From IMG/VR virus record IMGVR_UViG_3300032305_001973, positions 1-61,613 of that record: a stretch of 61,613 nt of DNA. One strand, given 5' to 3'. Below, piece after piece: positions 1-61,613 of the stretch. A program made the position numbers and the translations under genes. Under the pieces are notes generated by a model. The model was not told where the DNA came from, did not search any database, and worked only from the letters and a program-made list of their open reading frames with translations. The stretch comes from a virus. Its lineage: Duplodnaviria; Caudoviricetes. Each line of letters begins with the position of its first letter. The first letter of the stretch is position 1.

Positions 1-643
1 GGCTGCGGCGGTAGGGGATCAACCCCTCGCCCTGGGCCTCGATGTCGTCGGGGCCGAGGAAGAACCCATCGAACTCATCAGCGGCGCTTACACGTTGTCC
101 CGGCTTGCGGAGGCGTACCAGGCCTACACTCACCCGCGTGGGGCGCTCGGCGGTGGTGAAGCATTCGCCTAGGGATTCGCGGCTGCCGTAGGCGTTGATC
201 AGGTGGGCTAGCTGTTTCTGCAGACCTTTGGGGCCGCGCTGGGTAAGGCGATGCACGTACTCATCGCAGATCGTGTTCCAGTTGCACAAGGCCACGATCT
301 CGCAGCCGGGCGGGGCGATCTGCCAGGCGTGGAGAATGTGGGCCTCGTCCGCCGAGAAGGGCGGGTTCATCACGATCAGATCGATGTGACTGACCGGGGC
401 CGCTTCCAGCTTGAGGAAGTCGGGACTGATGCAGTAGCCACCGCGCTGCGTTGTCAGCAGGTCTAGCAGTTGCGGCTCGGTTTCACACCACAGCACCTCG
501 GCAGCGCCACGGTTCAGGCACTCGCGCACCAGGTTCCCACTGCCGGCGCTGGGCTCCAGGATCGTCTTGCCCCGTAGGTCAAGGCAATCGAGCATGGTGG
601 CCGCTACTTCGGGCGGGGTGGGGTAGAAATCAGGGTTGAACAT
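1..643 (-). CDS. N6-adenine DNA methyltransferase-like protein (DUF4942-type), 3' end runs off the window
   Basis: Not in the ORF track because it has no stop in the window. My translation from ATG at 643 is MFNPDFYPTPPEVAATMLDCLDLRGKTILEPSAGSGNLV...IDLIVMNPPFS, with FYPTP, motif I (LEPSAGxG) and motif IV (NPPF). Confidence 0.85.
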   Translation of the reverse strand, partial: MFNPDFYPTPPEVAATMLDCLDLRGKTILEPSAGSGNLVRECLNRGAAEVLWCETEPQLLDLLTTQRGGYCISPDFLKLEAAPVSHIDLIVMNPPFSADEAHILHAWQIAPPGCEIVALCNWNTICDEYVHRLTQRGPKGLQKQLAHLINAYGSRESLGECFTTAERPTRVSVGLVRLRKPGQRVSAADEFDGFFLGPDDIEAQGEGLIPYRRS

Positions 644-646
644 TGC

Positions 647-1786
647 TCAAACCTCAGACCAGTCAACCCGAACCGCCGAGTGCAGCGTCCCATCGGCGAT
701 AGCACGGGCAGCGGTGCCGGGGTCCATGGTGGTGAGGGTTGCGGTAAGGGCAGTCACAAGGCCATCCCGGCGCTGCTGCTTGGCCTCCTCAGCTTTGGCA
801 GCCGCCTCCCTCAGTTGCGCCTCCATCTCGGCTTGCTGCTTGACGCGAGCCTCTTCCCGAGCGGCTGCCTCCTCAGCCCGGCGCTCCGCCTCTTCCTGCG
901 CAAGGCGGGCCGCCTCTACCTGGGCCAGGGCCTGGGCTTCGCGGGCGGCGATTGCTTCCCGTTCCTTGCGTGCCTGCTCCTCAGTAGCAAGACGCTGGCG
1001 CTCGGTTTCAGCTTCACGGGCCAGGCGATCGGCCTCCACTGCCTCTCGTTGAAGCTGCGCGATGCGGTCGGCCTCCTCGCGGGCCGCCTTCTCGGCGCGT
1101 AGAGCCTCCAGCTCTATGCGCTCCGCTTCCTGGGCAGCCAGGGTGTCGTGCAGGATCTGCAGCCGCTCTAGGGCCTCAGCGCAACGGTTGGCGCCAGCCT
1201 CGCTGAACTCCTCCAGCGTGGTGGGGTCGATCGTGCCCAGCTCTGCCAAGCGGGCGGAAGCGTCAAGGGCGGTTTCAACCCCTTCGGTAAGCGCAGCAAT
1301 GCGATCCAGGACAGCCCGGTGCGCTTCGATGCGGGCCTCTTCCCGAGCCTCAATCGCCTTGATGGCCGTTTCATGCGGCTCGATCAGGCCCTGAACGGCT
1401 GCTTCCAGCGTCTTGGCGGTTTCGTCAACCGTCTTGCCGCGCTGCAGGTGAACCGCCTTGGCGTCCTTCCGGGCGCGTTCGATCTTGCCCTTGAGCTGAC
1501 GCAGCTCGTAAACCCAGGAGCGAGCCTGCTTGTTGTCCCACTTGTCGTCGTAGTCAAAAACCTTGCCGGGGGCATCTCCCTCGGCGATGGCGATGTCGCA
1601 GGCGATGGCTTCCCATCGGCTGATCGCCTGCGCTTCGGCTGCCGGAACGATGGCGGCCTGGGGGGCGGCGGGGGCTTCCGTGGCGGCTGGGGCCTCGGTG
1701 GGCAGCACCTCTGCGGTGACGGCTGGGGGTGCTGCGGTGGCGGCCTTAGCGGTTTTGGCTCTGGCCTTGGTGGAGGTGGCGGTCAT
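647..1786 (-). CDS. Coiled-coil phage protein of unknown function
   Basis: Long ORF, likely start MTATSTK. Ala/Pro-rich N-terminus followed by Glu/Ala/Arg-rich helical heptads. Confidence 0.75.
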   Translation of the reverse strand: MTATSTKARAKTAKAATAAPPAVTAEVLPTEAPAATEAPAAPQAAIVPAAEAQAISRWEAIACDIAIAEGDAPGKVFDYDDKWDNKQARSWVYELRQLKGKIERARKDAKAVHLQRGKTVDETAKTLEAAVQGLIEPHETAIKAIEAREEARIEAHRAVLDRIAALTEGVETALDASARLAELGTIDPTTLEEFSEAGANRCAEALERLQILHDTLAAQEAERIELEALRAEKAAREEADRIAQLQREAVEADRLAREAETERQRLATEEQARKEREAIAAREAQALAQVEAARLAQEEAERRAEEAAAREEARVKQQAEMEAQLREAAAKAEEAKQQRRDGLVTALTATLTTMDPGTAARAIADGTLHSAVRVDWSEV

Positions 1787-1878
1787 GTGGTGGTGATCGT
1801 TTCGGAACGACCTACGTACGATACCATTATGAAACCGCAACGGCTTAGACCAGCGGCCATTCATCACGAAACACCACC

Positions 1879-2514
1879 ATGGCGACCAGCACCAAGGCCC
1901 CCGAGGAGGCCATCAGTATCAAGGCGCCGGATTTCCGGTTCCTGGAGATCAACATCAAGGGCACTTCGCCTTTGGTGGTCAACCGGTTCAGCGCCAAGGC
2001 CATCGAGATGATGCGGGCCACACAGGAAGCGGGCAGCACCGCCAAGGCAAAGAAGGTGCGCGAACCGAAAGATTTCGATGCCTTGTTTGAGAACGCCAAA
2101 CACGTCTCAAACGACGGCTGGGAGGGGATCCACGCTGCCGCCTTCCGCAATGGCGCCATCAGCGCCTGCCGGGCCGTTGGCTACAAGATGACCCACGCAA
2201 AGCTCGCGTTCTGCGTGCTGCAGGATGGCTTCGACCGGGTAGATGGTGTCCCGCTGGTGCGCCTTTCCGAGGGAGTAGCTGAGCAGTGGGTGGCCCCAAC
2301 CCGGAACGCTACGGGCGTGGCTGATCTGCGCTGCCGCCCGATGTATCGGGAATGGGCTGCCGTGTTGCGCATCCGGTATGACGCAGGGATGCTCAGCTCC
2401 AGCGATGTGGTGAACCTGATCAGCCGCGTGGGGCTCCAGGTCGGCATTGGCGAAGGGCGCCCCGATAGCAAGGCCAGTGCAGGCTTAGGCTTTGGCCTCT
2501 TTGAAATTATCTGA
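1879..2514 (+). CDS. Stand-alone Cas7/RAMP-like (RRM-fold) protein, locus 1
   Basis: N-terminal strand INIKGTSPL, the helix motif IHAAAFRNGAISA, RPMYREW, and a C-terminal Gly-rich loop VGIGEGRP...GFGLF. This order matches Cas7/Csm3-group RAMPs. No other cas genes nearby. Confidence 0.75.
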   Translation: MATSTKAPEEAISIKAPDFRFLEINIKGTSPLVVNRFSAKAIEMMRATQEAGSTAKAKKVREPKDFDALFENAKHVSNDGWEGIHAAAFRNGAISACRAVGYKMTHAKLAFCVLQDGFDRVDGVPLVRLSEGVAEQWVAPTRNATGVADLRCRPMYREWAAVLRIRYDAGMLSSSDVVNLISRVGLQVGIGEGRPDSKASAGLGFGLFEII

Positions 2515-2528
2515 CAATCGGATTACGT

Positions 2529-3490
2529 GGGCCATGGTTGCGTCTGCTGCCATGGCCTGGGCTAGGCAACGAGCGAAGTGGCAAGGGTTCGCAGGTATGG
2601 TGCGGAAGGCGTGTCCGGGGCTCGCAAGGTTGACGCGGCAGGCATGGCCCGGTCAGGTCGGAACGGCCAAGCCGGGAGGGCGTGGCAGGCACGGAATGGC
2701 AGGGGAGGTCAACCATGGTCGGGCCGGGAACGGCAGGCATGGCTTCGAGGGGCTTGGCGAGATCTGGACTGGAAGGGCACGGCAGGCATGGCTTCGGAAG
2801 GCACGGCCAGGCCAGTTCTGGCAGGCAAGGCGTGGTCAAGCGTGGAAGGTCAAGCACGGCTGGCTAGGCGAGATGGGCGATGCGGAGCGAGGTAAGGCAC
2901 GGCACGGCTGGCTAGGTGTGGTCGGGCTAGGGCAAGGCACGGCTGGCAAGGCCTCGTGGGCACCACTGGCGGGGCATGGCAGGCGAGGTAACAAGGGCAT
3001 GGCTGGGTCTGGTGTGGCAGGGTGCTGCAGGCATCGCTAGGTGCGGAAGGACAGGTTCGGCAGGCAAGGCAGTGGTGGCAGGGCCAGGACCGGACTGGCA
3101 GGCGTGGCAGCGACGGCAGGATCAGGCTGGGAACGGCAGGCACGGTGTGGCGAGGTCAGGAGCGATCGAGGCACGGCATCGGACGGCAGGCATGGCCAGG
3201 AAGGCAGGGATCGGCAGGCAAGGAAAGGCGTGACCTGGACAGGCGTGGCTGGCAAGGCGAGATCTGGCGCGGAACGTCTGGTGAGGCACGGCAGGCATGG
3301 CACGGTCTGGATGGGTAGGGCACGGCAGGACTGGCTAGGAAGGTCTGGCGGTGTACGCCGTCGCAGGCTCGGCGCGGCCCGGCAAAGCGCGGCATGGAAG
3401 GGCACGGCAGGCAAGGCAAGGAACGATCGAGGATCGGTCGGGCGTGGCGCTGCTGGCCTCGCTTGTTGGCGCAAGGCACCGCACGATGCG
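2529..3490 (+). repeat. About 1 kb pentamer-periodic GGY-NN array (about 20 units separated by a 4-nt GGCA/GGCT); putative guide-RNA array
   Basis: Example: GGCA|GGCAT GGCAC GGTCT GGATG GGTAG GGCAC GGCA|. It starts about 15 nt after the RAMP stop. Overlapping ORFs in all frames are low-complexity G/R/A/W artefacts. Confidence 0.9.
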
Positions 3491-3526
3491 GCTCAGCTTG
3501 CGTGTTGCGGTTGCCAAATGGCAGCA

Positions 3527-3556
3527 GAATGGGGGTCCGAATGGGCCTCCTCATTC
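3527..3556 (+). other. Stem-loop closing array 1
   Basis: GAATG-GGGGTCC-GAAT-GGGCCTCCT-CATTC is an imperfect inverted repeat just before the next ATG. Confidence 0.5.
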
Positions 3557-3571
3557 CTATCCCCTGAACAC

Positions 3572-4129
3572 ATGGATTTTATCAAGGCTGAACCTGAGTA
3601 CGTCTTCCGAATTGAGGATGGCGAGGAAGCGATGGGCGTCGATGCCCAGACCGCTGGCAGCGAGCTAGACCGCATCCGGCGGCGTGATGGCACGATCCGC
3701 CCTGCTGCGGTGGTTGACGAGGCCAGACCGGAGGAGGCACCGCTGCATCCGGCGTTTGAGTGGCGCGATCCGGTGGCGGCTGAGCAATGGCGCGAGCATC
3801 AGGCCAGCACGCTGATCAAGGTGGTGCGGGTGGTGCCTGCTGCTCCGCAAGAGCCTCGCGTGGCATCGGTGCGGCCTGTCACCCAGGCGGCTGCCCCGGT
3901 GGTGGAGCGCTTCGACCCGATGGCCAAGGAGGTGCTTGAGGCCGTGGGCCTGGTGGTGGAGGCCCGCCGCAAGGTTGAGGAGCTGAAACTGCGCACCCAG
4001 CGGATGGGCGATCGAAAATCGATGGCCGTGCTGGGAGTGGCGTTCAAGATGCTCGATGAAGCCCACGAAGCGCTCGCAAACTGTCAGGTCAGCAGCACAT
4101 GGGAGCGAGAACTACAGCGGGCCCGGTGA
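3572..4129 (+). CDS. Partner protein of RAMP locus 1 (AVVDEAR-PLHPAFEW-AAEQWR motif)
   Basis: The real start is MDFIKAEPE at 3572; the upstream part of track ORF 3041..4129 is array sequence. Normal amino-acid composition, followed by a terminator. Confidence 0.8.
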   Translation: MDFIKAEPEYVFRIEDGEEAMGVDAQTAGSELDRIRRRDGTIRPAAVVDEARPEEAPLHPAFEWRDPVAAEQWREHQASTLIKVVRVVPAAPQEPRVASVRPVTQAAAPVVERFDPMAKEVLEAVGLVVEARRKVEELKLRTQRMGDRKSMAVLGVAFKMLDEAHEALANCQVSSTWERELQRAR

Positions 4130-4146
4130 GACTCGTGCAGAGATCG

Positions 4147-4172
4147 AGGGGGCCGTGGTTGGCCCCTTTTTT
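4147..4172 (+). terminator. Intrinsic terminator ending locus 1
   Basis: AGGGGGCC-GTGGTT-GGCCCCT followed by a T-run. Confidence 0.8.
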
Positions 4173-4198
4173 ATGAGCGGCTCAACTGTGACCGGGGT

Positions 4199-4474
4199 TC
4201 AGAGGTGATCGCTAGCCCGCTCCATCCACGCCTCGGCGTATGCCTGCACCTCGGCCAGCTTGCGGAACATCTCAGCCCGCTCGTCTCGGGCCTGCTGCCA
4301 GGCGGCATCACCCTGGGGGTAGAAGTCGCGGGCGTTGCAGGTGGCGGCCTGAAGTGCATCGCTGGCCCTGTCGATGGCCTGGTAGACGGCGTGGTACTCA
4401 TCGGCTAGGGACTTGGCCCCGGTGCCGTTCAGGTGGATCGTGGGCAGGGCGTAGGCGGTGGTGGTGGCGGGCAT
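4199..4474 (-). CDS. Small early phage protein
   Basis: 91-aa ORF (PTIHLNGTG...RDFYPQG) preceded by the ACC-rich leader cassette. Confidence 0.75.
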   Translation of the reverse strand: MPATTTAYALPTIHLNGTGAKSLADEYHAVYQAIDRASDALQAATCNARDFYPQGDAAWQQARDERAEMFRKLAEVQAYAEAWMERASDHL

Positions 4475-4522
4475 GGGTCGGAGGCGGTGGGGTGGTGGTG
4501 TGGTTGCCGGATGAGGCAGTGG

Positions 4523-4669
4523 TCAGGCGTAAGGGCAGTCAGGGTTGCCGGTTGGCTTGTAGCCAAGCTCGGCTGCGCAGCGGGCTAGGCGCTGATCCAG
4601 CTCGCGATTGGCGCGAGCCCCGAGGGCCTTCATTTGAGCTTCGATCTTGGCAAGTTCGGCGGTGGTCAT
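4523..4669 (-). CDS. 48-aa hypothetical protein
   Basis: My translation is MTTAELAKIEAQMKALGARANRELDQRLARCAAELGYKPTGNPDCPYA*. It fills the space between two leader cassettes. Confidence 0.6.
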   Translation of the reverse strand: MTTAELAKIEAQMKALGARANRELDQRLARCAAELGYKPTGNPDCPYA

Positions 4670-4726
4670 GGCGGTCGGTGGGGTGGTGGTGTGGTTGCCG
4701 GGATGGGCTCCGGCGGGCCGTGGGGG

Positions 4727-5017
4727 TTAGGCGGCCATGGGGTGAAGGCTGGTGCCGCCGGTGAAGTGGATGCGAATGCATCTGCCCATGGTCCAGCCAA
4801 AGGCGCGGCTGTAGGAAGGGATGCTGTCGTCGTCAGCGGGCAGCGAGTTGATCATTTGCTGGCGCACCGCGTCGTTGTCCATTGCGGTAGCTAGCAGGGC
4901 TGCCTTGGTCTTGCGAGCTGTGTAACCGGCCAGAACTAAGCCCCCATTGATGGTGACAGCTACTTCGTAACCGGTAGGGCGGTTGTGGGTGGATCCGTGG
5001 GCGAGGGCGGAGATCAT
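4727..5017 (-). CDS. Hypothetical protein
   Basis: 96-aa ORF downstream of the duplicated promoter block and CCACC leader. Confidence 0.65.
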   Translation of the reverse strand: MISALAHGSTHNRPTGYEVAVTINGGLVLAGYTARKTKAALLATAMDNDAVRQQMINSLPADDDSIPSYSRAFGWTMGRCIRIHFTGGTSLHPMAA

Positions 5018-5107
5018 GGCTGGTGGTGGGTGGTGGTGGGATCTCTCCCCCCGGTCACCATACTGTAACCCATGCGTGACGGCATGGGAGGGACAGTGCT
5101 GGCCGGT

Positions 5108-5344
5108 TCACGAATTGTCATCAGCCAGCCGCCGCCGGGCTCTGCTCCGCCGCACCCGCTCCGCCACATCGGCCCGGCCCTCGGGGGTGAGCCTGAGCCA
5201 GCAGCGCTGGCACCACGGGTCGTGCTTGCCGGTGTGGAGGGTGCCGCAGGCCTGGCAGGGCACGCGCACCACCGGGGGCAGCCGCTCTGCCTGCCGTTCG
5301 CGGTAGCGGCGGCTGCGATCGGCGGCGGTGGGGTCAGTAGGCAT
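5108..5344 (-). CDS. Small Cys-rich (CxxC...CxxC) basic protein
   Basis: MPTDPTAADRSRRYRERQ...CQACG...WCQRCW. Confidence 0.6.
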   Translation of the reverse strand: MPTDPTAADRSRRYRERQAERLPPVVRVPCQACGTLHTGKHDPWCQRCWLRLTPEGRADVAERVRRSRARRRLADDNS

Positions 5345-5516
5345 GGGCACCATTCTCCGGCAGGAGCCGCACCATGGCCCACCAGAGACGGGAGGACTGA
5401 GCCTCCCAGCACACCTGGCAGACGGTGCCGGTGGCGTTGTCGGGCCAGCGCTCGGCGGGGTCAGGGATCGGCTCGGAGCAGGCGGAACAGGAGGGGATGG
5501 CGGTGGGGTCAGGCAT
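5334..5516 (-). CDS. Small Zn-finger-like protein
   Basis: CSAC...CQVCW; overlaps both neighbours as in an operon. Confidence 0.5.
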   Translation of the reverse strand: MPDPTAIPSCSACSEPIPDPAERWPDNATGTVCQVCWEAQSSRLWWAMVRLLPENGAHAY

Positions 5517-5715
5517 CCTGCACCCGAGCAACACGCAGGCTGCCGCCGCACAACCGGGCAGCTTGATCACGCAGCTGCATTGCTTCGGCGCGGCTTTGGA
5601 ACTGATCGGCAAGGGTCAGGCCGCAGAATTCAGGCATTTTGCTGTTGTCGTTTACGCGGATGCCGAACCCCCAGCGGTTGCCGTCGTGGGCTTCAACTCG
5701 GTAGGTGGTGGTCAT
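5509..5715 (-). CDS. Hypothetical protein
   Basis: 68-aa ORF after a leader cassette. Confidence 0.55.
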   Translation of the reverse strand: MTTTYRVEAHDGNRWGFGIRVNDNSKMPEFCGLTLADQFQSRAEAMQLRDQAARLCGGSLRVARVQDA

Positions 5716-5770
5716 GTCTGTTGATGCAGTGAGGATGGTTTGCCGGATAGGCTCTGGCGGGCCGCGGGGG

Positions 5771-5932
5771 TCAGGCGGTTTTGATGTGGAAGCCCCGAGC
5801 GATCTCTTTAAGTTCGGCTTCAGTGCGGAAAATCAGCATGAGCCAAAAATCTCCGGTGACTTCTAAATTGTTGGCCTTGATGGCGTTCATGATGTTGTGG
5901 CGGAGGGCTTGCTTGCGCTGGGTTGCGGTCAT
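5771..5932 (-). CDS. 53-aa hypothetical protein
   Basis: MTATQRKQALRHNIMNAIK..., after the second copy of the promoter block. Confidence 0.6.
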   Translation of the reverse strand: MTATQRKQALRHNIMNAIKANNLEVTGDFWLMLIFRTEAELKEIARGFHIKTA

Positions 5933-6036
5933 GGCTGGTGGTGGGTGGTGGAAGCTTTCGCTCCCGATGCACATACTGTAACCCACGCGTGACGGTCTGC
6001 CCCACCCATCGGTGGCCAGTTCACGAATCGTCGCAA

Positions 6037-6225
6037 TCAGGCCAGCAGCTTGACCACCCGATGGCGAGAGCACCCCAGCCGGCGGGCGATCTCGCGCTGA
6101 CTGACCCCAGAGCGGCGCCACCGGCGGGCCCGGTCGCGTTTGGTTTCGAGTGCCCAGGCAATAGCAACCAGGACGATCAGCAGAGGCGTCAGCACCCACA
6201 GCAGGGCGCAGGAAATGGTGGTCGT
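6037..6225 (-). CDS. Membrane-anchored HTH protein with no canonical start (ACG in the start position)
   Basis: (T)TTISCALLWVLTPLLIVLVAIAWALETKRDRARRWRRSGVSQREIARRLGCSRHRVVKLLA*, a TM helix plus an HTH. Confidence 0.5.
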   Translation of the reverse strand, partial: TTTISCALLWVLTPLLIVLVAIAWALETKRDRARRWRRSGVSQREIARRLGCSRHRVVKLLA

Positions 6226-6421
6226 CGGTTCGGTGGTGGTAGAACCAACCGGGGCACTCAGGCCTCACCGGTCAGTTGGAAATGGTGTGCCGGATCTCTC
6301 CGACTCGCACATCATAACCCCTGTGGCAGCGATCAAGGCTGGTATGATGCAAGAGCAGCGGGGTGGTTCCTGCTGTTCAGGCCGGTCGGCCTGGTGGTGA
6401 GCGAAGCCCTTGGCGTGATCG

Positions 6422-6853
6422 TCAGGGGCTTTGCTTTTGGAGCGGGATCAGGGTGATCAATGCCCCCGGTTTCTCCAGCCCCACGCAGTAGCGCTTCTGC
6501 CAGGTGCAGCTCACGATGCGAGCGTCATCCTCCAGCAGGGAACCCGTGAGGCCGTCTTCGGTGCTTCTGAGCAACTTGGACCCGTCAGGCTTGACAGCGT
6601 GATGCTCGGGGGCTGAGGCCCGCAGGATGCCCTTCGGCGTGTAGTGGCCCTTCGGCCGCAGGAACAAGAACACCACCGACATAGAAACGGGCCCCCGGAT
6701 GATCGGGAGCCCGGTGGCAATGGCGGCGCTGGTGACTAGGGCCCGCCAGGGTTTGACGTTGCGGCAGGATTCAATCATCACCCCCTTGCCAAGGTGACGC
6801 TTGCTCCCTTGCGGTGCCGGCGCCATGCCCTCGACTCGGAAGGTGTAGGCCAC
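6422..6853 (-). CDS. rusA: RusA-family Holliday junction resolvase
   Basis: PAPQGSKR, GPVSMSVVFLFLRPKGH, KPDGSKLLRSTED..., DDARIV. Confidence 0.85.
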   Translation of the reverse strand: MAYTFRVEGMAPAPQGSKRHLGKGVMIESCRNVKPWRALVTSAAIATGLPIIRGPVSMSVVFLFLRPKGHYTPKGILRASAPEHHAVKPDGSKLLRSTEDGLTGSLLEDDARIVSCTWQKRYCVGLEKPGALITLIPLQKQSP

Positions 6854-7506
6854 TAGAACGGCGCCTCCTCATCCGATGGGGGGCCACCCCAGCCACCACC
6901 CGCTTCGGCATCCCGTCTGCTGCCCAACAGATCAAGGCGATCCACACGAATCACGGGTTTAGATCTCTCCTCCCCGGTGCTGCGATCGGTCCACAGCTCC
7001 AGCTTGAATGATCCGGTGATACCCAGCAGGGAGCCCTTCCGCACGTAGTCGGCAGCGATCTGGGCTTGCTTACCCCAGACCTCTAGGTTGAACCAGTCGG
7101 CTTCATCGCGGCTCATGCGATTGACGGCCAGGGAGAGATTAGCCACCATGCTGCCGGATTCAAAGTAGCGGACTTCGGGATCACGACCGGCACGACCCAC
7201 AAGGCTCACGATGTTGATGCTTGGCGCGCTTAGCGGGGTGACCGCATGGAATGAACTAATCTGCAGCTCTGGGGGTCGGTTCTTCTCGATGCGGAGGCGT
7301 CCGGTCAGCACGTAATGCTTGCCTAGCTTGATGCCTGCTCCAGCTTCTTCGGCGAGGTTTCCCCATGCCGTGACTTGCAAGGCCATGGGGGGATCGTTGT
7401 CGCGGTATGCGGCGACCTCAACCGGGAAGGTAGCGATCTGCTTGTCGCCAGCGGCTTTGATCGTGGGAGCTGCCTTGACGAGGGCCAGCAGGGTGAGGTT
7501 GTTCAT
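6853..7506 (-). CDS. ssb: Single-stranded DNA-binding protein with two tandem OB folds
   Basis: C-terminal half INIVSLVGRAGRDPEVRYFESG...WFNLEVWGKQAQIAADYVRKGS and acidic tail DEEAPF. The N-terminal half is a diverged second SSB domain (VTAWGNLAE...VLTGRL). Confidence 0.9.
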   Translation of the reverse strand: MNNLTLLALVKAAPTIKAAGDKQIATFPVEVAAYRDNDPPMALQVTAWGNLAEEAGAGIKLGKHYVLTGRLRIEKNRPPELQISSFHAVTPLSAPSINIVSLVGRAGRDPEVRYFESGSMVANLSLAVNRMSRDEADWFNLEVWGKQAQIAADYVRKGSLLGITGSFKLELWTDRSTGEERSKPVIRVDRLDLLGSRRDAEAGGGWGGPPSDEEAPF

Positions 7507-7557
7507 CGGATGTGGGGTTAGTAGAGGTTGCCGGGTTGGCCCCGGCGGGCCGTGAGG

Positions 7558-7767
7558 TCAGGCAACAAGAAGCGCATTTATTGAGTTATATGGCATCTTA
7601 AATTCTACAATTCCCTCCTTTTTCATTTCGTTTACGATTGCTTCGGGAATAGGAATGGTTACTGTTTGCCTATAGGCTATTCGTGGCTCTGAAAGCCACC
7701 ATCCTGTCCCGCGATTAGTTAGGTCCCATCCTTGCTTGAGTCGTTGCACGATGTCTGCTTTTTCCAT
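7558..7767 (-). CDS. AT-rich small hypothetical protein
   Basis: MEKADIVQRLKQGWDL...; GC content is lower than the flanks. Confidence 0.55.
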   Translation of the reverse strand: MEKADIVQRLKQGWDLTNRGTGWWLSEPRIAYRQTVTIPIPEAIVNEMKKEGIVEFKMPYNSINALLVA

Positions 7768-7805
7768 GGTTGTGTTTGTTACAAAGGTGAGCGGGAAAGA
7801 ATTGA

Positions 7806-8669
7806 TCAAGCGGCAGCCGGAGCATCCCAGGTGCGCGGCAGATCGGGGTCGTCGTCGGTCAGGGCAGCACCGGCAGCGTTCCACTTCTTCACCGAGGGCG
7901 CAGAAACACCAGCGGTAGCCAGCTTGCGCAGAATCTCGATAGGTAGTTGGCCGATAACGTAGGTATCGCCGTTGCTTAGCTCATTGGCCATGGCGTTCAT
8001 TCCAAACGGAGTGAGGCCGGCCTCCTGGCAGCGTTTTACGGCTGTAGCCAATATGGCGGCAGGAGCACCGCTATCAGCCTGCTGCTGAGGCTGGGCAGCC
8101 TGTTGAGGATGAGCAGGTGCCTGACTGGCAGGTGATGCCGGCCTTATGGGTGGCGCTGGTCTGGCAGCTGTTCGGCGAGCTGGCGATTGAGTTGCTGGAG
8201 ATTGCCGCCGTGGCGCTACCTCATGGCTGGTGGCGTCTGCGTCGTTGTCCCCGCTGGTTGGAATACAAAACGCCTGCATGGCAGCGTATTTGTAGGCGGC
8301 CGACATTGCCTTGTTGGTGGCTTTGTCGGCGCTATCCATAGCCTCGCCGAACGTCTTAACAACGTGGTGCGAGCCATCTTCGGCTGCTACAAAGTCAAAT
8401 TCAACTTCTACGACAACATTAAAGAGTGCGCCGCCAGACTTGGTTTCCCGCTCTGTTTCAAGGCGGTTTAAAACGCGGGGCAAAACAACAAGCCCAGCCT
8501 CTGACAAGATTGGCGCCAGAGCATTGTAAACATCGTCAATGCCGCGAAAGTTGTAGCCCTGTTGGCTGTTTCGCTTGTCTTTAGCAATTCCTTTGCTGGC
8601 AATGGCCCCAGCAACGGCGGCGATGGCGCGGTAGACGGCGGGCGGTGCGTGCCCCGAGGCTTCGGTCAT
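7806..8669 (-). CDS. erf: ERF-family ssDNA annealing recombinase
   Basis: QGYNFRGIDDVYNAL...GEAMDSADKATNKAMSAAYKYA...FCIPT...DNDAD. Confidence 0.9.
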   Translation of the reverse strand: MTEASGHAPPAVYRAIAAVAGAIASKGIAKDKRNSQQGYNFRGIDDVYNALAPILSEAGLVVLPRVLNRLETERETKSGGALFNVVVEVEFDFVAAEDGSHHVVKTFGEAMDSADKATNKAMSAAYKYAAMQAFCIPTSGDNDADATSHEVAPRRQSPATQSPARRTAARPAPPIRPASPASQAPAHPQQAAQPQQQADSGAPAAILATAVKRCQEAGLTPFGMNAMANELSNGDTYVIGQLPIEILRKLATAGVSAPSVKKWNAAGAALTDDDPDLPRTWDAPAAA

Positions 8670-8726
8670 GGGGAGGTCGGTGGTGGTGTTGCCAGGGGTT
8701 GGCCGTGGAGCTTCCGTGGCCCCGGC

Positions 8727-8769
8727 TTTGCAATTCTACCCCATCCCTAAGCCGTTTGGGAACCGCAAC
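8727..8769 (-). promoter_or_regulatory. Putative early promoter/operator of the erf-ssb-rusA operon
   Basis: Minus strand GTTGCGG-TTCCCA-AACGGCTTAGGGATGGGG-TAGAAT; close copy at 36668-36710. Confidence 0.6.
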
Positions 8770-8968
8770 AGCTAGGATTGCCACGGCAGCCGCTTCGTCT
8801 ACCCCTATTGCGTTATGCACTTGCTGCATATTCGTTAGGCTTTCGCAACATACTTCCGAGAGCAAAGGACTAGCTCTGCATCTACGCTGCACTTGAGCAG
8901 CAGGATGATGCAAATGCTTGCGCGGGGGGGGGGGGCTGGAGTCTACTTCCATCACGCCATTTCGCATC

Positions 8969-9187
8969 ATGTCAACCCCCCCGATCCGCATCCATGCAGC
9001 AAATCAGGAACAGGCTGATGCCGTTTGGCGTGCCCTCTGCGAGCAGACAGCCATCACCGAGGCTGAGGTGTGGCTAAATGGCGCTTACCTGTTCCATGTG
9101 GTCAGGCACGGCGGCGGGATGCAGACAACTCTGCGTGAAGCTCGGCCGGTCCATAGTCCCCTTCCGGTAGCCCTCGAAGCTGCCTGA
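8969..9187 (+). CDS. Small hypothetical protein
   Basis: MSTPPIRIHAANQEQADAVW..., similar to 61355..61609. Confidence 0.5.
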   Translation: MSTPPIRIHAANQEQADAVWRALCEQTAITEAEVWLNGAYLFHVVRHGGGMQTTLREARPVHSPLPVALEAA

Positions 9188-9950
9188 CCGTCTCAGCCAA
9201 CAAAAACAGCTCCTTCTCCAGCTCAGCTTTGGTGTAGTCGGCTGTGCCAAGGATCACGTTGCGCAGGTGCTCGCGGCGATCAGGCGACGCGGAGGAGGGG
9301 TAGGCAGACAGCACGGCATCGAGTGCCTCGCGCATCGACCGTCCTTCGCCTATGCGCTCCTGGGCAAGCCGGTCAAACAGATCGGCCAGGGCCTGGCTAA
9401 GGCTCCGGGCCTCGCTGGGGCTGAGATTTACCTCCCCGAGGTACGGCAGCGTCAAGTAACCCGCCTGCAGGTCGCAGAAGTCGGCGTAACAAAGGGCCTC
9501 GTCCTGATGGTCTGGATGATGAAGCCAGATTGCGTTGTTCAACCACTGGTCCTCGATCCGGTAGGCGCTGTGGGGGCCGTAGCGCCTCATGCAGACCTCG
9601 GGGCCTCGTTGTTGCCACAACCAGATCGCCTCGTTAGCCCCACCCAGGGCGTCAAGGTTCCGGTGGCTCGGCTTGACGACGCTTCCGTTGCGCAAGTGGC
9701 TGAGCTGCGGGCTACTGAGCCAGCCCTTCTCGCTCAGGGCCCAGTCGGCAATCGAGCCCAGTTGCTCATGCGACAGGCCGGTACGGGCCAGCCAAAAATT
9801 CAGCACGGCCGAAAGGTGCTGCCGGCCCATCAGGTGACGGCGAGATGAGAGCTGGCGGCCTGGGGGGAGTGAGTCGGGCACGGTCGGGGATGGTGGTGGG
9901 GGCAGGTCGGGCCAGTCGAGCGCCTGGCGAAGGTCCGTAGTGACTTTCAT
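9102..9950 (-). CDS. Repressor-like XRE/HTH protein (start may be MGRQHL)
   Basis: LSHEQLGSIADWAL...LSSPQLSHLRNG resembles an XRE HTH; transcribed divergently from the replication operon. Confidence 0.55.
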   Translation of the reverse strand: MKVTTDLRQALDWPDLPPPPSPTVPDSLPPGRQLSSRRHLMGRQHLSAVLNFWLARTGLSHEQLGSIADWALSEKGWLSSPQLSHLRNGSVVKPSHRNLDALGGANEAIWLWQQRGPEVCMRRYGPHSAYRIEDQWLNNAIWLHHPDHQDEALCYADFCDLQAGYLTLPYLGEVNLSPSEARSLSQALADLFDRLAQERIGEGRSMREALDAVLSAYPSSASPDRREHLRNVILGTADYTKAELEKELFLLAETVRQLRGLPEGDYGPAELHAELSASRRRA

Positions 9951-10177
9951 AAGAGAACCGTAAGCCCTTAACGGCTTACAGGTTGTGGCCTTCTACACGC
10001 CCGTTACAACACCATGCGGCAAGGGGGTGCGTGGCAGTTGCAAAACTGGAGCGTCACGTTGCGGTTGGCGTAAGATGGGGGGCAGTGATGGTCAGGGCTT
10101 GTCCTGCCAGGCACAAAAAAGCCTCCCGTGCGGCCAGCTCGGGAGGCTTTTGGAATTAACCTACGGAAAGACTCTAC

Positions 10178-11200
10178 ATGTCAGCTGAGTACATCGGCCA
10201 ACGGCCGCCGCATACTTCCCTGCCGAATTGGCTGCGAGGTAGAGCCACACCTCTGGAGCTTGCGACCCTATGGGCACTCCAGAGCCACTACCCCAACATC
10301 CACCCTTCGCTCAGCCTGCTGGCCAAGGAGGCATGTATCTCCCGGCGATCGGTCTGCACGGTTCTCACGGGCATGGAGCGTAAGGGCTGGCTGGTTCGTG
10401 ATCAGGCCTTTGACGGCTCCGGCCGCAAGACCTCAAACCGCTATCGGCTGACGATCTGGGATCTTCGCTGGTTCTCGATTGATGATGCAGGAGATGCACT
10501 AGCGCAGGAGATGCACCATCGGATTAGCGCAGGAGCTGCACCATCCCTAGTGCAGGAGGTGCGCATACCTAGTGCAGGAGGTGCGCATAAAGAAGATCAA
10601 TCTAAGAAGAACAATCTAAGTAAAACCTTAGAACCCCCCTTGCCCCCCAGTGGGGGGAACGCACGCGAGGGGCAGGGCGAGCTGCTCACGGTCGAAGCCA
10701 TGCCCGTTGATGCTGCGCTTTCCAAAAGCCCAGAACCGGCTAAGGTTCCAGAACCACCACCGCAGACCATGGCCCTGACCAGGCCAGCGCGGAAGCCACG
10801 CTTCCAGCCATCACACGACCTGATCCCTGCCGAGCTATTGCCCGTCCATCCCGAGATCCTGGGTTTCTGGGCCGTAAAAGCCGGAGCCCGCACCCAGCAA
10901 GCCTGGGATGACCTGATCAAACAGCTCGGCCTGATCCAGCAGGATTCACAGGGCGGAACCGAGACGGTCCGCACCCAGCTTCAGACCGGCATTGACCGGG
11001 CCCCGATCAAGCCGTGGCTGTCGGTCAGCTACGGCAACTGGCGGAAGTTCGGGATGCAGCAGGGCACCACCTGCAACCGCCGCCCAACCCCTGAGGAAAA
11101 CGCAGCCGCTGCCGTTGCGTTTATCCAAGCCCGCGATGCCCGCAAGGCTGCCGCTGCTGCCGCCTCTCAGCAAACCCTGCTCGCTGAGGTGGTTGCGTGA
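10178..11200 (+). CDS. Replication initiator with N-terminal winged HTH (HTH_36-like)
   Basis: HPSLSLLAKEACISRRSVCTVLTGMERKGWL...SNRYRL; carries internal iterons. Confidence 0.8.
   Translation: MSAEYIGQRPPHTSLPNWLRGRATPLELATLWALQSHYPNIHPSLSLLAKEACISRRSVCTVLTGMERKGWLVRDQAFDGSGRKTSNRYRLTIWDLRWFSIDDAGDALAQEMHHRISAGAAPSLVQEVRIPSAGGAHKEDQSKKNNLSKTLEPPLPPSGGNAREGQGELLTVEAMPVDAALSKSPEPAKVPEPPPQTMALTRPARKPRFQPSHDLIPAELLPVHPEILGFWAVKAGARTQQAWDDLIKQLGLIQQDSQGGTETVRTQLQTGIDRAPIKPWLSVSYGNWRKFGMQQGTTCNRRPTPEENAAAAVAFIQARDARKAAAAAASQQTLLAEVVA
10486..10630 (+). repeat. Putative replication origin: five iterons plus an A-rich tract inside the initiator gene
   Basis: Five copies of (TAG)YGCAGGAGNTGCRC, then CAATCTAAG twice in an A-rich segment. 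Confidence 0.75.
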
Positions 11201-11952
11201 TCAGCCTCCAGCAGTTCCAGGTAGCCATCACCTCGCTGATGCAGATCCTGCCGATGGCCAAGCCGCTATCAGCAGCGGCCCTAGTGATGGCCTGGGACAC
11301 CTTTCCCGAGCGGGCAAAGATCGATCTCACTGATGAAATCCTGCTGTACGCGGTTCAGCAGCGTGTGCTTGACACTGAGCCTCAGAGGGACATTGCGCCT
11401 CACATAGCGCTCCTTCGCTACGTTTATCCGGTTAAGCGAACAACAAAAGAACAGCGTGGATTGGAGACTTTTACCGATCAGCCCTTGTTGGACAGGGGGC
11501 TGCGACCTGATTTAGCTCAACGCATGGCCCGCCGTGATTGTTTCCACGACACTGCACCGGTCCGGGATGAAGTGAGGCTGGATACGACCCCGCGCCTTCC
11601 CGAGGGAGCCGGCGGCAACGGCCCACCGTGGCTGCAGCAAACGGACGAGCAGCGGCGGGCCCACCTGCGGGAGGTGATGAAGGCTGTGAAGGATCTGAGA
11701 GCCGCTGGCGTTGACACGGGCACCTGGACGCCTCTGCAGCTGAACATTGGCCGCTCTTTTTTCAAGCAGGTGCTAATGGGCGCCCCGTTCCTGACGGAAA
11801 CCAAAATCGAAACCGTTGCCGCCTGGGTTTTACGGAATGGCCAGACTGTGGACCGGATGCTGCAAGAAGCCTTAGAGGGCGAGGCTACGAAGCCTTCCGC
11901 CGAGGGGCTGATGGCTGACTTGGTGGGGCCTGCTGCCAGGGGGCTCCGGTGA
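11197..11952 (+). CDS. Hypothetical protein, possibly a helicase loader
   Basis: GTGA overlap with the initiator; the function is inferred from position only. Confidence 0.6.
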   Translation: MISLQQFQVAITSLMQILPMAKPLSAAALVMAWDTFPERAKIDLTDEILLYAVQQRVLDTEPQRDIAPHIALLRYVYPVKRTTKEQRGLETFTDQPLLDRGLRPDLAQRMARRDCFHDTAPVRDEVRLDTTPRLPEGAGGNGPPWLQQTDEQRRAHLREVMKAVKDLRAAGVDTGTWTPLQLNIGRSFFKQVLMGAPFLTETKIETVAAWVLRNGQTVDRMLQEALEGEATKPSAEGLMADLVGPAARGLR

Positions 11953-12590
11953 TGTTCACCCCCACCTGCCGCCCCACCCCGATCCCCGGCATCTACGAAC
12001 ACCAGAGCGGCGCCATGATCCGCCGCACCGTTGCCGAGGTGGTGGCCGCCCTCTACCCCGAGCAGCCAATCTGCCAGCCCAACGGCACCGTCCGCCGCGC
12101 CTTTGCCCGCATGGCCCGCCAGAGGGCCTCAGGAGAGCCTGTGGTGGCTTCTGACTGGGGGAACGACCCGATCAGCCGGACAACCGCGCACCTGGCCTCC
12201 TGGGGCCTATGGGACGAAGCGCAGATCATCGCGGCGCCGTTGCACCTAGCTGACCACCGCCTCCGGGTGGCCACCACCGCAGACCTACTGCTTCGTTTCC
12301 CTGATGGCGCCCTGGGCATCGCCCTGTTGGTCACCGAGGCCCAGCCCCCAGCCATCCCCGAGCCCTGGCTTGCTGCCCTTGGCGGGGCTCTAGTGATGTG
12401 CTCCGATCAACTCCGCACCGTGATCGATCGGCCCTTCCTGATCTGGGCCAGTCCCCTTGGCGTCACCACCACCGAGCACGACCCGGATGAATGCTCTGTG
12501 CCCTGGGTCACAGGACTGGAAACGGTCGCGTGGCTCGATGCGTTACGAAACCGCAGCACTGGCTTTGCAAAAGCGGAAGCAATGGCTTAG
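11949..12590 (+). CDS. Degenerate PD-(D/E)xK exonuclease-like protein
   Basis: LHLADHRLRVATTADLLLRFPDGALGI resembles phage exonuclease motif II, but no D/ExK motif III is visible. Confidence 0.45.
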   Translation: MMFTPTCRPTPIPGIYEHQSGAMIRRTVAEVVAALYPEQPICQPNGTVRRAFARMARQRASGEPVVASDWGNDPISRTTAHLASWGLWDEAQIIAAPLHLADHRLRVATTADLLLRFPDGALGIALLVTEAQPPAIPEPWLAALGGALVMCSDQLRTVIDRPFLIWASPLGVTTTEHDPDECSVPWVTGLETVAWLDALRNRSTGFAKAEAMA

Positions 12591-12638
12591 AGTTGCGGAA
12601 CGGCAACAGCCGCACCACCACCAACGACCCGCAACACC

Positions 12639-12827
12639 ATGGACCTTGCTAGGCACCTCTCGCTAGAGCCTCACGACGATGGCCCCGAACTGACCCCAGC
12701 CGAGCGCAGCAGCCGCGCACAACTGCGGGCTGAGTACGACGCTTGGCGTCAGGTCAACCCGTTTGCAGATGTTCTGGACTTCGCGCTTCACGTTGTCCGC
12801 ACCCAGCAGCAGGGGGTGGCGGCGTGA
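12639..12827 (+). CDS. Hypothetical protein
   Basis: 62-aa ORF with a CACCACC leader. Confidence 0.6.
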   Translation: MDLARHLSLEPHDDGPELTPAERSSRAQLRAEYDAWRQVNPFADVLDFALHVVRTQQQGVAA

Positions 12828-13150
12828 GCCACGTTGAATTCCCGGCGCTGACGCCGGAGGCCGAGAGGGCACTGCGCGAGGCGGATTGCCATCTTGATTT
12901 AAGCAAGCCTGGCTGGCACCGCTGTTACCTCGCCGCCTTTCTGCGTGAGGCGATGAAGGGGGCCTGGGATAATGACAAGAGTTGGGACGAAAGTTGGGAC
13001 GAACTGGAAGCCATCGCCGACAACCTCCACAGCCCCTCGCCGCCCCCGCCAACCCTGGCTCAGGCGCGGGCGGCTGATCTGGACACGCCAGAGGGCAAGG
13101 CTGTGGTTCGTGATTTCCTGGCAATGCTGGGGGAGGATACGCAGCCATGA
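12824..13150 (+). CDS. Hypothetical protein
   Basis: GTG start overlapping the previous stop; ATGA overlap with the next gene. Confidence 0.6.
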   Translation: MSHVEFPALTPEAERALREADCHLDLSKPGWHRCYLAAFLREAMKGAWDNDKSWDESWDELEAIADNLHSPSPPPPTLAQARAADLDTPEGKAVVRDFLAMLGEDTQP

Positions 13151-13689
13151 GCGCCGGCAACCGCCTCCCATTCTCTGAAGCCTGGGCCATCGCCGAGGAT
13201 ATTGTGGCCCAACTGGCGCCACACTGCAGCCAGATAGATATAGCCGGATCACTCAGGCGATATCGACCCACTATCGGCGACATTGAGATTGTCTGCCTTC
13301 CGCTGCCCTACGAATCCGCCCCGCTATTCCGCTCAGGGTTTGCCTTGGTGGTAGAGCAATTTGAGAAGATCAAAGGTGAGCTGCCTTGCCGCTATACCCA
13401 GCGCATCCTCCCGTCTGGGATGAAGCTCGATCTATTTATGCCGGACCCCAACGGCTACGGCCTTCAGCTCGCCATTCGCACCGGCTCAGCCGAGTGGTCT
13501 CATGAGCGGTTGGCTACCGCATGGGTTCGGGCTGGCTTTAAGTCAGAGAGCGGCTTACTGCGTCGCGTACTCAACACGGAAGGCATACAATCCCTTGGTT
13601 CTGTTGTGCCCTGTCGCACAGAGCGAGAGCTATTTGATCGGATCGGGCTGACGTGGGTCGAGCCTGAAGATCGCGAGGTGCAGCCATGA
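13147..13689 (+). CDS. Minimal DNA polymerase X-family nucleotidyltransferase (palm + thumb)
   Basis: IAGSLRR...IGDIEIV, KLDLF, LAIRTGSAEW, TERELFDRIGLTWVEPEDRE. Confidence 0.85.
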   Translation: MSAGNRLPFSEAWAIAEDIVAQLAPHCSQIDIAGSLRRYRPTIGDIEIVCLPLPYESAPLFRSGFALVVEQFEKIKGELPCRYTQRILPSGMKLDLFMPDPNGYGLQLAIRTGSAEWSHERLATAWVRAGFKSESGLLRRVLNTEGIQSLGSVVPCRTERELFDRIGLTWVEPEDREVQP

Positions 13690-13946
13690 CCCTACCTCTT
13701 TGGGTTGTCTGGAACCCCGATGGCGGGGACGAGAGGCCCGACGACGGAAGCAGGTTTCGGGCAAGCGACGCTCAAGATGCAGCCCAGCAGTGGGGGCATC
13801 GCCTTGAAAGCCACGGCTGCGAATACACCCTTGAAGAAACACCCGAAACCGTAGTGGTCTGCCGTGTCGATGACATTGGCAGTCAGCGCAAGTTTCGTGT
13901 ACGCGCTCAAACTTCACGCGATTACTTTGCCGACGAACTGCTATGA
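13686..13946 (+). CDS. Hypothetical protein
   Basis: ATGA-coupled 86-aa ORF. Confidence 0.6.
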   Translation: MTLPLWVVWNPDGGDERPDDGSRFRASDAQDAAQQWGHRLESHGCEYTLEETPETVVVCRVDDIGSQRKFRVRAQTSRDYFADELL

Positions 13947-14281
13947 ACCACCTAGCCCTGGCCCGCCTGCTGGCCCCGTGGCGCACCATCCGGCGGCTGG
14001 AGGAGGAGAATCGGCGGCTATCTCAAGAGCTTGGCGACAGCGCCGTAGAGGTGCGGCAGGAGGCCGAATACTTGCGGGGCGATCTGGCGACAGTCAGGGA
14101 GGCCGTCAGGCGCCTGGTGCGTTGGAACCTTCAGGGCCACGACAGCCAGGTGGTGGAAGGCGTCTACATCTGGGCCACCCTGGACGGCATGGCCGGTCCG
14201 CTGCCGCCGCTGCCGGAACGGTTGGCAAAGCGCGAGCAGCTGATTACACGGCTGCAGGGTGACCCGGAGGCTCGTTGCTGA
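13943..14281 (+). CDS. Hypothetical coiled-coil protein
   Basis: ATGA-coupled 112-aa ORF. Confidence 0.6.
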   Translation: MNHLALARLLAPWRTIRRLEEENRRLSQELGDSAVEVRQEAEYLRGDLATVREAVRRLVRWNLQGHDSQVVEGVYIWATLDGMAGPLPPLPERLAKREQLITRLQGDPEARC

Positions 14282-14496
14282 TGGCCGCCGCTCGCGCGCT
14301 GCTCACCGTTGCGGAAGCTGCCGAGGCCCTCGGGGTTTCCGATCGGCACATCAAACGCCTTGTTGCCGAAGCCGACGCCAACCGCAAAAGCCGCTGGCGC
14401 TGGGGCCGGGAGCTGATCGACTTGGCGCCCGTGGGCAGCAGCAGGCGATGCGTTCGGATCAATGTTGCGGCGGTGGCGCCGGGAGCGGTGGCGTGA
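14281..14496 (+). CDS. xis: Excisionase-like HTH protein
   Basis: LLTVAEAAEALGVSDRHIKRL; lies near and convergent with the integrase. Confidence 0.7.
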   Translation: MAAARALLTVAEAAEALGVSDRHIKRLVAEADANRKSRWRWGRELIDLAPVGSSRRCVRINVAAVAPGAVA

Positions 14497-14714
14497 AAGC
14501 ATCCGAAGCTCGTAAGTTGATCGGGAAAGCTGTCAGCTATAAAAATCGATTTAGTTCATTTCCGCCGCGGGTTGGCATTATTGAGGAACTGCGCGGGCGC
14601 AACGTGCGCATTGACAGCAACTGGCTATGGCTACCTGATTTTTGGATTGAGCCGATTCCGGTTCTTTCAGAAAACATCCTTGCCTTAGAACTTGACCTAG
14701 GCCCCACCCCCTAG
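14493..14714 (+). CDS. Hypothetical protein
   Basis: GTG start overlapping the xis stop. Confidence 0.5.
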   Translation: MKASEARKLIGKAVSYKNRFSSFPPRVGIIEELRGRNVRIDSNWLWLPDFWIEPIPVLSENILALELDLGPTP

Positions 14715-15704
14715 CGCCCTCTCCGCAGCCTCGGCTATCTGGAATGGCTGAATATGCGCCCGGTAAGTCTTTGAGTGTTGCAAAGGGCTATGCCCCATCA
14801 ACCTTGCGGCGGTGTAAATATCCAGCCGACTACCACCCTCTCGCCACAACCTCCCGCCATAGGCGTGACGCAGTGAATACGGACGCCACGGCAGCCCCTG
14901 CCGCCTCAGCTCTTTGTTCAACCATTTGCTCACCGCCTCGGGGCGATCGGCGCTTCCCTCCAGCCGAATCCGCAACCGACGATCCCGCAACCCGAACCGC
15001 TCCACCCACTCGCGGGGCAGGGGCACCACCGTGCGGAACCCGGTCTTCGTCCCGTCCGCCACCTGGCAGTAATCCTGCTCGATCAGCACCGCCCCCTCGA
15101 TCTCATGGGGCCGCAGGCCGTAGGTGGCCATCAAACCCCAGTACCAGCGCACCGGATCGGGCGCCCCCTCCACCCACGCGATGATCTCGGCATCGCTCGG
15201 CACCGCCACCAACTCCGCTTGGCTGTAGGTGGGCAGTGGCACCTCTGGGAACGGCACCGCCACCAACCGCGACAGGTGCCGCAGGAGGTAGAACAGTTCC
15301 TTGTAGGAGCACGTGTTGCGGTCGTAGCGCTCCAGGGCCTTGGCCATGCTGGCGGTCGTGCAGGCGCCCCCCTGTGGAACCTGCCGCAGGCGCCCGAGGT
15401 AGTTCACCTGCCAGGTTGATTCCCCCGTGCGCCCGAGAACCACCCGCGCCCGGTAGAGCTTGGCGATGGCCTCGCGCCAGGTGATCGCTCCCGAGGCCTG
15501 ATCCAGCCAGTACCCCCACTCAAACGTCCCCGTGCTGAGCTGTCGCTCCAGTGTCTGGAGCTGCTTCAAGGCGGTGCGGCGGTTGATCGGGGTGTCGTCC
15601 AGCCTCAGGGCGATGCGGGATTGCTGCAGCCCTGGGGCCCCGTCACGCCTAGGCAGCTTGGCCAGCAGGTAGAGCCGCCCACGCTGGGTGTTGATCGAGG
15701 CCAT
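14697..15704 (-). CDS. int: Tyrosine integrase
   Basis: YGLRPHE (R), TKTG (K), YSLRHAY (HxxR-like), LMGHS...Y; likely start MASINTQRG. Confidence 0.92.
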   Translation of the reverse strand: MASINTQRGRLYLLAKLPRRDGAPGLQQSRIALRLDDTPINRRTALKQLQTLERQLSTGTFEWGYWLDQASGAITWREAIAKLYRARVVLGRTGESTWQVNYLGRLRQVPQGGACTTASMAKALERYDRNTCSYKELFYLLRHLSRLVAVPFPEVPLPTYSQAELVAVPSDAEIIAWVEGAPDPVRWYWGLMATYGLRPHEIEGAVLIEQDYCQVADGTKTGFRTVVPLPREWVERFGLRDRRLRIRLEGSADRPEAVSKWLNKELRRQGLPWRPYSLRHAYGGRLWREGGSRLDIYTAARLMGHSPLQHSKTYRAHIQPFQIAEAAERALGGGA

Positions 15705-16009
15705 GGGGAATACGACGCGGCGAAAAAGCAGAGCTGCACCCGACGCACGGGCCGTGCATAACCTACGCTCTGCCAGTCCCTTCCTGTCCCTTCCTGTCAC
15801 CTAAGGCAGCACCGCTGCACCCGGCTAGATCGCCCTCTGTGCCTGCACTTTGCCCCAAGCGGCAGGCCAGAACTGCAAGATACAAATCCTCGTCAATCTC
15901 GCGGATGTCGTATTCCAAACCTAGTCACCGCAGGGGATCTCGGCGGTGGTGCATAAACTGCCCATCACCACCACGACCCGGAAACCTTCAGAACCACAGC
16001 GGTAGCCCG

Positions 16010-16228
16010 GTGCCTGATCCTCTCGTCCCGGTCCAGGAGGTGGTAGTCGTCAACGGGGAGCCGATCTGGCGCATCTGCGCTGGGGATCTATGCGTGGAGT
16101 CAAAGTCTGGCGCAGGGGCCTGGCGGAGCCTTCGGCGCCGCTGCCGGGATGCAGGGGTCACCTTGGCAACCACAGGCATCACAGGGCCCAGTGTGGGGCC
16201 TCCTCCGTTGCCGGATCCAGGTGTCTAG
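16010..16228 (+). CDS. Small hypothetical protein
   Basis: VPDPLVPVQEVVVVNGEPIWRICAGDLCVE..., preceded by a GGAAACCT motif. Confidence 0.45.
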   Translation: MPDPLVPVQEVVVVNGEPIWRICAGDLCVESKSGAGAWRSLRRRCRDAGVTLATTGITGPSVGPPPLPDPGV

Positions 16229-16965
16229 CTGAACAGCCAGGCCCAGCCCGATCCGGCCCCCTCAACCTGCCAGCGAGGATTGAAGTTTCTGTAGCTGTAT
16301 CGAAGCGCTCGGCCAGAGTTGCCGCCGCTCCGCAGCCAGCGCCCGGTGATTAGGTCCAGCTCCCCCTGTGGATCATTTACAGTCCAGCCAAACGGGTCAA
16401 ACCCGAAACACGCCAGCCAGTGGCCGCCGCCAGACGGGGCTCCAACCGGGCCCTTGTGATAGAAGCCCATGGCAAGCGGCAGACCAGCTTTGATCTCGGC
16501 CTGGGCTTGAGCAGCTGAGCATCTGGTCACAAACCTTCCCTGGACCCCCAGCTCCTTCAGTGCCGCCTGATGCGCCGCTTGGTCGGTCGTGTCACCGTGG
16601 CGCCGCACCACGGTCCGGTACTGGTCGTCTGAAGTGATCCCGCCGGCACCGAGGTAAGCCAGGCACATTGCGATCGAACTCGTCTGGCATTCCCTATATC
16701 CGGTCCCGCCTTGATTGTCGAGCTGCGAAAAATAGGGGAACCCTGTTAGCGGGTTGGTCGGTCTTGCCGCTGGCGGTTCCACAGGCTCAGCTTGTTTGCC
16801 GTCCTGCCTCCAGGTGGCAAACCAGGGCCGGTCGCGCCGCATGGCTACCGCGTGCCCATTGGCGGCAAGATCCGCCTCCAGCTCAACGACCGCCGCCGAC
16901 TGATGGGGCAGAGCCCGCCAGTACGTGAACAACTGGGGCAGGGCAATAGGGGAAGTGTTGGCCAT
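16225..16965 (-). CDS. Endolysin candidate, C39-like cysteine peptidase
   Basis: PYFSQLDN...RECQTSSIAM (Cys), GGHW (His), VNDP (Asp); next to holin-like genes. Confidence 0.8.
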   Translation of the reverse strand: MANTSPIALPQLFTYWRALPHQSAAVVELEADLAANGHAVAMRRDRPWFATWRQDGKQAEPVEPPAARPTNPLTGFPYFSQLDNQGGTGYRECQTSSIAMCLAYLGAGGITSDDQYRTVVRRHGDTTDQAAHQAALKELGVQGRFVTRCSAAQAQAEIKAGLPLAMGFYHKGPVGAPSGGGHWLACFGFDPFGWTVNDPQGELDLITGRWLRSGGNSGRALRYSYRNFNPRWQVEGAGSGWAWLFS

Positions 16966-17309
16966 GGTCACGTCAGGTTCTCCCCTAGGTTTCCCGGCAA
17001 GCTGAGGCACACGCGAAAGCCCGTGCCTACCGCTGTCTTCGCTTGGGACCAAGAGAGGGTCTTCCCCCTGGAAGGCAAGCGCGGGCTAGGCATCATGGGA
17101 CGTGCTTTTGATCTTTTACCGGGAGGCACTATGTTCTCAGCCTCCTGCATCTTGCGCGGAGTTGTTGGGGTGACCGTCAAGATGATCACCGGCACCAAGG
17201 CTGAGATCATCAACTTTGAGCCGGTCATCTTGGCTCGCTGTGACACGGACCCAAAAGACCTAGAGGAATGGCACGTTGAACTGCTAGAAGCCTTCCACAC
17301 CCAACCCGC

Positions 17310-17546
17310 CTAGGACGTGGGCGGTTCCCGGGGATCCTCGGGATCCCGCCGCCGCCGCCCATCCAGCTGGGCCAACAGAGTGCCTCCGGTGGTGGCCGCT
17401 GCCAAGGCCCCGGTGCCTGCAGCCTTCCAGATCTCAACGCACTCCCCGCCCTGCGACTGGCAGTAGATCGCCCCGCCAAACCCCCCGACAGCAGCAAGGC
17501 CGAGGCACAGGGCCACGGTGTTGATGATCACCTCCCGGCAGTTCAC
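17310..17546 (-). CDS. Holin-like membrane protein
   Basis: Two hydrophobic segments and a charged C-terminus; upstream of the lysin. Confidence 0.55.
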   Translation of the reverse strand: MNCREVIINTVALCLGLAAVGGFGGAIYCQSQGGECVEIWKAAGTGALAAATTGGTLLAQLDGRRRRDPEDPREPPTS

Positions 17547-17809
17547 TGGGCCTCCAGTCGCGTCACCCGTCGATCAATGCCGTTGAGCGCACCCTCCACT
17601 TTCTCAAGCCGCAGTTCCGCAGCAACCTGGCGGCCGAGGATGGCTTTCTGGTTCTCCAATACCAGATCAAGCTGACGCGGCACGGTGATGCCGATGTAGC
17701 CAATGCCAGCCACGGCCAGCAGGATTAGGCCCGCTGCCACCTGTTGCTCAACCTCGCGCCAGAAAGGTGCCTTGCCGGGGGTGCCTGGGGGCTGGTTGCC
17801 GCTGTCCAT
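17543..17809 (-). CDS. Membrane protein with coiled coil (lysis cassette)
   Basis: One TM helix followed by heptads (LEKVEGALNGIDRRVTRLE). Confidence 0.6.
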   Translation of the reverse strand: MDSGNQPPGTPGKAPFWREVEQQVAAGLILLAVAGIGYIGITVPRQLDLVLENQKAILGRQVAAELRLEKVEGALNGIDRRVTRLEAQ

Positions 17810-17905
17810 GGGGTATTGAGCTCTGCTTCAGTTTTCCCGATCCCGCAGCGCTGCTACAAAATCAGGTTGGCGGCTGATCCGGTGACACCAGTGAGCGGAG
17901 CTAGG

Positions 17906-18238
17906 TTATTGGATATCTTCCGTAATCTGGATCGGTATAAACCCATCATTCGGGAACGTACCAACATCACCATTGGGATAGGTAACGTCAAACTCTGCCT
18001 CATACAAGCCAGCGTTAATGGTGTCGGATGGCTGCCACTTGTATTCCACTGTTGGCGTGCCGGTTGCCGTCACCACTGCAGCCGCTGCGTCAATCACGGC
18101 ACCCCCACCTCGTGGCCGCCGCGCCCGCATTTGAAACCTCACGGTTGCGCCGGTCAGTACCACCGTTGCCGGAAGCAGCGCAAACTGGATCGAGGGAGAC
18201 GTATTGCCCCGCTTGATGAAGAATGTTTCGATCTTCAT
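17906..18238 (-). CDS. BppU N-terminal-like baseplate/tail domain protein
   Basis: FFIKRGNTSP...LTGATVRFQM...YKWQPSDT..AGLYEAEFDVTYPNG..TFPNDG. Confidence 0.7.
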   Translation of the reverse strand: MKIETFFIKRGNTSPSIQFALLPATVVLTGATVRFQMRARRPRGGGAVIDAAAAVVTATGTPTVEYKWQPSDTINAGLYEAEFDVTYPNGDVGTFPNDGFIPIQITEDIQ

Positions 18239-18624
18239 TGCGACCTCACGATAGCGACGTTTGTTTTTGTGGCCGAAAGGGTGCCGGACGTTTTTCTTGC
18301 GACGATTTTACCAGCACGAACCGTGCCCGTCAAAAGATAACTTGATGATTTTTCCCTTGGCAGAAGTGTCCCGCGACTGACACCACTCAGGGTTGCCCCG
18401 CCTACACCATTACTCAACAACAAGCCACTCTGCATGTTGCCGGACAGCAAGCGCCCAGAGATAACGGCATTTGACAACAGAACGCCACTGTGGGGGCCAG
18501 TCAGCAGTACGCCGCTGTTCGGTGGATCGCCCGGTCGCGCCCCCGTCGCATCGGTAACGGCCTCTTGCCAGAAGCCGACAGCCCAGAACCCTAGCTGCCA
18601 AAAATCGCGAGACCAGAAACTCAT
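18235..18624 (-). CDS. Hypothetical tail-region protein
   Basis: Coupled ORF with repeated SGxLL motifs. Confidence 0.55.
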   Translation of the reverse strand: MSFWSRDFWQLGFWAVGFWQEAVTDATGARPGDPPNSGVLLTGPHSGVLLSNAVISGRLLSGNMQSGLLLSNGVGGATLSGVSRGTLLPREKSSSYLLTGTVRAGKIVARKTSGTLSATKTNVAIVRSQ

Positions 18625-19142
18625 GGGACGGGCCTCATGCTGTCACCGGCAACGCCTGTCCCGGTGATCTCAACGCCGTTGACGCGCTGAACATCCGCGT
18701 GGATTGGCGTAGCCTGCGCTGCCGCCAACATTGCTGCCGCATTCTCTGCCGCAGTTGGCACGCTACCGCCCTCTGTGACCACGGTAGAAGCAGCGGACTG
18801 GATCAGGAGGGTTTGGACTCCGGCGGAGTAGGCAATGGGGTCACCGCCTGGTCCGCCGACGAGATTTCCGCCTGCGACTCGGGCGATGTAGTTTCCGGTA
18901 GGGAACCGAAGTTGCCACATCCCCAGTAAATTGACGGTGATACCTTCTTGCACGCCGGGGCCAAGGACGGTAAGTCCTGATCCTTTGGCGATTCGGTCAT
19001 AGATGATTCCTGGTTCACTTGCCTGGGCTAGTTTGATTGCACTATAAAGCGTGATGCACTCAATGTCATTCGCGCCCGCGTCCACGCTGATGAGTGATGC
19101 TTGAAAGTCAAACGTGAACGGCGCAAGGTAGTAAAGCATCAC
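18621..19142 (-). CDS. Virion structural protein (tail fibre region)
   Basis: Coupled ORF, Gly/Ala/Thr-rich. Confidence 0.65.
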   Translation of the reverse strand: MMLYYLAPFTFDFQASLISVDAGANDIECITLYSAIKLAQASEPGIIYDRIAKGSGLTVLGPGVQEGITVNLLGMWQLRFPTGNYIARVAGGNLVGGPGGDPIAYSAGVQTLLIQSAASTVVTEGGSVPTAAENAAAMLAAAQATPIHADVQRVNGVEITGTGVAGDSMRPVP

Positions 19143-20581
19143 ACATCACTGTTGCGACTTGCGTTGACCGATCCACCAGCATTAGTGATAGAAAGCGTGG
19201 TAGAGAAAGGCACGATAGGCGCCCCGCCGCTGCCGTTTCGCACGTCAACTCGCGTGTTGAAGTTGCTAGAAAAAATGAAGCTGACGCTTTCCGTCGTGCC
19301 CGCTGCCTGCCGATCAATGTAGGGCACGAACACATCATCCGCCGTCACAATGGCGCTAGCCAGGACAGGGGAAAGGCCGCTGAAAGTCTTAGTGCTCGCA
19401 TTGAAGGAGGAAAAGGTGTAGCGCAAGCCTTTGATGCGGATGACACCAGCCGAAGGTGTGTCCGTCTTGATACTTTCCACCACAGTTAGGGCCGTGGCGC
19501 CGGATAGTGCCGCGACAGGTGTGTATTCATCCCGCAGCAGTCCGCCCGACCCGTTATCACGCGCCACCAAAACGCGGTCGCCCGAAACCAGATTGCCAAT
19601 GGTGATCCCGACAAGGGTTGGCGGAACCTGCGCGGTGCCGTCATGCGCAATCAACTGATACCGAGTGCTTTCAGCCGGCAGGACACCGGTAATGAACCAG
19701 CCCTGCGCTACGAAAAACGTGCCGCCCGCGAAGGTGCCAAAGGGGGCCGAGGGAATCTCAGTGTAGGCCGCATTCAGTACCCGGTAGCGCCAGCCCGGAA
19801 TGCCGTTGACGGTCGCGGCACTATTTTCGCGTGCGAGGTACTGCAGGTACTGGTAGGCCTCCTGCAGGGTGCAGGAGTTGGAAAGGGTGATGGTTCCCTT
19901 GTATAACTTGCCACCATTTCCGTTGCCCAAATCTTGTGTGGTGTCGCCAAAGGCTGTCGTTACCTTTTCTGAAAGAAGCGCCGCCTGCGCCTCAGTCAAC
20001 AGGATATTGCCGTCAAGCGCGGTCGAAAGCGCCGCGTTACTTTCGCCACCAGCGGATAGCCCCACATCAAAATGCGAATAAGTCTGCCCCCATTTCCGAC
20101 TGAAGGCCGTTACGTTGCCGCTATCAATGAAAGCGTTTGCGGTTTTGACTTTCACCAGGATCTGGACATGGCCATCTGCCCAAAACTTTGTAAGTTTAGA
20201 CCCCGACTGCACTACATAGATTGGGCTTCCGGCCACAATGCCGCCGATCGTCTTAAGGCCCGAATACTGGACTGAAGCGCCGGCCTGCTTGATTGATCCG
20301 AATTTAATGAACTGTGCCGCAGTGTCGTCCAGATTGAACGCTACCGACCCATCTGTTAGCAAGTTGAGGCGCGAGGCGACCGCTGCATCCCGAGGGCCAT
20401 CGAGCTTGCTCGGGTTTGGCGCCAGGATGTCCAGTAGGTCATTGCCGGCCGCTGCTGCGTCGTCGGCCAGATCCTGCAGCCAGGCGTGAAGCGCCCCAAC
20501 CGAGTAGACCTCAGTCGTAGCCCCGGACTGCCGCCGGATGTCGCCGGTCGAGCTGATTTGGAAGTCTGTTCCTATTGGCAT
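19139..20581 (-). CDS. Virion structural protein (tail fibre/baseplate region)
   Basis: Start MPIGTDFQISS; 480 aa with beta-rich composition. Confidence 0.7.
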   Translation of the reverse strand: MPIGTDFQISSTGDIRRQSGATTEVYSVGALHAWLQDLADDAAAAGNDLLDILAPNPSKLDGPRDAAVASRLNLLTDGSVAFNLDDTAAQFIKFGSIKQAGASVQYSGLKTIGGIVAGSPIYVVQSGSKLTKFWADGHVQILVKVKTANAFIDSGNVTAFSRKWGQTYSHFDVGLSAGGESNAALSTALDGNILLTEAQAALLSEKVTTAFGDTTQDLGNGNGGKLYKGTITLSNSCTLQEAYQYLQYLARENSAATVNGIPGWRYRVLNAAYTEIPSAPFGTFAGGTFFVAQGWFITGVLPAESTRYQLIAHDGTAQVPPTLVGITIGNLVSGDRVLVARDNGSGGLLRDEYTPVAALSGATALTVVESIKTDTPSAGVIRIKGLRYTFSSFNASTKTFSGLSPVLASAIVTADDVFVPYIDRQAAGTTESVSFIFSSNFNTRVDVRNGSGGAPIVPFSTTLSITNAGGSVNASRNSDV

Positions 20582-20600
20582 GGTGAAACTCAGATTGTGA

Positions 20601-23600
20601 TTAGTCGGCCTCTTGCAGGGCAACGACGTTGGTCGGAGCCGCGGAGGAGATGGTGGCCTGGGTAAGCCACGGGCGGTAGGGAGTGCCACCGCTCGCGTTT
20701 CTTACCTCAATGCGGACTTCGCCCGAATACTGGAAATCAAAGCCCAGCGTCAAGCCCGCACCGCAGTTGGCCTGTTGAAGCAAGCCCCCCGTGTCCATTC
20801 GGGTGACCTTCACCCTCGATTGGGGGATCAGGTTGCTGATGTTCACCAGTGCGCCCGGCAAGGGGTGAGGTGTCCGCTGCGCCGTGGCATCGGTTTGAAT
20901 GCCAATGGAAAGCGCCTGAAGCGAGGTTGTGGCCGCTGCTGCTGTGGCGCGAGTGCGAACCTGGAGCGAATAGCCATTGGCTGCGCTGACGGCCACGTTG
21001 ACCGGCGAGAAGGTCACAAACTCGCTGGCGGCAAGGCTGCTTGTAAAGTTGGCCGAGCAGGTAATCACGTTGCCCACGACGTTGGTGACAGTCGTGTTGG
21101 CGGGCAGTCTGAAAGAACTTGTCTGCACGAAATCCCCAGTTTGGGGCTGCCTCGTGAGCGCGGTTCGATCTGTGGCATTGACCGTGACCGTATTTGTTCC
21201 GCTTGCCCCGCCGGATGCTTGGCGCACGGTATTCGCAAGAAAAACCCAGGAACCGCCGAAGCCCGGCCCTGTGTCAATTTTGTATTCAAAGATCAGGTTT
21301 TGGCAGTTTACTCCAAGCACCGCGCAACCGCCCGCAAGCGCGGTGTGTCCGTAGATTTTCCAGGGCGTTGTCCAAATTATCTCATCAGTCAAGCTTGAGA
21401 TAACTGCCGATCCCGTACCAATGAACCCAGAGCCCAACCCAAACGTCGCGCTGCACTGCGCTGCGCTCTGTACTGTTGGTTCGAAGCATGAGATTGTGAT
21501 AACGCCTGTCGTGTTTGATGTGTAGGCATCATCCCAATGCGTGCCGGTGATCGCATTGGTCCCCGTGGTTCGGCCGTCTGTCCAGTGGCACCCGCGCGCA
21601 AAAGCATCCTGCATGGTAAGCAGCTGCGCTAATGGCGCGCCAGCAATTCCAATTCCCCAAACGTCATACAGCTTAACGTCAAGCGCCAAGAAGTTTGCTT
21701 GAATCGCAGTCGTGCGGAGATTTGTGAAATAAACCCGGCGAGCCTCAATGCTTTTTCCACCACTATTACTAACGGTCAGGATGCGACCAAGCTCATTCGC
21801 TGTCCCGCCGTTAATTGGTGAAGTGGGAGTGCCCATATTCTTCATCGTCAGGTTCGTGAAGAATCCAGCGAGGTTCACCACATCATCTCGGGGATGCACA
21901 TTCGTTAGGCCGGGCAAAAGCGCAAACCCATCAATAACGATGTCGCGCCCCTGCACGCTTATTGCACTTGAAGCTAGTGCAGGGGTGCTGCCCGTCATCA
22001 CATCGCAATAGGTAAAGTTCTTGATGGAAAAGTCCGAGACGTTAAACGATGACCCTCCATGAATGACCGTGCAATCGGTAAACTCTCCACCAGTTGCGGT
22101 GATGTTTACTATGTTGCTTAAGCCACCTGTTCTATTTGACCTTCCCGTGAGTGCCGTAATCCTTTCAAAGCGGGTTCTTTTAAACCGAACGTCTGAAGCA
22201 GCAGACACAGCGACCAAGCCGCTGCCAACAGTTCGCCTGACGATTCGGCAGTCTTCCAAAACTATGTTACTAGAATTGGAAGCTACTAGCGCATTGCCTG
22301 TGGACCACCACGGGTTGCCATAGGCAACATTAAGAAACTTTGCATTGAATGATTGCACGTTGGACACTGACATAAAAAGAGTTGAATCAGTCAGCAAAAA
22401 CGTAGTCATACCAAAGCTAAAACTCCACCCGAAGCATAGGTGTGAAGCGGTAAATAGGCAGTTCCTAATCCCCAAAATGGGCCGGTCACGCGTGAGGATG
22501 TATTGGGCTGAATAGTCTCCCGCCGTTGAAACTCCCATAATGATGTTTGGGATGCGTATTCTGCACCCGGCTGGTGGCTTGTGGCCTGCGGGGTTTGTCC
22601 CGCGCCGGGCCAGTTGCATTGTGCCCGCGAATGGGTCCGAGTAATACCACTTTCCCCGCGCCTCATCGGTAGGAATGAAAGCAAAGCTTGCTTGCCGAAC
22701 CGCGCTAATCCCTAAGAGCCCACCTTGCGCGACGTTTCCGGTGTAGGTTGGAAGACCCGCTGAGTAGGTAGGTGTCGCGGAGTCAGACCAGCCAATGGCG
22801 CTGGTTAAAGTGCCCGCTATATAGCTTATGGTCACTTCGACCAGATGCCACCCACCACCAAGCGCAGTGATTGAGGAAGATGTCCCGGTTGGACTGCCAA
22901 CTGTCGGGTTAGCGATAATCGTTCCGGCAGCGAGGTCCACGAGTGCCCCGTATCGGTCGGCGCCGCTGCTGATCTGGACTACGCACCATTGGCGCGAATC
23001 CTGCTTGAGAATCGCAAAATGGGTGTAGCTCCCGAAGTCCATTTCAGTCGCTAGAAACGACCTACCTGCAAGGCTATGGGTGCCCGCCGCTGTCGTCTCC
23101 CGGTAACGATCCGCCGCAGGATAGCTTGCTGGTCCCGGCACCGCATTTGCCGTCGCGCTCAAGTTTGTTGGCGTGAACAAGTCGGTGTTTATGTAGTAGC
23201 CGTTCCAGCTATCGCCGCCGTTCATCCACCATTCATAGACGCCGCTGCCCGGCGCTGTCTCAAACTGCGCTGCCGGAAATTCGTCCCGCACTGGCATTTG
23301 CAGGGTTTGGTTGTCTGAGCCGTCAGTCAACCCGACCTCATACCAATCGCCAGCGATTGACACGTTTGCAAGGCGCGGCAGGTTATGAGTTACAGCGCGA
23401 CTGACAAGATGAATCCAGCTTCGCTTGCCCGCATTGGTCGCAACAATCGTCGCGCCACCCGGCAGAGTGATGGTTTCGCCAGCTTGGAAATTTCCAGTCC
23501 TTGACCGCAGCTTAATGTAGCCCGCCGATGGCATCGCGCCGCCTGCCGTGGCAGGGCTAAATGATCCCGCTGCCCATACGCGCGTCAATTCGCCCGTCGC

Positions 23601-23891
23601 CCCGCTGATGCCGCCTGTGACCGGATTGGACCCGAGCGCGGCCTGTGTCGGGACAAGACCCACGGCCATAGAAAACGGCACTTCCCAAATCTGAGTACCA
23701 TCAATAATGAAGGCACCGCCGAGCGTGGCGGAAACATCAATGGCGCCAAACACCGCCGCCTGTTGGTTCCAGCGCACATCCGAATTGAACGTGAGCGAGC
23801 CGCCAAGGACCGTGACGTTCTCACCATCAAGCAGCCCGCTGATGGCGGCGGAGTCGTAGTTGACTGCGGTAGTGATGGTCTGGTTTGCCAA
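20601..23891 (-). CDS. Large tail fibre/tailspike-like protein with probable beta-helix region
   Basis: 1096 aa, Thr/Ser/Gly/Asn-rich, with repeating short beta-strand patterns in the centre. Confidence 0.7.
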   Translation of the reverse strand: MANQTITTAVNYDSAAISGLLDGENVTVLGGSLTFNSDVRWNQQAAVFGAIDVSATLGGAFIIDGTQIWEVPFSMAVGLVPTQAALGSNPVTGGISGATGELTRVWAAGSFSPATAGGAMPSAGYIKLRSRTGNFQAGETITLPGGATIVATNAGKRSWIHLVSRAVTHNLPRLANVSIAGDWYEVGLTDGSDNQTLQMPVRDEFPAAQFETAPGSGVYEWWMNGGDSWNGYYINTDLFTPTNLSATANAVPGPASYPAADRYRETTAAGTHSLAGRSFLATEMDFGSYTHFAILKQDSRQWCVVQISSGADRYGALVDLAAGTIIANPTVGSPTGTSSSITALGGGWHLVEVTISYIAGTLTSAIGWSDSATPTYSAGLPTYTGNVAQGGLLGISAVRQASFAFIPTDEARGKWYYSDPFAGTMQLARRGTNPAGHKPPAGCRIRIPNIIMGVSTAGDYSAQYILTRDRPILGIRNCLFTASHLCFGWSFSFGMTTFLLTDSTLFMSVSNVQSFNAKFLNVAYGNPWWSTGNALVASNSSNIVLEDCRIVRRTVGSGLVAVSAASDVRFKRTRFERITALTGRSNRTGGLSNIVNITATGGEFTDCTVIHGGSSFNVSDFSIKNFTYCDVMTGSTPALASSAISVQGRDIVIDGFALLPGLTNVHPRDDVVNLAGFFTNLTMKNMGTPTSPINGGTANELGRILTVSNSGGKSIEARRVYFTNLRTTAIQANFLALDVKLYDVWGIGIAGAPLAQLLTMQDAFARGCHWTDGRTTGTNAITGTHWDDAYTSNTTGVITISCFEPTVQSAAQCSATFGLGSGFIGTGSAVISSLTDEIIWTTPWKIYGHTALAGGCAVLGVNCQNLIFEYKIDTGPGFGGSWVFLANTVRQASGGASGTNTVTVNATDRTALTRQPQTGDFVQTSSFRLPANTTVTNVVGNVITCSANFTSSLAASEFVTFSPVNVAVSAANGYSLQVRTRATAAAATTSLQALSIGIQTDATAQRTPHPLPGALVNISNLIPQSRVKVTRMDTGGLLQQANCGAGLTLGFDFQYSGEVRIEVRNASGGTPYRPWLTQATISSAAPTNVVALQEAD

Positions 23892-23927
23892 GGCGTTTCC
23901 CTGTTGGTGCCCGCGTTGATCACTGCC

Positions 23928-24146
23928 TCAGCTTTCCGCCCATGCCTCATTTTCAGCGGTGGACGGGTCGTCAGCCGCGAACCGCCCGCCCGCTACCCGC
24001 GCTCTCCTGCGCCTTGGGGTGGGGCACGCCACCGCTTCTTCGATGGCCTGCTCTGCAGTCTCCCGAACGGGCTCCTGGGGCTCGGGCTCAGCCGCTACCT
24101 GCTGCGATTGCTCCAGGTTCATGCCGTAGCCGATTGGGAAGTTCAT
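23928..24146 (-). CDS. Small protein downstream of the capsid genes
   Basis: 72 aa ending RRRARVAGGRFAADDPSTAENEAW. Confidence 0.6.
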   Translation of the reverse strand: MNFPIGYGMNLEQSQQVAAEPEPQEPVRETAEQAIEEAVACPTPRRRRARVAGGRFAADDPSTAENEAWAES

Positions 24147-24206
24147 GGGCCTCCATAGTGAAAAAGGCCCCGAAGGGCCCTAGGTGAACACAAACCGCCT
24201 AGCGGC

Positions 24207-24896
24207 TCACTGCGCAGGAACCAAAGCCACCGTGTTGGTGCCAACCGGGGCAGCGGCGCCGTTGGTCACGGTCCCAGTCGCGGAGGCGCTGGTGATGTTG
24301 CTCTGGATCGAGGCGTAGCTAAAGGTGGTGGAGGTTACCGCCGTGATGGCGAAGGTGCCGTTCACCAGCGGGTTAGAGCAACCCACCGTGACAACCTCAC
24401 CAACCAGCATGGTGTGAGCAGCCGACAGGGTGATGGTCGCCACGTTGGTAGTGAGCGCCACGTTGCTGATGGCCAGGTTGCCGGTGCCAGGGCGAACCCG
24501 AACCGCAGCTACTCGCACATCACCGGTCACCGAACCGGCAGCCTTGACGGCATCACGGATCTGTTTGCCGCCGACAACCACCTCGTTGGGGTTGGATTGC
24601 CCAGTCCCAATTGTGATAACGCCGATGTTGGCGTAGACCGAAGCGGAGCTAAGGGCGGCACCCTCAGCAACGTGAGCAGCTTGCAGCACGTAGCCGCCAG
24701 CGGAGTTACTAGACTGGCCATAGGCGACTAGCTTCCAATCGTTCTGGGCTGCCAGGTTGGTAGTAAGCAACCGAGCGGCACCGGTACGAGTTTCTGCAAC
24801 TCGGCCACGGGCACCGGCCTTGACTTCGCCGACCATTACGGTCATTGCATCCAGTAGATAGCCCCTTCGGGGGGCCAGTCCAGTTGCGCGTGCCAT
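24207..24896 (-). CDS. Capsid decoration/cement-like protein with an inserted beta module
   Basis: Directly follows the capsid gene; contains ISNVALTTNVATITLSAAH...NGTFAITAVT. Confidence 0.65.
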   Translation of the reverse strand: MARATGLAPRRGYLLDAMTVMVGEVKAGARGRVAETRTGAARLLTTNLAAQNDWKLVAYGQSSNSAGGYVLQAAHVAEGAALSSASVYANIGVITIGTGQSNPNEVVVGGKQIRDAVKAAGSVTGDVRVAAVRVRPGTGNLAISNVALTTNVATITLSAAHTMLVGEVVTVGCSNPLVNGTFAITAVTSTTFSYASIQSNITSASATGTVTNGAAAPVGTNTVALVPAQ

Positions 24897-24946
24897 GAAT
24901 CAAAACCTCAGGAAATTAGGGAATGGATGGATCAATAGAGCAATGA

Positions 24947-25861
24947 TCAGGCGGTCATTGCGGCATTGGTGATGCCGTATGCGCGGGCAGCAGATCTGCC
25001 GTTCAAGATTGCAAGGCCAGCCCCCCATTCAATCCGGGTGCGATCAACTGGAGCATCCTGGACGTGGCCAAATGCCGTTACGTCAACCCCGTATCCACCA
25101 GCCGAATCAGGGCCTTGGATGCCCGTGACTTGTTGATCGCCATAGGCGACGCAATAAACGCTCGTGGTACTACCGGCTTCAGTGAAGCCTTGAATGGGGA
25201 CGTTCTGGGCGTTGGTGTCAGTAACGACAATCGGCGTCTCACCATAAGTAGTGATCAGTTTGCCAAACTGATCGCGGGTGGTAGTCAGGAACCCGCCAAT
25301 AGTGGTGCTGCGACTAGCGGCGGTAAGAAGCCGGCGCATCGCTTTACCCATGTGGACAACCTTGTTGTCGCCGTCTACGGAGTCAATCAACTCATCCAGT
25401 TTTGACAGCGAAAACGCACCACTGGAATTGAAAGCTTGGGAGCTTTCTGTTCCGATTCGCTTCTTTAGACCGTCAAAGGAGCGGGGATCGGTAGACTCGT
25501 CTCCGTTGAACCAGTAATCTTCAAACGTAAGCCGCATAGAGCGCAGCTTGGCTTCAATTTGTTGGGCCTTTACCTGCGGTCCCTTGTTCTTGATGAGGTG
25601 CATGTCCACATCAATATCGCCGCCAAACGGCTTGAGCCGTTCGTAATCGGGGTTCATGACCCCGTAAGTGACATCAAAGCCTTCGTTTACGCCACGAAAG
25701 CCAACCGCAGGCAGCTCGGCCTCAGTCATGTAATCAATGCCGCCTTGCACATCAAGGAAAGGCACGATGCGGATCACTTGACTCTCGGCGAGAGCGCGAA
25801 TTACGACCACCCGTTGCTGATTGGTATCAGTCTTGGCGGCCTCCAGAAGTGTTAGTCCCAT
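24947..25861 (-). CDS. Major capsid protein (HK97-fold)
   Basis: MGLTLLEAAK...LPAVGFRGVNEG...GGDIDVD...FNGD...FDGLKKR...LDELID; follows the scaffold gene. Confidence 0.85.
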   Translation of the reverse strand: MGLTLLEAAKTDTNQQRVVVIRALAESQVIRIVPFLDVQGGIDYMTEAELPAVGFRGVNEGFDVTYGVMNPDYERLKPFGGDIDVDMHLIKNKGPQVKAQQIEAKLRSMRLTFEDYWFNGDESTDPRSFDGLKKRIGTESSQAFNSSGAFSLSKLDELIDSVDGDNKVVHMGKAMRRLLTAASRSTTIGGFLTTTRDQFGKLITTYGETPIVVTDTNAQNVPIQGFTEAGSTTSVYCVAYGDQQVTGIQGPDSAGGYGVDVTAFGHVQDAPVDRTRIEWGAGLAILNGRSAARAYGITNAAMTA

Positions 25862-26023
25862 TGGGGGAAATTCAGGTGAAGGTCAAAGGGGTGGCATCAC
25901 GCCAAAGAGTCACCGCAGGGCATCACGCCAAGCTGTTTTTGGTTGGGACCAACCAAGGCATCACGCCATCGGTTGGTCCCTGTTGCTCGATCTTTCCCTG
26001 ACCCCTAAGCCGCTAACAGCCGA

Positions 26024-26839
26024 TCAACTGAAAACGTCCGCAATAGCGGTGCTAAGGGGCACGGCCATTAGATCCTTGCTGTTGGAAACGCGACCATCAC
26101 GGCTGCTACGTGCCCCGCCGCCGGTTCCCATGGCGGGTTCAAAGTTGCGCCCCCACACAGGATCGGATTGCAGCCGCCGGAGCCACTTGACGGGTTCAAA
26201 GCGCTTGCCGGTTTCCGGGTCGATCTCTGGGCTGCCGTTGGCATCAACGACCACAAGTGCGCCGTCTTCATTGCGAAACTGAGGGCCAAAGCGACTCCAG
26301 ACCGAATCAAAGGGGGTGCTGCCGTCGATTTCGGATACCTCGGTGGATCCTTTGGCGCCGATGAATGCCTTCTCGGCTAGCTGCCGTACCAGCTCTCGCT
26401 GGCGGGCCTCCCGCTCGGCCTGAAGGGCAGTGGTCGATGCTTCCAACTGCTGCGAATACTTGGCCTCGATCTGCTGTCGCTCCAGGGCCGCCTGCTGCTC
26501 GATCAGCTCCCGTCGTGCTTGCTCCTGCTGAGCCTTGGCCTGTGCCTCGCGTACCGCCTCAGGGTTGGTGGTGGTCAGCTCCCGCAGTTGGGCTTCCAGG
26601 GCTCCGAGGCGGCGGTCCTTCTCGCGGTTGGCAGTGCGTTCACGGTCGAGGGTGTGGCGCAGCCGGGTTACGTCATCACCGTCCCCCTCGCTATCTCCAG
26701 TGCCAGCAGCAGGGTCAGCAGCACCTTGGCCTGCACTGGCCCCAGTGTTTGCGCCACCGCCTGCACCAGCACCGCCGCCGCCCTCGCTGCCACCCTCAGG
26801 GCTCTGGAGGGTGAAGTGTTCAAACCATCGCTTGTTCAT
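26024..26839 (-). CDS. Capsid scaffolding protein
   Basis: Gly-rich N-terminus, long coiled coil and GTGGGA tail; upstream of the capsid gene. Confidence 0.75.
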   Translation of the reverse strand: MNKRWFEHFTLQSPEGGSEGGGGAGAGGGANTGASAGQGAADPAAGTGDSEGDGDDVTRLRHTLDRERTANREKDRRLGALEAQLRELTTTNPEAVREAQAKAQQEQARRELIEQQAALERQQIEAKYSQQLEASTTALQAEREARQRELVRQLAEKAFIGAKGSTEVSEIDGSTPFDSVWSRFGPQFRNEDGALVVVDANGSPEIDPETGKRFEPVKWLRRLQSDPVWGRNFEPAMGTGGGARSSRDGRVSNSKDLMAVPLSTAIADVFS

Positions 26840-26887
26840 GTGGTCGGGGCATCACGCCCGCGAGCAACTACAGCGCAGCTTTCCGGC

Positions 26888-27025
26888 TTAGTGTTTACCC
26901 CGTGGCTTAGGTCGTTGGCGTCGCTCCTGCTCGCGTTCGGCAGCGGCCATGCGGTTTGCAAGCTGCCGGGTTTGCACCGTCTCTAGGAGGGTTTCGATGG
27001 AGTCAGGTTGTGGGGTGATGGTCAT
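26888..27025 (-). CDS. 45-aa hypothetical protein
   Basis: My translation is MTITPQPDSIETLLETVQTRQLANRMAAAEREQERRQRPKPRGKH*; ATGA-coupled. Confidence 0.5.
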   Translation of the reverse strand: MTITPQPDSIETLLETVQTRQLANRMAAAEREQERRQRPKPRGKH

Positions 27026-28167
27026 GGATTAACAGTCATGGAAATCATGCAATCCTTTACTGTTCCAATTTGCTTAACGTATTGCAAAATTACATACGGT
27101 GGAGGTCCAGCTGGACCTAGTGGTCGAAATGGATCGCTCCATTCAGAATCCGGTGGGTACAAGTCTCTTGAGTAGCTTTTCTGCTCTCCATGCAGACTGG
27201 TCCATGTTATTGACCAGTTGCTTCCGCCTGTTACTTGCGGCGGAGAAGCCGCTACTATCTCCTCGTAAATACTGCTGCTAAAGCCCCAAGGCGGCGTCGT
27301 TACATGCGCTTCGTAAATGACTCCAGAGCTGACAAAGCCGGCCGGGCAGGTTCCGTCTGGAAAAGAAAGTGAAGACGTTTCAATGTAGCCTGGCGCAGCC
27401 TCGATCTTTGATATGTCGTATTCATTGGATAGTGGATTGGACGCTGTGGTCGCCCCGTATGACGTCCTGGTCCATGCCTGTAAAGGGTTGAAATTGGTAG
27501 ACATAATGCTTATCTCGTTGCCTAGGGCAACGCTAGGGTGCAGAAAGGCTCTTGATATTTGATAATCAAATAGGGAACTTGTGTCATTAAATGAATCGTA
27601 GTCACTGGCCGGAAAATCGTCTAAACTGAACGGGGGCTCCATGCTGTAAGCGACAGCGGCTCTCCCCGACGCTGCCGCGCTAGAAAAAACAAACAGAGGC
27701 AGTCCTTCGTCGCCTGTTTCTAGACTTTCAAATTGGGAAATATAGAAAGTGTCTACGTTTGGTCCTGAAAAATTAAGATTCCAATCGGTGTCATTGTCAC
27801 TTACAACCCTAAGTATTGGCTGCTTGTCGCGCCCTTCTGGCTGTGTTGCCTGACCTTCCCACTGCACAAAAACAGTCCACGATGTTCCTATTCTTTTCCT
27901 AGCCCCATTAACGCTTCCAGAAATAGTAAAATACCTTCTTGCTCCTTCTATGGTGTAAGTTACAAACCTTCCTGAAGGAATAAAACTAGGCTCGTCCCTC
28001 TTCCTACTTATCAATGGCGCCGAAGGCAGTGCCATCTCCCGTCTCAGCGTTTCCTTAGACCAGTCCAGCCCCTTCTTCGCCTTCTTCGTCCGGTTCTTCA
28101 GGATCCGAGCCTTCACAAGATCCAAGATCTTCCATGGCACCGGGTTGATGTCAACGATCAGGCTCAT
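27022..28167 (-). CDS. Tail-associated protein with a lower-GC C-terminal region
   Basis: 381-aa ORF coupled to the tail genes. Confidence 0.65.
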   Translation of the reverse strand: MSLIVDINPVPWKILDLVKARILKNRTKKAKKGLDWSKETLRREMALPSAPLISRKRDEPSFIPSGRFVTYTIEGARRYFTISGSVNGARKRIGTSWTVFVQWEGQATQPEGRDKQPILRVVSDNDTDWNLNFSGPNVDTFYISQFESLETGDEGLPLFVFSSAAASGRAAVAYSMEPPFSLDDFPASDYDSFNDTSSLFDYQISRAFLHPSVALGNEISIMSTNFNPLQAWTRTSYGATTASNPLSNEYDISKIEAAPGYIETSSLSFPDGTCPAGFVSSGVIYEAHVTTPPWGFSSSIYEEIVAASPPQVTGGSNWSITWTSLHGEQKSYSRDLYPPDSEWSDPFRPLGPAGPPPYVILQYVKQIGTVKDCMISMTVNP

Positions 28168-28562
28168 CCTTGCGCCAGCAGCAGCACGTAGCTCTTGCTT
28201 TGCCCTGATTGCAGCGTCTCCGGTGTCGGCAGCAGAACCACCCGGTCGGGATAGGTGCGGTTATCCACCTGTAGCACGATCGCATCAAACGTGAAGCCGC
28301 TGCCTGATGCCGTTAGCGAAAGCGTGAACTGCGGAAGTTCGTAGCGGGCATTGCCGCTGTTGAAGCTGCCGGTCCCGATGGTGCCTGTCTTCTCTGTGTA
28401 GCCGTTGCCATTCGCCAGCTTCACCGCGTTCCAAGCGCTCATCAGGCTGGCCTGGGTAAGCACCGTGCCATTGCGGAAGCACAGCATCAGCTTGTAGGTC
28501 TTGCCTTCGTAGGTGAGCTGCGCTTGCTTGCCCAGCGCATCTGGTGAGATCAGAACGTCCAT
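28164..28562 (-). CDS. Minor tail protein
   Basis: 132 aa; shares the NGY...GSFN...R(Y/F)E...TASGS pattern with 28593..29033. Confidence 0.65.
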   Translation of the reverse strand: MDVLISPDALGKQAQLTYEGKTYKLMLCFRNGTVLTQASLMSAWNAVKLANGNGYTEKTGTIGTGSFNSGNARYELPQFTLSLTASGSGFTFDAIVLQVDNRTYPDRVVLLPTPETLQSGQSKSYVLLLAQG

Positions 28563-28592
28563 GGCGGCCCCTACCTATCGGAGCTTTCCCGA

Positions 28593-29033
28593 TCAGGCGG
28601 TTACCGTGAACCCATCGGTGAACAACTGGACCGTGTAGATGCGGCTTGCGCCCGCTGCGAGGCTGATACCGGGGCTCTCGGTGAGCACAAACGACACACC
28701 AGTACCCCATGTCACGGTGCTGCCGCTGATCGTGCCGATCACCAGATAGGCAGCATTCCAGGTAAGCGCTGAGCCTGACGCAGTAAACGAACAGGACTGC
28801 GAGCCCGCCTCAAAGCGGTCTGTGGTGGTGTTGAAGCTACCCGCAGGGATCGTCCACTCGCAACGGGCGTATCCATTGCCGGTCAGCTCTACCGCGTCCC
28901 ACGCCGCAGTGTTTGAGCTGAGACCCGGAGACCCTCCTGTAGTTGTCGCCAGGCACAGCCGAGCCTTCTTCCCGGCATAGTCCCCGGCAAACAACCGACC
29001 CGCTTCAAAGGGCGTCTGGAGCATCGCAGGCAT
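28593..29033 (-). CDS. Minor tail protein
   Basis: 146 aa, ELTGNGYAR motif. Confidence 0.65.
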   Translation of the reverse strand: MPAMLQTPFEAGRLFAGDYAGKKARLCLATTTGGSPGLSSNTAAWDAVELTGNGYARCEWTIPAGSFNTTTDRFEAGSQSCSFTASGSALTWNAAYLVIGTISGSTVTWGTGVSFVLTESPGISLAAGASRIYTVQLFTDGFTVTA

Positions 29034-29074
29034 CGGAAATCCAAGCGCTTTGCCTCAGTTTTCCCGGCCTGGAC

Positions 29075-31255
29075 TTACTCAAAGAAGATCATTGGGCCAA
29101 AGTAGGCGGTGCCGTCCGCAGAAATTGTCTCGGTGACGGGAAGGTTAGGGCGGTTACGAACGGCAAAGTTTATGCCATAAGCCATGCTTGGCGGCAGCGT
29201 TAAGGCGCTTACGTTTTTAACAACGGAATCCTGTCCGGGTGGCATGGACCCACTTGTGTAATACGGGTGCGCGTACACAGCATACGTGTATTCCGTAGGT
29301 AATTCTAAGCCTGGAATGTTGCTAGGTAAATTAACTCGTCTCCATATTCCGTCCAGGCTTGCCTCGGTTCCGCTCGGTACGACGAAAGATGAAATATCAC
29401 CGGCAGCGTCAAAAGATATTTGAAGCGGATTAGTGATAACCGGGTCGTCTGGGTCTAGGATGGCTAGCAGCACCGAATAGCTAATTGCTAAACCGTTTTG
29501 CCCCGCATCATAAAATCCAACTCCTTTAATCGTTTTGGCCGCTGATAGCGTGAACGTCCAGCCATGCATATAAGTAGTGGATGGCCAAGCCATCGTGGTG
29601 CCGCCGGTAAACGTGTAGGGGGTGCCCCCACCCCCGCCCGTTGCAGCCGATAAATCCGCTATCACGCCAGAGCCACTGCCCGCAAATAACTCATACACAA
29701 CCGAAGCGGTCCCGTAAGACACAGACACGCTCGTAATGCTTTCGGTTGTTGCAGTCAGGCTGTAAGGAGCTTCCAAGACCCAGGTGAGTGAGCGACTCAC
29801 GCTTTCCCGCCGCACATTCTCCGCCACAGCCCCCACCACACTGGCCCTGGTCAAATCTGCCGCGTACACATCGCCCTCGACACCAGCCGTCCCGAAGCTG
29901 GCCCAGATGTTCCCCGGTGCCATCGGGTCAAACCCACCCGGCGCTGTGATCGTGTTCGCCAGGGCGGGGGTGCTGTTGGCCGTGGCGGTAACAGTCGGCA
30001 GGTTGGTTGCAGCAACCATCATCGGGAACCAATCAGCACCGCTAGCACCCGTCACTAGGCCCGCGCCGCCGTCGAGCATGGCATCACAGCCCACGACCAA
30101 CCCTTGAGAGTCCCAGGCGAACGTTGTCCCGTTGGCGCGAAACCTGCCCACGGTGCCGGCCGCCTCAAGGTAGAGGGTGCCCATAGGTTCACTGGGGATG
30201 TTGCGCAGCTCGGTGGTGATGCTCTTGCCATTGGCCATCCCTGACAGGATGTAGTGGATCGCCCTGCCGTATTCGTAGGCGGCAGTTGCGCTAGAAACGT
30301 AGACATACTTTAACCCCGTGCCATTGTCCCCTGCATCCGTAGCGGGTCGCAGGTAGCTATCAGGAGCAAACTGCATATCGTATTTATCTGTGCTATTCGT
30401 TCCAGCGGAACCAAATGACAGATCGATATTCTGGCTTTCATAGGGTTTACCCAATGGGCCAGGCTGATTCCAGCTACCGTTAGTGTTCAGCCTTTCCTGG
30501 GCACCTTGAAGCCTTTCGTTCTCCTGGTCTAGCTTGTTCGGCTGAGCCGGGGCCGTGCCTCGCCCGATGTTGATTGTCTTCTCAACCCCGCGACAGACCA
30601 GAGCGCTCATCCGATCAACGAGGGTGTAGGTGCCGCTGATTCGCTCTGCGTCAGCTGATCGCTTTAGCCCTGCCATAAGTATGGCTGCTTGCGTCTTACC
30701 ATTCGCGGTAGCTCCCCAAGCTTCATATATAAGTGTCGTTTGCTTAGTTAGGTCGGCTGCTTTGTTTTGTTCTTTCTCAACAATCGTCTTACGAAGCAAT
30801 ATGTTATCAACTCCTAAGTCAATGTTCTTGTAATTTTCAATCGCAAGGCCACCAGCAAAAGCAATTCTAGGCTCATACTCAAACGTGGCTACCTGGCTTT
30901 CAATAGGTCCATCTTCTGTAATTATGTACCTGTTAAATGACTCAGTGCGTTTAGTTAAAACAGCGCCTGGAAAGGCGGGGCTTCCAGCCTGAAGCTTGGA
31001 TTGCCAGCGGGCAGGGTTAGCAGCACCTACACACGTTGTAGTGATTGAAACGGTATTGGCTACAACGTCTTGCCTTTGTCTTTTACCATCCTTGTCAAGG
31101 TACTCAAGTGTCGTGTATTCAGTGGTCACCTCTGATGTTGCGGCAAAGCTTACGCGATCTACTCTTGTTTCAAACGAGTCTCCAACCTTGATTCGATAAT
31201 CAACAATAAACTCCTGGGCGGGGCTGATTGTTTGTTGATAGGTCCAGTTCTGCAT
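29075..31255 (-). CDS. Tail tip/baseplate protein
   Basis: 726 aa, downstream of the tape measure and distal-tail genes. Confidence 0.7.
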   Translation of the reverse strand: MQNWTYQQTISPAQEFIVDYRIKVGDSFETRVDRVSFAATSEVTTEYTTLEYLDKDGKRQRQDVVANTVSITTTCVGAANPARWQSKLQAGSPAFPGAVLTKRTESFNRYIITEDGPIESQVATFEYEPRIAFAGGLAIENYKNIDLGVDNILLRKTIVEKEQNKAADLTKQTTLIYEAWGATANGKTQAAILMAGLKRSADAERISGTYTLVDRMSALVCRGVEKTINIGRGTAPAQPNKLDQENERLQGAQERLNTNGSWNQPGPLGKPYESQNIDLSFGSAGTNSTDKYDMQFAPDSYLRPATDAGDNGTGLKYVYVSSATAAYEYGRAIHYILSGMANGKSITTELRNIPSEPMGTLYLEAAGTVGRFRANGTTFAWDSQGLVVGCDAMLDGGAGLVTGASGADWFPMMVAATNLPTVTATANSTPALANTITAPGGFDPMAPGNIWASFGTAGVEGDVYAADLTRASVVGAVAENVRRESVSRSLTWVLEAPYSLTATTESITSVSVSYGTASVVYELFAGSGSGVIADLSAATGGGGGTPYTFTGGTTMAWPSTTYMHGWTFTLSAAKTIKGVGFYDAGQNGLAISYSVLLAILDPDDPVITNPLQISFDAAGDISSFVVPSGTEASLDGIWRRVNLPSNIPGLELPTEYTYAVYAHPYYTSGSMPPGQDSVVKNVSALTLPPSMAYGINFAVRNRPNLPVTETISADGTAYFGPMIFFE

Positions 31256-32043
31256 CAGCCGGTCCCCGCGTTCCAGGTGTAGGACTCTTCGCCCGGCGTC
31301 TTTGGTTTGTAGTTAGGCGAGGTTTCCACGGTGGGCCAGATCGACTGCCCATAGCTGATCGTGATCTCCTCTGGCGGCGGGGGGTTGCCGATCGCCTCGA
31401 TGGTGAGTAATTCGTTGATCGTCAGGAACGGCCCCTTGGTGGCATGAACCAGCACCTTGCGAAGCCGTAGCTTGTCGGCAGCATCGATGAACCCATACAG
31501 GCCCGCTTCCGCGATGATCCGGCTGGCGATCTCCAGGTAGCCCTCCGATAGGTCAATGCTGGCCACAGCCTTGGCGAACGTGATCTCAGGGTTGCCCGTG
31601 GCCTGCGTGATGCCGCACCGGTCAAGAGCAACGGCCACCACGCTGCTCAGGAAGCAGATGTTTGGCGTCGAGCCCGCTGCCGTATCAACCGGTGTCCAGG
31701 CTGGGTAGTCGGTGGCGTAGTAAATCTCAGGCTGCACTAGATCCCACTTCAGGGCCAGCAGGCACCCGACCGTGCAGGTGGTTTCGTTGTTGATCGGGTC
31801 GCTATCGGCCTTGATCACCCGTATTCGCCTGGGGAACCGCGTGAGCCTCCCGCCTGGTAGCCGCACACCCAACAGCAGCTCGGTCCCCCGAGCAGGCTGT
31901 ATTAGGCCGCTGATCACTACCTCGCCTTGCGTGCGCAGCAGGCCCACCCCCGGCGCCAGCGGATCATCCGATAGCTGCCCGCTGATCACGGGGCCAAGGT
32001 TGCTGAATACCTGTGCGCGAACATCAACCGGTGCGGCTGGCAT
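31255..32043 (-). CDS. Baseplate hub-like tail protein
   Basis: Second gene after the tape measure; 1-nt overlaps with both neighbours. Confidence 0.65.
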   Translation of the reverse strand: MPAAPVDVRAQVFSNLGPVISGQLSDDPLAPGVGLLRTQGEVVISGLIQPARGTELLLGVRLPGGRLTRFPRRIRVIKADSDPINNETTCTVGCLLALKWDLVQPEIYYATDYPAWTPVDTAAGSTPNICFLSSVVAVALDRCGITQATGNPEITFAKAVASIDLSEGYLEIASRIIAEAGLYGFIDAADKLRLRKVLVHATKGPFLTINELLTIEAIGNPPPPEEITISYGQSIWPTVETSPNYKPKTPGEESYTWNAGTG

Positions 32044-32813
32044 CAGGACGCCCTCCTCTTGAGCTTCACGGTCACGATGTAGCGCTCAACCACCGCGCCA
32101 CCGCTGACGATCTGATCACGCTCCAGACCCAGCTCACCCACTGGCCAGAAGTCAGTAGCGCCAGGGCGGGCCGCGATGGTGGCCGTGAACCACGCCTTCA
32201 CTGCAGTCCAGCCGCTGGCATCGGTGACCCCGCGAACGGTCCGCACCTCAGAGGCCACCAGGGGCCCCCGTGCCACGAATCCCCCGGTGGAGGTGGGCTC
32301 CAAGGTCGGGCCATCCTCGAAGCTCTCGGGTTGATCCAGCAGCGCCAGTGTGGTGGTGCCGAGGGTGATGGTGCCGTAGGCGGGCAGGAAGGCATCACCG
32401 GCCAGCCTGCCCTTCTCGTTCTGCCGTAGCAGCACCGCCAGCTGCTGCGCTGCATCAATCAAGGTGAACGACACCTTCACCCATGCCCCGCCTTGCACCG
32501 TCTCGCCAACCGGCGCCCCGGTGAACCAACACGCCAGGCTGGTGACACTGCGGCCATGGGCGGAGCAGGTCAGCGTCACGGTGGCCCCTACGGCACGGCT
32601 GGCAATGGTGGGCGACTCCTGGATCTTGGCCGCCTGCCACGCATCAAAGATGGTGCAGGTGGTCACCCACTGCGCCGGGGTGCAAAGGCCCGCCACGCTG
32701 AACCGCCTTGCCGTCAGCCCCTGCTCCGTCTCCGCCTCGGCATACCCGATCGGCTGCGCCTGCAGGTAACGCAGCGTCAGGGTGGAGGCTCCGTAGACGA
32801 GCTGAATGCTCAT
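32043..32813 (-). CDS. Distal tail-like protein
   Basis: First gene after the tape measure. Confidence 0.65.
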   Translation of the reverse strand: MSIQLVYGASTLTLRYLQAQPIGYAEAETEQGLTARRFSVAGLCTPAQWVTTCTIFDAWQAAKIQESPTIASRAVGATVTLTCSAHGRSVTSLACWFTGAPVGETVQGGAWVKVSFTLIDAAQQLAVLLRQNEKGRLAGDAFLPAYGTITLGTTTLALLDQPESFEDGPTLEPTSTGGFVARGPLVASEVRTVRGVTDASGWTAVKAWFTATIAARPGATDFWPVGELGLERDQIVSGGAVVERYIVTVKLKRRAS

Positions 32814-32823
32814 CAGGGCACCC

Positions 32824-35800
32824 TCAACGCATCCGCGCCATCGTCTGCGCCAACCTCAGGCCGGAACCATCCCCGCGCACCCCGACCGACACGTTCCACG
32901 CTTTGCGCCTCAGCTCAGCTACCTCCTGCGACAGGTTTCCAACCGCGAGGGCCAGATGGGCTACTGCCGGATCGGAGCCACCACGCAGCACGCCAGCGCC
33001 GCCGCCGAGGGCCCCGGATTCCTTCAGGCGGCTGGTGATAGCAGCAGGGATCACCGTGCCCTTTGAGGGAGGCGTCCAGAGGCTGTTGGCGGGCCGGTTG
33101 ATCAGGGACAGGGCGCCGGAAGCTGACAGGAACGCCTCCTGCCCCAAGCTCATCCCGCTCGGGCCGTCGTTGATGCGGTAGGTCTGGCCAGCATCCACGG
33201 GGCCACCCGTGAAGCGGGCAGGGGGAAGGCCGGAGGCTGAGCTGAGGGCGTTGTAAAACCGCTCGGCAGCATTAGCAGCGGTGCTCATGTTGTTTGCCAG
33301 GCCTCCTGTTTGGGTCTTGGCTGCTTGCGTGGACTTAGCCACAATGCTCATGTAGGCCTTAATGTCATTGGCAGCGGTCTTATTGGTTGTGTTAAGGTCT
33401 TTGCCGATTTCGACATACCCCTTGCCGGTGTCACGCACGGCAAAGCCCATATCCCGTGCAAGCTGTGTAAACGCATCCTGCTGGCCCAGCGGCACCTTCA
33501 TGGAGTTGCCGAGGGTCTTGAACTCACCAGCAGCGCCCTTGGTTTTCAGGAAGATGCCATCGGCGGATAGCTGTAGGCCTTTTGCGGCTGCAGTGGAAAG
33601 CAGCCTGTTGATTTGCTCCTCTTCACTGGCATCAGCGATCTTGTCTTGTATTGGCTGGATTTGCTTCAAAATATCCAGGTTCTCATTTGCACCCTGCCTT
33701 TCAATACCTTTGATTTCCAAGGTCTCTCTTGCCTTGTCTAGCGCTTCTTGGGTTAGATTGCTGTTTTCATTAAGGTTAGCCAGTCTTGCCGCATCGTACT
33801 CAATCTCCGCTTTCCTGTATTCAGTATTTGCATTACGTGCCTCTGTGTTTGCCTCTACCAAGGCTTGCTGCTGCTTCAAATCTAGTAGTTGCCTTTCCAG
33901 CCCCTGCTGCTCGACCAGTGCCTGATACTTGGAGCTTAAGGCAGCAGCCTCAATCACTTCGCCTTGGCGCTTAATTTCATCTAGCTCCCGTTCGCTTGCA
34001 CCGCGCTTTTGTGCCTCCTGCAATTCGTAGTCGTTGCGACTTTTGATGATGCCAAAACGAGAATCTTCTAGGCTGATCAATGCCTGGCCAAGGTTAATGC
34101 TGGCCTGCTGTACGGAAACAAGCGAGTCGCCTTGTGCTTTGCTGAGCTTGTCTTTGGCAGCGCTAAGGGCAATTGTGTTATCAACCTCAATCAGTCCTAG
34201 CCTGTTTTGCTCTTTTTGGGTATCAAGTAAATCCTGTGCAATCTTTTTCGTGTCTCCTTTGGCTTGATTTACCTTGCCAGTGTTTTCAACCTGCTTTGCT
34301 GTTTCAATGTTTAGTATCTTATTGAGTTCTAGCGTCTCTACCAGTCTTTGTTGAAACTCTTGGCTTGCCCTTCTGGCCCCTTCGTTCCCCGTAGCTCCTG
34401 CAGCACCGGAAAATACACTAGCCCAAACTAGCTTAAGACTTTGAGAGGCTTTGTCTAGTAATCCGACTTTCTGGGTGAGGTCAACAACGGCATTAGCTGT
34501 GCTGGTGATAGGTGCAACATTTACCTGTGCTGCTTTGTTTACGGTAGGTGCAACGTCTTTATTAAACTTCGCCGACAAATCTATGAGTTTAGCCAGTTTG
34601 TCAAGATAGGAGGCGACTTCAGGTAAAGACTGCCCAACTGTTGTGGCCAGATTGCTTGTTGCGTTTTGAATCTTTTTAATGCCGCCTTCAATCGTGCTAG
34701 TTGCTACCTCGCTTGCCTTGGCTGCAGCGCCAGCACTGCTGGTCTGGTTATCGAGTAGTTGGTTGTACGATTTCAGTCCATCATTGAGTAATGGCTGTAC
34801 GGCAGCCTGCGCTTCAACCGACCCGAGCAAGATAGCCAGCTTGTCAGCCGCTCCTCCTCCCTTAGCCTGTACGTCTGCAAGGAAACCACCAAAGCCACGG
34901 GCCTGTAATCCTGCTAGGTCAAAGCTAATCCCCAAGCTCGCCGCTAGGTCTTTAGCCTGCTCGCTTGGCTTGAGGATCGAGCTAATCGCCTGACGAATCC
35001 CGGTAAATGACTGAGCTACCGGTACTCCTTTCAGGGTTGCGGTGGCAATCGCAGCATTCAGTTCTACGATCGGAATACCAGCAGCAGCGGCAACAGATGC
35101 CACCGTACCAATCTGCTCGGCATACTCCCGAACCGTGATAACACCGTCAGCTTGGGTTTGCACGAAGCCGTCTACAATGCCTGTGGCATCAGCCGTAGTG
35201 AGCCCGTATGCGTTGATGACTCCTGTAACCGCTTTGGTTACGTCGTTCAGTTCAGCGAAGCCACCTGAGGCCCCTAGTGATGATGCCCTAAGGATGTCAG
35301 TGATCTGTGCAGTAGTGGTAAAGCCGCTGGAAGCAACATCGTAGGAGGCTTTTAATAGCTCAACTCGGCTTACATTGCTATCAAGCTCAATCGAAAGGTC
35401 GAACAGTTTATCCTTAAGCTCACTTGAGTTGATGCCTAGCGTCCGTACTGCCGCTCCCGCTGAATCAAGTTCTGTAATTTGCTTGCCAACAAACTGAAGC
35501 GCTGAGCCAGCCGAGAGAACAGCCCCAGCCTGCAGGGCAAAGCCCTTCAGCTCCTGCCCTAATCCCTTGATGATGCCGCCGCCGCCACCTAACGCTTTGT
35601 CTACTTCTTTTTGTGTTTGCGCTATCTGCCTTTGGGCCGCAACGAACTCCTTTGACCCGATGGCGGCTTTGTTCAGGGTTTGATCTAGCTCAATAAGCCT
35701 GGTCTTGAGACCCCCCAGTGTGGTGACGTTTGAACCAACGCCCTTATCCAGCTCTTTCAGTTGCCCGCGCAGCCGCTCCAGAAGCTTGTCGTTGGCGGCA

Positions 35801-35916
35801 AAGCCCTGTTGAAACTCCTGCCCCGCCTGCTTGCCCGCCTGCCCGATCTGCCGCGAGGCATCAAGCACGCCTTTCACATCGGCGGTGACCTTAACGACCC
35901 ATTCATTCCCTGCCAT
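32824..35916 (-). CDS. Tape measure protein
   Basis: 1030 aa, helical and Ala/Gln-rich, with a TP901-like core (YDVASSG...INAYGL...ILKPSEQA) and C-terminal RFTGGPV...INDG. Confidence 0.9.
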   Translation of the reverse strand: MAGNEWVVKVTADVKGVLDASRQIGQAGKQAGQEFQQGFAANDKLLERLRGQLKELDKGVGSNVTTLGGLKTRLIELDQTLNKAAIGSKEFVAAQRQIAQTQKEVDKALGGGGGIIKGLGQELKGFALQAGAVLSAGSALQFVGKQITELDSAGAAVRTLGINSSELKDKLFDLSIELDSNVSRVELLKASYDVASSGFTTTAQITDILRASSLGASGGFAELNDVTKAVTGVINAYGLTTADATGIVDGFVQTQADGVITVREYAEQIGTVASVAAAAGIPIVELNAAIATATLKGVPVAQSFTGIRQAISSILKPSEQAKDLAASLGISFDLAGLQARGFGGFLADVQAKGGGAADKLAILLGSVEAQAAVQPLLNDGLKSYNQLLDNQTSSAGAAAKASEVATSTIEGGIKKIQNATSNLATTVGQSLPEVASYLDKLAKLIDLSAKFNKDVAPTVNKAAQVNVAPITSTANAVVDLTQKVGLLDKASQSLKLVWASVFSGAAGATGNEGARRASQEFQQRLVETLELNKILNIETAKQVENTGKVNQAKGDTKKIAQDLLDTQKEQNRLGLIEVDNTIALSAAKDKLSKAQGDSLVSVQQASINLGQALISLEDSRFGIIKSRNDYELQEAQKRGASERELDEIKRQGEVIEAAALSSKYQALVEQQGLERQLLDLKQQQALVEANTEARNANTEYRKAEIEYDAARLANLNENSNLTQEALDKARETLEIKGIERQGANENLDILKQIQPIQDKIADASEEEQINRLLSTAAAKGLQLSADGIFLKTKGAAGEFKTLGNSMKVPLGQQDAFTQLARDMGFAVRDTGKGYVEIGKDLNTTNKTAANDIKAYMSIVAKSTQAAKTQTGGLANNMSTAANAAERFYNALSSASGLPPARFTGGPVDAGQTYRINDGPSGMSLGQEAFLSASGALSLINRPANSLWTPPSKGTVIPAAITSRLKESGALGGGAGVLRGGSDPAVAHLALAVGNLSQEVAELRRKAWNVSVGVRGDGSGLRLAQTMARMR

Positions 35917-35917
35917 C

Positions 35918-36622
35918 TCAGCTCTCCGGTGTCACGACGTACTGGGTTGGGTTTGTCCAGCTGATGGCGTACTGATCCAGCACCCCGAGCCCCTGCCCCG
36001 GCGCATCGCCGCCGATCGGCACAGCACGGCAGCCCGGCAGGAGGCTGATGATCCGCTGCGTCAGCGCCTGCAGGGCCGTCAGATCAACTGCGGGCGATGG
36101 AACCACCACACCAGCAACCACGGCAGCCGAGGCGATGGTGCTTCCAGCCAGGGCATAGCTGAGGGTGAAGGGTGAGGCCGTGGTGGCAGCGGTGACCGTG
36201 AAGGTGCCATTCAGAGCGGCGAAGGGGGCCGGCAGAGCGCTCACCGCTACCTGCTTGCCCACGCCGAAGCCATGCGCCGCCGCGAAAGTGAGCGTGGCCG
36301 TGCCTGATGCAAGGGCGGCATTGGTGATCGCCTGCGGGGCCACCTGCAGGGCAGACCACTCGCTCACGTACAGCCTGAACTGTGGATTCAGCCCCGTCTC
36401 CCCGGTGAGCATCGCTTCAGGGCTGTAGTCGGGGTTGTTGAGGATCACCACCTCCAGACCAGCCACGGCCACCCCCTCGGGTAGCTGCTCATTGCGGCGC
36501 ACCACGGCGATGGCCGGGACAGGGCTCTGGCCGCGAGGTGTGTACGTGCCCACGGCTGCGCTGACCACGGCATCGCCCGCCAGCAGGTCGTAGATGCCTT
36601 GGGCGGTCGTGGGCAGGCTCAT
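35918..36622 (-). CDS. Tail completion/terminator-like protein with an inserted beta module
   Basis: IYDLLAGDAVV N-terminus; insert ITNAALASGTATLTFAAAHG...LNGTFTVT. Confidence 0.6.
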   Translation of the reverse strand: MSLPTTAQGIYDLLAGDAVVSAAVGTYTPRGQSPVPAIAVVRRNEQLPEGVAVAGLEVVILNNPDYSPEAMLTGETGLNPQFRLYVSEWSALQVAPQAITNAALASGTATLTFAAAHGFGVGKQVAVSALPAPFAALNGTFTVTAATTASPFTLSYALAGSTIASAAVVAGVVVPSPAVDLTALQALTQRIISLLPGCRAVPIGGDAPGQGLGVLDQYAISWTNPTQYVVTPES

Positions 36623-36667
36623 GCCTCAGCTTTCCCGGCGGGCAAGCCGATCTGGGAACCGGGTGGC

Positions 36668-36710
36668 GTTGCCCTTTACAAACGGCTTACAGATGGAATA
36701 GAATGCAAAA
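36668..36710 (+). promoter_or_regulatory. Putative promoter of RAMP locus 2
   Basis: TTTACA-18 nt-TAGAAT, ending about 12 nt before the first pentamer; homologous to the erf promoter at 8727-8769. Confidence 0.65.
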
Positions 36711-36715
36711 GTCAA

Positions 36716-36929
36716 TGCTACGCGGCGTTCCGCGAGGCCACGCCACGCAACCCTCTGCTACTGGGCCCTTCGGGGCCCACAGCCCACCACAAAGCCACTC
36801 GGCTCTCTGGTGGGCTTATGGCTCATCACCGCCGCGCTGCACCTCAGAGCCGCGCTCCGCGCCTTGTCGCCGCGCCGCGCCCTGCATCGCACTGCCCCGC
36901 AAACCACAGGGGCCTCGTTATCGGGGCCC
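36716..36929 (+). repeat. CGC-NN pentamer array, two units with hairpins, upstream of RAMP gene 2; putative guide RNAs
   Basis: TGCTA CGCGG CGTTC CGCGA GGCCA CGCCA CGCAA CCCTC TGCTA + GGGCCC-TTCG-GGGCCC + AGCCCACCA...TGGTGGGCT, then about 15 pentamers + ACAGGGGCCTCGTTATCGGGGCCC. Confidence 0.85.
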
Positions 36930-36957
36930 ACTCAACCATCCTAAGAGGATTCAATTA

Positions 36958-37587
36958 ATGGCATTTCGCCGCTTTGAGCTAACGCTTGAGGGCACACGCC
37001 CGCTTATCTGCAGTAACCCCTGCACCGTTGATCCACTAGGCCCCCACGCCGAAGCGATCAAGTATTTCACCGGCCTTAAGAAAAACCGCAATGAACACGC
37101 CCTGAGGAGACTGCATTGGCTGTTCTCCGGCTACTGGGGAACCGAGGGCACATTTACCTACGGGCCCAGCTTGGATGGTGATTCCAAGTTCAGTGGCTTT
37201 GCTAAGCCACTCATGCCTGCTCAGAACCTGCAGCGCTGCATCCGCGATGGTGCCACGGCATGGAAGCTGGGCAAGGACACCAAGCGGGCGATCGTTGTTG
37301 AGGTTGACGCACCGCTCGCTTACGACGGTCCCACCGATGCCGAGCTGATGTACGACGACCCGCGCTTTGCCTCAATCGCTCCTACAGGCAGGGGCACTAT
37401 GGCAGTGCGGGTAAGGCTTCCCCAGTGGAGCGCTACCTATCGGCTCCTAGTGAACGACGAGATCATTGATCCCACCACGCTGGCAAAGATCTTGGATCGT
37501 GCTGGCATTGCCGAAGGCCTCGGCACTTGGCGCCCCATGCACGGTCGCTTTCAGGTGCTGCAGCTAGAAGAGATTGAGGTGGCCTGA
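36958..37587 (+). CDS. Stand-alone Cas7/RAMP-like protein, locus 2
   Basis: Start MAFRRFELTLEGTRPL (AAGAGGA upstream), MPAQNLQRCIRDGA, RVRLPQW, Gly loop AGIAEGLGTWRPMHGRF; same motif order as 1879..2514. Confidence 0.75.
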   Translation: MAFRRFELTLEGTRPLICSNPCTVDPLGPHAEAIKYFTGLKKNRNEHALRRLHWLFSGYWGTEGTFTYGPSLDGDSKFSGFAKPLMPAQNLQRCIRDGATAWKLGKDTKRAIVVEVDAPLAYDGPTDAELMYDDPRFASIAPTGRGTMAVRVRLPQWSATYRLLVNDEIIDPTTLAKILDRAGIAEGLGTWRPMHGRFQVLQLEEIEVA

Positions 37588-38099
37588 TGAAAGACCCCAA
37601 GATTGCTTCAATCGACGCTTACCGCCTTTACAAGGGCCAGACCATTTCGGCCGATGTTGTCTGGGAGCACTTCGCAAATCGACGACCCGACACCGTGGCC
37701 AGTTGGGTCATGGAGCACGGGGACGAGGCGCTGGCTAGGGCTGCTCGAATGCCTCAGGTTCTGCTTCAGGTTCGTGGCTGGCTAGACCGTGATCGCAGCA
37801 AGGCGGAGCTTCCGCCGCTGGTGATGAACACGGCCGGCGGCGCCATCAACGTTCTCACCGATGACAAGGCCTCAACCTACCTGAACGATCAGGCGTTCCA
37901 AGGGTTGCGCCGTCACCAGCGGGCATCCACTCGGCTTGTTGCCGCCGTAGATGAATCCAAGCTGACCGGTGCCGCACGTCGTGAGCATCAGAACAGGATC
38001 AACGTTCACAGCTTCATTGCTGCGTCTGCTCAAGGTGCCCAGCGCCAGCTTCGGCTGCTGAAGCAGAACGGGAAAAGGGCGCCACAGCTGGAGGGCTGA
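37587..38099 (+). CDS. Partner protein of RAMP locus 2
   Basis: 170 aa, TGATG-coupled to the RAMP gene, with arrays on both sides of the pair. Confidence 0.8.
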   Translation: MKDPKIASIDAYRLYKGQTISADVVWEHFANRRPDTVASWVMEHGDEALARAARMPQVLLQVRGWLDRDRSKAELPPLVMNTAGGAINVLTDDKASTYLNDQAFQGLRRHQRASTRLVAAVDESKLTGAARREHQNRINVHSFIAASAQGAQRQLRLLKQNGKRAPQLEG

Positions 38100-38136
38100 T
38101 GACCTGGGCATCCGCAAGGTGTAAGTCCTAGGTCGG

Positions 38137-38473
38137 CGCTACTCCCCGCACAACCGCGCTACGCCCTGCATAACAGCGCTACGCCCCGCACAGGGGGCCT
38201 CATCCGAGGCCCCACACCCCACCACCGAGCCCAATGCTCTCTGGTGGGCTGATGCCTACCACTGCGCCCCTCTCTGCGCAGCACCGCAACGCAATCCCGC
38301 TTAGCGCAGCGCGCCGCATCGCACAGGGGGTCCAGCAATGGGCCCCACACCTCACCGCTGAGCCATTGGTTCTCCGGTGGGCTGTTGTCCACCACCCAGC
38401 CCCGCTACGTAGCGCTGCGCCTCGCGCCGCGACGCACCGCTCCGCACTGCACAGGGGCCCCTTTTTGGGGCCC
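38137..38473 (+). repeat. CGC-NN pentamer array, three units each closed by an ACAGGGG hairpin; putative guide RNAs
   Basis: Example: AGCCC CGCTA CGTAG CGCTG CGCCT CGCGC CGCGA CGCAC CGCTC CGCAC TGCAC AGGGGCCCC-TTTTT-GGGGCCC. Linkers read ACACCYCACC...GAGCC...CTCYGGTGGGCT. Confidence 0.88.
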
Positions 38474-38527
38474 ACCTCCATCATTCGCTGACGCCCCGGA
38501 AATCTGCCGCAACACTGCCCGCCCGCC

Positions 38528-38746
38528 ATGGAAGCCCGCTCCTGCCCACGCTGCGGCGCTCGCTGGCTAGGCGAGCAGCTGTAGTGGGCCACCGGCAAGA
38601 AGGCCTCAGAGCTTGATCTGGCGGGCCTTGTCTGCAACATGGTCAACGACCCCGCCTGCATCAACCCGTGCAAGGGCCGCGAAGGTGGCGACACCTGGGC
38701 CGAGCGCATGGAGCGCGTCAGTCAGCTGTTTGGCGCTGAGGCATAA
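38528..38746 (+). pseudogene. Small Cys-rich phage protein interrupted by an in-frame TAG
   Basis: MEARSCPRCGARWLGEQL*WATGKKASELDLAGLVCN...CINPCKGREGGDTW...; TAG at 38582-38584. Confidence 0.6.
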
Positions 38747-38754
38747 AGGGCAGT

Positions 38755-38778
38755 AAAAAGCCCCGGCAGTACCGGGGC
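38755..38778 (-). terminator. Intrinsic terminator after the major tail gene
   Basis: Minus strand GCCCCGG-TACTG-CCGGGGC-TTTTT. Confidence 0.75.
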
Positions 38779-38819
38779 AGCGTCAATTCAACTATCCGGG
38801 ATTTCCAGATAGTTGCCGA

Positions 38820-39653
38820 TCAGAGCAGATCGAGGCCCACCTTGCCGTAGCCGGCCAGGCTCACCTTGAACTTGATTACCCCACCGGCTGGCTGGTCCGG
38901 CTGGTAGTTCTCAAAGAACCCGTAGCCGTATTCGACCTGTTTGCCGTTGTTGGGGCCGATGACGGCGTACTTTGCCATCAGCTTCTCGGTGACGTTGTAC
39001 TCCTCACAGAAGCGCATGGCCCGCCAGGCAGGATCGGCGTAGTTCATTGCACCTTCCAAGGCCCAGTCCTTAGAGCGCCCGGTAGGAATCGGGGTGTCGT
39101 AGGAGCCTGCCTCATCGTCGTAGATGGTGATGCTCTCCTTCTTGGTGCTGTTGCTGGGCTGGAGGTTGCTGAGGCCCAGCAGGCGGAACGGGGCATCGGT
39201 GCCATCCAGCAGCAAGCTGGGGGCCACCACGCCAGCCAAGACGGCGGCAGAGGTGACGTTAGTGCCGGTCAGGGCATAGGTCAGGGTGAACGGACTGGCA
39301 GTGGTCACCGAAGCCACCACGAACGAGCCGTTGAGGCTGGTGAAGGGAGAAGGGAGATCGCTCACAGCGATCCGCTTGCCCACCGTGATGCCATGGGCCG
39401 CTGCGAAGGTCAGGGTGACCACGTTGGAGGCCAGGGCGGCATTGGTGATCGCCTTGGTGCCCACACCCAGCGCAAAAGTGTCACCGGTTCCGGCGGTGAT
39501 CACCGTGGCGGTGGAGCTTTGCAGCGTGGACGGGTCAATGAACTTGCCGGTGCCGAGGCCACCCAGCGCAACTTGAGTCAGGTCCACCGAAGCTGACTTC
39601 AGCGGCACGAAATAAAACCTGAACCCGTAAGCCTGTTCCCACGTTTGGGCCAT
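38820..39653 (-). CDS. Major tail tube protein with an inserted beta module
   Basis: LLGLSNLQPS...YDDEAGSYDTPIPTGRSKDWALEG...YGYGFFENYQPDQPAGGVIKFKVSLAGYG. Confidence 0.8.
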   Translation of the reverse strand: MAQTWEQAYGFRFYFVPLKSASVDLTQVALGGLGTGKFIDPSTLQSSTATVITAGTGDTFALGVGTKAITNAALASNVVTLTFAAAHGITVGKRIAVSDLPSPFTSLNGSFVVASVTTASPFTLTYALTGTNVTSAAVLAGVVAPSLLLDGTDAPFRLLGLSNLQPSNSTKKESITIYDDEAGSYDTPIPTGRSKDWALEGAMNYADPAWRAMRFCEEYNVTEKLMAKYAVIGPNNGKQVEYGYGFFENYQPDQPAGGVIKFKVSLAGYGKVGLDLL

Positions 39654-39740
39654 GATCGTTCCGGCGCTGCCGGTGCGTTACCTCGCAGGTTCCCGTCACG
39701 GCTTAAGCCTTCTCAGCGGCTTAGCCGGGAAAGCTGAGGC

Positions 39741-40004
39741 ATGGCTTCCTACCCTCGCGGCGTTTCCCACTGTCCCCATAACGCACGGCGCCCATATCAG
39801 GCTCGCGCGTGGTGGGCCGGAAGGCGCTGGAGCCTGGGTTACTTCACGTCGATTCAGGCGGCAGCGCAGGCGGTGGAGGATTGCTATCGCCAGATCGAAC
39901 GATGGGCAGCCATGAACCTGCCGCCGCCCATGCTGGCGCTGCAGCATCGGGAGCGGGTGGCACCTGCAGGGTCACCAGCTGCTGCGGATCATCCGCAAGC
40001 CTGA
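39741..40004 (+). CDS. Stand-alone AP2-domain-like protein
   Basis: YPRGVS...PYQARAWWAGRRWSLGYFTSIQAAAQA follows the AP2 pattern; preceded by GCCGGGAAAGCTGAGGC-ATG. Confidence 0.65.
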   Translation: MASYPRGVSHCPHNARRPYQARAWWAGRRWSLGYFTSIQAAAQAVEDCYRQIERWAAMNLPPPMLALQHRERVAPAGSPAAADHPQA

Positions 40005-40539
40005 AGGTGCGCTCCTGTCCCGCTGCGGTGTCTTCCGCCAGCAGCAGCCCCCGCCAGCCGTCTTGATGTTCCACCGGGGCGAGCAAGAGGGCATCGTTTG
40101 CCAGCAGGGCCAGCAGTGAGGGCGGTGGTGTCCCCTCCCCGGCGGTGACCAGAGCGTCGTAGAAGGCCATAGCGAACCCTGGCACCTGGCGTTGCTCGCA
40201 TAGGGCCAGCATTGCCGCACCGGCTGCAGCAGGGGGCCCCTCGGCTGCGTCCTGATTCTTGGGCGGCAGGAACCAGCAGAACTCCTCCATCGTGAACGGC
40301 TCGCGGCGCTTCTCGGTGTCCCGGTGAGCGCTGGCATACCAGGCGTGGAAGTTGGCAATCGGCCGCTCTGCCGCGTGCAGCCTCTCCCTCAGCAGGCGGG
40401 TTCCTTGGTCGAGCGCTTCCCAGATCGTGGCTTCGGGGCACCAGGCGAAGTGCTCACTGGTGAAGGCGTGGTGACGGGGCCAGAGGTCGTTGAGCTGCCA
40501 GAAGATGGCTCCCCAGTCGGTGGGAGGTTGGGCTTTCCC
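39844..40539 (-). CDS. -1 frameshift extension of the tail assembly chaperone (lambda gpGT-like)
   Basis: The frame is open from GGGAAAG (40539-40533) into track ORF 39844..40290. Confidence 0.75.
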   Translation of the reverse strand, partial: GKAQPPTDWGAIFWQLNDLWPRHHAFTSEHFAWCPEATIWEALDQGTRLLRERLHAAERPIANFHAWYASAHRDTEKRREPFTMEEFCWFLPPKNQDAAEGPPAAAGAAMLALCEQRQVPGFAMAFYDALVTAGEGTPPPSLLALLANDALLLAPVEHQDGWRGLLLAEDTAAGQERTFRLADDPQQLVTLQVPPAPDAAAPAWAAAGSWLPIVRSGDSNPPPPALPPEST

Positions 40540-41093
40540 AGGCTGTCGGCCATCAGCTGCAGTGTGGCCGCAGGATCAGCCGGTGCAGCGCCGCCGCGTT
40601 GCTCGCGCAACATGAAGGCATAGATGGCATTGCGGAGCCCCTCGGTCAGGTTGCGAGTTTCGTCGTCGGTCCATTTGGCGCAGTCGGGATCCACCTTGCC
40701 TAGCCGGTAGACGATCGCAGCGGTGACCAGCCGAGTGACCTGGGCCTCGTTCTGAGCTGACAGGCGGTTGTCAATCTCGCGGATTAGCCGGTGCTCACGC
40801 TGGCGGATGAAGTCTTCCTTGGGCTCCAGCACCACGGGGATCCCGATGTGGCGGGCCATCAGGCGAGAGGCCGTCAACTTGGCGTCTTCCTCTGGTAGCT
40901 CGTCCATCTCTTGGATGATGCGGGCCAGCCGGTGGGTCTGCTCGTTGACCGTGCTCTGGTAGTCGATCTCGTCGAGCATCATCCGCTCCCCAGCCAGCAG
41001 GCTTTTGAACACGGGAAACTCCAGGATGCCGGTGGTCTCGTCTCCCACCTGCTCGACCCGGATCTCTGGCGCGGTGACAAAGGGAAGCGGCAC
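40389..41093 (-). CDS. Tail assembly chaperone (lambda gpG-like)
   Basis: Contains the slippery G-GGA-AAG at the Gly-Lys codons. Confidence 0.75.
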   Translation of the reverse strand: MPLPFVTAPEIRVEQVGDETTGILEFPVFKSLLAGERMMLDEIDYQSTVNEQTHRLARIIQEMDELPEEDAKLTASRLMARHIGIPVVLEPKEDFIRQREHRLIREIDNRLSAQNEAQVTRLVTAAIVYRLGKVDPDCAKWTDDETRNLTEGLRNAIYAFMLREQRGGAAPADPAATLQLMADSLGKPNLPPTGEPSSGSSTTSGPVTTPSPVSTSPGAPKPRSGKRSTKEPAC

Positions 41094-41127
41094 GGGTCAG
41101 CCTGACCGAACGGCTTAGCTTTCCGGC

Positions 41128-41568
41128 TTATGACCCCGCCACCGCCCTCTGGATGCGTTGCTGCAGCTTCCGGCCAAGCGGGAACACCGGGATTCCCGAT
41201 ACCTGCACCGTGCCCCTGACCGCATCAGTCCAGGGCCTGGCCGGGAGGATGGTGCCATTGCGGAGGCGGGCGCCTTCATGCACGGCGGTGGCGTAGTCAA
41301 CGCTCCAGCGGGCCTCCAGAACGTAGGGATTGGGCGAGGAATAGGCAAATGACTGGCGAAGGGTGCCGATGTCCACGATGTTGCGCGGGCTCCCGACGGT
41401 TCCGACTCGACGCTTTGTTTCCCGTGGCCACTGCCAAGCCTGTTTATCAAATGAAGTCTGATACTTGTTGATCAGCTCAGCAAACGTGTCCTGCACGATT
41501 CCCGCCAGCATCTGGTTCATCTCTCCAGGGCCGGGGCCGGTCACCGTGGTTTCTACCCGGATGCTCAT
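41128..41568 (-). CDS. HK97 gp10-like tail completion protein
   Basis: RNIVDIGTLRQS...YATAVHEG...ARPW. Confidence 0.7.
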   Translation of the reverse strand: MSIRVETTVTGPGPGEMNQMLAGIVQDTFAELINKYQTSFDKQAWQWPRETKRRVGTVGSPRNIVDIGTLRQSFAYSSPNPYVLEARWSVDYATAVHEGARLRNGTILPARPWTDAVRGTVQVSGIPVFPLGRKLQQRIQRAVAGS

Positions 41569-41571
41569 GGT

Positions 41572-42039
41572 TCAGATTGCAGTGAACAGTGCCGCCTTGA
41601 ACTTGTCCCCTAGTGCCTCGCGTAGCTCGCTGCCGATCCCGCCGACCCCAAAGGGAAACTCCAGGATGCGCAGCTGCCCCTGTTCGGCACCATCGGCCAA
41701 CGTGGGCAGCACGGTGAGGTCAGTGAGCACCGCCTGCCCGGTGGCCCCTGGTAGCATCCCAGCGGGCCTGTAACCCGTCTCATCCCACGTGAGCGAAGCA
41801 CCGGCCACTAGCCAGCTCGCGGAGCCCAGCAGCGCCCAGCGGGTGATGAAGCCCTCCAGGATCAGCGAGCCTGCCTTTACCCCCGGTAGATCCTGCTCGC
41901 TCCTGCCCTTGGGCTTGGCAAAGGCTTCAACCACCACCGCAGGGCCAGCCGCAGGCACCCCCGCACGGAAGTTCGTGATCGTCCCCGGCGGTTGCCACAC
42001 CATCCGCAGGTTGGCGTATTCGGCGAAGTCGGTAGCCAT
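41572..42039 (-). CDS. Head-tail joining protein (putative)
   Basis: Position and size. Confidence 0.6.
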   Translation of the reverse strand: MATDFAEYANLRMVWQPPGTITNFRAGVPAAGPAVVVEAFAKPKGRSEQDLPGVKAGSLILEGFITRWALLGSASWLVAGASLTWDETGYRPAGMLPGATGQAVLTDLTVLPTLADGAEQGQLRILEFPFGVGGIGSELREALGDKFKAALFTAI

Positions 42040-42533
42040 CAGCTACGAACCAGCAGCGTCATTCCGCTGCCGCTGCCGCTGACCGGCTGGATCCCCAACG
42101 TCTGGAAGATCCGCTCTTTTAAGGACTCCATACGTCCGCCGAGCACGGCGCCTGCCGTCCCACCAGCGCCGCCCGATTCGTACTTCACCCGCAGCAGGCT
42201 GGTATCCCATTCCAGTACATCGGCCTTCTTCTTGAGGTCCTCGCGGCTCAGGGTCTCTCCAGGGGTTGGGCCTTCGTAGCTCGCTGCATTGCCGAGGTGC
42301 GCCGTCCCGATCTCCACCTTCTCCGCGTAGTCCGCTTCCAGGTTCTCGATCTCGTCGATCCATCGTTGCACCTGGGTTACGGCAGCAGTGGAGGTGATTG
42401 CCACCCGGTTGAGGATCGCCGTTAGCTCGGTGAGGTTGGTCACCGACAAGGGCCAGCCCGCATATCCCCGGATCAGCTCACGATCATCCCTTGGGGTGAT
42501 CCGCCACAGGCTGTTCAGGACGGGGATGGTCAT
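42039..42533 (-). CDS. Head-tail adaptor (putative)
   Basis: Helical 164 aa with KKADVLEW motif; first gene of the neck operon. Confidence 0.6.
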   Translation of the reverse strand: MTIPVLNSLWRITPRDDRELIRGYAGWPLSVTNLTELTAILNRVAITSTAAVTQVQRWIDEIENLEADYAEKVEIGTAHLGNAASYEGPTPGETLSREDLKKKADVLEWDTSLLRVKYESGGAGGTAGAVLGGRMESLKERIFQTLGIQPVSGSGSGMTLLVRS

Positions 42534-42621
42534 GGCAACGGACGATCTAGCCCAGGTTTCCAGGAAACCTCAGGCAGTCAGCGGTGACCCCGTGTACAAC
42601 GACAAAGCAGGCAAGGGCTCC

Positions 42622-42711
42622 ATGGCCACGGGCAAGGCTGGCAAGGGCAAAAAGCAGGCCATGCCGAAGAAGCCGAAGCCAGCCAAGGGCGGTGGCATGA
42701 AGGCGAAGTGA
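42622..42711 (+). CDS. Lys-rich micropeptide
   Basis: MATGKAGKGKKQAMPKKPKPAKGGGMKAK*, downstream of a GGAAACCT motif. Confidence 0.45.
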   Translation: MATGKAGKGKKQAMPKKPKPAKGGGMKAK

Positions 42712-43020
42712 TCAGTCAGGGGCCAGCCAGCTCCTGATGCGCTCTTCCCTCGCGGCTGTGTGGAACCGCTGCGCGTGATACCAGGCCCACACATCACAGT
42801 GGTTCTTTGACACGTTGCACTCTGCGCAGGCCGGGACAAGGTTGCCCCTAACGGTCATCCCGCCCTTGACCTTGGGGATCACGTGGTCGAGCGTGATCTT
42901 CTCAGGCTCGCACCCGCAGTAGGCGCAGGCACCATCCCATGAATCGATGATCTCCCGTCTGAAGCTGTTTTTTGTGACACGTTTGGAAACAAGCTGAGAT
43001 CCTTCAATCCGATAGGACAC
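42712..43020 (-). CDS. HNH endonuclease
   Basis: CAYCG...TLDHVIPKVKGG...NLVPACAECNVSK. Confidence 0.9.
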   Translation of the reverse strand: MSYRIEGSQLVSKRVTKNSFRREIIDSWDGACAYCGCEPEKITLDHVIPKVKGGMTVRGNLVPACAECNVSKNHCDVWAWYHAQRFHTAAREERIRSWLAPD

Positions 43021-43023
43021 GTG

Positions 43024-44169
43024 TTACTCGGTGAAGACCGGGAATGAACCAACGAACCCCAAGCGGCTGTGCAGGAACCTCATACCCTGCTGCGGTCGCT
43101 CGGGCCTATAGCCCTGGCGGTGGCCATAGGGGGCGCAACCGGGAAGGCTGCCGTTACCGGTGGCCCTGCCGAAGCTCAACGTATGAAAATGGCCGTGAAA
43201 GGTGTTATTGGCTGGGATGCTTTGATCCAGGTTTTTTACGTGCTTGTCAACATTCCATAGCGGGCCAGCAGCGCCGCCGTTGTACTTCACCGAATCACCG
43301 TGGAAGAACCTGATCCGCTTGTCGTAAACATCTAGGTAAAGGCAGTCGGCATCGGCGATCTGCCACACCAGACGCGACTGATCCCTGTAGTGCCTCCTGA
43401 GGTTGTGATACATCAAATGAGCAAAGCTGTTCTCAGTGGCGTTGCTCTGCTGCTTCTTAGTGGTCCGGTCATGGTTGCCCACGTTGCAGGGCACCATGAT
43501 CCGCTCCAGATCGGAATGGGCCAACAGGTAGTCAAAGCCCCGCACTAGGGCCAACTGACACCGCACGATCTGCTGAGTAGTGGTCAGGGTTTGGTTCTGC
43601 ACGGCGTCATTGTGCAGCTCCCCTTCAATCATGTCCCCACCCAGCCAGACCACACCCTCGCGGATGGTCATGGTGTTGCGCTGGCCGTTGATGATCTTGA
43701 GGGCATTGCGGAACACCGCATCTAGCCGGTCGTCAAAGATGTCCGGGTTGAACTCGTTAAGATCGTTCACCGCTGATGGCTTGACCACCATTCCGCAGTG
43801 AATATCACTGATCATCAGAATCGGTGCCGCCTCCTCCCTCTCGGGATCTCCCGGTGGCTCGATGGTCCCCTGATCGAAAATGTCCCTGATCTCCAGGGCC
43901 GTGGTCAGGGCATCCTGCACCCTTTCCAGCTTGGCTAGGGCTCGCTCTGACGATGCCTTGGCATCCCTCGCCTCAGCCCTAAGCCTGCGAGCATCAAGCT
44001 GGAGGGCTAGCAGCTCTTCAGAGGTGTCCGATCGTTTGCCATTCGGGCACATGCCCGGCTTACAAAAGGGGCGGCGGGTTCCGGCCTCGTCGCGCCATTC
44101 AATGGCGCTCTCTTCAATCCATTCCCGGCAGGAGCCGTTGCGGCGGCATTGGAATGTGCGCTCAGCCAT
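43024..44169 (-). CDS. Calcineurin-like metallophosphoesterase with N-terminal Cys cluster and coiled coil
   Basis: SDIH, GGDMIEG, GNHDR, HGD, GHFH. Confidence 0.8.
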   Translation of the reverse strand: MAERTFQCRRNGSCREWIEESAIEWRDEAGTRRPFCKPGMCPNGKRSDTSEELLALQLDARRLRAEARDAKASSERALAKLERVQDALTTALEIRDIFDQGTIEPPGDPEREEAAPILMISDIHCGMVVKPSAVNDLNEFNPDIFDDRLDAVFRNALKIINGQRNTMTIREGVVWLGGDMIEGELHNDAVQNQTLTTTQQIVRCQLALVRGFDYLLAHSDLERIMVPCNVGNHDRTTKKQQSNATENSFAHLMYHNLRRHYRDQSRLVWQIADADCLYLDVYDKRIRFFHGDSVKYNGGAAGPLWNVDKHVKNLDQSIPANNTFHGHFHTLSFGRATGNGSLPGCAPYGHRQGYRPERPQQGMRFLHSRLGFVGSFPVFTE

Positions 44170-44172
44170 GGC

Positions 44173-44361
44173 TCAAGCCAGCCTCTGCAGCCAGACCCGA
44201 GCACCTACGCCAATGGACCGCTCCAACATGCTCACGACCTTGTGGGCGGTGCGTTGCGGCAGGTTCAGGGCCACATCACGCAGCACCTGGCGGGTGGCCT
44301 CTTCATCCCTGGCGCCAACGGTGGCGTGCAGGGTCAGGAACGCACGTAGATCAGGAGGCAT
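44173..44361 (-). CDS. Small hypothetical protein
   Basis: MPPDLRAFLTLHA..., abuts the next gene. Confidence 0.55.
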   Translation of the reverse strand: MPPDLRAFLTLHATVGARDEEATRQVLRDVALNLPQRTAHKVVSMLERSIGVGARVWLQRLA

Positions 44362-44498
44362 GAGGCCGTTGCGTTTCCTTAGCTTGCCGTAATGGCTTAG
44401 GAAACTGCAATGGCTTATGATGGGCGGGCCGGAGGGTTTCCTGTTCTGCGCAGGGACCGTTGTACCTCCGGCACCCCTTTCACCACCACCGACCGACC

Positions 44499-44876
44499 AT
44501 GCCTGAACCCGACTTTCGCTCCGCCCTGAAGCAGCTAGCCGACGCTGTTGACGGGTGGGAGATAGAGCCAGCAGCGGATGACCCGCTGGCCGTCGCCATG
44601 GATCACGCCCGCGAGGTACTGCGGGCCGCCGATGAAAGCGAGCGGCTGTCATCCGGGAGGCTGGTCAGCGAACGGCTAGACGACCTCCTCACTGAGGTCG
44701 AGCAAAGGGATCTTGAGCCTACTGAGGTCATTCTAGGCAGCCGTGCGTTTCAGCTTTATTGCAAAGAGAGGCACGTATACGCCCCAAGTGGAAGATTGCA
44801 CAGTGGCTACCATGGTCTTCCGGTAACCAAAAGCGACTCCGAAGCCGCTGAGTATGTTGCTATTGAATGCGGCTGA
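44499..44876 (+). CDS. Hypothetical protein; N-terminus paralogous to 55650..55925
   Basis: MPEPDFRSALKQLADAVDGWE. Confidence 0.65.
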   Translation: MPEPDFRSALKQLADAVDGWEIEPAADDPLAVAMDHAREVLRAADESERLSSGRLVSERLDDLLTEVEQRDLEPTEVILGSRAFQLYCKERHVYAPSGRLHSGYHGLPVTKSDSEAAEYVAIECG

Positions 44877-44913
44877 CGACACCACGCGACCAACCCACTT
44901 GCCACCACCACCG

Positions 44914-45588
44914 ATGAACGACCCCCGCATCATTGCCCTGTCTTCCAATCCAGGACAGGTTGAACCGGGCCCGTTTTCAGAGCACGAACTGCACGAGCAG
45001 TGGAACGCGCAGGCTGACGAGTTCAACCAATGGGAATCGCTGGATTCCGCCGAGCAGTTGGCCTGGGCTCAAACCCGCGCCATTGCTTCAGTTCAATTCC
45101 CTAGGCTTGCTCGCTTAATGCAAGAGCCCACTGCCTTTGAGCTTGGCGATCTACCTCCACCTGCTGCAGCCAAGCCAGTGAACCTAGCCGAGCTGCACGA
45201 CCCCGACTTCTCCGATGGCCTGACGCCAAGCCAGCACCTTGACGTGCTGCGTGGTGGGCCGGATCCTCGGGCTGCTGCCACGGCATCACCTGGGCTTCCT
45301 CCCCGCGTAGGCCACATCCTGCGGTTGGCCGAGATCATCAGAGAAGTGGACGGCAACCACGACCTCAGCGCTGCAGCCCTTGCTGAGGCGATCCTGGCGC
45401 ATCCTGGGTTCAGCGGCTGCCACGATGGCCCCGTGGCCTCGCCAGCGCAGGGGGAGGTGAATGAACTGGCGGCAGCGCTGGAGGCCGATGCAGAATGCGT
45501 GGCGGCCGAGCAACCCGACCTGATGCAGCTGACGGACAAGCAGCTTACCCGCATCGCCGAACTCTTGAAGTGCATCCCCCATGCTTGA
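44914..45588 (+). CDS. Mosaic hypothetical protein
   Basis: WNAQADEFNQWESL and LAEIIREVDGNHDL segments; CCACCACC leader. Confidence 0.65.
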   Translation: MNDPRIIALSSNPGQVEPGPFSEHELHEQWNAQADEFNQWESLDSAEQLAWAQTRAIASVQFPRLARLMQEPTAFELGDLPPPAAAKPVNLAELHDPDFSDGLTPSQHLDVLRGGPDPRAAATASPGLPPRVGHILRLAEIIREVDGNHDLSAAALAEAILAHPGFSGCHDGPVASPAQGEVNELAAALEADAECVAAEQPDLMQLTDKQLTRIAELLKCIPHA

Positions 45589-45910
45589 CGCCAACACCCC
45601 CGCCTTACGCCAGCAGTACCCCAACGGCGCCACCGTCTACGACCGCACCGGGCGCAGAATTGGCAATGTGTTCGCGTGCAACCCGGAGACAGGGGAGGCG
45701 ATCACCTACGACAGCAGCCAGCTAACGCGGGCATGGATTCGCCTTGTGAGCCGCCTCCCGCTGCAGCAGTGGTGGAGAGACGTGAGCATCTGCAAGCGCC
45801 ACGGCTTCTGGCCCGCGCCGCTAACGATCAGGGCGAACATGCCACCGCCACCTAGGCACCCGATGTGCCGGTGTATTTCCATAACGGCTCCTATACGGTG
45901 TCTTCAGTGA
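45581..45910 (+). CDS. Hypothetical protein
   Basis: Overlap-coupled 109-aa ORF. Confidence 0.55.
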   Translation: MLDANTPALRQQYPNGATVYDRTGRRIGNVFACNPETGEAITYDSSQLTRAWIRLVSRLPLQQWWRDVSICKRHGFWPAPLTIRANMPPPPRHPMCRCISITAPIRCLQ

Positions 45911-46197
45911 GCCACAACACTATCCCAGCCATTGACCGAACCATGCCAATGCAAACACCTGAGCAGTACCTGGAATGGTGCAAGCAACGGGCTTTAGACT
46001 TTTGTGATAGGGGTGACGCATTGGGAGCCTTGGCTTCAATGGTTAATGACACCAGAAGGGCAGGCTGCTTGGCAACAAGGGACGAGTTCCTTGTTTGGGG
46101 TAACCACTTACTGGAAAACGGGGGACTAAGGACGGCGGCAGACGTGCGAGATTTTATTATACGTTTCCCCATGGATCATTATAGAGTTTATCGCTGA
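45907..46197 (+). CDS. Hypothetical protein
   Basis: EQYLEWCKQRAL...ALASM; start uncertain. Confidence 0.55.
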   Translation: MSHNTIPAIDRTMPMQTPEQYLEWCKQRALDFCDRGDALGALASMVNDTRRAGCLATRDEFLVWGNHLLENGGLRTAADVRDFIIRFPMDHYRVYR

Positions 46198-46234
46198 TCC
46201 GGGCCCTCCGCCCATCACTCCCCTCGCCGCCACC

Positions 46235-46474
46235 ATGGACACCCCAGTTCTCCCCGCCGCTACTGAAGTTTCACTGCTTAGCGGCCCGAGTCACGGCAAA
46301 AAGGTCAGCATATACGGTCGTCCTTACGAGCTTTGGATTCCGAACGATGACCCACAAGTATTACCGTTATGTATTAGCCCAATGCCCTATTACAGAAGGG
46401 CTCAATGGGTAGCAATCTACATAAGAGTAGCAGACAAAAATCAATATAAATTCCTTGAGATGCGCCAAGTATGA
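46235..46474 (+). CDS. Hypothetical protein
   Basis: 79 aa with a CCACC-ATG leader; lower GC. Confidence 0.5.
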   Translation: MDTPVLPAATEVSLLSGPSHGKKVSIYGRPYELWIPNDDPQVLPLCISPMPYYRRAQWVAIYIRVADKNQYKFLEMRQV

Positions 46475-46486
46475 ACCTGCTTCTGA

Positions 46487-47626
46487 TCACCCCCTAGCCG
46501 CCGCCCTCCTAGCGGCTAGATCTCCTATCGCTTCGCTGAACGTCCGCCCATCCTGCGGGGCATTCAACGGTGCCGAGGGCGGAATGCTGCGCTTGCGATC
46601 GGGAAACAGATACCGCTCACTGGCCGTTGGTGTCGTCAGCGCCCGCTGTAGCAGCTCCCGCGCCTTCTCCTCACTGATCCCCTCGGCCTTGGCCAGTGCC
46701 CGCACGCCTGCCGCCTGCTCCTCCCGCCAGAACTCACCATCGAGCAAGGTGTCACGAATCACCGCATCCTCTTCCAGTACCTCATTGGCAGGCACCGGAA
46801 CCGGTGTGCAGCGGCACTGCGGGTGGGCAGGGATCACCACCTGATCTGCCGGGAAGATCTGCCCATGGCGGCTGAGACACCACCGACAGGCCCGCTCATC
46901 GGTGGCAGCAACCCACCGAATGAACGCGTAGCCCTCCTTCAGGTTGTGATCAATCGCCCCCTTCACGTAGGCATTGGCCAGCTCTGATCGAGCGATCACC
47001 TCAGCCCGCTGCCTGAGCCCCATGCGGGCCGTCTTGCCGGTGGGGTCGGTTGTGCCTTCCAGTGCCCCGAGGATCTGCCGTTCCAGCCGCCTGGAGCCCC
47101 AGCCACGGGCTACCCCCTCGCTGACGATCTGGGCGATCTGATCACGGAACCGGGCAGACTCGCCCTGCATGAAGGCGGTGGCCGCCTGCGTGGCAGCTCT
47201 GATCGCCAGCGGATTGGCACCGGCATAGGTGGCGGTGGCACCGGTCACAATGGTCTGCAGTGCTGCAGCCGCCTCACCACCAACGGATAGGGCCTCAACT
47301 AGATCGGTGGTGAACCGCCGCTGCCAGGCTGCGATCTCCTCAGGCGGTAGGAACTGCTGAGCATCCCGCAGGATGGCCTGATATTTGGCGGTCGCCTCGC
47401 CAGAGCTGTAGGCACCGGGAGCTCTGATCGGGTTCCCCTCGGGGTCCAGGGCCTCGGGGCCCACGGCATTCAGGTAGGCGGCGTAATGCCGCTTCAGGTC
47501 GCCTAGGACGCGATCCAGGGCGGTGCGAAGCATGGCGGTGGTGTTCTCCACCATCCGCCCCTCCAGCTCGTCAAGGATGGCGGCGTAGCTGTCAACGCTG
47601 CGGATTATGCGGTCGCCCTGGGCCAT
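46487..47626 (-). CDS. MuF/SPP1 gp7-like minor head protein
   Basis: RAEVIARSE...WVAATDERACRWC...HG...PAHPQCRC. Confidence 0.88.
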   Translation of the reverse strand: MAQGDRIIRSVDSYAAILDELEGRMVENTTAMLRTALDRVLGDLKRHYAAYLNAVGPEALDPEGNPIRAPGAYSSGEATAKYQAILRDAQQFLPPEEIAAWQRRFTTDLVEALSVGGEAAAALQTIVTGATATYAGANPLAIRAATQAATAFMQGESARFRDQIAQIVSEGVARGWGSRRLERQILGALEGTTDPTGKTARMGLRQRAEVIARSELANAYVKGAIDHNLKEGYAFIRWVAATDERACRWCLSRHGQIFPADQVVIPAHPQCRCTPVPVPANEVLEEDAVIRDTLLDGEFWREEQAAGVRALAKAEGISEEKARELLQRALTTPTASERYLFPDRKRSIPPSAPLNAPQDGRTFSEAIGDLAARRAAARG

Positions 47627-47766
47627 TGGTTACGGCCGTGGGAAGTACAGCAAAAGAGCGATACCGGCCACAATCATTCCACCCGATAAGGCAAAATCAA
47701 ATCGGGTTCCGTTAGCAAGGAACAATCCCCAGCAGCCGCCAACGACAAGGCTGATAAATGAGTATT

Positions 47767-47940
47767 TCACTCGCCCACCACACAGTCACCTTCCTCCTCA
47801 CCGTCAGAATCGTCATCAAAGCTGGCGAGCACCAGTTCCTGCTTGGCCAGTTCCAGCACACCGACCACCTCAAACAAGCTGCACAGGGATTCGGAGATGG
47901 CTGCGCTGATCGCTTCGTAAAGCTGTTCCGCTGAAGTCAT
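47767..47940 (-). CDS. Small acidic protein
   Basis: MTSAEQLYEAI...VVGVLELAKQEL, preceded by GGAAAGCT. Confidence 0.5.
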   Translation of the reverse strand: MTSAEQLYEAISAAISESLCSLFEVVGVLELAKQELVLASFDDDSDGEEEGDCVVGE

Positions 47941-47972
47941 GGTGACTCTGTGGCTACGGCTTAGCTTTCCGC

Positions 47973-49481
47973 TCACGCTGCCGTCGGCTGCGATTCATCC
48001 AGCGGTGTGCTCATATCCAGCGGCGTGGTCGTGTCGCTCCGCCCTGGCGTTGGTGCCCCCAGCGTCGGCCGCTCCCTGCGGATCCGCTCCATCTCATCTT
48101 CCACGTTGCTCGTCGCACTGTTGAACCCACCGCGCTGCAGCTCCTCTACCGCGCTCTCCTGGCTGATCAGCGGCTCACCACCGGTTAGGTCCATCAGTGC
48201 CTTGGCACCCTGCGCATCGAGCGGCGGGACAAAGGCGTTCTCGTCCATCGTGAGGCCAGCACCTACAGGTAGCTCCTCCCCGGTGTAGATGCACCAGATC
48301 GCCAGGATGGACTGCATCACGGACCGCTTACGCGCGCCCATCGCTTTAATGCTCACCTGCGTCCTGCCGCCCTCAAGCTGCGCCTGGGTGGCAGTCTTGG
48401 TGATCTTGCTGTCACCGCTGAGGAAGCCCAGCAGCTGCTGATTGATCAGCTCAACCACTTCCTTAATCTGTTCCCGTTGTTCGGCTAGAGATGTGGCTTC
48501 GGGTTCTGACCAATAGAACTTCCCACCTTTTTCTAGCCTGATGACGCTGTTGGGACCGATAACCAATGGCCTTTCCGGTTGGCCTGGACCAACTGGGATG
48601 CCACCCTCCTCAACCGGCACCGGCATGGCGCACTTATGGGTTTTCTCCTCCAGGTCGCTGGACTTCCGAAAGTGCTGGAAGCAGTGCTCTACTACCTGCC
48701 GCAATGGCTGCCCACCTTTGCCGAACCCGGCCTTCTCGGCTGGATACCAAACTACCGGGCAGATCGGCAGCGGCTTTTGCTTGGCGTCCAGGTATTGGCC
48801 ATTGCTCACCTCGTCAATAGTTAGCCTGCCGTCTTGCTGCTTGGTCAGCTTGTACAGCGTCCACTTCCCTGCCTCGATCACCCTATAGCGCTCCTCATAG
48901 ATCACCCCATAATCGCCGTCAGGGGAATCAACCTCAGCCCATTCCAGGAACGTGCAGCGGCTCACAACCTCCACCGAATTGATGATGGCGGTCCGCCAAT
49001 TCAGGCACGTTGACCGTGTGCGGCTGACCAGATACGGGCGCCGCTTCAGTGCAGCCTCGCTGGCCCCATCGGTAGGCTGACCATCGGGCATCTCCACCAG
49101 GACCGGCACCCCGCCATCTCGAAGGCATAGGGCATCCACGCTGAGCCACCACGCCTCAAGGCTGTTGCCCTCTAGGTCAATGTTGTCCATCGCCTTCTCA
49201 AAGGTCGGCGGTGGGTTCACCAGGTCGCTGCGCGACAACACCCCCGCAAAGGCTTCGATACCAGCCCTGAAGAAGTCGGCGAACACCGCACGGCCCAGCC
49301 TTCCCTCATAGGCATTAGGCGGTTCCGCTGGTTCGGCTGGCAAATACTTACGCTTGGTCCCCTCACCCTTCAGGCAATACCAGGCGTCATACGCTCGCTC
49401 CAGATCCTCGGCGTGCTCCCTCAGGATCGGATGCCGGAACGATGGCAGCTTCGGGTCGGTTCCAGGATGTTCAGAATGCAC
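47973..49481 (-). CDS. Portal protein (DUF4055-like)
   Basis: YLPAEPAEPPNAYEGRLGRA...NIDLEGNSL...KTATQA; 502 aa, between TerL and MuF. Confidence 0.85.
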   Translation of the reverse strand: MHSEHPGTDPKLPSFRHPILREHAEDLERAYDAWYCLKGEGTKRKYLPAEPAEPPNAYEGRLGRAVFADFFRAGIEAFAGVLSRSDLVNPPPTFEKAMDNIDLEGNSLEAWWLSVDALCLRDGGVPVLVEMPDGQPTDGASEAALKRRPYLVSRTRSTCLNWRTAIINSVEVVSRCTFLEWAEVDSPDGDYGVIYEERYRVIEAGKWTLYKLTKQQDGRLTIDEVSNGQYLDAKQKPLPICPVVWYPAEKAGFGKGGQPLRQVVEHCFQHFRKSSDLEEKTHKCAMPVPVEEGGIPVGPGQPERPLVIGPNSVIRLEKGGKFYWSEPEATSLAEQREQIKEVVELINQQLLGFLSGDSKITKTATQAQLEGGRTQVSIKAMGARKRSVMQSILAIWCIYTGEELPVGAGLTMDENAFVPPLDAQGAKALMDLTGGEPLISQESAVEELQRGGFNSATSNVEDEMERIRRERPTLGAPTPGRSDTTTPLDMSTPLDESQPTAA

Positions 49482-49518
49482 CGCCGCCCGATCTTTGCCT
49501 GCTAGTGGAGCTTTCCGC

Positions 49519-50433
49519 TTAGAGCTTCACCGCCTTGGGATGGGGCTTGCGGCGTTGGAACAGGGACGGCTGCACCACCTCGACCGGTGCGGGCCTGGGC
49601 TGACGGGGGCGCCGCTCACGAGGCACGGGTGCGACAGTGGCAACGTCGAGCCCTAGCAGCCCCTGACGAAACTGCTCCAGGGTGCGTCCCCGTAGCTGGG
49701 TCTTCAGGCGGTTGTGGAACTGAATCATCGGCCCCGAGGGATAGGCCCGCTTGAATGGATCAGTCGCCCACCGCTCTAGGAGGCCACGATCAGCGGGACG
49801 CAGGTTGGCAAAGGCTGCATCGGTGAGGGCATAGAGCGCGGGGGCAAGGGCTGCCTCGGTGGCCTGTGGCTGGTGCAAGCTGAACAGGGTCAGCTCGTCT
49901 TCCAGCTCCACCGTGCCGACCATGCCGCCAAGCATCTCGGTGATCTCGTCTTCAGTGAACACCGGCAGGGCCTCGACAACCTGGGCGAGCGTCTGCCCCT
50001 CGGCTAGCAGCCTCCTCACCTTGGGATAATGCTCACGCCACTTTGATGGCATCTTCACGTCGTAGCCGTGGTCCCTGATGTGGTGCTTGATGGCCCCCTC
50101 GATGAACATGCACACGCAGGTTGAGAGGGCATAGGGGCGATCTGTGGCGGGGTTGATCCTGTGCGGGTCATAGCGGCGGCACCCGTTGATCAGCCCCTCC
50201 AGGGCGGGACCAATGAAGTCGTCAAACGGCCTACTGCAGCGGCGGGACCACTTAGCAGCGGCTGCCTCAGCTAGCCCCTGGTTCTCGACAATCAGCCGCT
50301 CGGATAGTTCAGTGCGCGGTGGTGCTCCAACTTTGGCCGGTTGCTCCAGTGGCGCACCCGTACGCTCCCGTCGCCTGCGCTTAGGGGGCTCCAGGAGGGT
50401 ATCGGTGGGCTGTGGCGTGAGAGTGGTAGTCAT
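49519..50433 (-). CDS. Phage-encoded sigma70-family RNA polymerase sigma factor
   Basis: Region 2: LIVENQGLAEAAAAKW...DDFIGPALEGLINGCRRYDP...LSTCVCMFIEGAIKHHIRDHG..VKMP. Confidence 0.8.
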   Translation of the reverse strand: MTTTLTPQPTDTLLEPPKRRRRERTGAPLEQPAKVGAPPRTELSERLIVENQGLAEAAAAKWSRRCSRPFDDFIGPALEGLINGCRRYDPHRINPATDRPYALSTCVCMFIEGAIKHHIRDHGYDVKMPSKWREHYPKVRRLLAEGQTLAQVVEALPVFTEDEITEMLGGMVGTVELEDELTLFSLHQPQATEAALAPALYALTDAAFANLRPADRGLLERWATDPFKRAYPSGPMIQFHNRLKTQLRGRTLEQFRQGLLGLDVATVAPVPRERRPRQPRPAPVEVVQPSLFQRRKPHPKAVKL

Positions 50434-52004
50434 CGGAAACCGGGGATAGCGGACCGCCGCCGGGGTGGTGGGGTCTCCGGCTGCTGCAGCAGTGCGGTGG
50501 AGCCGTGGCCGTAGGTGGCGGTGCTCACCCGCATGGGGCCGGTGCTCGCGCAGAAGTTCAGTGCCTGCGTGGTTTCATCCACAAGGTCATCAAAGGTGCC
50601 CGATGGGAAGGCCATCACCTGTCCCACGTACTCGCTTAGCCATGGGGAATGACGCGGCAGGAACACACGGCCCTGGCGGAACATCACTGAAGCGGCCTCA
50701 GCCCGTGCCACCTTGCCGCCGAGGGGGTTGACGGCATGGACGGCATAGGCCGCCTCGCGCTTGAGTGTGTCGATGATCGCTGGGCCGTTAGCCTTGTCTT
50801 CGATAAGCAGCTCATTGAATTTCCACACCGGCTGCAGGCGGCGCAGCATGTCGAGAGTGTCGGTAAAGCCCATGCGGCGGTTCACCTGATCGACCCGGAA
50901 CATGCCCTCCTGCGTCTGCAGCCATAGGCCGATACCCACCATGTCGGACCCTGCCGAATCCTTAAAGGTGGCGTCCACTGATGCCAGTTTGCGGATGCCG
51001 TATTCGGGCAGCACTACATCACCTTCCTCCCCTTTCTGGCCAGGCAGCACGTAGAACCGCAGGGTGTCGCGGCTGAAGATGGTTCCGGCGCTTTCGGTTG
51101 GGGCCTGCTGGTAGATCGCCTCCCAGTCACGGCGGGGCGTATTGGCCCGCTTGCGCTCGATCCATGCCTCATCAAAGCGGGTCGGGTCAAGGGCCTGGCC
51201 AGGCTCGCGGTCGTCCTGCTCACGGGTGACCGTGCGCGGCAGGGGTTTGATCGCGTTGGCAGGGGTGGCCTCGATCGGCATTGAAACCACATGCCAGGGC
51301 TCGCATTGGGCCGTGAGCCCCTCCTTCTCCAGTTCCTCGTTCTTGGTCAGCAGGTAACCGATCAGGTCATTGCTGTGCCAGCGGGTGTGAACAATCACCA
51401 CGGCATTGCCCGGTTCTTCCCGTGTGCTCAGCACCGAATCCCACCATGAATGAACCTGACGGCGCCAGGCGGCCGAGTCGGCCATCTCGCGGGATTTGAT
51501 CGGGTCATCCACCACGATCAGATCGCCAGGGTTGCCGGTGCCTCCTCCCACGCCAGCAGTCCAGAGGCCACCGATGCCGCTGGTTCCCCACTTCTTCACG
51601 CCACCTGAGGTAGGCGAGAGGGCGCCACCGGAAGCGGTGAAGTAGTCACGAGCGTCTTGGCTGAACCCCTCGGCGAGGGTGGCGGTATGGCAGCCGATGC
51701 CGACTGAGCGGTTCGGGTAGCGGCGCAGGAAGTAACCAGGCAGGAAGATCGAAAAGATGGTGCTTTTGTAATGGCGCGGTGGAAGCTCCACCATCAGGCG
51801 GCGGATCTCCCCATCAGCGACACGCTGACCAAGGGCGACTAGGCGGTGGGTGTGGTCGCTCCAGGGGAAGCTGGGGCAGACCGAACAGATGTACTCCTTA
51901 AAGGTGCCGGCGATGGGGGCCTGGGTCTTACTGGCGTTGGCATCGCGCTCCAGCTCCAGCACGGCGAGGCGCGAGGAGGGGTCAGGGGCGCGGATGGGGG
52001 TCAT
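50430..52004 (-). CDS. terL: Terminase large subunit
   Basis: ELPPRHYKS (Walker A), IVVDDP (Walker B), SVDATFK, IEDKANG, FPSGTFDDLVD. Confidence 0.95.
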   Translation of the reverse strand: MTPIRAPDPSSRLAVLELERDANASKTQAPIAGTFKEYICSVCPSFPWSDHTHRLVALGQRVADGEIRRLMVELPPRHYKSTIFSIFLPGYFLRRYPNRSVGIGCHTATLAEGFSQDARDYFTASGGALSPTSGGVKKWGTSGIGGLWTAGVGGGTGNPGDLIVVDDPIKSREMADSAAWRRQVHSWWDSVLSTREEPGNAVVIVHTRWHSNDLIGYLLTKNEELEKEGLTAQCEPWHVVSMPIEATPANAIKPLPRTVTREQDDREPGQALDPTRFDEAWIERKRANTPRRDWEAIYQQAPTESAGTIFSRDTLRFYVLPGQKGEEGDVVLPEYGIRKLASVDATFKDSAGSDMVGIGLWLQTQEGMFRVDQVNRRMGFTDTLDMLRRLQPVWKFNELLIEDKANGPAIIDTLKREAAYAVHAVNPLGGKVARAEAASVMFRQGRVFLPRHSPWLSEYVGQVMAFPSGTFDDLVDETTQALNFCASTGPMRVSTATYGHGSTALLQQPETPPPRRRSAIPGFR

Positions 52005-52963
52005 GCGGCCACCCCGGCAAACACGTCGGGCTGATGCCCAGCCGCCTGGGCCCTGCTGATCCGCTGCTTGGCGATGGCGTGGTAGTCCGGGTTGATCTCG
52101 CTGCCTTCAAAGTCGCGGCCAAGCAACAGCGCTTGCTCAGCGACCGTGCCGCTTCCTGTGAACGGGTCATAGACCACGCCACCCCTAGGACAACCGGCCA
52201 GGATGCACGGCTTTACCAAGTCGGGCGGCATGACAGCAAAATGCGCCCCGTGAAATGGCTTTGTTGCAACGGTCCAGACGTCGCGGCGGTTGCGTGTGTC
52301 GCCTGCGCCTACGTCTTTCATCTGCCTGTCGTCTCTATTTGCAGGTCCGCCCTCGCTATCAAGAAAGTGCCCCTGCCCCCTAAAGGCGCTTTTTCCGCCC
52401 TTGCCCTTTGGCGCCCATGGCTCAGTTGAGCCGCGACCGCCACTCATTGGGGCCCCGCGCTCGCCTCCTTGCCGCCCCGCAAACCCATTGCCTGCAGGCT
52501 CACTGCTGACTGCCGGCTCTTTGATCGCCTCAAAGTCGTAGTAATACCGCGCTGATTTCGATAACAGAAACACGTACTCATGCGCCTTGGTGCAGCGATC
52601 CGTCACGCTCTCAGGCATCGGGTTAGGTTTGTGCCAGATAATGTCTTGCCGCAGATACCAGCCGTCAGCCTGCAACGCGAATGCAACGCGCCAAGGGATG
52701 CCGGCAAGGCTTTTGTTTGCGTAGCTGTCTCCCAGGTTCAACCACAGCGTTCCGTCATCCCGCAGCACCCGCCGCAGATCTTGAAACACTCCCGCCAAGC
52801 GGGCCACGTACTCTTCCGGTGTGGCCTCCAGGCCGATCTGGCCATCGTGGCCATAGTCTCGCAGCCCCCAGTACGGCGGGCTGGTGACGCAGCAATTCAC
52901 CGACGCATCCGGCATGGTGCGAAGCACGTCGAGGCAGTCGCCAAGGTGCAGGGTGCTGCTCAT
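52001..52963 (-). CDS. N4-cytosine/N6-adenine DNA methyltransferase (beta class)
   Basis: TSPPYWGLRDY before DPFTGSGT; IIWHKPNPMPES. Confidence 0.92.
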   Translation of the reverse strand: MSSTLHLGDCLDVLRTMPDASVNCCVTSPPYWGLRDYGHDGQIGLEATPEEYVARLAGVFQDLRRVLRDDGTLWLNLGDSYANKSLAGIPWRVAFALQADGWYLRQDIIWHKPNPMPESVTDRCTKAHEYVFLLSKSARYYYDFEAIKEPAVSSEPAGNGFAGRQGGERGAPMSGGRGSTEPWAPKGKGGKSAFRGQGHFLDSEGGPANRDDRQMKDVGAGDTRNRRDVWTVATKPFHGAHFAVMPPDLVKPCILAGCPRGGVVYDPFTGSGTVAEQALLLGRDFEGSEINPDYHAIAKQRISRAQAAGHQPDVFAGVAA

Positions 52964-53196
52964 CCCACCGGCCCCACGCGATACACCTCCCAATAGGCGC
53001 CGGGCCCTGGGTGGTCCGTAACCTCAATCAACTGATGCTCACGCAATGCCGCAATCCGCCTACTCACGGTGGACTGCGAGCACCGCCACCGAGTCATCAT
53101 CTCAGCGGTAGTAATCTCCGGGACAATGCCTGCCCGGATGCGCATATCCAGCCATTCGGCCAGCTCCAGGCAATCAAGCAGGGTGCCTTCACTCAC
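52960..53196 (-). CDS. Small winged-HTH protein
   Basis: TTAEMMTRWRCSQSTVSRRIAALREHQLI; start uncertain. Confidence 0.55.
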   Translation of the reverse strand: MSEGTLLDCLELAEWLDMRIRAGIVPEITTAEMMTRWRCSQSTVSRRIAALREHQLIEVTDHPGPGAYWEVYRVGPVG

Positions 53197-53230
53197 GTAG
53201 GGCCGTCGTGCCAACAGGGGGCGGCCAGGG

Positions 53231-53725
53231 TCACGGTTCCCCCTCGTCTGCAGGTGGCGTCCCGAGGCCACGGGCCTGGATCTGCAACAGCACCCGCCGT
53301 TCATCGTCTGGGGTGAGCCCAGCAGAGGCAAGGGCATCCATCACCGTGGCGATGGTCTTGCGCTCTACGCGGCGATCGGCGGCAGCATCAGACCACGTTT
53401 CTCGTGTCGTGGGGTTGTGGGTCAACCACCATTGGGCATCACGAGGATCAAGTGATCCTGTGATGATTTTGATTGCGCGAATTTCTGCTAGATGACGCCC
53501 TTCCTGGATAGCAGCCAGAAACTGGTTTTCCAGTTCGGAGCCGATGCCTTGTTCCGCTTTTAGCATCCATGCCTTAATAGTGCTGATCGATGCCTTGCAA
53601 GCCCTGGCAACGGTGTCCAAAGCGCCACCCTGCTCAGAGATGTCCCGAGCGGTCTGGACCACCTCTGCAGTGAGCTTGCTTGGGCGGCCAGCAGGCACGG
53701 GTAGCGCGGCGTTGCGGTCGCCCAT
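53231..53725 (-). CDS. terS: Terminase small subunit (putative)
   Basis: GRPSKLTAE...HTH (VARACKASISTIKAW)...AQWWL; upstream of terL. Confidence 0.7.
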   Translation of the reverse strand: MGDRNAALPVPAGRPSKLTAEVVQTARDISEQGGALDTVARACKASISTIKAWMLKAEQGIGSELENQFLAAIQEGRHLAEIRAIKIITGSLDPRDAQWWLTHNPTTRETWSDAAADRRVERKTIATVMDALASAGLTPDDERRVLLQIQARGLGTPPADEGEP

Positions 53726-53762
53726 AGTCTAAGCCATAATTGCCGTTTGGGAACGGCAACGG

Positions 53763-54278
53763 CTACCCACGCGATGAAGTCACAGCGGTATCCCCGTTGT
53801 ATCTTCCGACCTCGGCATAGGACGCAAGGGGGGTGGAGTCCATGCGCAGAAACTTCATCTGCCCGATCCTGAGGCCTGGGTAGATGCCAACCCAGTGGAG
53901 CTGCCTCACGTTTTTCAGCTCCAGGGTGAGGCGTGAGCCGTTCCAACCGGGGTCGCACCATCCGGCTAACAGGTGCTGTAGGCCTTCGCGGGCGCGGGAC
54001 GATTTGAGCACGAACTGTGCGGCGATGCACTTAGGCAGGTTGAAGATGGGCTCCCCCTCTGCAAGCACAAATTGCCCCGGCACCATGCGGTAGGGGACGT
54101 CTGCGGTGTGGTGGGCCATGCTGTAGGGCACAAGGCCGGGCCCCTCGCTGGACTCGATCAGGATGTTCGAGCCCAGGCGAAGGTCCAGGCTTGCAGGGTT
54201 GAGGAGGGCGGGTTCAAAGGGGGTGACCATGCCGGCTTCGCATAGGGCACGGATCTGGAAGTCAGCGAGAACGGTCAT
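53763..54278 (-). CDS. dcd: dCTP deaminase
   Basis: NPASLDLRLG, KSSRAREG, AGWCDPGWNG, LTLEL, IGQMKF. Confidence 0.92.
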   Translation of the reverse strand: MTVLADFQIRALCEAGMVTPFEPALLNPASLDLRLGSNILIESSEGPGLVPYSMAHHTADVPYRMVPGQFVLAEGEPIFNLPKCIAAQFVLKSSRAREGLQHLLAGWCDPGWNGSRLTLELKNVRQLHWVGIYPGLRIGQMKFLRMDSTPLASYAEVGRYNGDTAVTSSRG

Positions 54279-54523
54279 TTGATGGGTTCGTAGATGGTGC
54301 GGGCTTGGTGCTGGGCGATCTGGCGGAGGTCCGTCCAGAACGGTGCTTCGTGATCGGCGGGGAGGATCAGTGCCTCGGGGGTGCCGTTGGTGGAGCGGAC
54401 CTTGAGGATGCGGAGGCCCCAGCCGGGGCGCTTGGGGGTGGTCATGGTGTCAGACATTGCCATCGCTCTTCTGGAACTGCTCGCCATCGGAGCCCCGGAA
54501 ACGATCGTCCGTTCCCCATCCAT
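54275..54523 (-). CDS. Hypothetical protein (start uncertain)
   Basis: Coupled to dcd. Confidence 0.45.
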   Translation of the reverse strand: MDGERTIVSGAPMASSSRRAMAMSDTMTTPKRPGWGLRILKVRSTNGTPEALILPADHEAPFWTDLRQIAQHQARTIYEPIK

Positions 54524-54527
54524 TGCG

Positions 54528-54827
54528 CTAGTACTCCATCAGGAACACCAGGCAGCAGCCGGCGTGGGCTAGATGGCTCAGGCCGGTTTCAGGGTCGAGA
54601 TCTTGGCCGCGCCACCAAGCGAACAGGTGCCTAAGCAGAGCGGCGTAGTACCTGCCCCAGCGGGCACCTCGGCACCAGTTGTTGGCGCCGTACTTGCTGG
54701 CCCCGAAGGTCAGCACCTCCGCGATGGCTTCCATTGCTGGTGGCGGCAGCAGGTCAAGGCGAGGCTTGCTCGCGCTTTCGGCGGATTTACGAGCTTCGCC
54801 TTGGGGCTCTTCAAAATGCTCAACCAT
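54528..54827 (-). CDS. dATP/dGTP diphosphohydrolase-domain protein (DUF5664-like)
   Basis: KPRLDLLP...VLTFGASKYGANNW...AALLRHLFAW..GQDLDPETGLSHLAHA. Confidence 0.8.
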   Translation of the reverse strand: MVEHFEEPQGEARKSAESASKPRLDLLPPPAMEAIAEVLTFGASKYGANNWCRGARWGRYYAALLRHLFAWWRGQDLDPETGLSHLAHAGCCLVFLMEY

Positions 54828-55653
54828 GACTTTCCTCCTGCACGGTTTGCCCGGCCCCCGGCGTGTGGCACCCCACCCCGTCAAGGAAGTCGGCGGTGGT
54901 GCTGCTGCCGTGACGCTCCCTGAGAATGGCGGCCAGTTCGTGGGCGACGGCGGCGGAGTTCACACGGCAGGCATTGCACGGGGCTTGGCAAGGCTTCGCT
55001 CCAGGTAGGACGGCAACGCACATGGCCAGGGCCAGGCGGTCGGCAGGGGTGATGGCGGCCGGTTCGCTGCTCTCGGGCACAGCCGGTCCATCGGTCTTCC
55101 ATGGCAACCCAGCCTGAGGCGCGGGGATCGGACGCCAAGGGCCTCCACGGTGGTCGGCGCCCTGCCATCCACCGCCGCACGGGCGGACGTAGTGGGGGGG
55201 GCCAGATAGCTGCTTGAGCAGGGTGGCGGCGCGGGTGAATCGCTCCGCCGTCGTATTGCACACGTCGTAAAACTCATCCCCACGATCCGCATCCTGTTCC
55301 AATGCAGCCACCAACTTCGCCACCTCCCCCACTTGCGGCGCTGGCGGGGTGGTGATCATCTCTTGCAGTACTGGGAGAGGATCTTGAGGTGGCGCACGGA
55401 AGGTATCACCCCAAAGCAATGCGCCATTACTGCCCGGTGCAAACCCAAACTTTTCGCACAACTCAACAGCATCGGCGAGGATTGGCCCTTCCACTTGGTC
55501 CGCATCGGGCGCGTCTGACCGAAAACTAAGCGTGCAGGTTTCACCCGGTTTAAGGAAAGGTGAATTTGCCGTTAGCAATTTTTCACCACCTGTAACGTCT
55601 ACAAGATAATCGCCGGGCATTGAGCGTCGGATCGTAACTTTAATGTCGTTCAT
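54820..55653 (-). CDS. Mosaic hypothetical protein
   Basis: Start MNDIKVTIRR, overlap-coupled. Confidence 0.6.
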   Translation of the reverse strand: MNDIKVTIRRSMPGDYLVDVTGGEKLLTANSPFLKPGETCTLSFRSDAPDADQVEGPILADAVELCEKFGFAPGSNGALLWGDTFRAPPQDPLPVLQEMITTPPAPQVGEVAKLVAALEQDADRGDEFYDVCNTTAERFTRAATLLKQLSGPPHYVRPCGGGWQGADHRGGPWRPIPAPQAGLPWKTDGPAVPESSEPAAITPADRLALAMCVAVLPGAKPCQAPCNACRVNSAAVAHELAAILRERHGSSTTADFLDGVGCHTPGAGQTVQEESHG

Positions 55654-55925
55654 TGTTGGTCGTGGCAAGCGGGCAGTCTTTCCAGTAGATGGGCGATGCG
55701 CAACATTTCCCGGCCGGTCAAAAGCATCAGATCGCGCCGCGATCTCACGCATTCGGCATCGGCCCTTAACTTATCTATCAGTTCTTCTACCTCGTCGACA
55801 AGGAGCGCATTGCGGGCGTGATCCATGGCCATGGCCAGCAGGTTATCCGCTGCTGGCCCTACCTCCCACCCATCAACAGCATTGACCAGCTGCTGCAGGG
55901 CGGCGCGAAAGTCGGGTTCAGGCAT
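55650..55925 (-). CDS. Hypothetical protein, paralog of 44499..44876
   Basis: MPEPDFRAALQQLVNAVDGWE. Confidence 0.65.
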   Translation of the reverse strand: MPEPDFRAALQQLVNAVDGWEVGPAADNLLAMAMDHARNALLVDEVEELIDKLRADAECVRSRRDLMLLTGREMLRIAHLLERLPACHDQQ

Positions 55926-56181
55926 TGGGGTTAGGGGTGGTGGGAACAACACAAGAGCAGGCCCCTGGCGTCGGGCAACCGCGTGGCTCGATCGCAACTG
56001 GCTGGCCTGGCGGGTTCTCGCGCAGCCACGCGGCGGCCTGATCGGCTAGCTGCCGAACGCCAAGGAATCCCTGAAACCTAAGCTGGGCCAACCGCTCCAG
56101 CGGGGAGCGGTTGGCAAGGGCCTCGGCAGGTGAGTCGGGCGCGGTGCCGGCCGGGCCGTCGTAGAGGGTGTGCGTGGTCAT
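55918..56181 (-). CDS. Hypothetical protein
   Basis: Coupled 87-aa ORF. Confidence 0.55.
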   Translation of the reverse strand: MTTHTLYDGPAGTAPDSPAEALANRSPLERLAQLRFQGFLGVRQLADQAAAWLRENPPGQPVAIEPRGCPTPGACSCVVPTTPNPNA

Positions 56182-57086
56182 AATCCCATCTCTTGCTCAT
56201 CTTGCGCCTGCTCAGCCATAAGCAGCTGCCATTGTTCCCCTTCAGGGGTTAATCGCCAACCATGCGAAGTAAAGTCAATGGCTTTTTCAAGGCGATCAAG
56301 TATCGCAAAACGCACCGAAGAGCTATGGTCGTAAGCGGACATTTTGCTGTCAGGAACCGTTGCCTCTCCCCCTGCCGGCTGGGTGGGTTGGGTGTCCCGC
56401 TCCTCCCCTGGATACGGTTCGAGCACTTCCAGCCGTGCGCAGGTCACTGCGGTCTGAGCCAGAACATTGCCCCACGGAATCCCGGCGTTTTCGGTAATTG
56501 ACATCAACACCAGCAGCACATCGGCAGCCTCGCTGAGCGGATCGCCGTACTTGCCCCGGATGGCCTCGGCCAGCTCTGAACATTCCAAATGCAAGCAGGC
56601 AATCCGACAAGTCCAATGAAGAGACCAGTCGCGCTTCCTGCACATGGCCAGAACGCGGGCGGGTAGCGTGTCTGGGGGCTGGGCGGCGCCGCGCTGGTGG
56701 CCGAGGTTGTAGATGGCGCGGATTTGCGCTTTGAGCACTTCGACAGGAGTCAACGCTTTGTCGTAATCCCTGCAATTGAGAATCGCCACCTTTGCGGCAT
56801 CCGCATAGCAGTCAGCCAGTTCCTGATCCGTGACCACCGGAGCGCCCTCGGGCGTGGGGGCCGTCAGCTCAACGCTGCCGGGGATCGGCCGCTGCTCCAG
56901 CGCTTCCAGGCGTCGCACGATTGCCTCATTGCAAAATAAGCTGCTCTGGGATTGCTCAGTGGCGTCAGCCTCCAGCGCCTCCAACCGCTCCAGCAGGTGC
57001 AGTAGCGCCCGTGAGTAGGTCGAGCCATCGACAAGAACGGATTGACGCAACCAGGCCAAGACCTCGGGAGATAGCGGTTGAGTCAC
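56178..57086 (-). CDS. Mosaic protein with a MazG-like NTP pyrophosphohydrolase segment
   Basis: LHLECSELAEAIRGK...LSEAADVL (ExxE...ExxD). Confidence 0.6.
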   Translation of the reverse strand: MTQPLSPEVLAWLRQSVLVDGSTYSRALLHLLERLEALEADATEQSQSSLFCNEAIVRRLEALEQRPIPGSVELTAPTPEGAPVVTDQELADCYADAAKVAILNCRDYDKALTPVEVLKAQIRAIYNLGHQRGAAQPPDTLPARVLAMCRKRDWSLHWTCRIACLHLECSELAEAIRGKYGDPLSEAADVLLVLMSITENAGIPWGNVLAQTAVTCARLEVLEPYPGEERDTQPTQPAGGEATVPDSKMSAYDHSSSVRFAILDRLEKAIDFTSHGWRLTPEGEQWQLLMAEQAQDEQEMGL

Positions 57087-57814
57087 GCCTTCACCTCATG
57101 CCGCGCCAGAACCGAACGCAGAAACTCGGTAGCGGCTTCGTTGCTGTCATAGAAATGGCTGTGTGCCTCGACCCCCCCGAGCATCAAGCCGGCGACACCC
57201 GGGCCAACTGCGGCCTGCAGTAGCCGGCCAACCTCGCCGGCCTGGTGAATCAACCAGCCGCCCAGGCAGTGCCTGGTATCGCAGGTGTGCCAGGTGTGCA
57301 TTTCCAGCGCACCCTCCTGGAGCGCGGCAGCCGCGGCGGCCCTGAGGCGTTGAGGAGCGTCGGCTGCGATAGCGATGCCACTTGCCCCTTTGAGGTCAGC
57401 CCCTTCGAGGTTGGCCCCGCCGAGGCTGGCCTCTTCGAGGCTGGCCCCTTTGAGGCTGGCCCCGTTGAGGCTGGCCCCTTCGAGGTTGGCCCCGTTGAGG
57501 CTGGCCCCGTCGAGATCGGCCTCTTCGAGGTTGGCCCCGCCGAGGTTGGCCCTGTTGAGGCTGGCCCCGTCGAGGCTGGCCCCTTTGAGGCTGGCCCCGT
57601 TGAGGCTGGCCCCTTCGAGGCTGGCCCCGTCGAGGCTGGCCCAGTCGAGGCTGGCCCCTTCGAGGTTGGCCCCGTCGAGGTTGGCCCTGTTGAGGCTGGC
57701 GCCGTCGAGGATGGCCCCTTTGAGGCTGGCGCGTTGGCCGCTCGGATCACCGGCCAACCAGCGAGCGTGGCTGGCCAGGATTTCGGGCAGGTTGCGTGTT
57801 GGTGATTCAGGCAT
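57083..57814 (-). CDS. Pentapeptide-repeat protein
   Basis: More than 20 A(S/N/D)LxG repeats (15-nt DNA repeat at about 57385-57730); C-terminal WHTCDTRHCLGGW. Confidence 0.9.
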   Translation of the reverse strand: MPESPTRNLPEILASHARWLAGDPSGQRASLKGAILDGASLNRANLDGANLEGASLDWASLDGASLEGASLNGASLKGASLDGASLNRANLGGANLEEADLDGASLNGANLEGASLNGASLKGASLEEASLGGANLEGADLKGASGIAIAADAPQRLRAAAAAALQEGALEMHTWHTCDTRHCLGGWLIHQAGEVGRLLQAAVGPGVAGLMLGGVEAHSHFYDSNEAATEFLRSVLARHEVKA

Positions 57815-57890
57815 AGGAGCTTCAGGGGGTGGGGGGTGGCGACCGTGGGGCTTATAGCGATGCCGTGAGGCGGGGCAGGCCCAGGGGGGA

Positions 57891-58094
57891 TTAGGTGCCG
57901 CGACCGGCTGATATCAGTTCCCTGGCTTTACCCAGGTGCCCGGCAGCCAGCTCAACGGCACCGGGGATCGGCCGCGCCTCCAGCGCCTCCAACCGCTCCA
58001 GCAGGTGCAGGAGCAACCTGTCATAGGTGTTGCCATCAACAGCAGCGCACTGGCGCAGCCAGGCAAGGTCTTCAGGCGACAGTGGGCTGCTCAT
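57891..58094 (-). CDS. Short paralog of the 56178..57086 N-terminus
   Basis: PLSPEDLAWLRQ...LLHLLERLEALEARPIPGAVEL. Confidence 0.6.
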   Translation of the reverse strand: MSSPLSPEDLAWLRQCAAVDGNTYDRLLLHLLERLEALEARPIPGAVELAAGHLGKARELISAGRGT

Positions 58095-58258
58095 CCCTTC
58101 ACCTCGAAGGGCAGGATTCGCACTTCCATTCCTTCACCTAATAGCTCTTTTGCCCGCGTTGACATCTCTGCAAATTGTTCAAAGCGCTCGGTGCCGACTA
58201 GGGCACGACGGCCGGGGCCAGGCGTGCGTTTGATGTACCAGCTGATCTGGAAGGTCAT
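58091..58258 (-). CDS. 55-aa hypothetical protein
   Basis: My translation is MTFQISWYIKRTPGPGRR...; ATGA overlaps on both sides. Confidence 0.5.
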   Translation of the reverse strand: MTFQISWYIKRTPGPGRRALVGTERFEQFAEMSTRAKELLGEGMEVRILPFEVKG

Positions 58259-58590
58259 CGAAGGGGATCCTCAAAGGGGGTGTCGTAGGTGATCACTGAC
58301 GGGTCGGCAGGCTTTGCTGGTTGGTCGTCGGTGGGCAGCATCGGGATCCCGCCAAGCGGGGGCATGGCACCTGCATTGCGTGCCAGGAACTCGGCAAACA
58401 GCTCGTCATCGCTGAGAGGCTGAGCCCATTCGCCGCACCAGTTATGAGGCAGCACCCACGGCCACTCAGCCAAGGCTTCTCCTTGCGCTGGCCTGGGGGC
58501 GTAACGATTGCAGGTGCCTTGTCCGTCGTCTTGCTCGACGTAGAACCGGCAGTTAGCGCAGCAGGGCGTTAAGTCATTCATTTCACTCAT
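58255..58590 (-). CDS. Cys-rich hypothetical protein
   Basis: CANCRFY...GTCNRYAP...WPWV..NWCGEW. Confidence 0.65.
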   Translation of the reverse strand: MSEMNDLTPCCANCRFYVEQDDGQGTCNRYAPRPAQGEALAEWPWVLPHNWCGEWAQPLSDDELFAEFLARNAGAMPPLGGIPMLPTDDQPAKPADPSVITYDTPFEDPLR

Positions 58591-58821
58591 CGGGCCCTCG
58601 GTGCTACGTGGCGTTCGTGCAGCAGCTGCTGATGTGCGTCCCGCAGGGCCAGAGCCTGACCAAGGATGACGGCTCCCAGTAACAGCAGGATGACCAGGAT
58701 TGTGGGTCCTACTCGGCGATCGGAGGCTTCACTGCGGCGGCGGCGCTCGGCCTGGAGCTCCTCCTCTGCGCGATCAGCAGCACCAGCAGAGCGGCGGCTA
58801 AAAATCGCGGGAAGGGACGGC

Positions 58822-59025
58822 TCAAACGAGCACCTCGCAGGGGATGGCGTCACATCGAAGGACCACGGTGCCGGGGTGCCGCGCCTCAAAGGCTTGTTTG
58901 GCGTCGTGGGCGTTCCAGCCGTCAGGCGTGACCCATTCGGTGTGCTGGGTGTCGCTGGACTGAAAGATGCTGGGGAGGATGGAATTTGCACGGGTCGGGT
59001 TGTGGTAGGTGATTGAGAAGGTCAT
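58822..59025 (-). CDS. Hypothetical protein
   Basis: MTFSITYHNP..., with a CACCACC leader. Confidence 0.55.
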   Translation of the reverse strand: MTFSITYHNPTRANSILPSIFQSSDTQHTEWVTPDGWNAHDAKQAFEARHPGTVVLRCDAIPCEVLV

Positions 59026-59231
59026 GGGATGGTGGTGAAGGGTTCGGGGTCTAACAGGCGCTGCGCTTGCTGCCGTTCTCTTGGGGCATGAAGACCCTGG
59101 AATCAACGGCAGACCTCGACGGGTCCCGATGCAGGCGAGAGGCCATGTGTTCCACCGCCTAACCCGAGCAGTGGATGGCATCACTTGGGAGCGCAGGTAG
59201 TCCGGCAACTCACCGGGCCATGCCCCGAGGG

Positions 59232-59495
59232 TCAGAGCAGTTCCTTGCCGGTGAAAGAGGGGGAGGCCGGCAGGTAGCACGCGGGGGGCAGCGGTGGAGT
59301 TGATGCGTTTGTGAGGAGATAGCTGATGCTGTGGAGTCGCCTGCGCCAATTCGTGACGGCCAGGGCGTCTACCGGTTGACCGTCTTCGCGGGAATTGTCC
59401 TCTAAAGAGCGGGCAGCCGATTCAGCATCGGCCAGCAGCTGATCCAGGGCGTTAGCTACCGGCTGCTGGCGGGGGGTGTGGGTGATCGTGGGCAT
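59232..59495 (-). CDS. Hypothetical protein
   Basis: 87 aa, CCACCACC leader. Confidence 0.55.
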   Translation of the reverse strand: MPTITHTPRQQPVANALDQLLADAESAARSLEDNSREDGQPVDALAVTNWRRRLHSISYLLTNASTPPLPPACYLPASPSFTGKELL

Positions 59496-59533
59496 TGGTG
59501 GTGGGGCGGTGTGGCTTGGAATGTTCTGAGCCG

Positions 59534-59791
59534 TTAGTTCCTAGACGGTAAAAGTAATCTTGCTTGTATCTCATGCGCGACCTTATTTACAATGTTTGGA
59601 TCAAATACTTCTCTCATTGGAAAGAATTTAATTGTGCCGTTCCAGCCGACAATGGCATTGCCATTTTCGTATCGAAAAAACTCGTAACTGTTTTTATCGC
59701 TGGCGTGCGCCGCTGTGTCGCCTGGAGACAGAAGACGCATTTCGGCAAGCACGATCTCAATAGCTGAATCAAGAATCTGATTGTTGTTCAT
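59534..59791 (-). CDS. AT-rich hypothetical protein
   Basis: 85-aa ORF. Confidence 0.5.
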   Translation of the reverse strand: MNNNQILDSAIEIVLAEMRLLSPGDTAAHASDKNSYEFFRYENGNAIVGWNGTIKFFPMREVFDPNIVNKVAHEIQARLLLPSRN

Positions 59792-59831
59792 GTTCGTATC
59801 AAAGCGGTGTAGTTTGGGAAGCGCGGCTTGA

Positions 59832-60521
59832 TTACTTGATATCCGCTGCGATCACAGATTCTGGATCTGCAAAACCAAATAGAGGCAAAAAGAAAAATGG
59901 CAAACCATTTGCGCGCATAACTGCAGCGCCTTGAATTTCATTTGTTGCCCCTGCGCTGGCCCATGCGCTGTCCCGTGCGCTGGCCCGTGCGCTGGCCCAT
60001 GCGCTGGCCCGTGCGCTGTCCCATGCGCTGGCCCGTGCGCTGGCCCATGCGCTGGCCCATGCGCTGTCCCGTGCGCTGTCCCGTGCGCTGGCCCGTGCGC
60101 TGTCCCGTGCGCTGTCCCGTGCGCTGGCCCGTGCGCTGGCCCATGCGCTGGCCCGTGCGATCCAATCCTCGGGGCTCATGTGGTCAAGATGCCGCCAAAA
60201 AGCAAGCACGATATGAGCTTGATCGCCAATTACCTTTTCGGGATCGCGTATAACAACTGAAGGCGCACCATCCTCCGTGTCGTTGATTAGTCGCAGCAGC
60301 ACTGCGTGAGCGCGACTGATTCCAAGCAACTCGGCAACACGTTTATCCGCTTCTTCCTGTTCAAGGTTGCTTAGATCATCAGCAGACATGCCGTCGAGAA
60401 AATGCAGCGCCTGTCCTTGCGCACACATGCAAGAACCATCATCGCTAACGAGACTTCCCTTGAACGGGATATTGCCGGGCCAGAAGGCCAGCAATTCTTC
60501 AACTGTGGTTGGGTTTGCCAT
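59832..60521 (-). CDS. Phage protein with (A/D)SA(R/W) tetrapeptide repeats
   Basis: 229-aa ORF containing an in-frame 12-nt tandem repeat. Confidence 0.7.
   Translation of the reverse strand: MANPTTVEELLAFWPGNIPFKGSLVSDDGSCMCAQGQALHFLDGMSADDLSNLEQEEADKRVAELLGISRAHAVLLRLINDTEDGAPSVVIRDPEKVIGDQAHIVLAFWRHLDHMSPEDWIARASAWASARASARDSARDSARASARDSARDSAWASAWASARASAWDSARASAWASARASARDSAWASAGATNEIQGAAVMRANGLPFFFLPLFGFADPESVIAADIK
59952..60155. repeat. 12-nt tandem repeat TGCGCTG(G/T)CCC(A/G), about 17 copies, coding
   Basis: Directly visible; two binary variable positions. Confidence 0.9.
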
Positions 60522-60560
60522 GAAGGGAAACTGAGTGGTGTGGTTTGGTAAGCGCAGCGG

Positions 60561-60800
60561 TTAGGCGTACGCGAAAGCCTCTTCCTCAACCGGTAGGAGC
60601 ACGGTGAGGGAGTAAGGGGCCTGCGTCTCGTCGTAGCTGGCCAAGGTGGCTGGCAGGGTGTCTACATCGCAGTAGTCGTCGTTGTCGTCGTTCTGGATGT
60701 AGAACCAGGTGGCCAGATCGTCGGATTGCCGCTGCTCCACAAAGGAGCAGAGGGGGTGGTCCCCGATGATGAGCAGAGCTTCGGCGAGGGGGGTGGACAT
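60561..60800 (-). CDS. Acidic hypothetical protein
   Basis: 79 aa after a leader cassette. Confidence 0.6.
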   Translation of the reverse strand: MSTPLAEALLIIGDHPLCSFVEQRQSDDLATWFYIQNDDNDDYCDVDTLPATLASYDETQAPYSLTVLLPVEEEAFAYA

Positions 60801-60854
60801 GGGCGGTTGGGGTGGTGGTGTGGGTTGCCGGATTGGCTCCGGCGGGCCATGGGG

Positions 60855-61019
60855 TCAGCCGACGTAGGCAGAGGAAACGCTGCTGGGGATTCCGTGATCT
60901 GCAAGGTGGCTGTTGATCCGATCAACCTCGCTTTGGGCTTCCTGCTGGGTTAGGCCCCAGTAACGGCGCTCGGCTGTGCCGTCGGGCTGGGTTTGATAGA
61001 CGGCGAAGGTGTTGGTCAT
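60855..61019 (-). CDS. 54-aa hypothetical protein
   Basis: My translation is MTNTFAVYQTQPDGTAERRYWGLTQQEAQSEVDRIN...; lies between two leader cassettes. Confidence 0.6.
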   Translation of the reverse strand: MTNTFAVYQTQPDGTAERRYWGLTQQEAQSEVDRINSHLADHGIPSSVSSAYVG

Positions 61020-61354
61020 GGCTGGCGATCGGGGTGGTGGTGTGGGGTGCCGAATAGGCCTCGACGGGGCCGTGGGCTAGGGCATGGCTGGTAGCCGGTC
61101 GGTGGTGGTGCCGGATGGGGCATGGGCTCCGGCGGACCCTTGTTGGTGGTGGTGCCGATTAGGCCTCGGCGGGCCGTGGGCTAGGGCATGGCTGGTGCTG
61201 GCGGGCGGTCTGGTTTGGTGGTGACGGGCCTTTGCCCCGGTCCACAAATCATAAGCCGTAAATCGCGCTTTCGTAAAGCCCTGCCGTCGTTGCGTTTCAG
61301 AAACCGTAACAACTGCACCAAAAGGAAAGCCCCGGCGGTTGCCAGGGCCAGGGA

Positions 61355-61613
61355 TCAGGCGGAGAGGGCCACCTCATATCGGGGGCTGGCCCCGAGCCTG
61401 AGGGTGCGTGAGCGGTGGCGCGTCAGTCCAGCCATCAGGGTGGCGGCTACAGCCTGCTCCCAGCACGCGAGGGCTTCCTCGTCCGATGCAGCGTGGATCA
61501 CGATGCGGGGGGAAGTGTCAAGGAATCCTTGACGGTTGGCGACGGGCTGGCGGTGGTTGGTGGTGAGCGGTGAGGCGGGCTGAAACTGCTCAAGGAACCA
61601 GCCATCCATCCAA
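61355..61613 (-). CDS. Hypothetical protein, 5' end possibly outside the window
   Basis: SPRIVIHAASDEEALACW resembles 8969..9187; followed by a hairpin and T-run near 61320-61350. Confidence 0.45.
   Translation of the reverse strand, partial: WMDGWFLEQFQPASPLTTNHRQPVANRQGFLDTSPRIVIHAASDEEALACWEQAVAATLMAGLTRHRSRTLRLGASPRYEVALSA

What the first reader, a model, noticed from the sequence alone, without database searches (positions are those of the whole stretch)
1879..4171. Non-CRISPR RNA-guided candidate, locus 1: lone Cas7/RAMP-like gene + about 1 kb GGY-NN pentamer array + partner gene
Seen: a + strand operon inserted among minus-strand early genes. It consists of a 211-aa protein with RAMP hallmarks (GTSPL strand, C-terminal GIGEGRP..GFG Gly loop), then a non-coding array of fixed GG(C/T) plus two variable bases, a hairpin, a 185-aa partner gene and a terminator. 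No cas1/2/3/5/6/10 and no CRISPR repeat-spacer structure are present. Established: Cas7-group RAMPs oligomerise along guide RNA with a fixed nucleotide period. Inference: each subunit grips one GGY, and the NN dinucleotides together spell a gapped target, giving a phage-encoded programmable nucleic-acid-binding system, perhaps aimed at competing phages or at transcription. From memory this resembles the architecture called VIPR (Vipr protein + GGY/NN RNAs); I cannot verify that here.
Basis: partly seen in the sequence, partly recalled or inferred. Interest (0 to 1): 0.96.

Follow-up and report, generated by a model that had tools for sequence, protein, structure and literature searches.

The report
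VIPR guide-RNA system in a cyanophage
This stretch of a temperate cyanobacterial phage encodes a VIPR system, a recently described phage relative of CRISPR in which a small Cas7-like protein reads a long array of GGY-plus-two-base units as guide RNAs, so it is a new example of a known kind rather than a new kind of system.

Summary
Window 1879-4172 carries, on the + strand, a 211-aa gene, a 1057-nt G-rich spacer with strong 5-nt GGY-NN phasing, a 185-aa gene and a hairpin followed by a T-run. The phasing gives 46 units in exact runs against 1.6 +/- 2.2 in shuffles.

The 211-aa protein folds with high confidence as a Cas7/Csm3-like RAMP. Its only relative among solved structures is "SUSP1 Vipr protein" (profile E 1.8e-6).

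In 45 of 46 related phage loci the same array lies between the same two genes. A cyanophage and a mycobacteriophage show the same gene pair and array.

The array is tail-less and built of modules of 5k+4 nt that end in GGCAC-SGCA. Each module shifts the register by -1, which fits the "staggered arrays" named in the VIPR preprint.

Not shown here: transcription, processing, binding or any natural target. One-base-skip searches did no better than control skip rules.

The phage carries a second, SUSP1-like VIPR locus at about 36.7-38.5 kb.

The parts
1787..1878 (+). Divergent intergenic region upstream of vipr; presumed promoter and 5' leader. It contains a 23-nt site (1826-1848) that matches one array module under the one-base-skip rule at 13 of 16 NN positions.
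   Evidence: Sequence. The consensus sigma-70 scan found nothing. Match. It is a post hoc lead and is not significant genome-wide.
1879..2514 (+). vipr gene: 211-aa Vipr-family RAMP protein (RRM core, beta-hairpin thumb, C-terminal glycine loop GIGEGRP...GLGFG).
   Evidence: phrog_4652 E 3.9e-16. PDB phmmer gave a sole hit, SUSP1 Vipr 36pp_D, E 0.063; with a 59-sequence profile E 1.8e-6. AlphaFold2 pLDDT 92.5, pTM 0.85. Foldseek top hits are Csm3/Cas7.
2529..2558 (+). Hairpin directly after the vipr stop codon. Close relatives carry a small hydrophobic ORF in this position instead.
   Evidence: RNA fold -21.7 kcal/mol, z -2.74; alignment of relatives.
2557..3454 (+). Candidate vrRNA array of GGY-NN pentamers. 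About 21 modules are delimited by a 4-nt unit (SGCA or GGCT) that slips the register by -1; the junction consensus is GGCAC-SGCA|GG.
   Evidence: Viterbi parse. Shuffle tests and junction counts. The same punctuation occurs in relatives: 55 strict junctions in 36 arrays against 1 outside them, and spacings mostly 5k+4.
3455..3571 (+). Most conserved part of the spacer. Phasing is a weak mix of GGC and CGC units, followed by two hairpins (3510-3525, 3527-3556). The second hairpin resembles the hairpin tails of the locus-2 units. It may be the end of the array or of the precursor, or a terminal vrRNA.
   Evidence: Alignment of six arrays; fold -25.5 kcal/mol, z -2.94; motif comparison.
3572..4129 (+). 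Partner (vap-like) gene, 185 aa. It has a conserved N-terminal domain (invariant ..PLHPAFEW..) and a C-terminal helical hairpin; its fold and function are not identified.
   Evidence: phrog_15946 E 1.9e-19. Pfam and NCBIfam gave nothing. A homologue lies next to vipr in all 45 IMG/VR loci that have enough downstream DNA, and in Cy-LDV1 and Quico. Model pLDDT 72.3; no significant fold hit.
4146..4172 (+). Stem-loop (GGGGCC/GGCCCC core) followed by a T-run; likely the intrinsic terminator of the operon.
   Evidence: RNA fold -17.5 kcal/mol, z -2.54. Not called by the consensus scan.

Best explanation
Window 1787-4172 is a VIPR (Viral Interference Programmable Repeat) operon of a temperate, siphovirus-like phage whose host is probably a freshwater picocyanobacterium.

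Shown here:
- The first gene encodes a Vipr-family RAMP protein.
- The spacer is a GGY-NN pentamer array that travels with this gene family.
- A conserved accessory gene follows the array.

Inferred from the published SUSP1 system:
- The operon is transcribed rightward from the 1787-1878 region.
- The array RNA is cut or delimited into vrRNAs.
- Vipr protomers bind one per pentamer and sequester each GGY.
- The exposed NN dinucleotides pair with double-stranded DNA that reads NNxNNx..., which silences transcription of a competing mobile element.

Specific to this clade, from sequence only:
- The guides have no structured tail.
- Each module is k pentamers plus a terminal 4-nt unit (GGCAC-SGCA). 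Its last pentamer therefore shares one base with the first pentamer of the next module, and neighbouring guides lie in different 5-nt registers.
- I infer that this slip marks the guide boundaries.
For: 1. Fold. AlphaFold2 with 59 homologues gave pLDDT 92.5 and pTM 0.85. Foldseek against the PDB gave 42 hits at E <= 1e-3, and the listed ones are Cas7-family subunits of type III (Csm and Cmr) and type VII effector complexes, best 9ash_F at E 1.8e-5 with TM about 0.4-0.5.

2. Family. phmmer against all PDB chains returned a single hit at E < 10, 'SUSP1 Vipr protein' 36pp_D, E 0.063. The family profile gives E 1.8e-6 over the thumb-to-G-loop segment.

3. Contact residues. By my reading of that alignment, SUSP1 residues that contact GGY (paper 720927, section 5) map as R138 to R153, R179 to R194 and D177 to E192. 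R153 is kept in at least 90% of the 59 sequences and R194 is invariant.

4. Array. Its phasing lies far beyond shuffles.

5. Co-occurrence. Of 55 IMG/VR loci that hold the vipr gene body (L056 and L057, short gene-end fragments, were dropped), 45 have the partner gene downstream; the other 10 are cut off within 647 nt. Of 46 vipr-partner gaps, 45 hold at least 8 GGY at 5-nt spacing, against 0-5 in a 600-nt upstream control. Several of these loci are duplicates of one another.

6. Distant hosts. Cyanophage Cy-LDV1 (53% identical) and Mycobacterium phage Quico (36%) have the same gene pair and GGCNN arrays; in Quico the array lies upstream.

7. Module punctuation. The strict junction GGCAC[CG]GCAGG occurs at 2.43 per kb inside 36 arrays against 0.004 per kb outside. 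Of 240 junction spacings, 118 are 4 mod 5, with modes at 44 and 49 nt. This fits the legend of Fig. S18 of 720920, 'staggered' arrays with 1-nt overlaps.

8. Phage context. Integrase, O-like replication initiator, tape measure, portal and large terminase are present. No Cas1.

9. Weak hint of expression. Contigs from three lake-water metatranscriptome runs cover relatives' versions of vipr, parts of the array and the partner gene. One 480-nt contig runs from the 3' part of the array into the partner gene.
Against: 1. No natural target was found. In the phage's own genome, in 366 kb of related loci and in five complete related genomes, the one-base-skip rule scored no better than 0-, 2- or 3-base skips. 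Two exact scans of IMG/VR gave 0 hits and 1 hit. The single hit lies in an AT-rich, unrelated phage with the skipped base at codon position 1, so it is probably chance.

2. The window's array is ragged. Only 9 in-phase runs have 6 or more units, the longest has 10, and many GGY are degenerate. Only 4 of its 16 junction spacings are 4 mod 5.

3. Among the five closest relatives, substitutions are not enriched at NN positions: 66 of 299 NN columns vary against 101 of 470 GGY columns, Fisher p 0.86. The 'hypervariable NN' signature is therefore absent at this evolutionary distance.

4. SUSP1 W178, which stacks on the second G, aligns to an invariant glycine (G193) in this clade.

5. Transcription, processing and RNA binding were not shown. 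The metatranscriptome contigs come from relatives, carry no strand information and could be DNA carry-over.

6. The partner protein has no recognisable DNA-binding fold.

7. Which of the seven published VIPR types this is could not be checked, because the supplementary tables are closed.
Confidence: 0.85

Rival explanations
1. The vipr gene is real, but the array in this phage lineage is decaying or does something other than guide. Examples: a sponge or decoy RNA that soaks up a rival phage's Vipr, or a leftover of slipped duplications with few working guides.
For: In-phase runs are short, with many extra register slips compared with cleaner relatives such as L038, L047 and L048. No targets rose above the controls. 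No excess NN variability. The third VIPR preprint reports decoy or redirecting standalone vrRNAs (abstract only).
Against: The ragged stretches are themselves conserved at 80-95% identity across six phages. For example, 2641-2687 is nearly identical in all six. vipr and the partner gene are intact and conserved. [quoted passage not shown]
Confidence: 0.08
2. The G-rich periodic tract works at the DNA level, for example through G-quadruplex or other structure-forming DNA, protein-binding iterons or a recombination hot spot, and its position next to the RAMP gene is only a linkage.
For: G is 42% on one strand. Block duplications and deletions separate relatives.
Against: The same GGY-NN unit is what the solved SUSP1 Vipr binds as RNA. 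The array keeps one orientation relative to vipr in the 46 loci that hold both genes, 45 of them with the phased signal, and the unit recurs beside vipr homologues in phages of unrelated hosts. Runs of G3 or longer, as needed for canonical quadruplexes, are not the repeating feature.
Confidence: 0.03
3. It is an orphan CRISPR Cas7/Csm3 subunit, a remnant or hijacked part of a type III or type I system, rather than a member of the VIPR family.
For: The best structural matches are Csm3/Cas7 chains.
Against: The Foldseek library predates the Vipr entries (released up to 2026-04-08). By sequence the only PDB relative is SUSP1 Vipr. No Cas1 and no CRISPR array. The period is 5 nt, not 6 nt. Sequence identity to the Csm3 hits is 8-15%.
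Confidence: 0.02
4. The spacer is protein-coding (ORFs 2492-3040 and 3041-4129 run through it).
For: Long open frames exist in the G-rich tract. Some gene callers extended the partner protein into it, giving homologues of 271 and 285 aa.
Against: Period-3 power is 0.31 against period-5 power of 4.18. Of 67 indels between the window and five relatives, 41 are not multiples of 3. Most homologues of the partner protein are 180-209 aa, as in the window (185 aa), which supports the start at ATG 3572.
Confidence: 0.01

Closest known systems
VIPR type II of Escherichia phage SUSP1 (bioRxiv 10.64898/2026.04.26.720920 and .720927; PDB 36pp)
   Same: A small stand-alone RAMP protein, GGY-NN pentamer RNA units, a two-gene operon with an accessory gene, carried by a phage. 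The thumb arginine and G-loop arginine are conserved (R153, R194).
   Different: Sequence similarity is only marginal (E 0.063 for the single sequence). W178 is replaced by glycine. The array lies between vipr and the accessory gene. There are about 21 short modules (6-10 units) rather than 4 vrRNAs of 9-16 units. There is no pseudoknot tail after each unit; a 9-nt GGCAC-SGCA junction with a -1 register slip takes its place. The accessory protein could not be compared with vap1 because no sequence was at hand.
'Staggered vrRNA arrays' of the same preprint (Fig. S18; legend only seen)
   Same: The legend says individual vrRNAs derive from positions that overlap by 1 nt, so the end of one marks the start of the next. 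Modules of 5k+4 nt here and in relatives give exactly a 1-nt overlap of the last and first pentamers.
   Different: The figure and the type assignment are not held, so identity of architecture is inferred. The preprint states that the other two alternative architectures, not this one, were confirmed by small-RNA sequencing.
Unannotated homologous loci: Cyanophage Cy-LDV1 g34-g33 (BK059895.1) and Mycobacterium phage Quico gp57-gp58 (NC_028751.1)
   Same: A vipr homologue (53% and 36% identity), a partner homologue (40% over 171 aa; 43% over 67 aa) and GGCNN arrays with GGCA|GG slips.
   Different: The arrays are short (about 210-270 nt). In Quico the array lies upstream of vipr. Both genes are annotated as hypothetical proteins.
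CRISPR type III Csm3 / type VII Cas7 backbone subunits
   Same: RRM core, thumb and glycine-loop fold; they oligomerise along a guide RNA with a fixed period.
   Different: No other cas genes and no repeat-spacer array. The period is 5 nt with three bases sequestered, rather than 6 nt with one base flipped. It is phage-borne, and the published function is silencing of double-stranded DNA.

Membership tests
VIPR | Vipr protein with a minimal RAMP fold (RRM core, thumb, glycine-rich loop) | tested here: met
   AlphaFold2 pLDDT 92.5. Foldseek PDB: 42 hits at E <= 1e-3, the top ones Csm3/Cas7. C-terminal loop GIGEGRP...GLGFG, with G185, G193, R194 and G206 invariant in 59 sequences.
VIPR | Sequence relationship to an experimentally characterised Vipr | tested here: met
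   SUSP1 Vipr 36pp_D is the only PDB chain at E < 10 (E 0.063). With the profile, E 1.8e-6.
VIPR | Residues that read GGY in SUSP1 (H17, R138, D177, W178, R179) | tested here: inconclusive
   By the HMMER alignments, as I read them: R138 to R153, R179 to R194, D177 to E192 (conservative), W178 to G193 (lost), H17 to N35 (weak alignment).
VIPR | Adjacent tandem YNNGG/GGYNN repeats (the preprint's calling rule: at least four units) | tested here: met
   13 exact runs of 3-6 units, and in-phase runs of up to 10 units, in 2557-3454. Far above shuffles.
VIPR | Array co-occurs with the protein across homologues | tested here: met
   45 of 46 loci (some are duplicates), plus Cy-LDV1 and Quico.
VIPR | Minimal locus with an accessory (vap) gene and no cas genes or CRISPR array | tested here: met
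   The partner gene is syntenic in 45 of 55 loci, and the other 10 are truncated. No Cas1. No CRISPR-like repeats. Whether the partner is one of vap1-6 could not be tested because the supplements are closed.
VIPR | Carried by a virus or provirus | tested here: met
   The record is a 61.6-kb virus contig with CheckV completeness 100. Integrase, tape measure, portal and terminase are present.
VIPR | vrRNAs are expressed and co-purify with Vipr | not testable with these tools
   Only lake metatranscriptome contigs of relatives cover parts of the array. They give no strand, no RNA ends and no binding information.
VIPR | Guides match natural targets under the one-base-skip (xNN) rule | tested here: inconclusive
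   Skip 1 did no better than skips 0, 2 and 3 in the phage's own genome, in related loci and in five complete related genomes. IMG/VR exact scans gave 0 hits and 1 probably chance hit. The databases that could be searched with mismatches were small.
VIPR type II (SUSP1-like) | Each vrRNA ends in a conserved structured 3' tail | tested here: not met
   Modules are joined directly by GGCAC-SGCA, with no tail between them. Only the end of the whole array has hairpins. Locus 1 is therefore not filed under type II.
CRISPR-Cas (Cas7 as part of an effector) | Neighbouring cas genes and a repeat-spacer array | tested here: not met

The most novel reading that the evidence does not exclude
This reading has three parts, none excluded by the evidence.

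1. The phage runs two orthogonal VIPR systems, each with its own fixed triplet. Locus 1 is tail-less with GGY-NN units and a G-loop GEGRP. Locus 2 is SUSP1-like with CGY-NN units, hairpin tails and a G-loop GTWRP. Each Vipr would then load only its own guides.

2. In locus 1 the 4-nt slip unit is a tail-free punctuation mark. It sets guide length by throwing the next module out of register.

3. One module (2785-2823) is aimed at the conserved promoter or leader of the vipr operon of sibling phages. The match is 14 of 16 NN in seven related loci, with no other match of up to 3 mismatches in the two of these whose whole genomes were searched, and 13 of 16 in this phage, which differs at one NN base. 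That would mean either self-limiting autoregulation or VIPR-against-VIPR conflict with partial escape.
Probability: 0.15. Interest if true: 0.7.

Novelty: new member of a known kind. Interest (0 to 1): 0.45.

Why it matters

This locus is a clean natural specimen of the architecture that the discovery preprint lists but did not confirm by small-RNA sequencing: staggered, tail-less arrays. It sits in a complete temperate phage of freshwater picocyanobacteria, and dozens of related arrays are available for comparison.

It offers three direct tests:
- How guide boundaries are set without a structured tail.
- Whether a Vipr that lacks the G-stacking tryptophan still reads GGY.
- Whether two VIPR systems in one genome are insulated from each other.

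It also shows that abundant 'hypothetical' gene pairs belong to this family: phrog_4652 with phrog_15946, Cy-LDV1 g34/g33 and cluster-F mycobacteriophage gp57/gp58.

It does not change the known picture of what VIPR is.

Tried and rejected
Family searches that found nothing useful. Pfam and NCBIfam gave nothing for either protein. Rfam gave no match in 1500-4500 at E <= 1, so there are no hammerhead-interspersed units. The consensus promoter and terminator scan returned nothing. The window has no close relative in the INPHARED phage set by megablast.

Partner protein. The AlphaFold2 model has moderate confidence (pLDDT 72.3). Foldseek against the PDB gave 0 hits at E <= 1e-3; the best were helical hairpins such as UvsY and Rop. 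Foldseek against BFVD gave one unnamed hit. The PDB profile search gave only chance-level hits. The ESM Atlas returned only viral hypothetical clusters. I therefore give no function for the partner protein.

Target search.
- Own genome: best one-base-skip scores equal those of the other skip rules.
- 366 kb of related loci: the same result.
- Five complete related genomes fetched whole: the same result. A 15 of 18 match under skip 3 is as extreme as the best skip-1 hit.
- IMG/VR exact patterns for the two longest guides: 0 hits, and 1 hit (L061) judged to be chance.

Self-promoter idea. Inside the 92-nt upstream region, 0 of 500 permuted guide sets reach the observed match, but I chose that region after seeing the hit. 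It is not replicated in divergent relatives scanned with their own guides: skip 1 is best in 12 of 29 loci, with similar medians. I keep it only as a lead.

NN hypervariability among close relatives was not seen.

Metatranscriptome runs X1-X3 each hold 5-9% of the sampled words, and the laid contigs are relatives at 88-99% identity. Parts without cover say nothing, and I make no claim about expression level.

The supplementary tables of the VIPR preprints (type assignments, lists of loci) are closed. They may already list this clade and give its type and vap class.


Full report
**What is in the sequence**

The window is a whole virus record of 61,613 bp with CheckV completeness 100.

On the + strand, between genes that run on the - strand, lie the following features:
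- An ORF at 1879-2514 (211 aa).
- A 1057-nt spacer at 2515-3571.
- An ORF at 3572-4129 (185 aa).
- A GC-rich stem-loop with a T-run at 4146-4172.

The - strand neighbours are 647-1867, 4199-4474 and, further on, RusA, SSB and Erf genes.

The spacer is 42% G on the + strand. Period-5 spectral power is 4.18; every other period from 2 to 12 is at most 1.37, and period 3 is 0.31.

Exact runs of three or more GGYNN units:
- 13 of the 21 on the + strand of the whole window lie in 2641-3450.
- They hold 46 units, against 1.6 +/- 2.2 (maximum 13) in 1000 dinucleotide shuffles.
- GGY-to-GGY distances of 5 nt occur 58 times against 7.3 +/- 2.7 in 300 shuffles.

**The first protein is a Vipr**

Pfam and NCBIfam do not know the protein. 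PHROGs places it in phrog_4652, function unknown, E 3.9e-16.

Against every PDB chain sequence, the only hit at E < 10 is 'SUSP1 Vipr protein' (36pp_D), E 0.063. A profile of 59 homologues raises this to E 1.8e-6.

AlphaFold2 with that alignment gives pLDDT 92.5 and pTM 0.85. The model has a beta-alpha-beta core, a long beta-hairpin (134-156) and a C-terminal glycine loop. Foldseek against the PDB (library up to 8 April 2026, which lacks the Vipr entries) returns 42 hits at E <= 1e-3. The listed ones are Cas7-family backbone subunits of type III (Csm and Cmr) and type VII complexes, best E 1.8e-5, TM about 0.4-0.5, identity 8-15%.

The cryo-EM preprint names the SUSP1 residues that grip GGY (section 5). 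Reading the HMMER alignments:
- R138 (thumb) maps to R153.
- R179 maps to R194.
- D177 maps to E192.
- W178, which stacks on the second G, maps to G193, which is invariant in this clade.

The family is very large in metagenomes. There are 3606 proteins at E <= 1e-3 in the 90%-identity collection and 2483 clusters at 50% identity.

**The array travels with the gene**

A scan of IMG/VR gave 57 related loci. I dropped L056 and L057, which hold only short ends of the gene, before the counts below.
- In 45 of the remaining 55, a homologue of the 185-aa partner lies downstream of vipr, at a distance of 261-1871 nt. The other 10 are cut off within 647 nt.
- In 45 of 46 vipr-partner gaps (45 IMG/VR loci plus Cy-LDV1) there are at least 8 GGY at 5-nt spacing. 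A 600-nt upstream control has 0-5. The exception is L021.
- Several loci are the same phage sampled twice, so the independent number is lower.

Named phages show the same arrangement:
- Cyanophage Cy-LDV1 (53% identity) has vipr g34, a GGCNN array of about 210 nt, and g33, which is 40% identical to the partner.
- Cluster-F Mycobacterium phage Quico (36% identity) has a GGCNN array of about 270 nt upstream of gp57, followed by gp58, which is related to the partner.

One near-identical copy (94%) lies in a Synechococcaceae metagenome-assembled genome. Together with 61% G+C and lake-water sources, this points to a freshwater picocyanobacterial host. That host assignment is an inference.

**Architecture of the array**

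A phase-tracking parse shows that the tract is not one run. It is about 40 in-phase runs of 2-10 units, separated mostly by -1 slips made by a 4-nt unit, typically ...GGCAC GGCA|GGCAT....
- GGCAGGCA occurs 11 times in the spacer, against 13 times on the + strand of the whole window.
- A GGY spacing of 4 nt is over-represented: 17 against 7.2 +/- 2.6.

Cleaner relatives (L038, L047, L048, L026) show the rule plainly: 7-10 GGCNN units, then GGCAC CGCA, then the next module.

Across 36 arrays:
- The strict junction GGCAC[CG]GCAGG occurs 55 times (2.43 per kb), against once outside the arrays (0.004 per kb).
- 118 of 240 junction-to-junction spacings are 4 mod 5, with modes at 44 and 49 nt.
- 73 are 3 mod 5, meaning one extra slip inside the module.

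A module of 5k+4 nt means that its last pentamer borrows the first G of the next module. That is a 1-nt overlap, as in the legend of Fig. S18 of the discovery preprint: 'staggered vrRNA arrays ... [quoted passage not shown] I saw only the legend.

The window's own array is among the ragged ones. Its 16 spacings are 47, 47, 48, 49, 39, 158, 81, 38, 18, 20, 50, 28, 77, 34, 38 and 44, and only 4 of them are 4 mod 5.

The last 117 nt (3455-3571) are the best conserved part. They lose clean GGY phasing and fold into two hairpins.

**Evolution of the array**

Five close relatives (Vipr 87-95% identical) have arrays 80-95% identical to the window's. The differences are mainly block insertions and deletions of 14-83 nt, including a 48-nt tandem duplication that the window alone carries.

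Of 67 indels, 41 are not multiples of 3, which argues against translation.

Substitutions are not concentrated at NN: 66 of 299 NN columns vary, against 101 of 470 GGY columns, Fisher p 0.86. At this short distance the guides are simply inherited. At greater distance the NN content is unalignable while the GGY frame persists.

**Function: shown and inferred**

The published work shows the following for SUSP1 and P. fulva:
- vrRNAs co-purify with Vipr.
- One protomer binds one repeat.
- GGY is sequestered.
- NN pairs with double-stranded DNA while skipping every third base.
- Binding represses transcription.
- Natural targets are satellites and prophages.

Membership of this locus in that family is well supported. 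Its activity is inferred.

I looked for targets with all in-phase runs of 6 or more units, with these results:
- No excess under the one-base skip over 0-, 2- or 3-base skips in the phage's own genome. This agrees with the preprint's finding of no self-targeting.
- No excess in 366 kb of related loci.
- No excess in five complete related genomes.
- Exact scans of IMG/VR with the two longest guides gave 0 hits and 1 hit. The single hit is in an AT-rich phage with the skipped base at codon position 1, so I treat it as chance.

The searchable space with mismatches was small and the guides are short, so this result is inconclusive rather than negative.

Three lake metatranscriptome runs hold contigs of relatives that cover vipr, parts of the array and the partner gene. 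One contig bridges the 3' part of the array into the partner gene. This is only a weak hint of co-transcription.

**A lead, not a finding**

Module 2785-2823 has NN units AT TT AA AC CA CA CT AG. Under the one-base skip it matches 1826-1848, which lies 31-53 nt upstream of the vipr start, at 13 of 16 positions.

The same site matches at 14 of 16 in seven related loci. In the complete genomes of two of these relatives it is the only match with up to 3 mismatches, and the reversed-pattern controls gave 0.

Within the 92-nt upstream region, no permuted guide set out of 500 reaches this score. Three cautions apply:
- I chose the region after seeing the hit.
- Relatives that share both guide and site count as a single evolutionary event.
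- Divergent loci scanned with their own guides show no such signal (skip 1 best in 12 of 29), and genome-wide the other skip rules reach similar extremes.

**The partner protein**

It belongs to phrog_15946 (E 1.9e-19). It has 129 homologues at E <= 1e-3 and an invariant motif around PLHPAFEW.

The structure model has moderate confidence: the N-terminal alpha/beta domain has pLDDT about 50-75, and the C-terminal helical hairpin is above 90. No significant structural or family match was found.

It is an accessory gene in the sense of the preprint's 'vap'. Whether it is one of vap1-6 cannot be told without the supplements.

**Second system in the same phage**

phrog_4652 hits the genome twice. 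The second gene, at 36961-37587, is much closer to SUSP1 Vipr (E 2.4e-12) and has the G-loop GLGTWRP. A 170-aa gene that is unrelated to the locus-1 partner follows it.

Five blocks flank this second gene, two upstream and three downstream. Their pentamers are phased on CGY/YGC rather than GGY, and each block ends in a hairpin of the form ACAGGGGCC...GGCCCC.

Non-canonical triplets in VIPR arrays have been reported (passages of 10.64898/2026.10.21.760802). Those passages did not name CGY.

Locus 2 is present in 2 of the 5 complete relatives I examined.

**Verdict**

It is a new member of a family published in 2026.

Its features of interest are the long, tail-less, register-slipping array, the loss of the G-stacking tryptophan, and the presence of a second VIPR system in the same genome.

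Literature searches found four preprints that deal with VIPR and none that names this clade. The supplements, which I could not open, may do so.

Noticed in passing
window 36700-38480 (+): A second VIPR locus. The Vipr-like gene at 36961-37587 matches phrog_4652 at E 6.4e-27 and SUSP1 Vipr at E 2.4e-12, and has the G-loop GLGTWRP. A 170-aa partner at 37587-38099 is unrelated to the locus-1 partner. About five flanking units (roughly 36700-36790, 36800-36945, 38136-38215, 38240-38350, 38376-38480) have pentamers phased on CGY/YGC instead of GGY, and each ends in a GC hairpin. The locus sits on the opposite strand inside the tail-gene module and is present in 2 of 5 complete relatives.
   Followed up: partly
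window 1826-1848: A site in the vipr upstream region matches array module 2785-2823 under the one-base-skip rule at 13 of 16 positions, and at 14 of 16 in seven related loci. In the two of these relatives whose whole genomes were searched it is the only match with up to 3 mismatches. It is post hoc and was not replicated in divergent loci.
   Followed up: yes
window 3455-3556: The conserved end of the spacer mixes GGC and CGC pentamers. Its hairpin (GGGGGTCC GAAT GGGCCTCC) resembles the tail hairpin of a locus-2 unit (GGGGGTCC AGCAAT GGGCCCC at about 38326). It could be a terminal vrRNA of the other kind, or simply a similar terminator.
   Followed up: partly
L004, L006, L052, L054 (between vipr and the array): Close relatives carry a small hydrophobic ORF of about 50 codons right after vipr. 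In the window and in L002 it is replaced by the hairpin at 2529-2558.
   Followed up: no
window 57399-57730 (ORF 57083-57814, - strand): A 15-nt tandem repeat with 22 copies, which from my own knowledge looks like a pentapeptide-repeat protein gene. It produces the only other strong period-5 signal in the window, and it also has period-3 signal.
   Followed up: no
window 59947-60159 (ORF 59832-60521, - strand): A 12-nt tandem repeat with 17.8 copies at 91% match, inside an ORF.
   Followed up: no
window 10525-10589: A 22-nt direct repeat with 2.9 copies inside the O-like replication initiator gene (10178-11200). It looks like origin iterons, as in lambdoid phages (comparison from my own knowledge).
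   Followed up: no
window 14697-15800 (-), 52001-52993 (-): An integrase, so the phage is probably temperate, and a DNA methyltransferase next to the large terminase gene.
   Followed up: no

What the first reader, a model, noticed from the sequence alone, without database searches (positions are those of the whole stretch)
2529..3490. Grammar of array 1: about 20 different units of 5-9 pentamers punctuated by a 4-nt GGCA/GGCT
Seen: the 5-nt phase is reset by a tetramer, giving junctions such as GGCAC-GGCA-GGCAT, GGAAC-GGCA-GGCAC and GGCAC-GGCT-GGCTA roughly every 30-50 nt. The flanking pentamers are semi-constant, the internal NN differ between units, and some units carry 4- or 6-nt irregularities (GGAA, GATCGA). 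This is not a slippage microsatellite, because positions 1-3 are conserved while positions 4-5 vary. Inference: the tetramer marks processing or filament boundaries, so the array is a multi-guide library.
Basis: partly seen in the sequence, partly recalled or inferred. Interest (0 to 1): 0.85.

Follow-up and report, generated by a model that had tools for sequence, protein, structure and literature searches.

The report
Phage VIPR guide-RNA array (staggered type)
The G-rich five-base repeat is the guide-RNA array of a phage VIPR system, a recently described CRISPR-like way for phages to silence rival DNA, so it is a real and interesting feature but of a kind already in print.

Summary
Window 2529-3490 is a non-coding, 44.6% G tract of GGY-NN pentamers whose register is reset mostly by 4-nt steps. 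Its fit to this grammar is about 15 sd above shuffles, and entropy is low at positions 1-3 and near-maximal at 4-5.

This fits the VIPR systems described in 2026 preprints. The 4-nt reset matches their 'staggered arrays with 1-nt overlapping vrRNAs'.

Caveats:
- The window's own array is degenerate. Only 3 runs reach 8-10 pentamers.
- No targets were found in 1.1 Mb of related phage DNA.
- RNA ends were not testable.

Verdict: a new member of a known kind.

The parts
1879..2514 (+). vipr gene (211 aa, P0121): small RAMP-fold protein, the predicted binder of the GGY triplets
2529..3490 (+). vrRNA array: GGY-NN pentamers with 4-nt register steps (GGCA|GGC, GGCT|GGC). The clear periodic core runs from about 2594 to 3453.
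   Evidence: There are 97 perfect in-phase GGY pentamers in 2594-3453. No Pfam or PHROG family matches the ORFs that overlap it. No Rfam family matches.
3454..3571 (+). Non-repeat spacer between the array and the downstream gene, well conserved in the five closest relatives
   Evidence: Alignment A2. Its predicted RNA fold is no better than shuffles, z -0.75. Its role is unknown; it could be a 5' UTR or the array's end.
3572..4129 (+). Conserved downstream gene (185 aa, P0122): candidate vipr-accessory protein (vap)
   Evidence: phrog_15946, function unknown. 129 homologues. The same family follows the array in distant relatives L069, L076, L054 and L049. AF2 pLDDT is 71.9. No Foldseek match at E<=1e-3. 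No Pfam family.
4149..4172 (+). GC-rich hairpin (6 bp, 6-nt loop) followed by T6, 20 nt after the stop codon: likely end of the vipr-array-vap unit
   Evidence: Read directly from the sequence. The consensus scan did not list it. Genes beyond it run on the minus strand.

Best explanation
Window 1879-4172 is a VIPR (Viral Interference Programmable Repeat) locus of a temperate lake-water tailed phage, laid out as vipr, vrRNA array, candidate vap, terminator.

How it most likely works. The array is transcribed rightward, most likely together with vipr (inferred). Copies of the Vipr protein line up along the RNA, one per pentamer, and bury each GGY (established for SUSP1 Vipr; inferred here from homology). 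The two variable bases of each pentamer stay exposed and read double-stranded DNA, skipping every third base. The complex then silences genes of competing phages or other mobile elements.

The 4-nt steps. They are the junctions of a tail-less 'staggered' array, where the last base of one guide is the first G of the next. In the family as a whole the junction is GGCAC-[C/G]GCA-GGC, and a guide has typically 9-10 pentamers.

State of the window's copy. It is a worn version. A few units are full-length, at 2736, 2785 and 3366. Many are truncated units rich in the junction motif.

For: 2. Grammar. GGY is conserved and NN is near-random.

3. Linkage. An array lies within 1 kb downstream of vipr on the same strand in 44 of 50 loci that have at least 300 nt downstream. 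It lies on the opposite strand in 0, upstream in 0 of 55, and in 1 of 508 background windows.

4. Staggering. All phase changes are 4-nt steps in 11 clean arrays (L046, L051, L054, L057, L060, L063-L067, L069). Their internal segments are mostly 39-69 nt, that is 5n+4. The junction logo comes from 71 junctions.

5. Not coding. Unit lengths and indels are not multiples of 3 (for example 34, 44, 49 and 77 nt).

6. Turnover by whole blocks between close relatives. One RNA-library contig of a relative skips 34 nt, from 3287 to 3322.

7. Constraint. 17-26% of array columns vary among six close relatives. The same measure is 61% at vipr third codon positions and 34% at third positions of the downstream gene.

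8. Codon-like NN. The NN of 76 distinct family units (575 dinucleotides) resemble sense codon positions 1-2 of this phage's genes, r 0.78 (bootstrap 0.58-0.85; label permutation p 0.0002). The values are 0.14 for antisense, -0.20 for positions 2-3 and 0.00 for positions 3-1. This is what a wobble-skipping reader of coding DNA would show.

9. No self-match. The window's units match their own genome no better than permuted units do.
Against: - Unit length. In the window itself only 3 of 10 runs of 5 or more pentamers reach 8-10 pentamers, whereas published vrRNAs have 9-16. 8 of 28 phase changes are not 4-nt steps.
- Variation between close relatives is not concentrated at NN. GGY columns vary in 86 of 413 cases and NN columns in 63 of 271 (Fisher p 0.45). 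For GG against NN, p is 0.17.
- The codon-like signal is weak for the window alone, r 0.25 over 97 pentamers, with N4 = A in 44%. In the pooled set it rests mostly on single-base composition (r 0.89), and the interaction term has r 0.44, p 0.086.
- No promoter or terminator was flagged by the scan.
- The aromatic W178 of SUSP1 is Gly here.
- The downstream protein shows no recognisable DNA-binding fold.
- Transcription rests only on contigs of relatives in three lake metatranscriptome libraries, and these cannot prove RNA origin.
Confidence: 0.88

Rival explanations
1. It is a VIPR array by descent, but in this phage clade it is largely decayed. Most units are truncated remnants that no longer guide anything. 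At most two or three units (2736, 2785, 3366) still work.
For: Segments are short and ragged, median 30 nt, and 8 of 28 phase changes are irregular. Junction-type GGCAN pentamers are in excess, with N4 = A in 44%. GG and NN columns vary equally among close relatives. Relatives such as L049 keep only a degenerate remnant of about 170 nt.
Against: Array columns vary much less than synonymous sites of the neighbouring genes, 17-26% against 61% and 34%. The vipr gene is intact and its key residues are conserved. [quoted passage not shown]
Confidence: 0.25
2. The array acts as a sponge or decoy. It would be a long run of GGY sites that soaks up Vipr proteins of competing phages, or redirects them, rather than guiding the phage's own Vipr.
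For: According to the abstract of 10.64898/2026.10.15.759431 (abstract and a few Methods passages seen), satellites carry stand-alone vrRNAs that redirect a phage's VIPR to decoy sites. The window's array has many junction motifs and few long guides.
Against: The array sits directly behind its own intact vipr gene, in the same operon-like unit, in 44 of 50 loci. In clean relatives the NN are diverse and codon-like, which a pure sponge would not need.
Confidence: 0.05
3. It is a DNA-level element: a G-rich non-template strand that forms R-loops or two-tetrad G-quadruplexes (as in immunoglobulin switch regions), or iterons for a replication, partition or packaging protein.
For: GC skew is about +0.2 over 2-5 kb. 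GG tracts every 4-5 nt could form G2 quadruplexes; this is an inference and was not tested.
Against: It does not explain the conserved Y at position 3, the 5n+4 unit lengths, the fixed junction motif, or the strict linkage and co-orientation with a RAMP-fold gene. A 5-bp period is half a helical turn, which is unlike known iterons (established knowledge).
Confidence: 0.03
4. It is protein-coding, as a low-complexity Gly/Ala/Arg-rich repeat protein read from one of the long open frames.
For: Long ORFs cross it (2492-3040 +, 3037-3474 -, 3156-3554 -). This is expected wherever T is rare.
Against: No Pfam or PHROG family matches these ORFs. A 5-nt period with 4-nt resets changes frame at every unit. 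Indels between close relatives are often not multiples of 3.
Confidence: 0.01

Closest known systems
VIPR 'staggered vrRNA arrays' (legend of fig. S18 in bioRxiv 10.64898/2026.04.26.720920)
   Same: A head-to-tail run of GGY/NN guides without spacers, each ending where the next begins with a 1-nt overlap, which is the same as a 4-nt step. It sits next to a vipr gene in a phage.
   Different: I saw only the legend; the figure and supplementary data were closed. I therefore cannot say whether this phage family or its junction motif GGCAC-SGCA is the one shown. According to the main text, sRNA-seq confirmed other forms, not the staggered one. The window's copy is longer (about 960 nt, about 20 junctions) and more degenerate than the clean relatives.
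Type II VIPR of Escherichia phage SUSP1 and the Pseudomonas fulva prophage (same preprint; structures in 10.64898/2026.04.26.720927)
   Same: A Vipr of about 20 kDa with a RAMP fold, thumb Arg and glycine-rich loop. GGY-NN pentamers. A two-gene locus. A phage setting.
   Different: SUSP1 vrRNAs are separate transcripts of about 100 nt with 9-16 repeats and an invariant structured 3' tail of about 40 nt. Here there are no tails, and the 136 nt after the array show no fold above shuffles. Sequence similarity to SUSP1 Vipr is confined to the C-terminal third. SUSP1 W178 is Gly here. The downstream protein has no detectable similarity to anything named.
Class 1 CRISPR backbones (Csm3/Cmr4/Cas7 on crRNA)
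   Different: There is no repeat-spacer array with the 60-79-nt period that the genome-language-model preprint gives for CRISPR arrays. No further cas-type gene was recognised among the neighbours that I scanned. The period is 5 nt with 2 read bases, rather than 6 nt with 5 read bases.
TRAP-type RNA wrapping (11 G/UAG triplets with 2-3-nt spacers around a ring); recalled, not tested
   Same: Conserved triplets are separated by two free bases, one triplet per protein subunit. This was my first working analogy.
   Different: TRAP is a regulatory attenuation protein of a different fold, and its spacers carry no information. The Vipr hit made this analogy unnecessary.

Membership tests
VIPR system | A Vipr protein: a small RAMP with RRM core, thumb and glycine-rich loop | tested here: met
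VIPR system | Tandem pentamers with conserved GGY and hypervariable NN, at least 4 units | tested here: met
   Entropy per phase is 0.78, 1.05, 1.52, 1.89 and 1.98 bits. The score is 15 sd above shuffles. There are 97 perfect in-phase GGY pentamers.
VIPR system | 9-16 repeats per vrRNA | tested here: inconclusive
   In the window, runs have 10, 9 and 8 pentamers at 2736, 3366 and 2785, and all other runs have 7 or fewer. In the family, 103 distinct units have 7-15 pentamers, with a mode of 9-10.
VIPR system | The array lies in the intergenic DNA flanking vipr, in a minimal locus without a CRISPR array | tested here: met
   44 of 50 loci have the array within 1 kb downstream on the same strand. 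The window has no other periodic array. Rfam finds nothing, so no CRISPR repeat family matches.
VIPR system | A vipr-accessory (vap) gene predicted to act on DNA | tested here: inconclusive
   A conserved 185-aa gene follows the array here and in distant relatives. It has no Pfam family, no solved relative and no fold match.
VIPR system | An invariant structured 3' tail on each vrRNA (type II) | tested here: not met
   Units abut directly. The only constant parts are the last pentamer and the tetramer. The 136 nt after the array fold no better than shuffles. This rules out the type II layout, not VIPR, because the preprint lists tail-less staggered arrays.
VIPR system | Targets matched by the NN through the 1-nt skip rule, with no self-targets | tested here: inconclusive
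   103 units were searched against 1.10 Mb (the window, 10 whole related phages and 45 loci). One unit matched at >=90% under the 1-nt skip, against 1.5 for permuted controls. Self-matches are at control level. NN composition resembles sense codon positions 1-2, r 0.78.
VIPR system | vrRNAs are expressed and co-purify with Vipr | not testable with these tools
   Only Logan contigs of three lake metatranscriptome libraries were available. They cover parts of relatives' arrays and cannot show strand, ends or RNA origin.
Staggered vrRNA array | Successive guides overlap by 1 nt, so the 5-nt register steps by 4 nt at each junction | tested here: met
   In the window, 20 of 28 phase changes are 4-nt steps. 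In 11 clean arrays all of them are. The junction logo is GGCAC-[C/G]GCA-GGC, from 71 junctions.
CRISPR-Cas | A repeat-spacer array (the 60-79-nt period that one search's preprint gives) with cas genes beyond a single RAMP | tested here: not met
   The period is 5 nt. The tandem-repeat finder and Rfam show no CRISPR repeats. Among the ORFs I scanned, the neighbours with a Pfam family are an SSB and an ERF recombinase on the opposite strand.

The most novel reading that the evidence does not exclude
In this large lake-phage family the guides mature without tails or ribozymes. On this reading the constant junction GGCAC-[C/G]GCA-GGC is itself the signal that ends one Vipr filament and starts the next, or is cut by Vipr in the way a Cas6-like RAMP cuts. 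That would be a third, self-delimiting way of making vrRNAs.

The NN of the guides carry the base make-up of sense-strand codon positions 1 and 2. This suggests that the family aims almost only at the template strand of protein-coding genes.

The window's ragged array of short units would then be a working multi-register filament track rather than debris.
Probability: 0.2. Interest if true: 0.6.

Novelty: new member of a known kind. Interest (0 to 1): 0.4.

Why it matters
VIPR was described only in 2026 and is proposed to be an ancestor of CRISPR guide-RNA machinery.

This locus shows that a very large family of uncultured lake-water phages carries the tail-less 'staggered' form. The Vipr homologue has 3606 matches at 90% clustering and 2483 cluster representatives at 50%. 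Arrays range from remnants of about 170 nt to 1.7 kb.

The family gives a clean natural data set for three things that the preprints leave open or only sketch:
- the junction motif;
- unit gain and loss;
- the codon-like make-up of the NN bases.

For the scan itself, it shows that a reader working from raw sequence recovered the right grammar and the right kind of function.

Tried and rejected
Working ideas dropped once the Vipr link appeared:
- a TRAP-like ring binder;
- an R-loop or G4 origin;
- a Chi-like decoy;
- centromere or pac iterons;
- a CsrA or Hfq sponge.
None explains the linkage to a RAMP gene.

Searches that gave nothing:
- Rfam at gathering threshold and tRNA: nothing.
- GenBank phages by megablast of window 1-8000: no match. 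By blastn of the array: only a 177-nt chance-level match in a mycobacteriophage gene.
- Promoter and terminator scan of 1700-4400: 0 and 0, although a hairpin followed by T6 is visible at 4149-4172.

Target search:
- Ten window units against 0.74 Mb with an over-wide mask (363 kb masked): best matches equal to permuted controls.
- 76 units against the same DNA with a proper mask: no excess for any skip rule.
- 103 units against 1.10 Mb that included ten whole related phage genomes: no excess under the 1-nt skip. The few 3-nt-skip hits are unmasked array homologues in G001.
- This shows only that the targets are not in these relatives.

Downstream protein: Pfam, PDB sequence search, AF2 with Foldseek, and the ESM Atlas all gave no function.

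Host: one MAG contig labelled Synechococcaceae (94% identity) and a MAG protein labelled Burkholderiaceae (78%). Binning of phage contigs is unreliable, so I name no host.

RNA libraries: three lake metatranscriptome runs hold short contigs of relatives over parts of the locus (shares 0.05-0.09). They give no ends, strand or proof of transcription.

Tools and files I could not use:
- Supplementary files of the preprints were closed. Fig. S18 and the type tables could bear on which VIPR type this is.

Full report
**What is there**

The window is a whole IMG/VR virus record of 61,613 bp, rated 100% complete by CheckV. It has the genes of a temperate tailed phage:
- large terminase, portal, tape measure, integrase and an O-like replication protein;
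- SSB and an ERF recombinase.

Positions 2529-3490 lie in a gap of about 1,050 nt between two plus-strand genes. These are 1879-2514 (211 aa, phrog_4652) and 3572-4129 (185 aa, phrog_15946), both of unknown function in PHROGs and without a Pfam family.

A GC-rich hairpin with a T6 run follows at 4149-4172. Beyond it the genes run on the other strand. The hairpin was read directly from the sequence; the consensus scan did not list it.

**The observation**

The tract has 429 G of 962 bases. Autocorrelation peaks at lags 5, 10, 14, 19, 24 and 29. A 5-nt period with regular 4-nt resets produces exactly this drift. Of 191 successive GG-GG distances, 78 are 5 and 41 are 4.

A five-phase Viterbi fit to GG-Y-N-N scores -34.7. 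For 200 dinucleotide shuffles the score is -265.7 +/- 14.9. The best of 44 other stretches of the window scores -242.8.

Entropy per phase is 0.78, 1.05, 1.52, 1.89 and 1.98 bits. 20 of 28 phase changes are 4-nt steps.

The 29 segments are 10-89 nt long, median 30. Ten runs have 5 or more pentamers, and only three have 8-10.

**Relatives**

The two flanking proteins brought in 84 loci from IMG/VR. Among the 57 loci found with the upstream protein, 50 have at least 300 nt downstream.
- 44 of these 50 carry a dense GGY pentamer array within 1 kb, on the same strand.
- None carries one on the opposite strand.
- None of 55 carries one upstream.
- 1 of 508 background windows reaches the same density.

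In more distant relatives the array is far cleaner. In 11 arrays every phase change is a 4-nt step, and most internal segments are 39-69 nt, that is 5n+4.

A logo of 71 junctions reads GGCAC-[C/G]GCA-GGC. Some arrays start with a leader ending AATCA-GGCAY-GGCA. This leader occurs twice in L076 and in L046, so arrays are built from cassettes.

Six loci fall below the threshold. L049 keeps a remnant of about 170 nt. L072, L073, L074 and L081 have a looser motif. L062 is unclear.

**What it is**

[quoted passage not shown] I read its Results, Discussion, four Methods sections and the figure legends. It reports the following:
- Phages encode a RAMP protein of about 20 kDa, Vipr, together with vrRNAs made of 9-16 GGY/NN pentamers.
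- The NN bases read double-stranded DNA while skipping every third base.
- Natural targets are competing phages and satellites.

A 1-nt overlap of two 5-nt registers is a 4-nt step.

I also saw parts of three related preprints:
- The structure preprint (section 5) shows one protomer per repeat in a helical filament.
- For a third preprint I saw the abstract and a few Methods passages. It shows VIPR deciding phage-satellite competition.
- A fourth (passages only) recovers period-5 arrays next to Vipr folds from a genomic language model.

**Membership tests run here**

The 211-aa protein alone hits only one PDB sequence, SUSP1 Vipr, at E 0.063. A 54-sequence profile was built from representatives at 38-55% identity. 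It hits SUSP1 Vipr at E 1.6e-6, and the next hit is at 0.64.

The aligned stretch holds three functional positions:
- the thumb arginine, R153 aligned with R138;
- E192 aligned with D177;
- R194 aligned with R179.
SUSP1 W178 is Gly here.

The family is very large: 3606 matches in one library and 2483 representatives in the other.

**Evolution of the array**

Among the window and its five closest relatives the array is alignable. It differs by point changes and by whole blocks:
- 48 nt are present only in the window.
- A 78-column block is present only in the window and L031.
- Other blocks are unique to L033.

One RNA-library contig of a relative skips 34 nt, from 3287 to 3322.

Column variability is even over the five phases, 17-26%. 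GGY against NN gives Fisher p 0.45. This variability is well below that of third codon positions, which is 61% in vipr and 34% in the downstream gene.

I read this as constraint on the whole array, NN included. A more recent common origin of the array module would give the same picture.

**A codon-like signature**

I pooled 76 distinct units of at least 7 pentamers from 26 arrays and dropped the two junction pentamers of each. This left 575 NN dinucleotides.

Their frequencies follow sense codon positions 1-2 of 34 long ORFs of this phage, r 0.78 (bootstrap 0.58-0.85; label permutation p 0.0002). The other comparisons give 0.14 for the antisense, -0.20 for positions 2-3 and 0.00 for positions 3-1.

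Most of the signal is single-base make-up. N4 resembles codon position 1 and N5 resembles position 2. The interaction term alone gives r 0.44, p 0.086.

For the window's array alone r is 0.25. That array is rich in junction-type GGCAN pentamers.

**What failed**

No target was found. 103 units were searched against 1.10 Mb, made up of the window, ten whole related phages and 45 further loci. They give no excess over permuted controls under the 1-nt skip (earlier rounds). The window's units do not match their own genome above control level, as the preprint reports for its systems.

The downstream protein has no assignable fold or family. I call it a candidate vap on synteny alone.

The 136 nt after the array show no fold above shuffles.

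RNA ends could not be examined. The three metatranscriptome runs are kept as contigs.

**Verdict**

This is a VIPR locus with a staggered, tail-less vrRNA array, confidence 0.88.

The kind is already in print, so this is a new member of a known kind.

- the size of the lake-phage family;
- the junction motif;
- turnover of the array by whole blocks;
- the codon-like make-up of the NN bases;
- the point that this window's copy is a worn one, in which perhaps three units are of full length.

Noticed in passing
window 57399-57730: A 15-nt tandem repeat (22 copies) lies inside ORF 57083-57814 (-). That ORF is a pentapeptide-repeat protein (PF00805, E 6e-45). This is a coding repeat, unrelated to the VIPR array.
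   Followed up: partly
window 59947-60159: A 12-nt tandem repeat (17.8 copies, 91% matches) lies inside ORF 59832-60521 (-), which has no Pfam family.
   Followed up: no
L033, L080, L082, L004 (alignment A2 columns about 39-190): A small open frame with a hydrophobic product sits between vipr and the array in four close relatives. It is absent from the window and from L031.
   Followed up: no
L069 6600-6625; L076 3150-3180 and about 3550-3570; L046 about 6640 and about 6805: Clean arrays begin with a shared leader ending AATCA-GGCAY-GGCA that contains a -10-like GATAAT/GAGAAT. It occurs twice in L076 and in L046, so arrays seem to be built of cassettes, each with its own start. The window lacks this leader.
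   Followed up: partly
L072 6618-7252; also L073, L074, L081: Variant arrays behind vipr homologues of 73-74% identity. Only the first G of each pentamer is well kept (entropy 0.66, 1.43, 1.63, 1.76, 1.96), and junctions read GAGGCAGG. This may correspond to the alternative repeat consensus that the preprint mentions.
   Followed up: partly
G008 (record behind L075), positions 79-221 and 53598-54194: Array units lie at the very start of the record while vipr lies at its end. The record is therefore cut within the VIPR locus and is probably circularly permuted.
   Followed up: no
window 5017-5085 and 5932-5998: Two near-identical intergenic elements (GGTGG-rich run, then ...CATACTGTAACCCAYGCGTGACGG...) lie upstream of minus-strand small genes. 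They may be a repeated promoter or operator.
   Followed up: no
window 4149-4172: A textbook-looking hairpin (6 GC pairs, 6-nt loop) followed by T6 was not listed by the terminator scan of 1700-4400.
   Followed up: no
L086 and protein P0023: Close copies of the vipr gene sit on MAG contigs labelled Synechococcaceae (94% identity) and Burkholderiaceae (78%). The two host hints conflict, and both are probably binned phage contigs.
   Followed up: no
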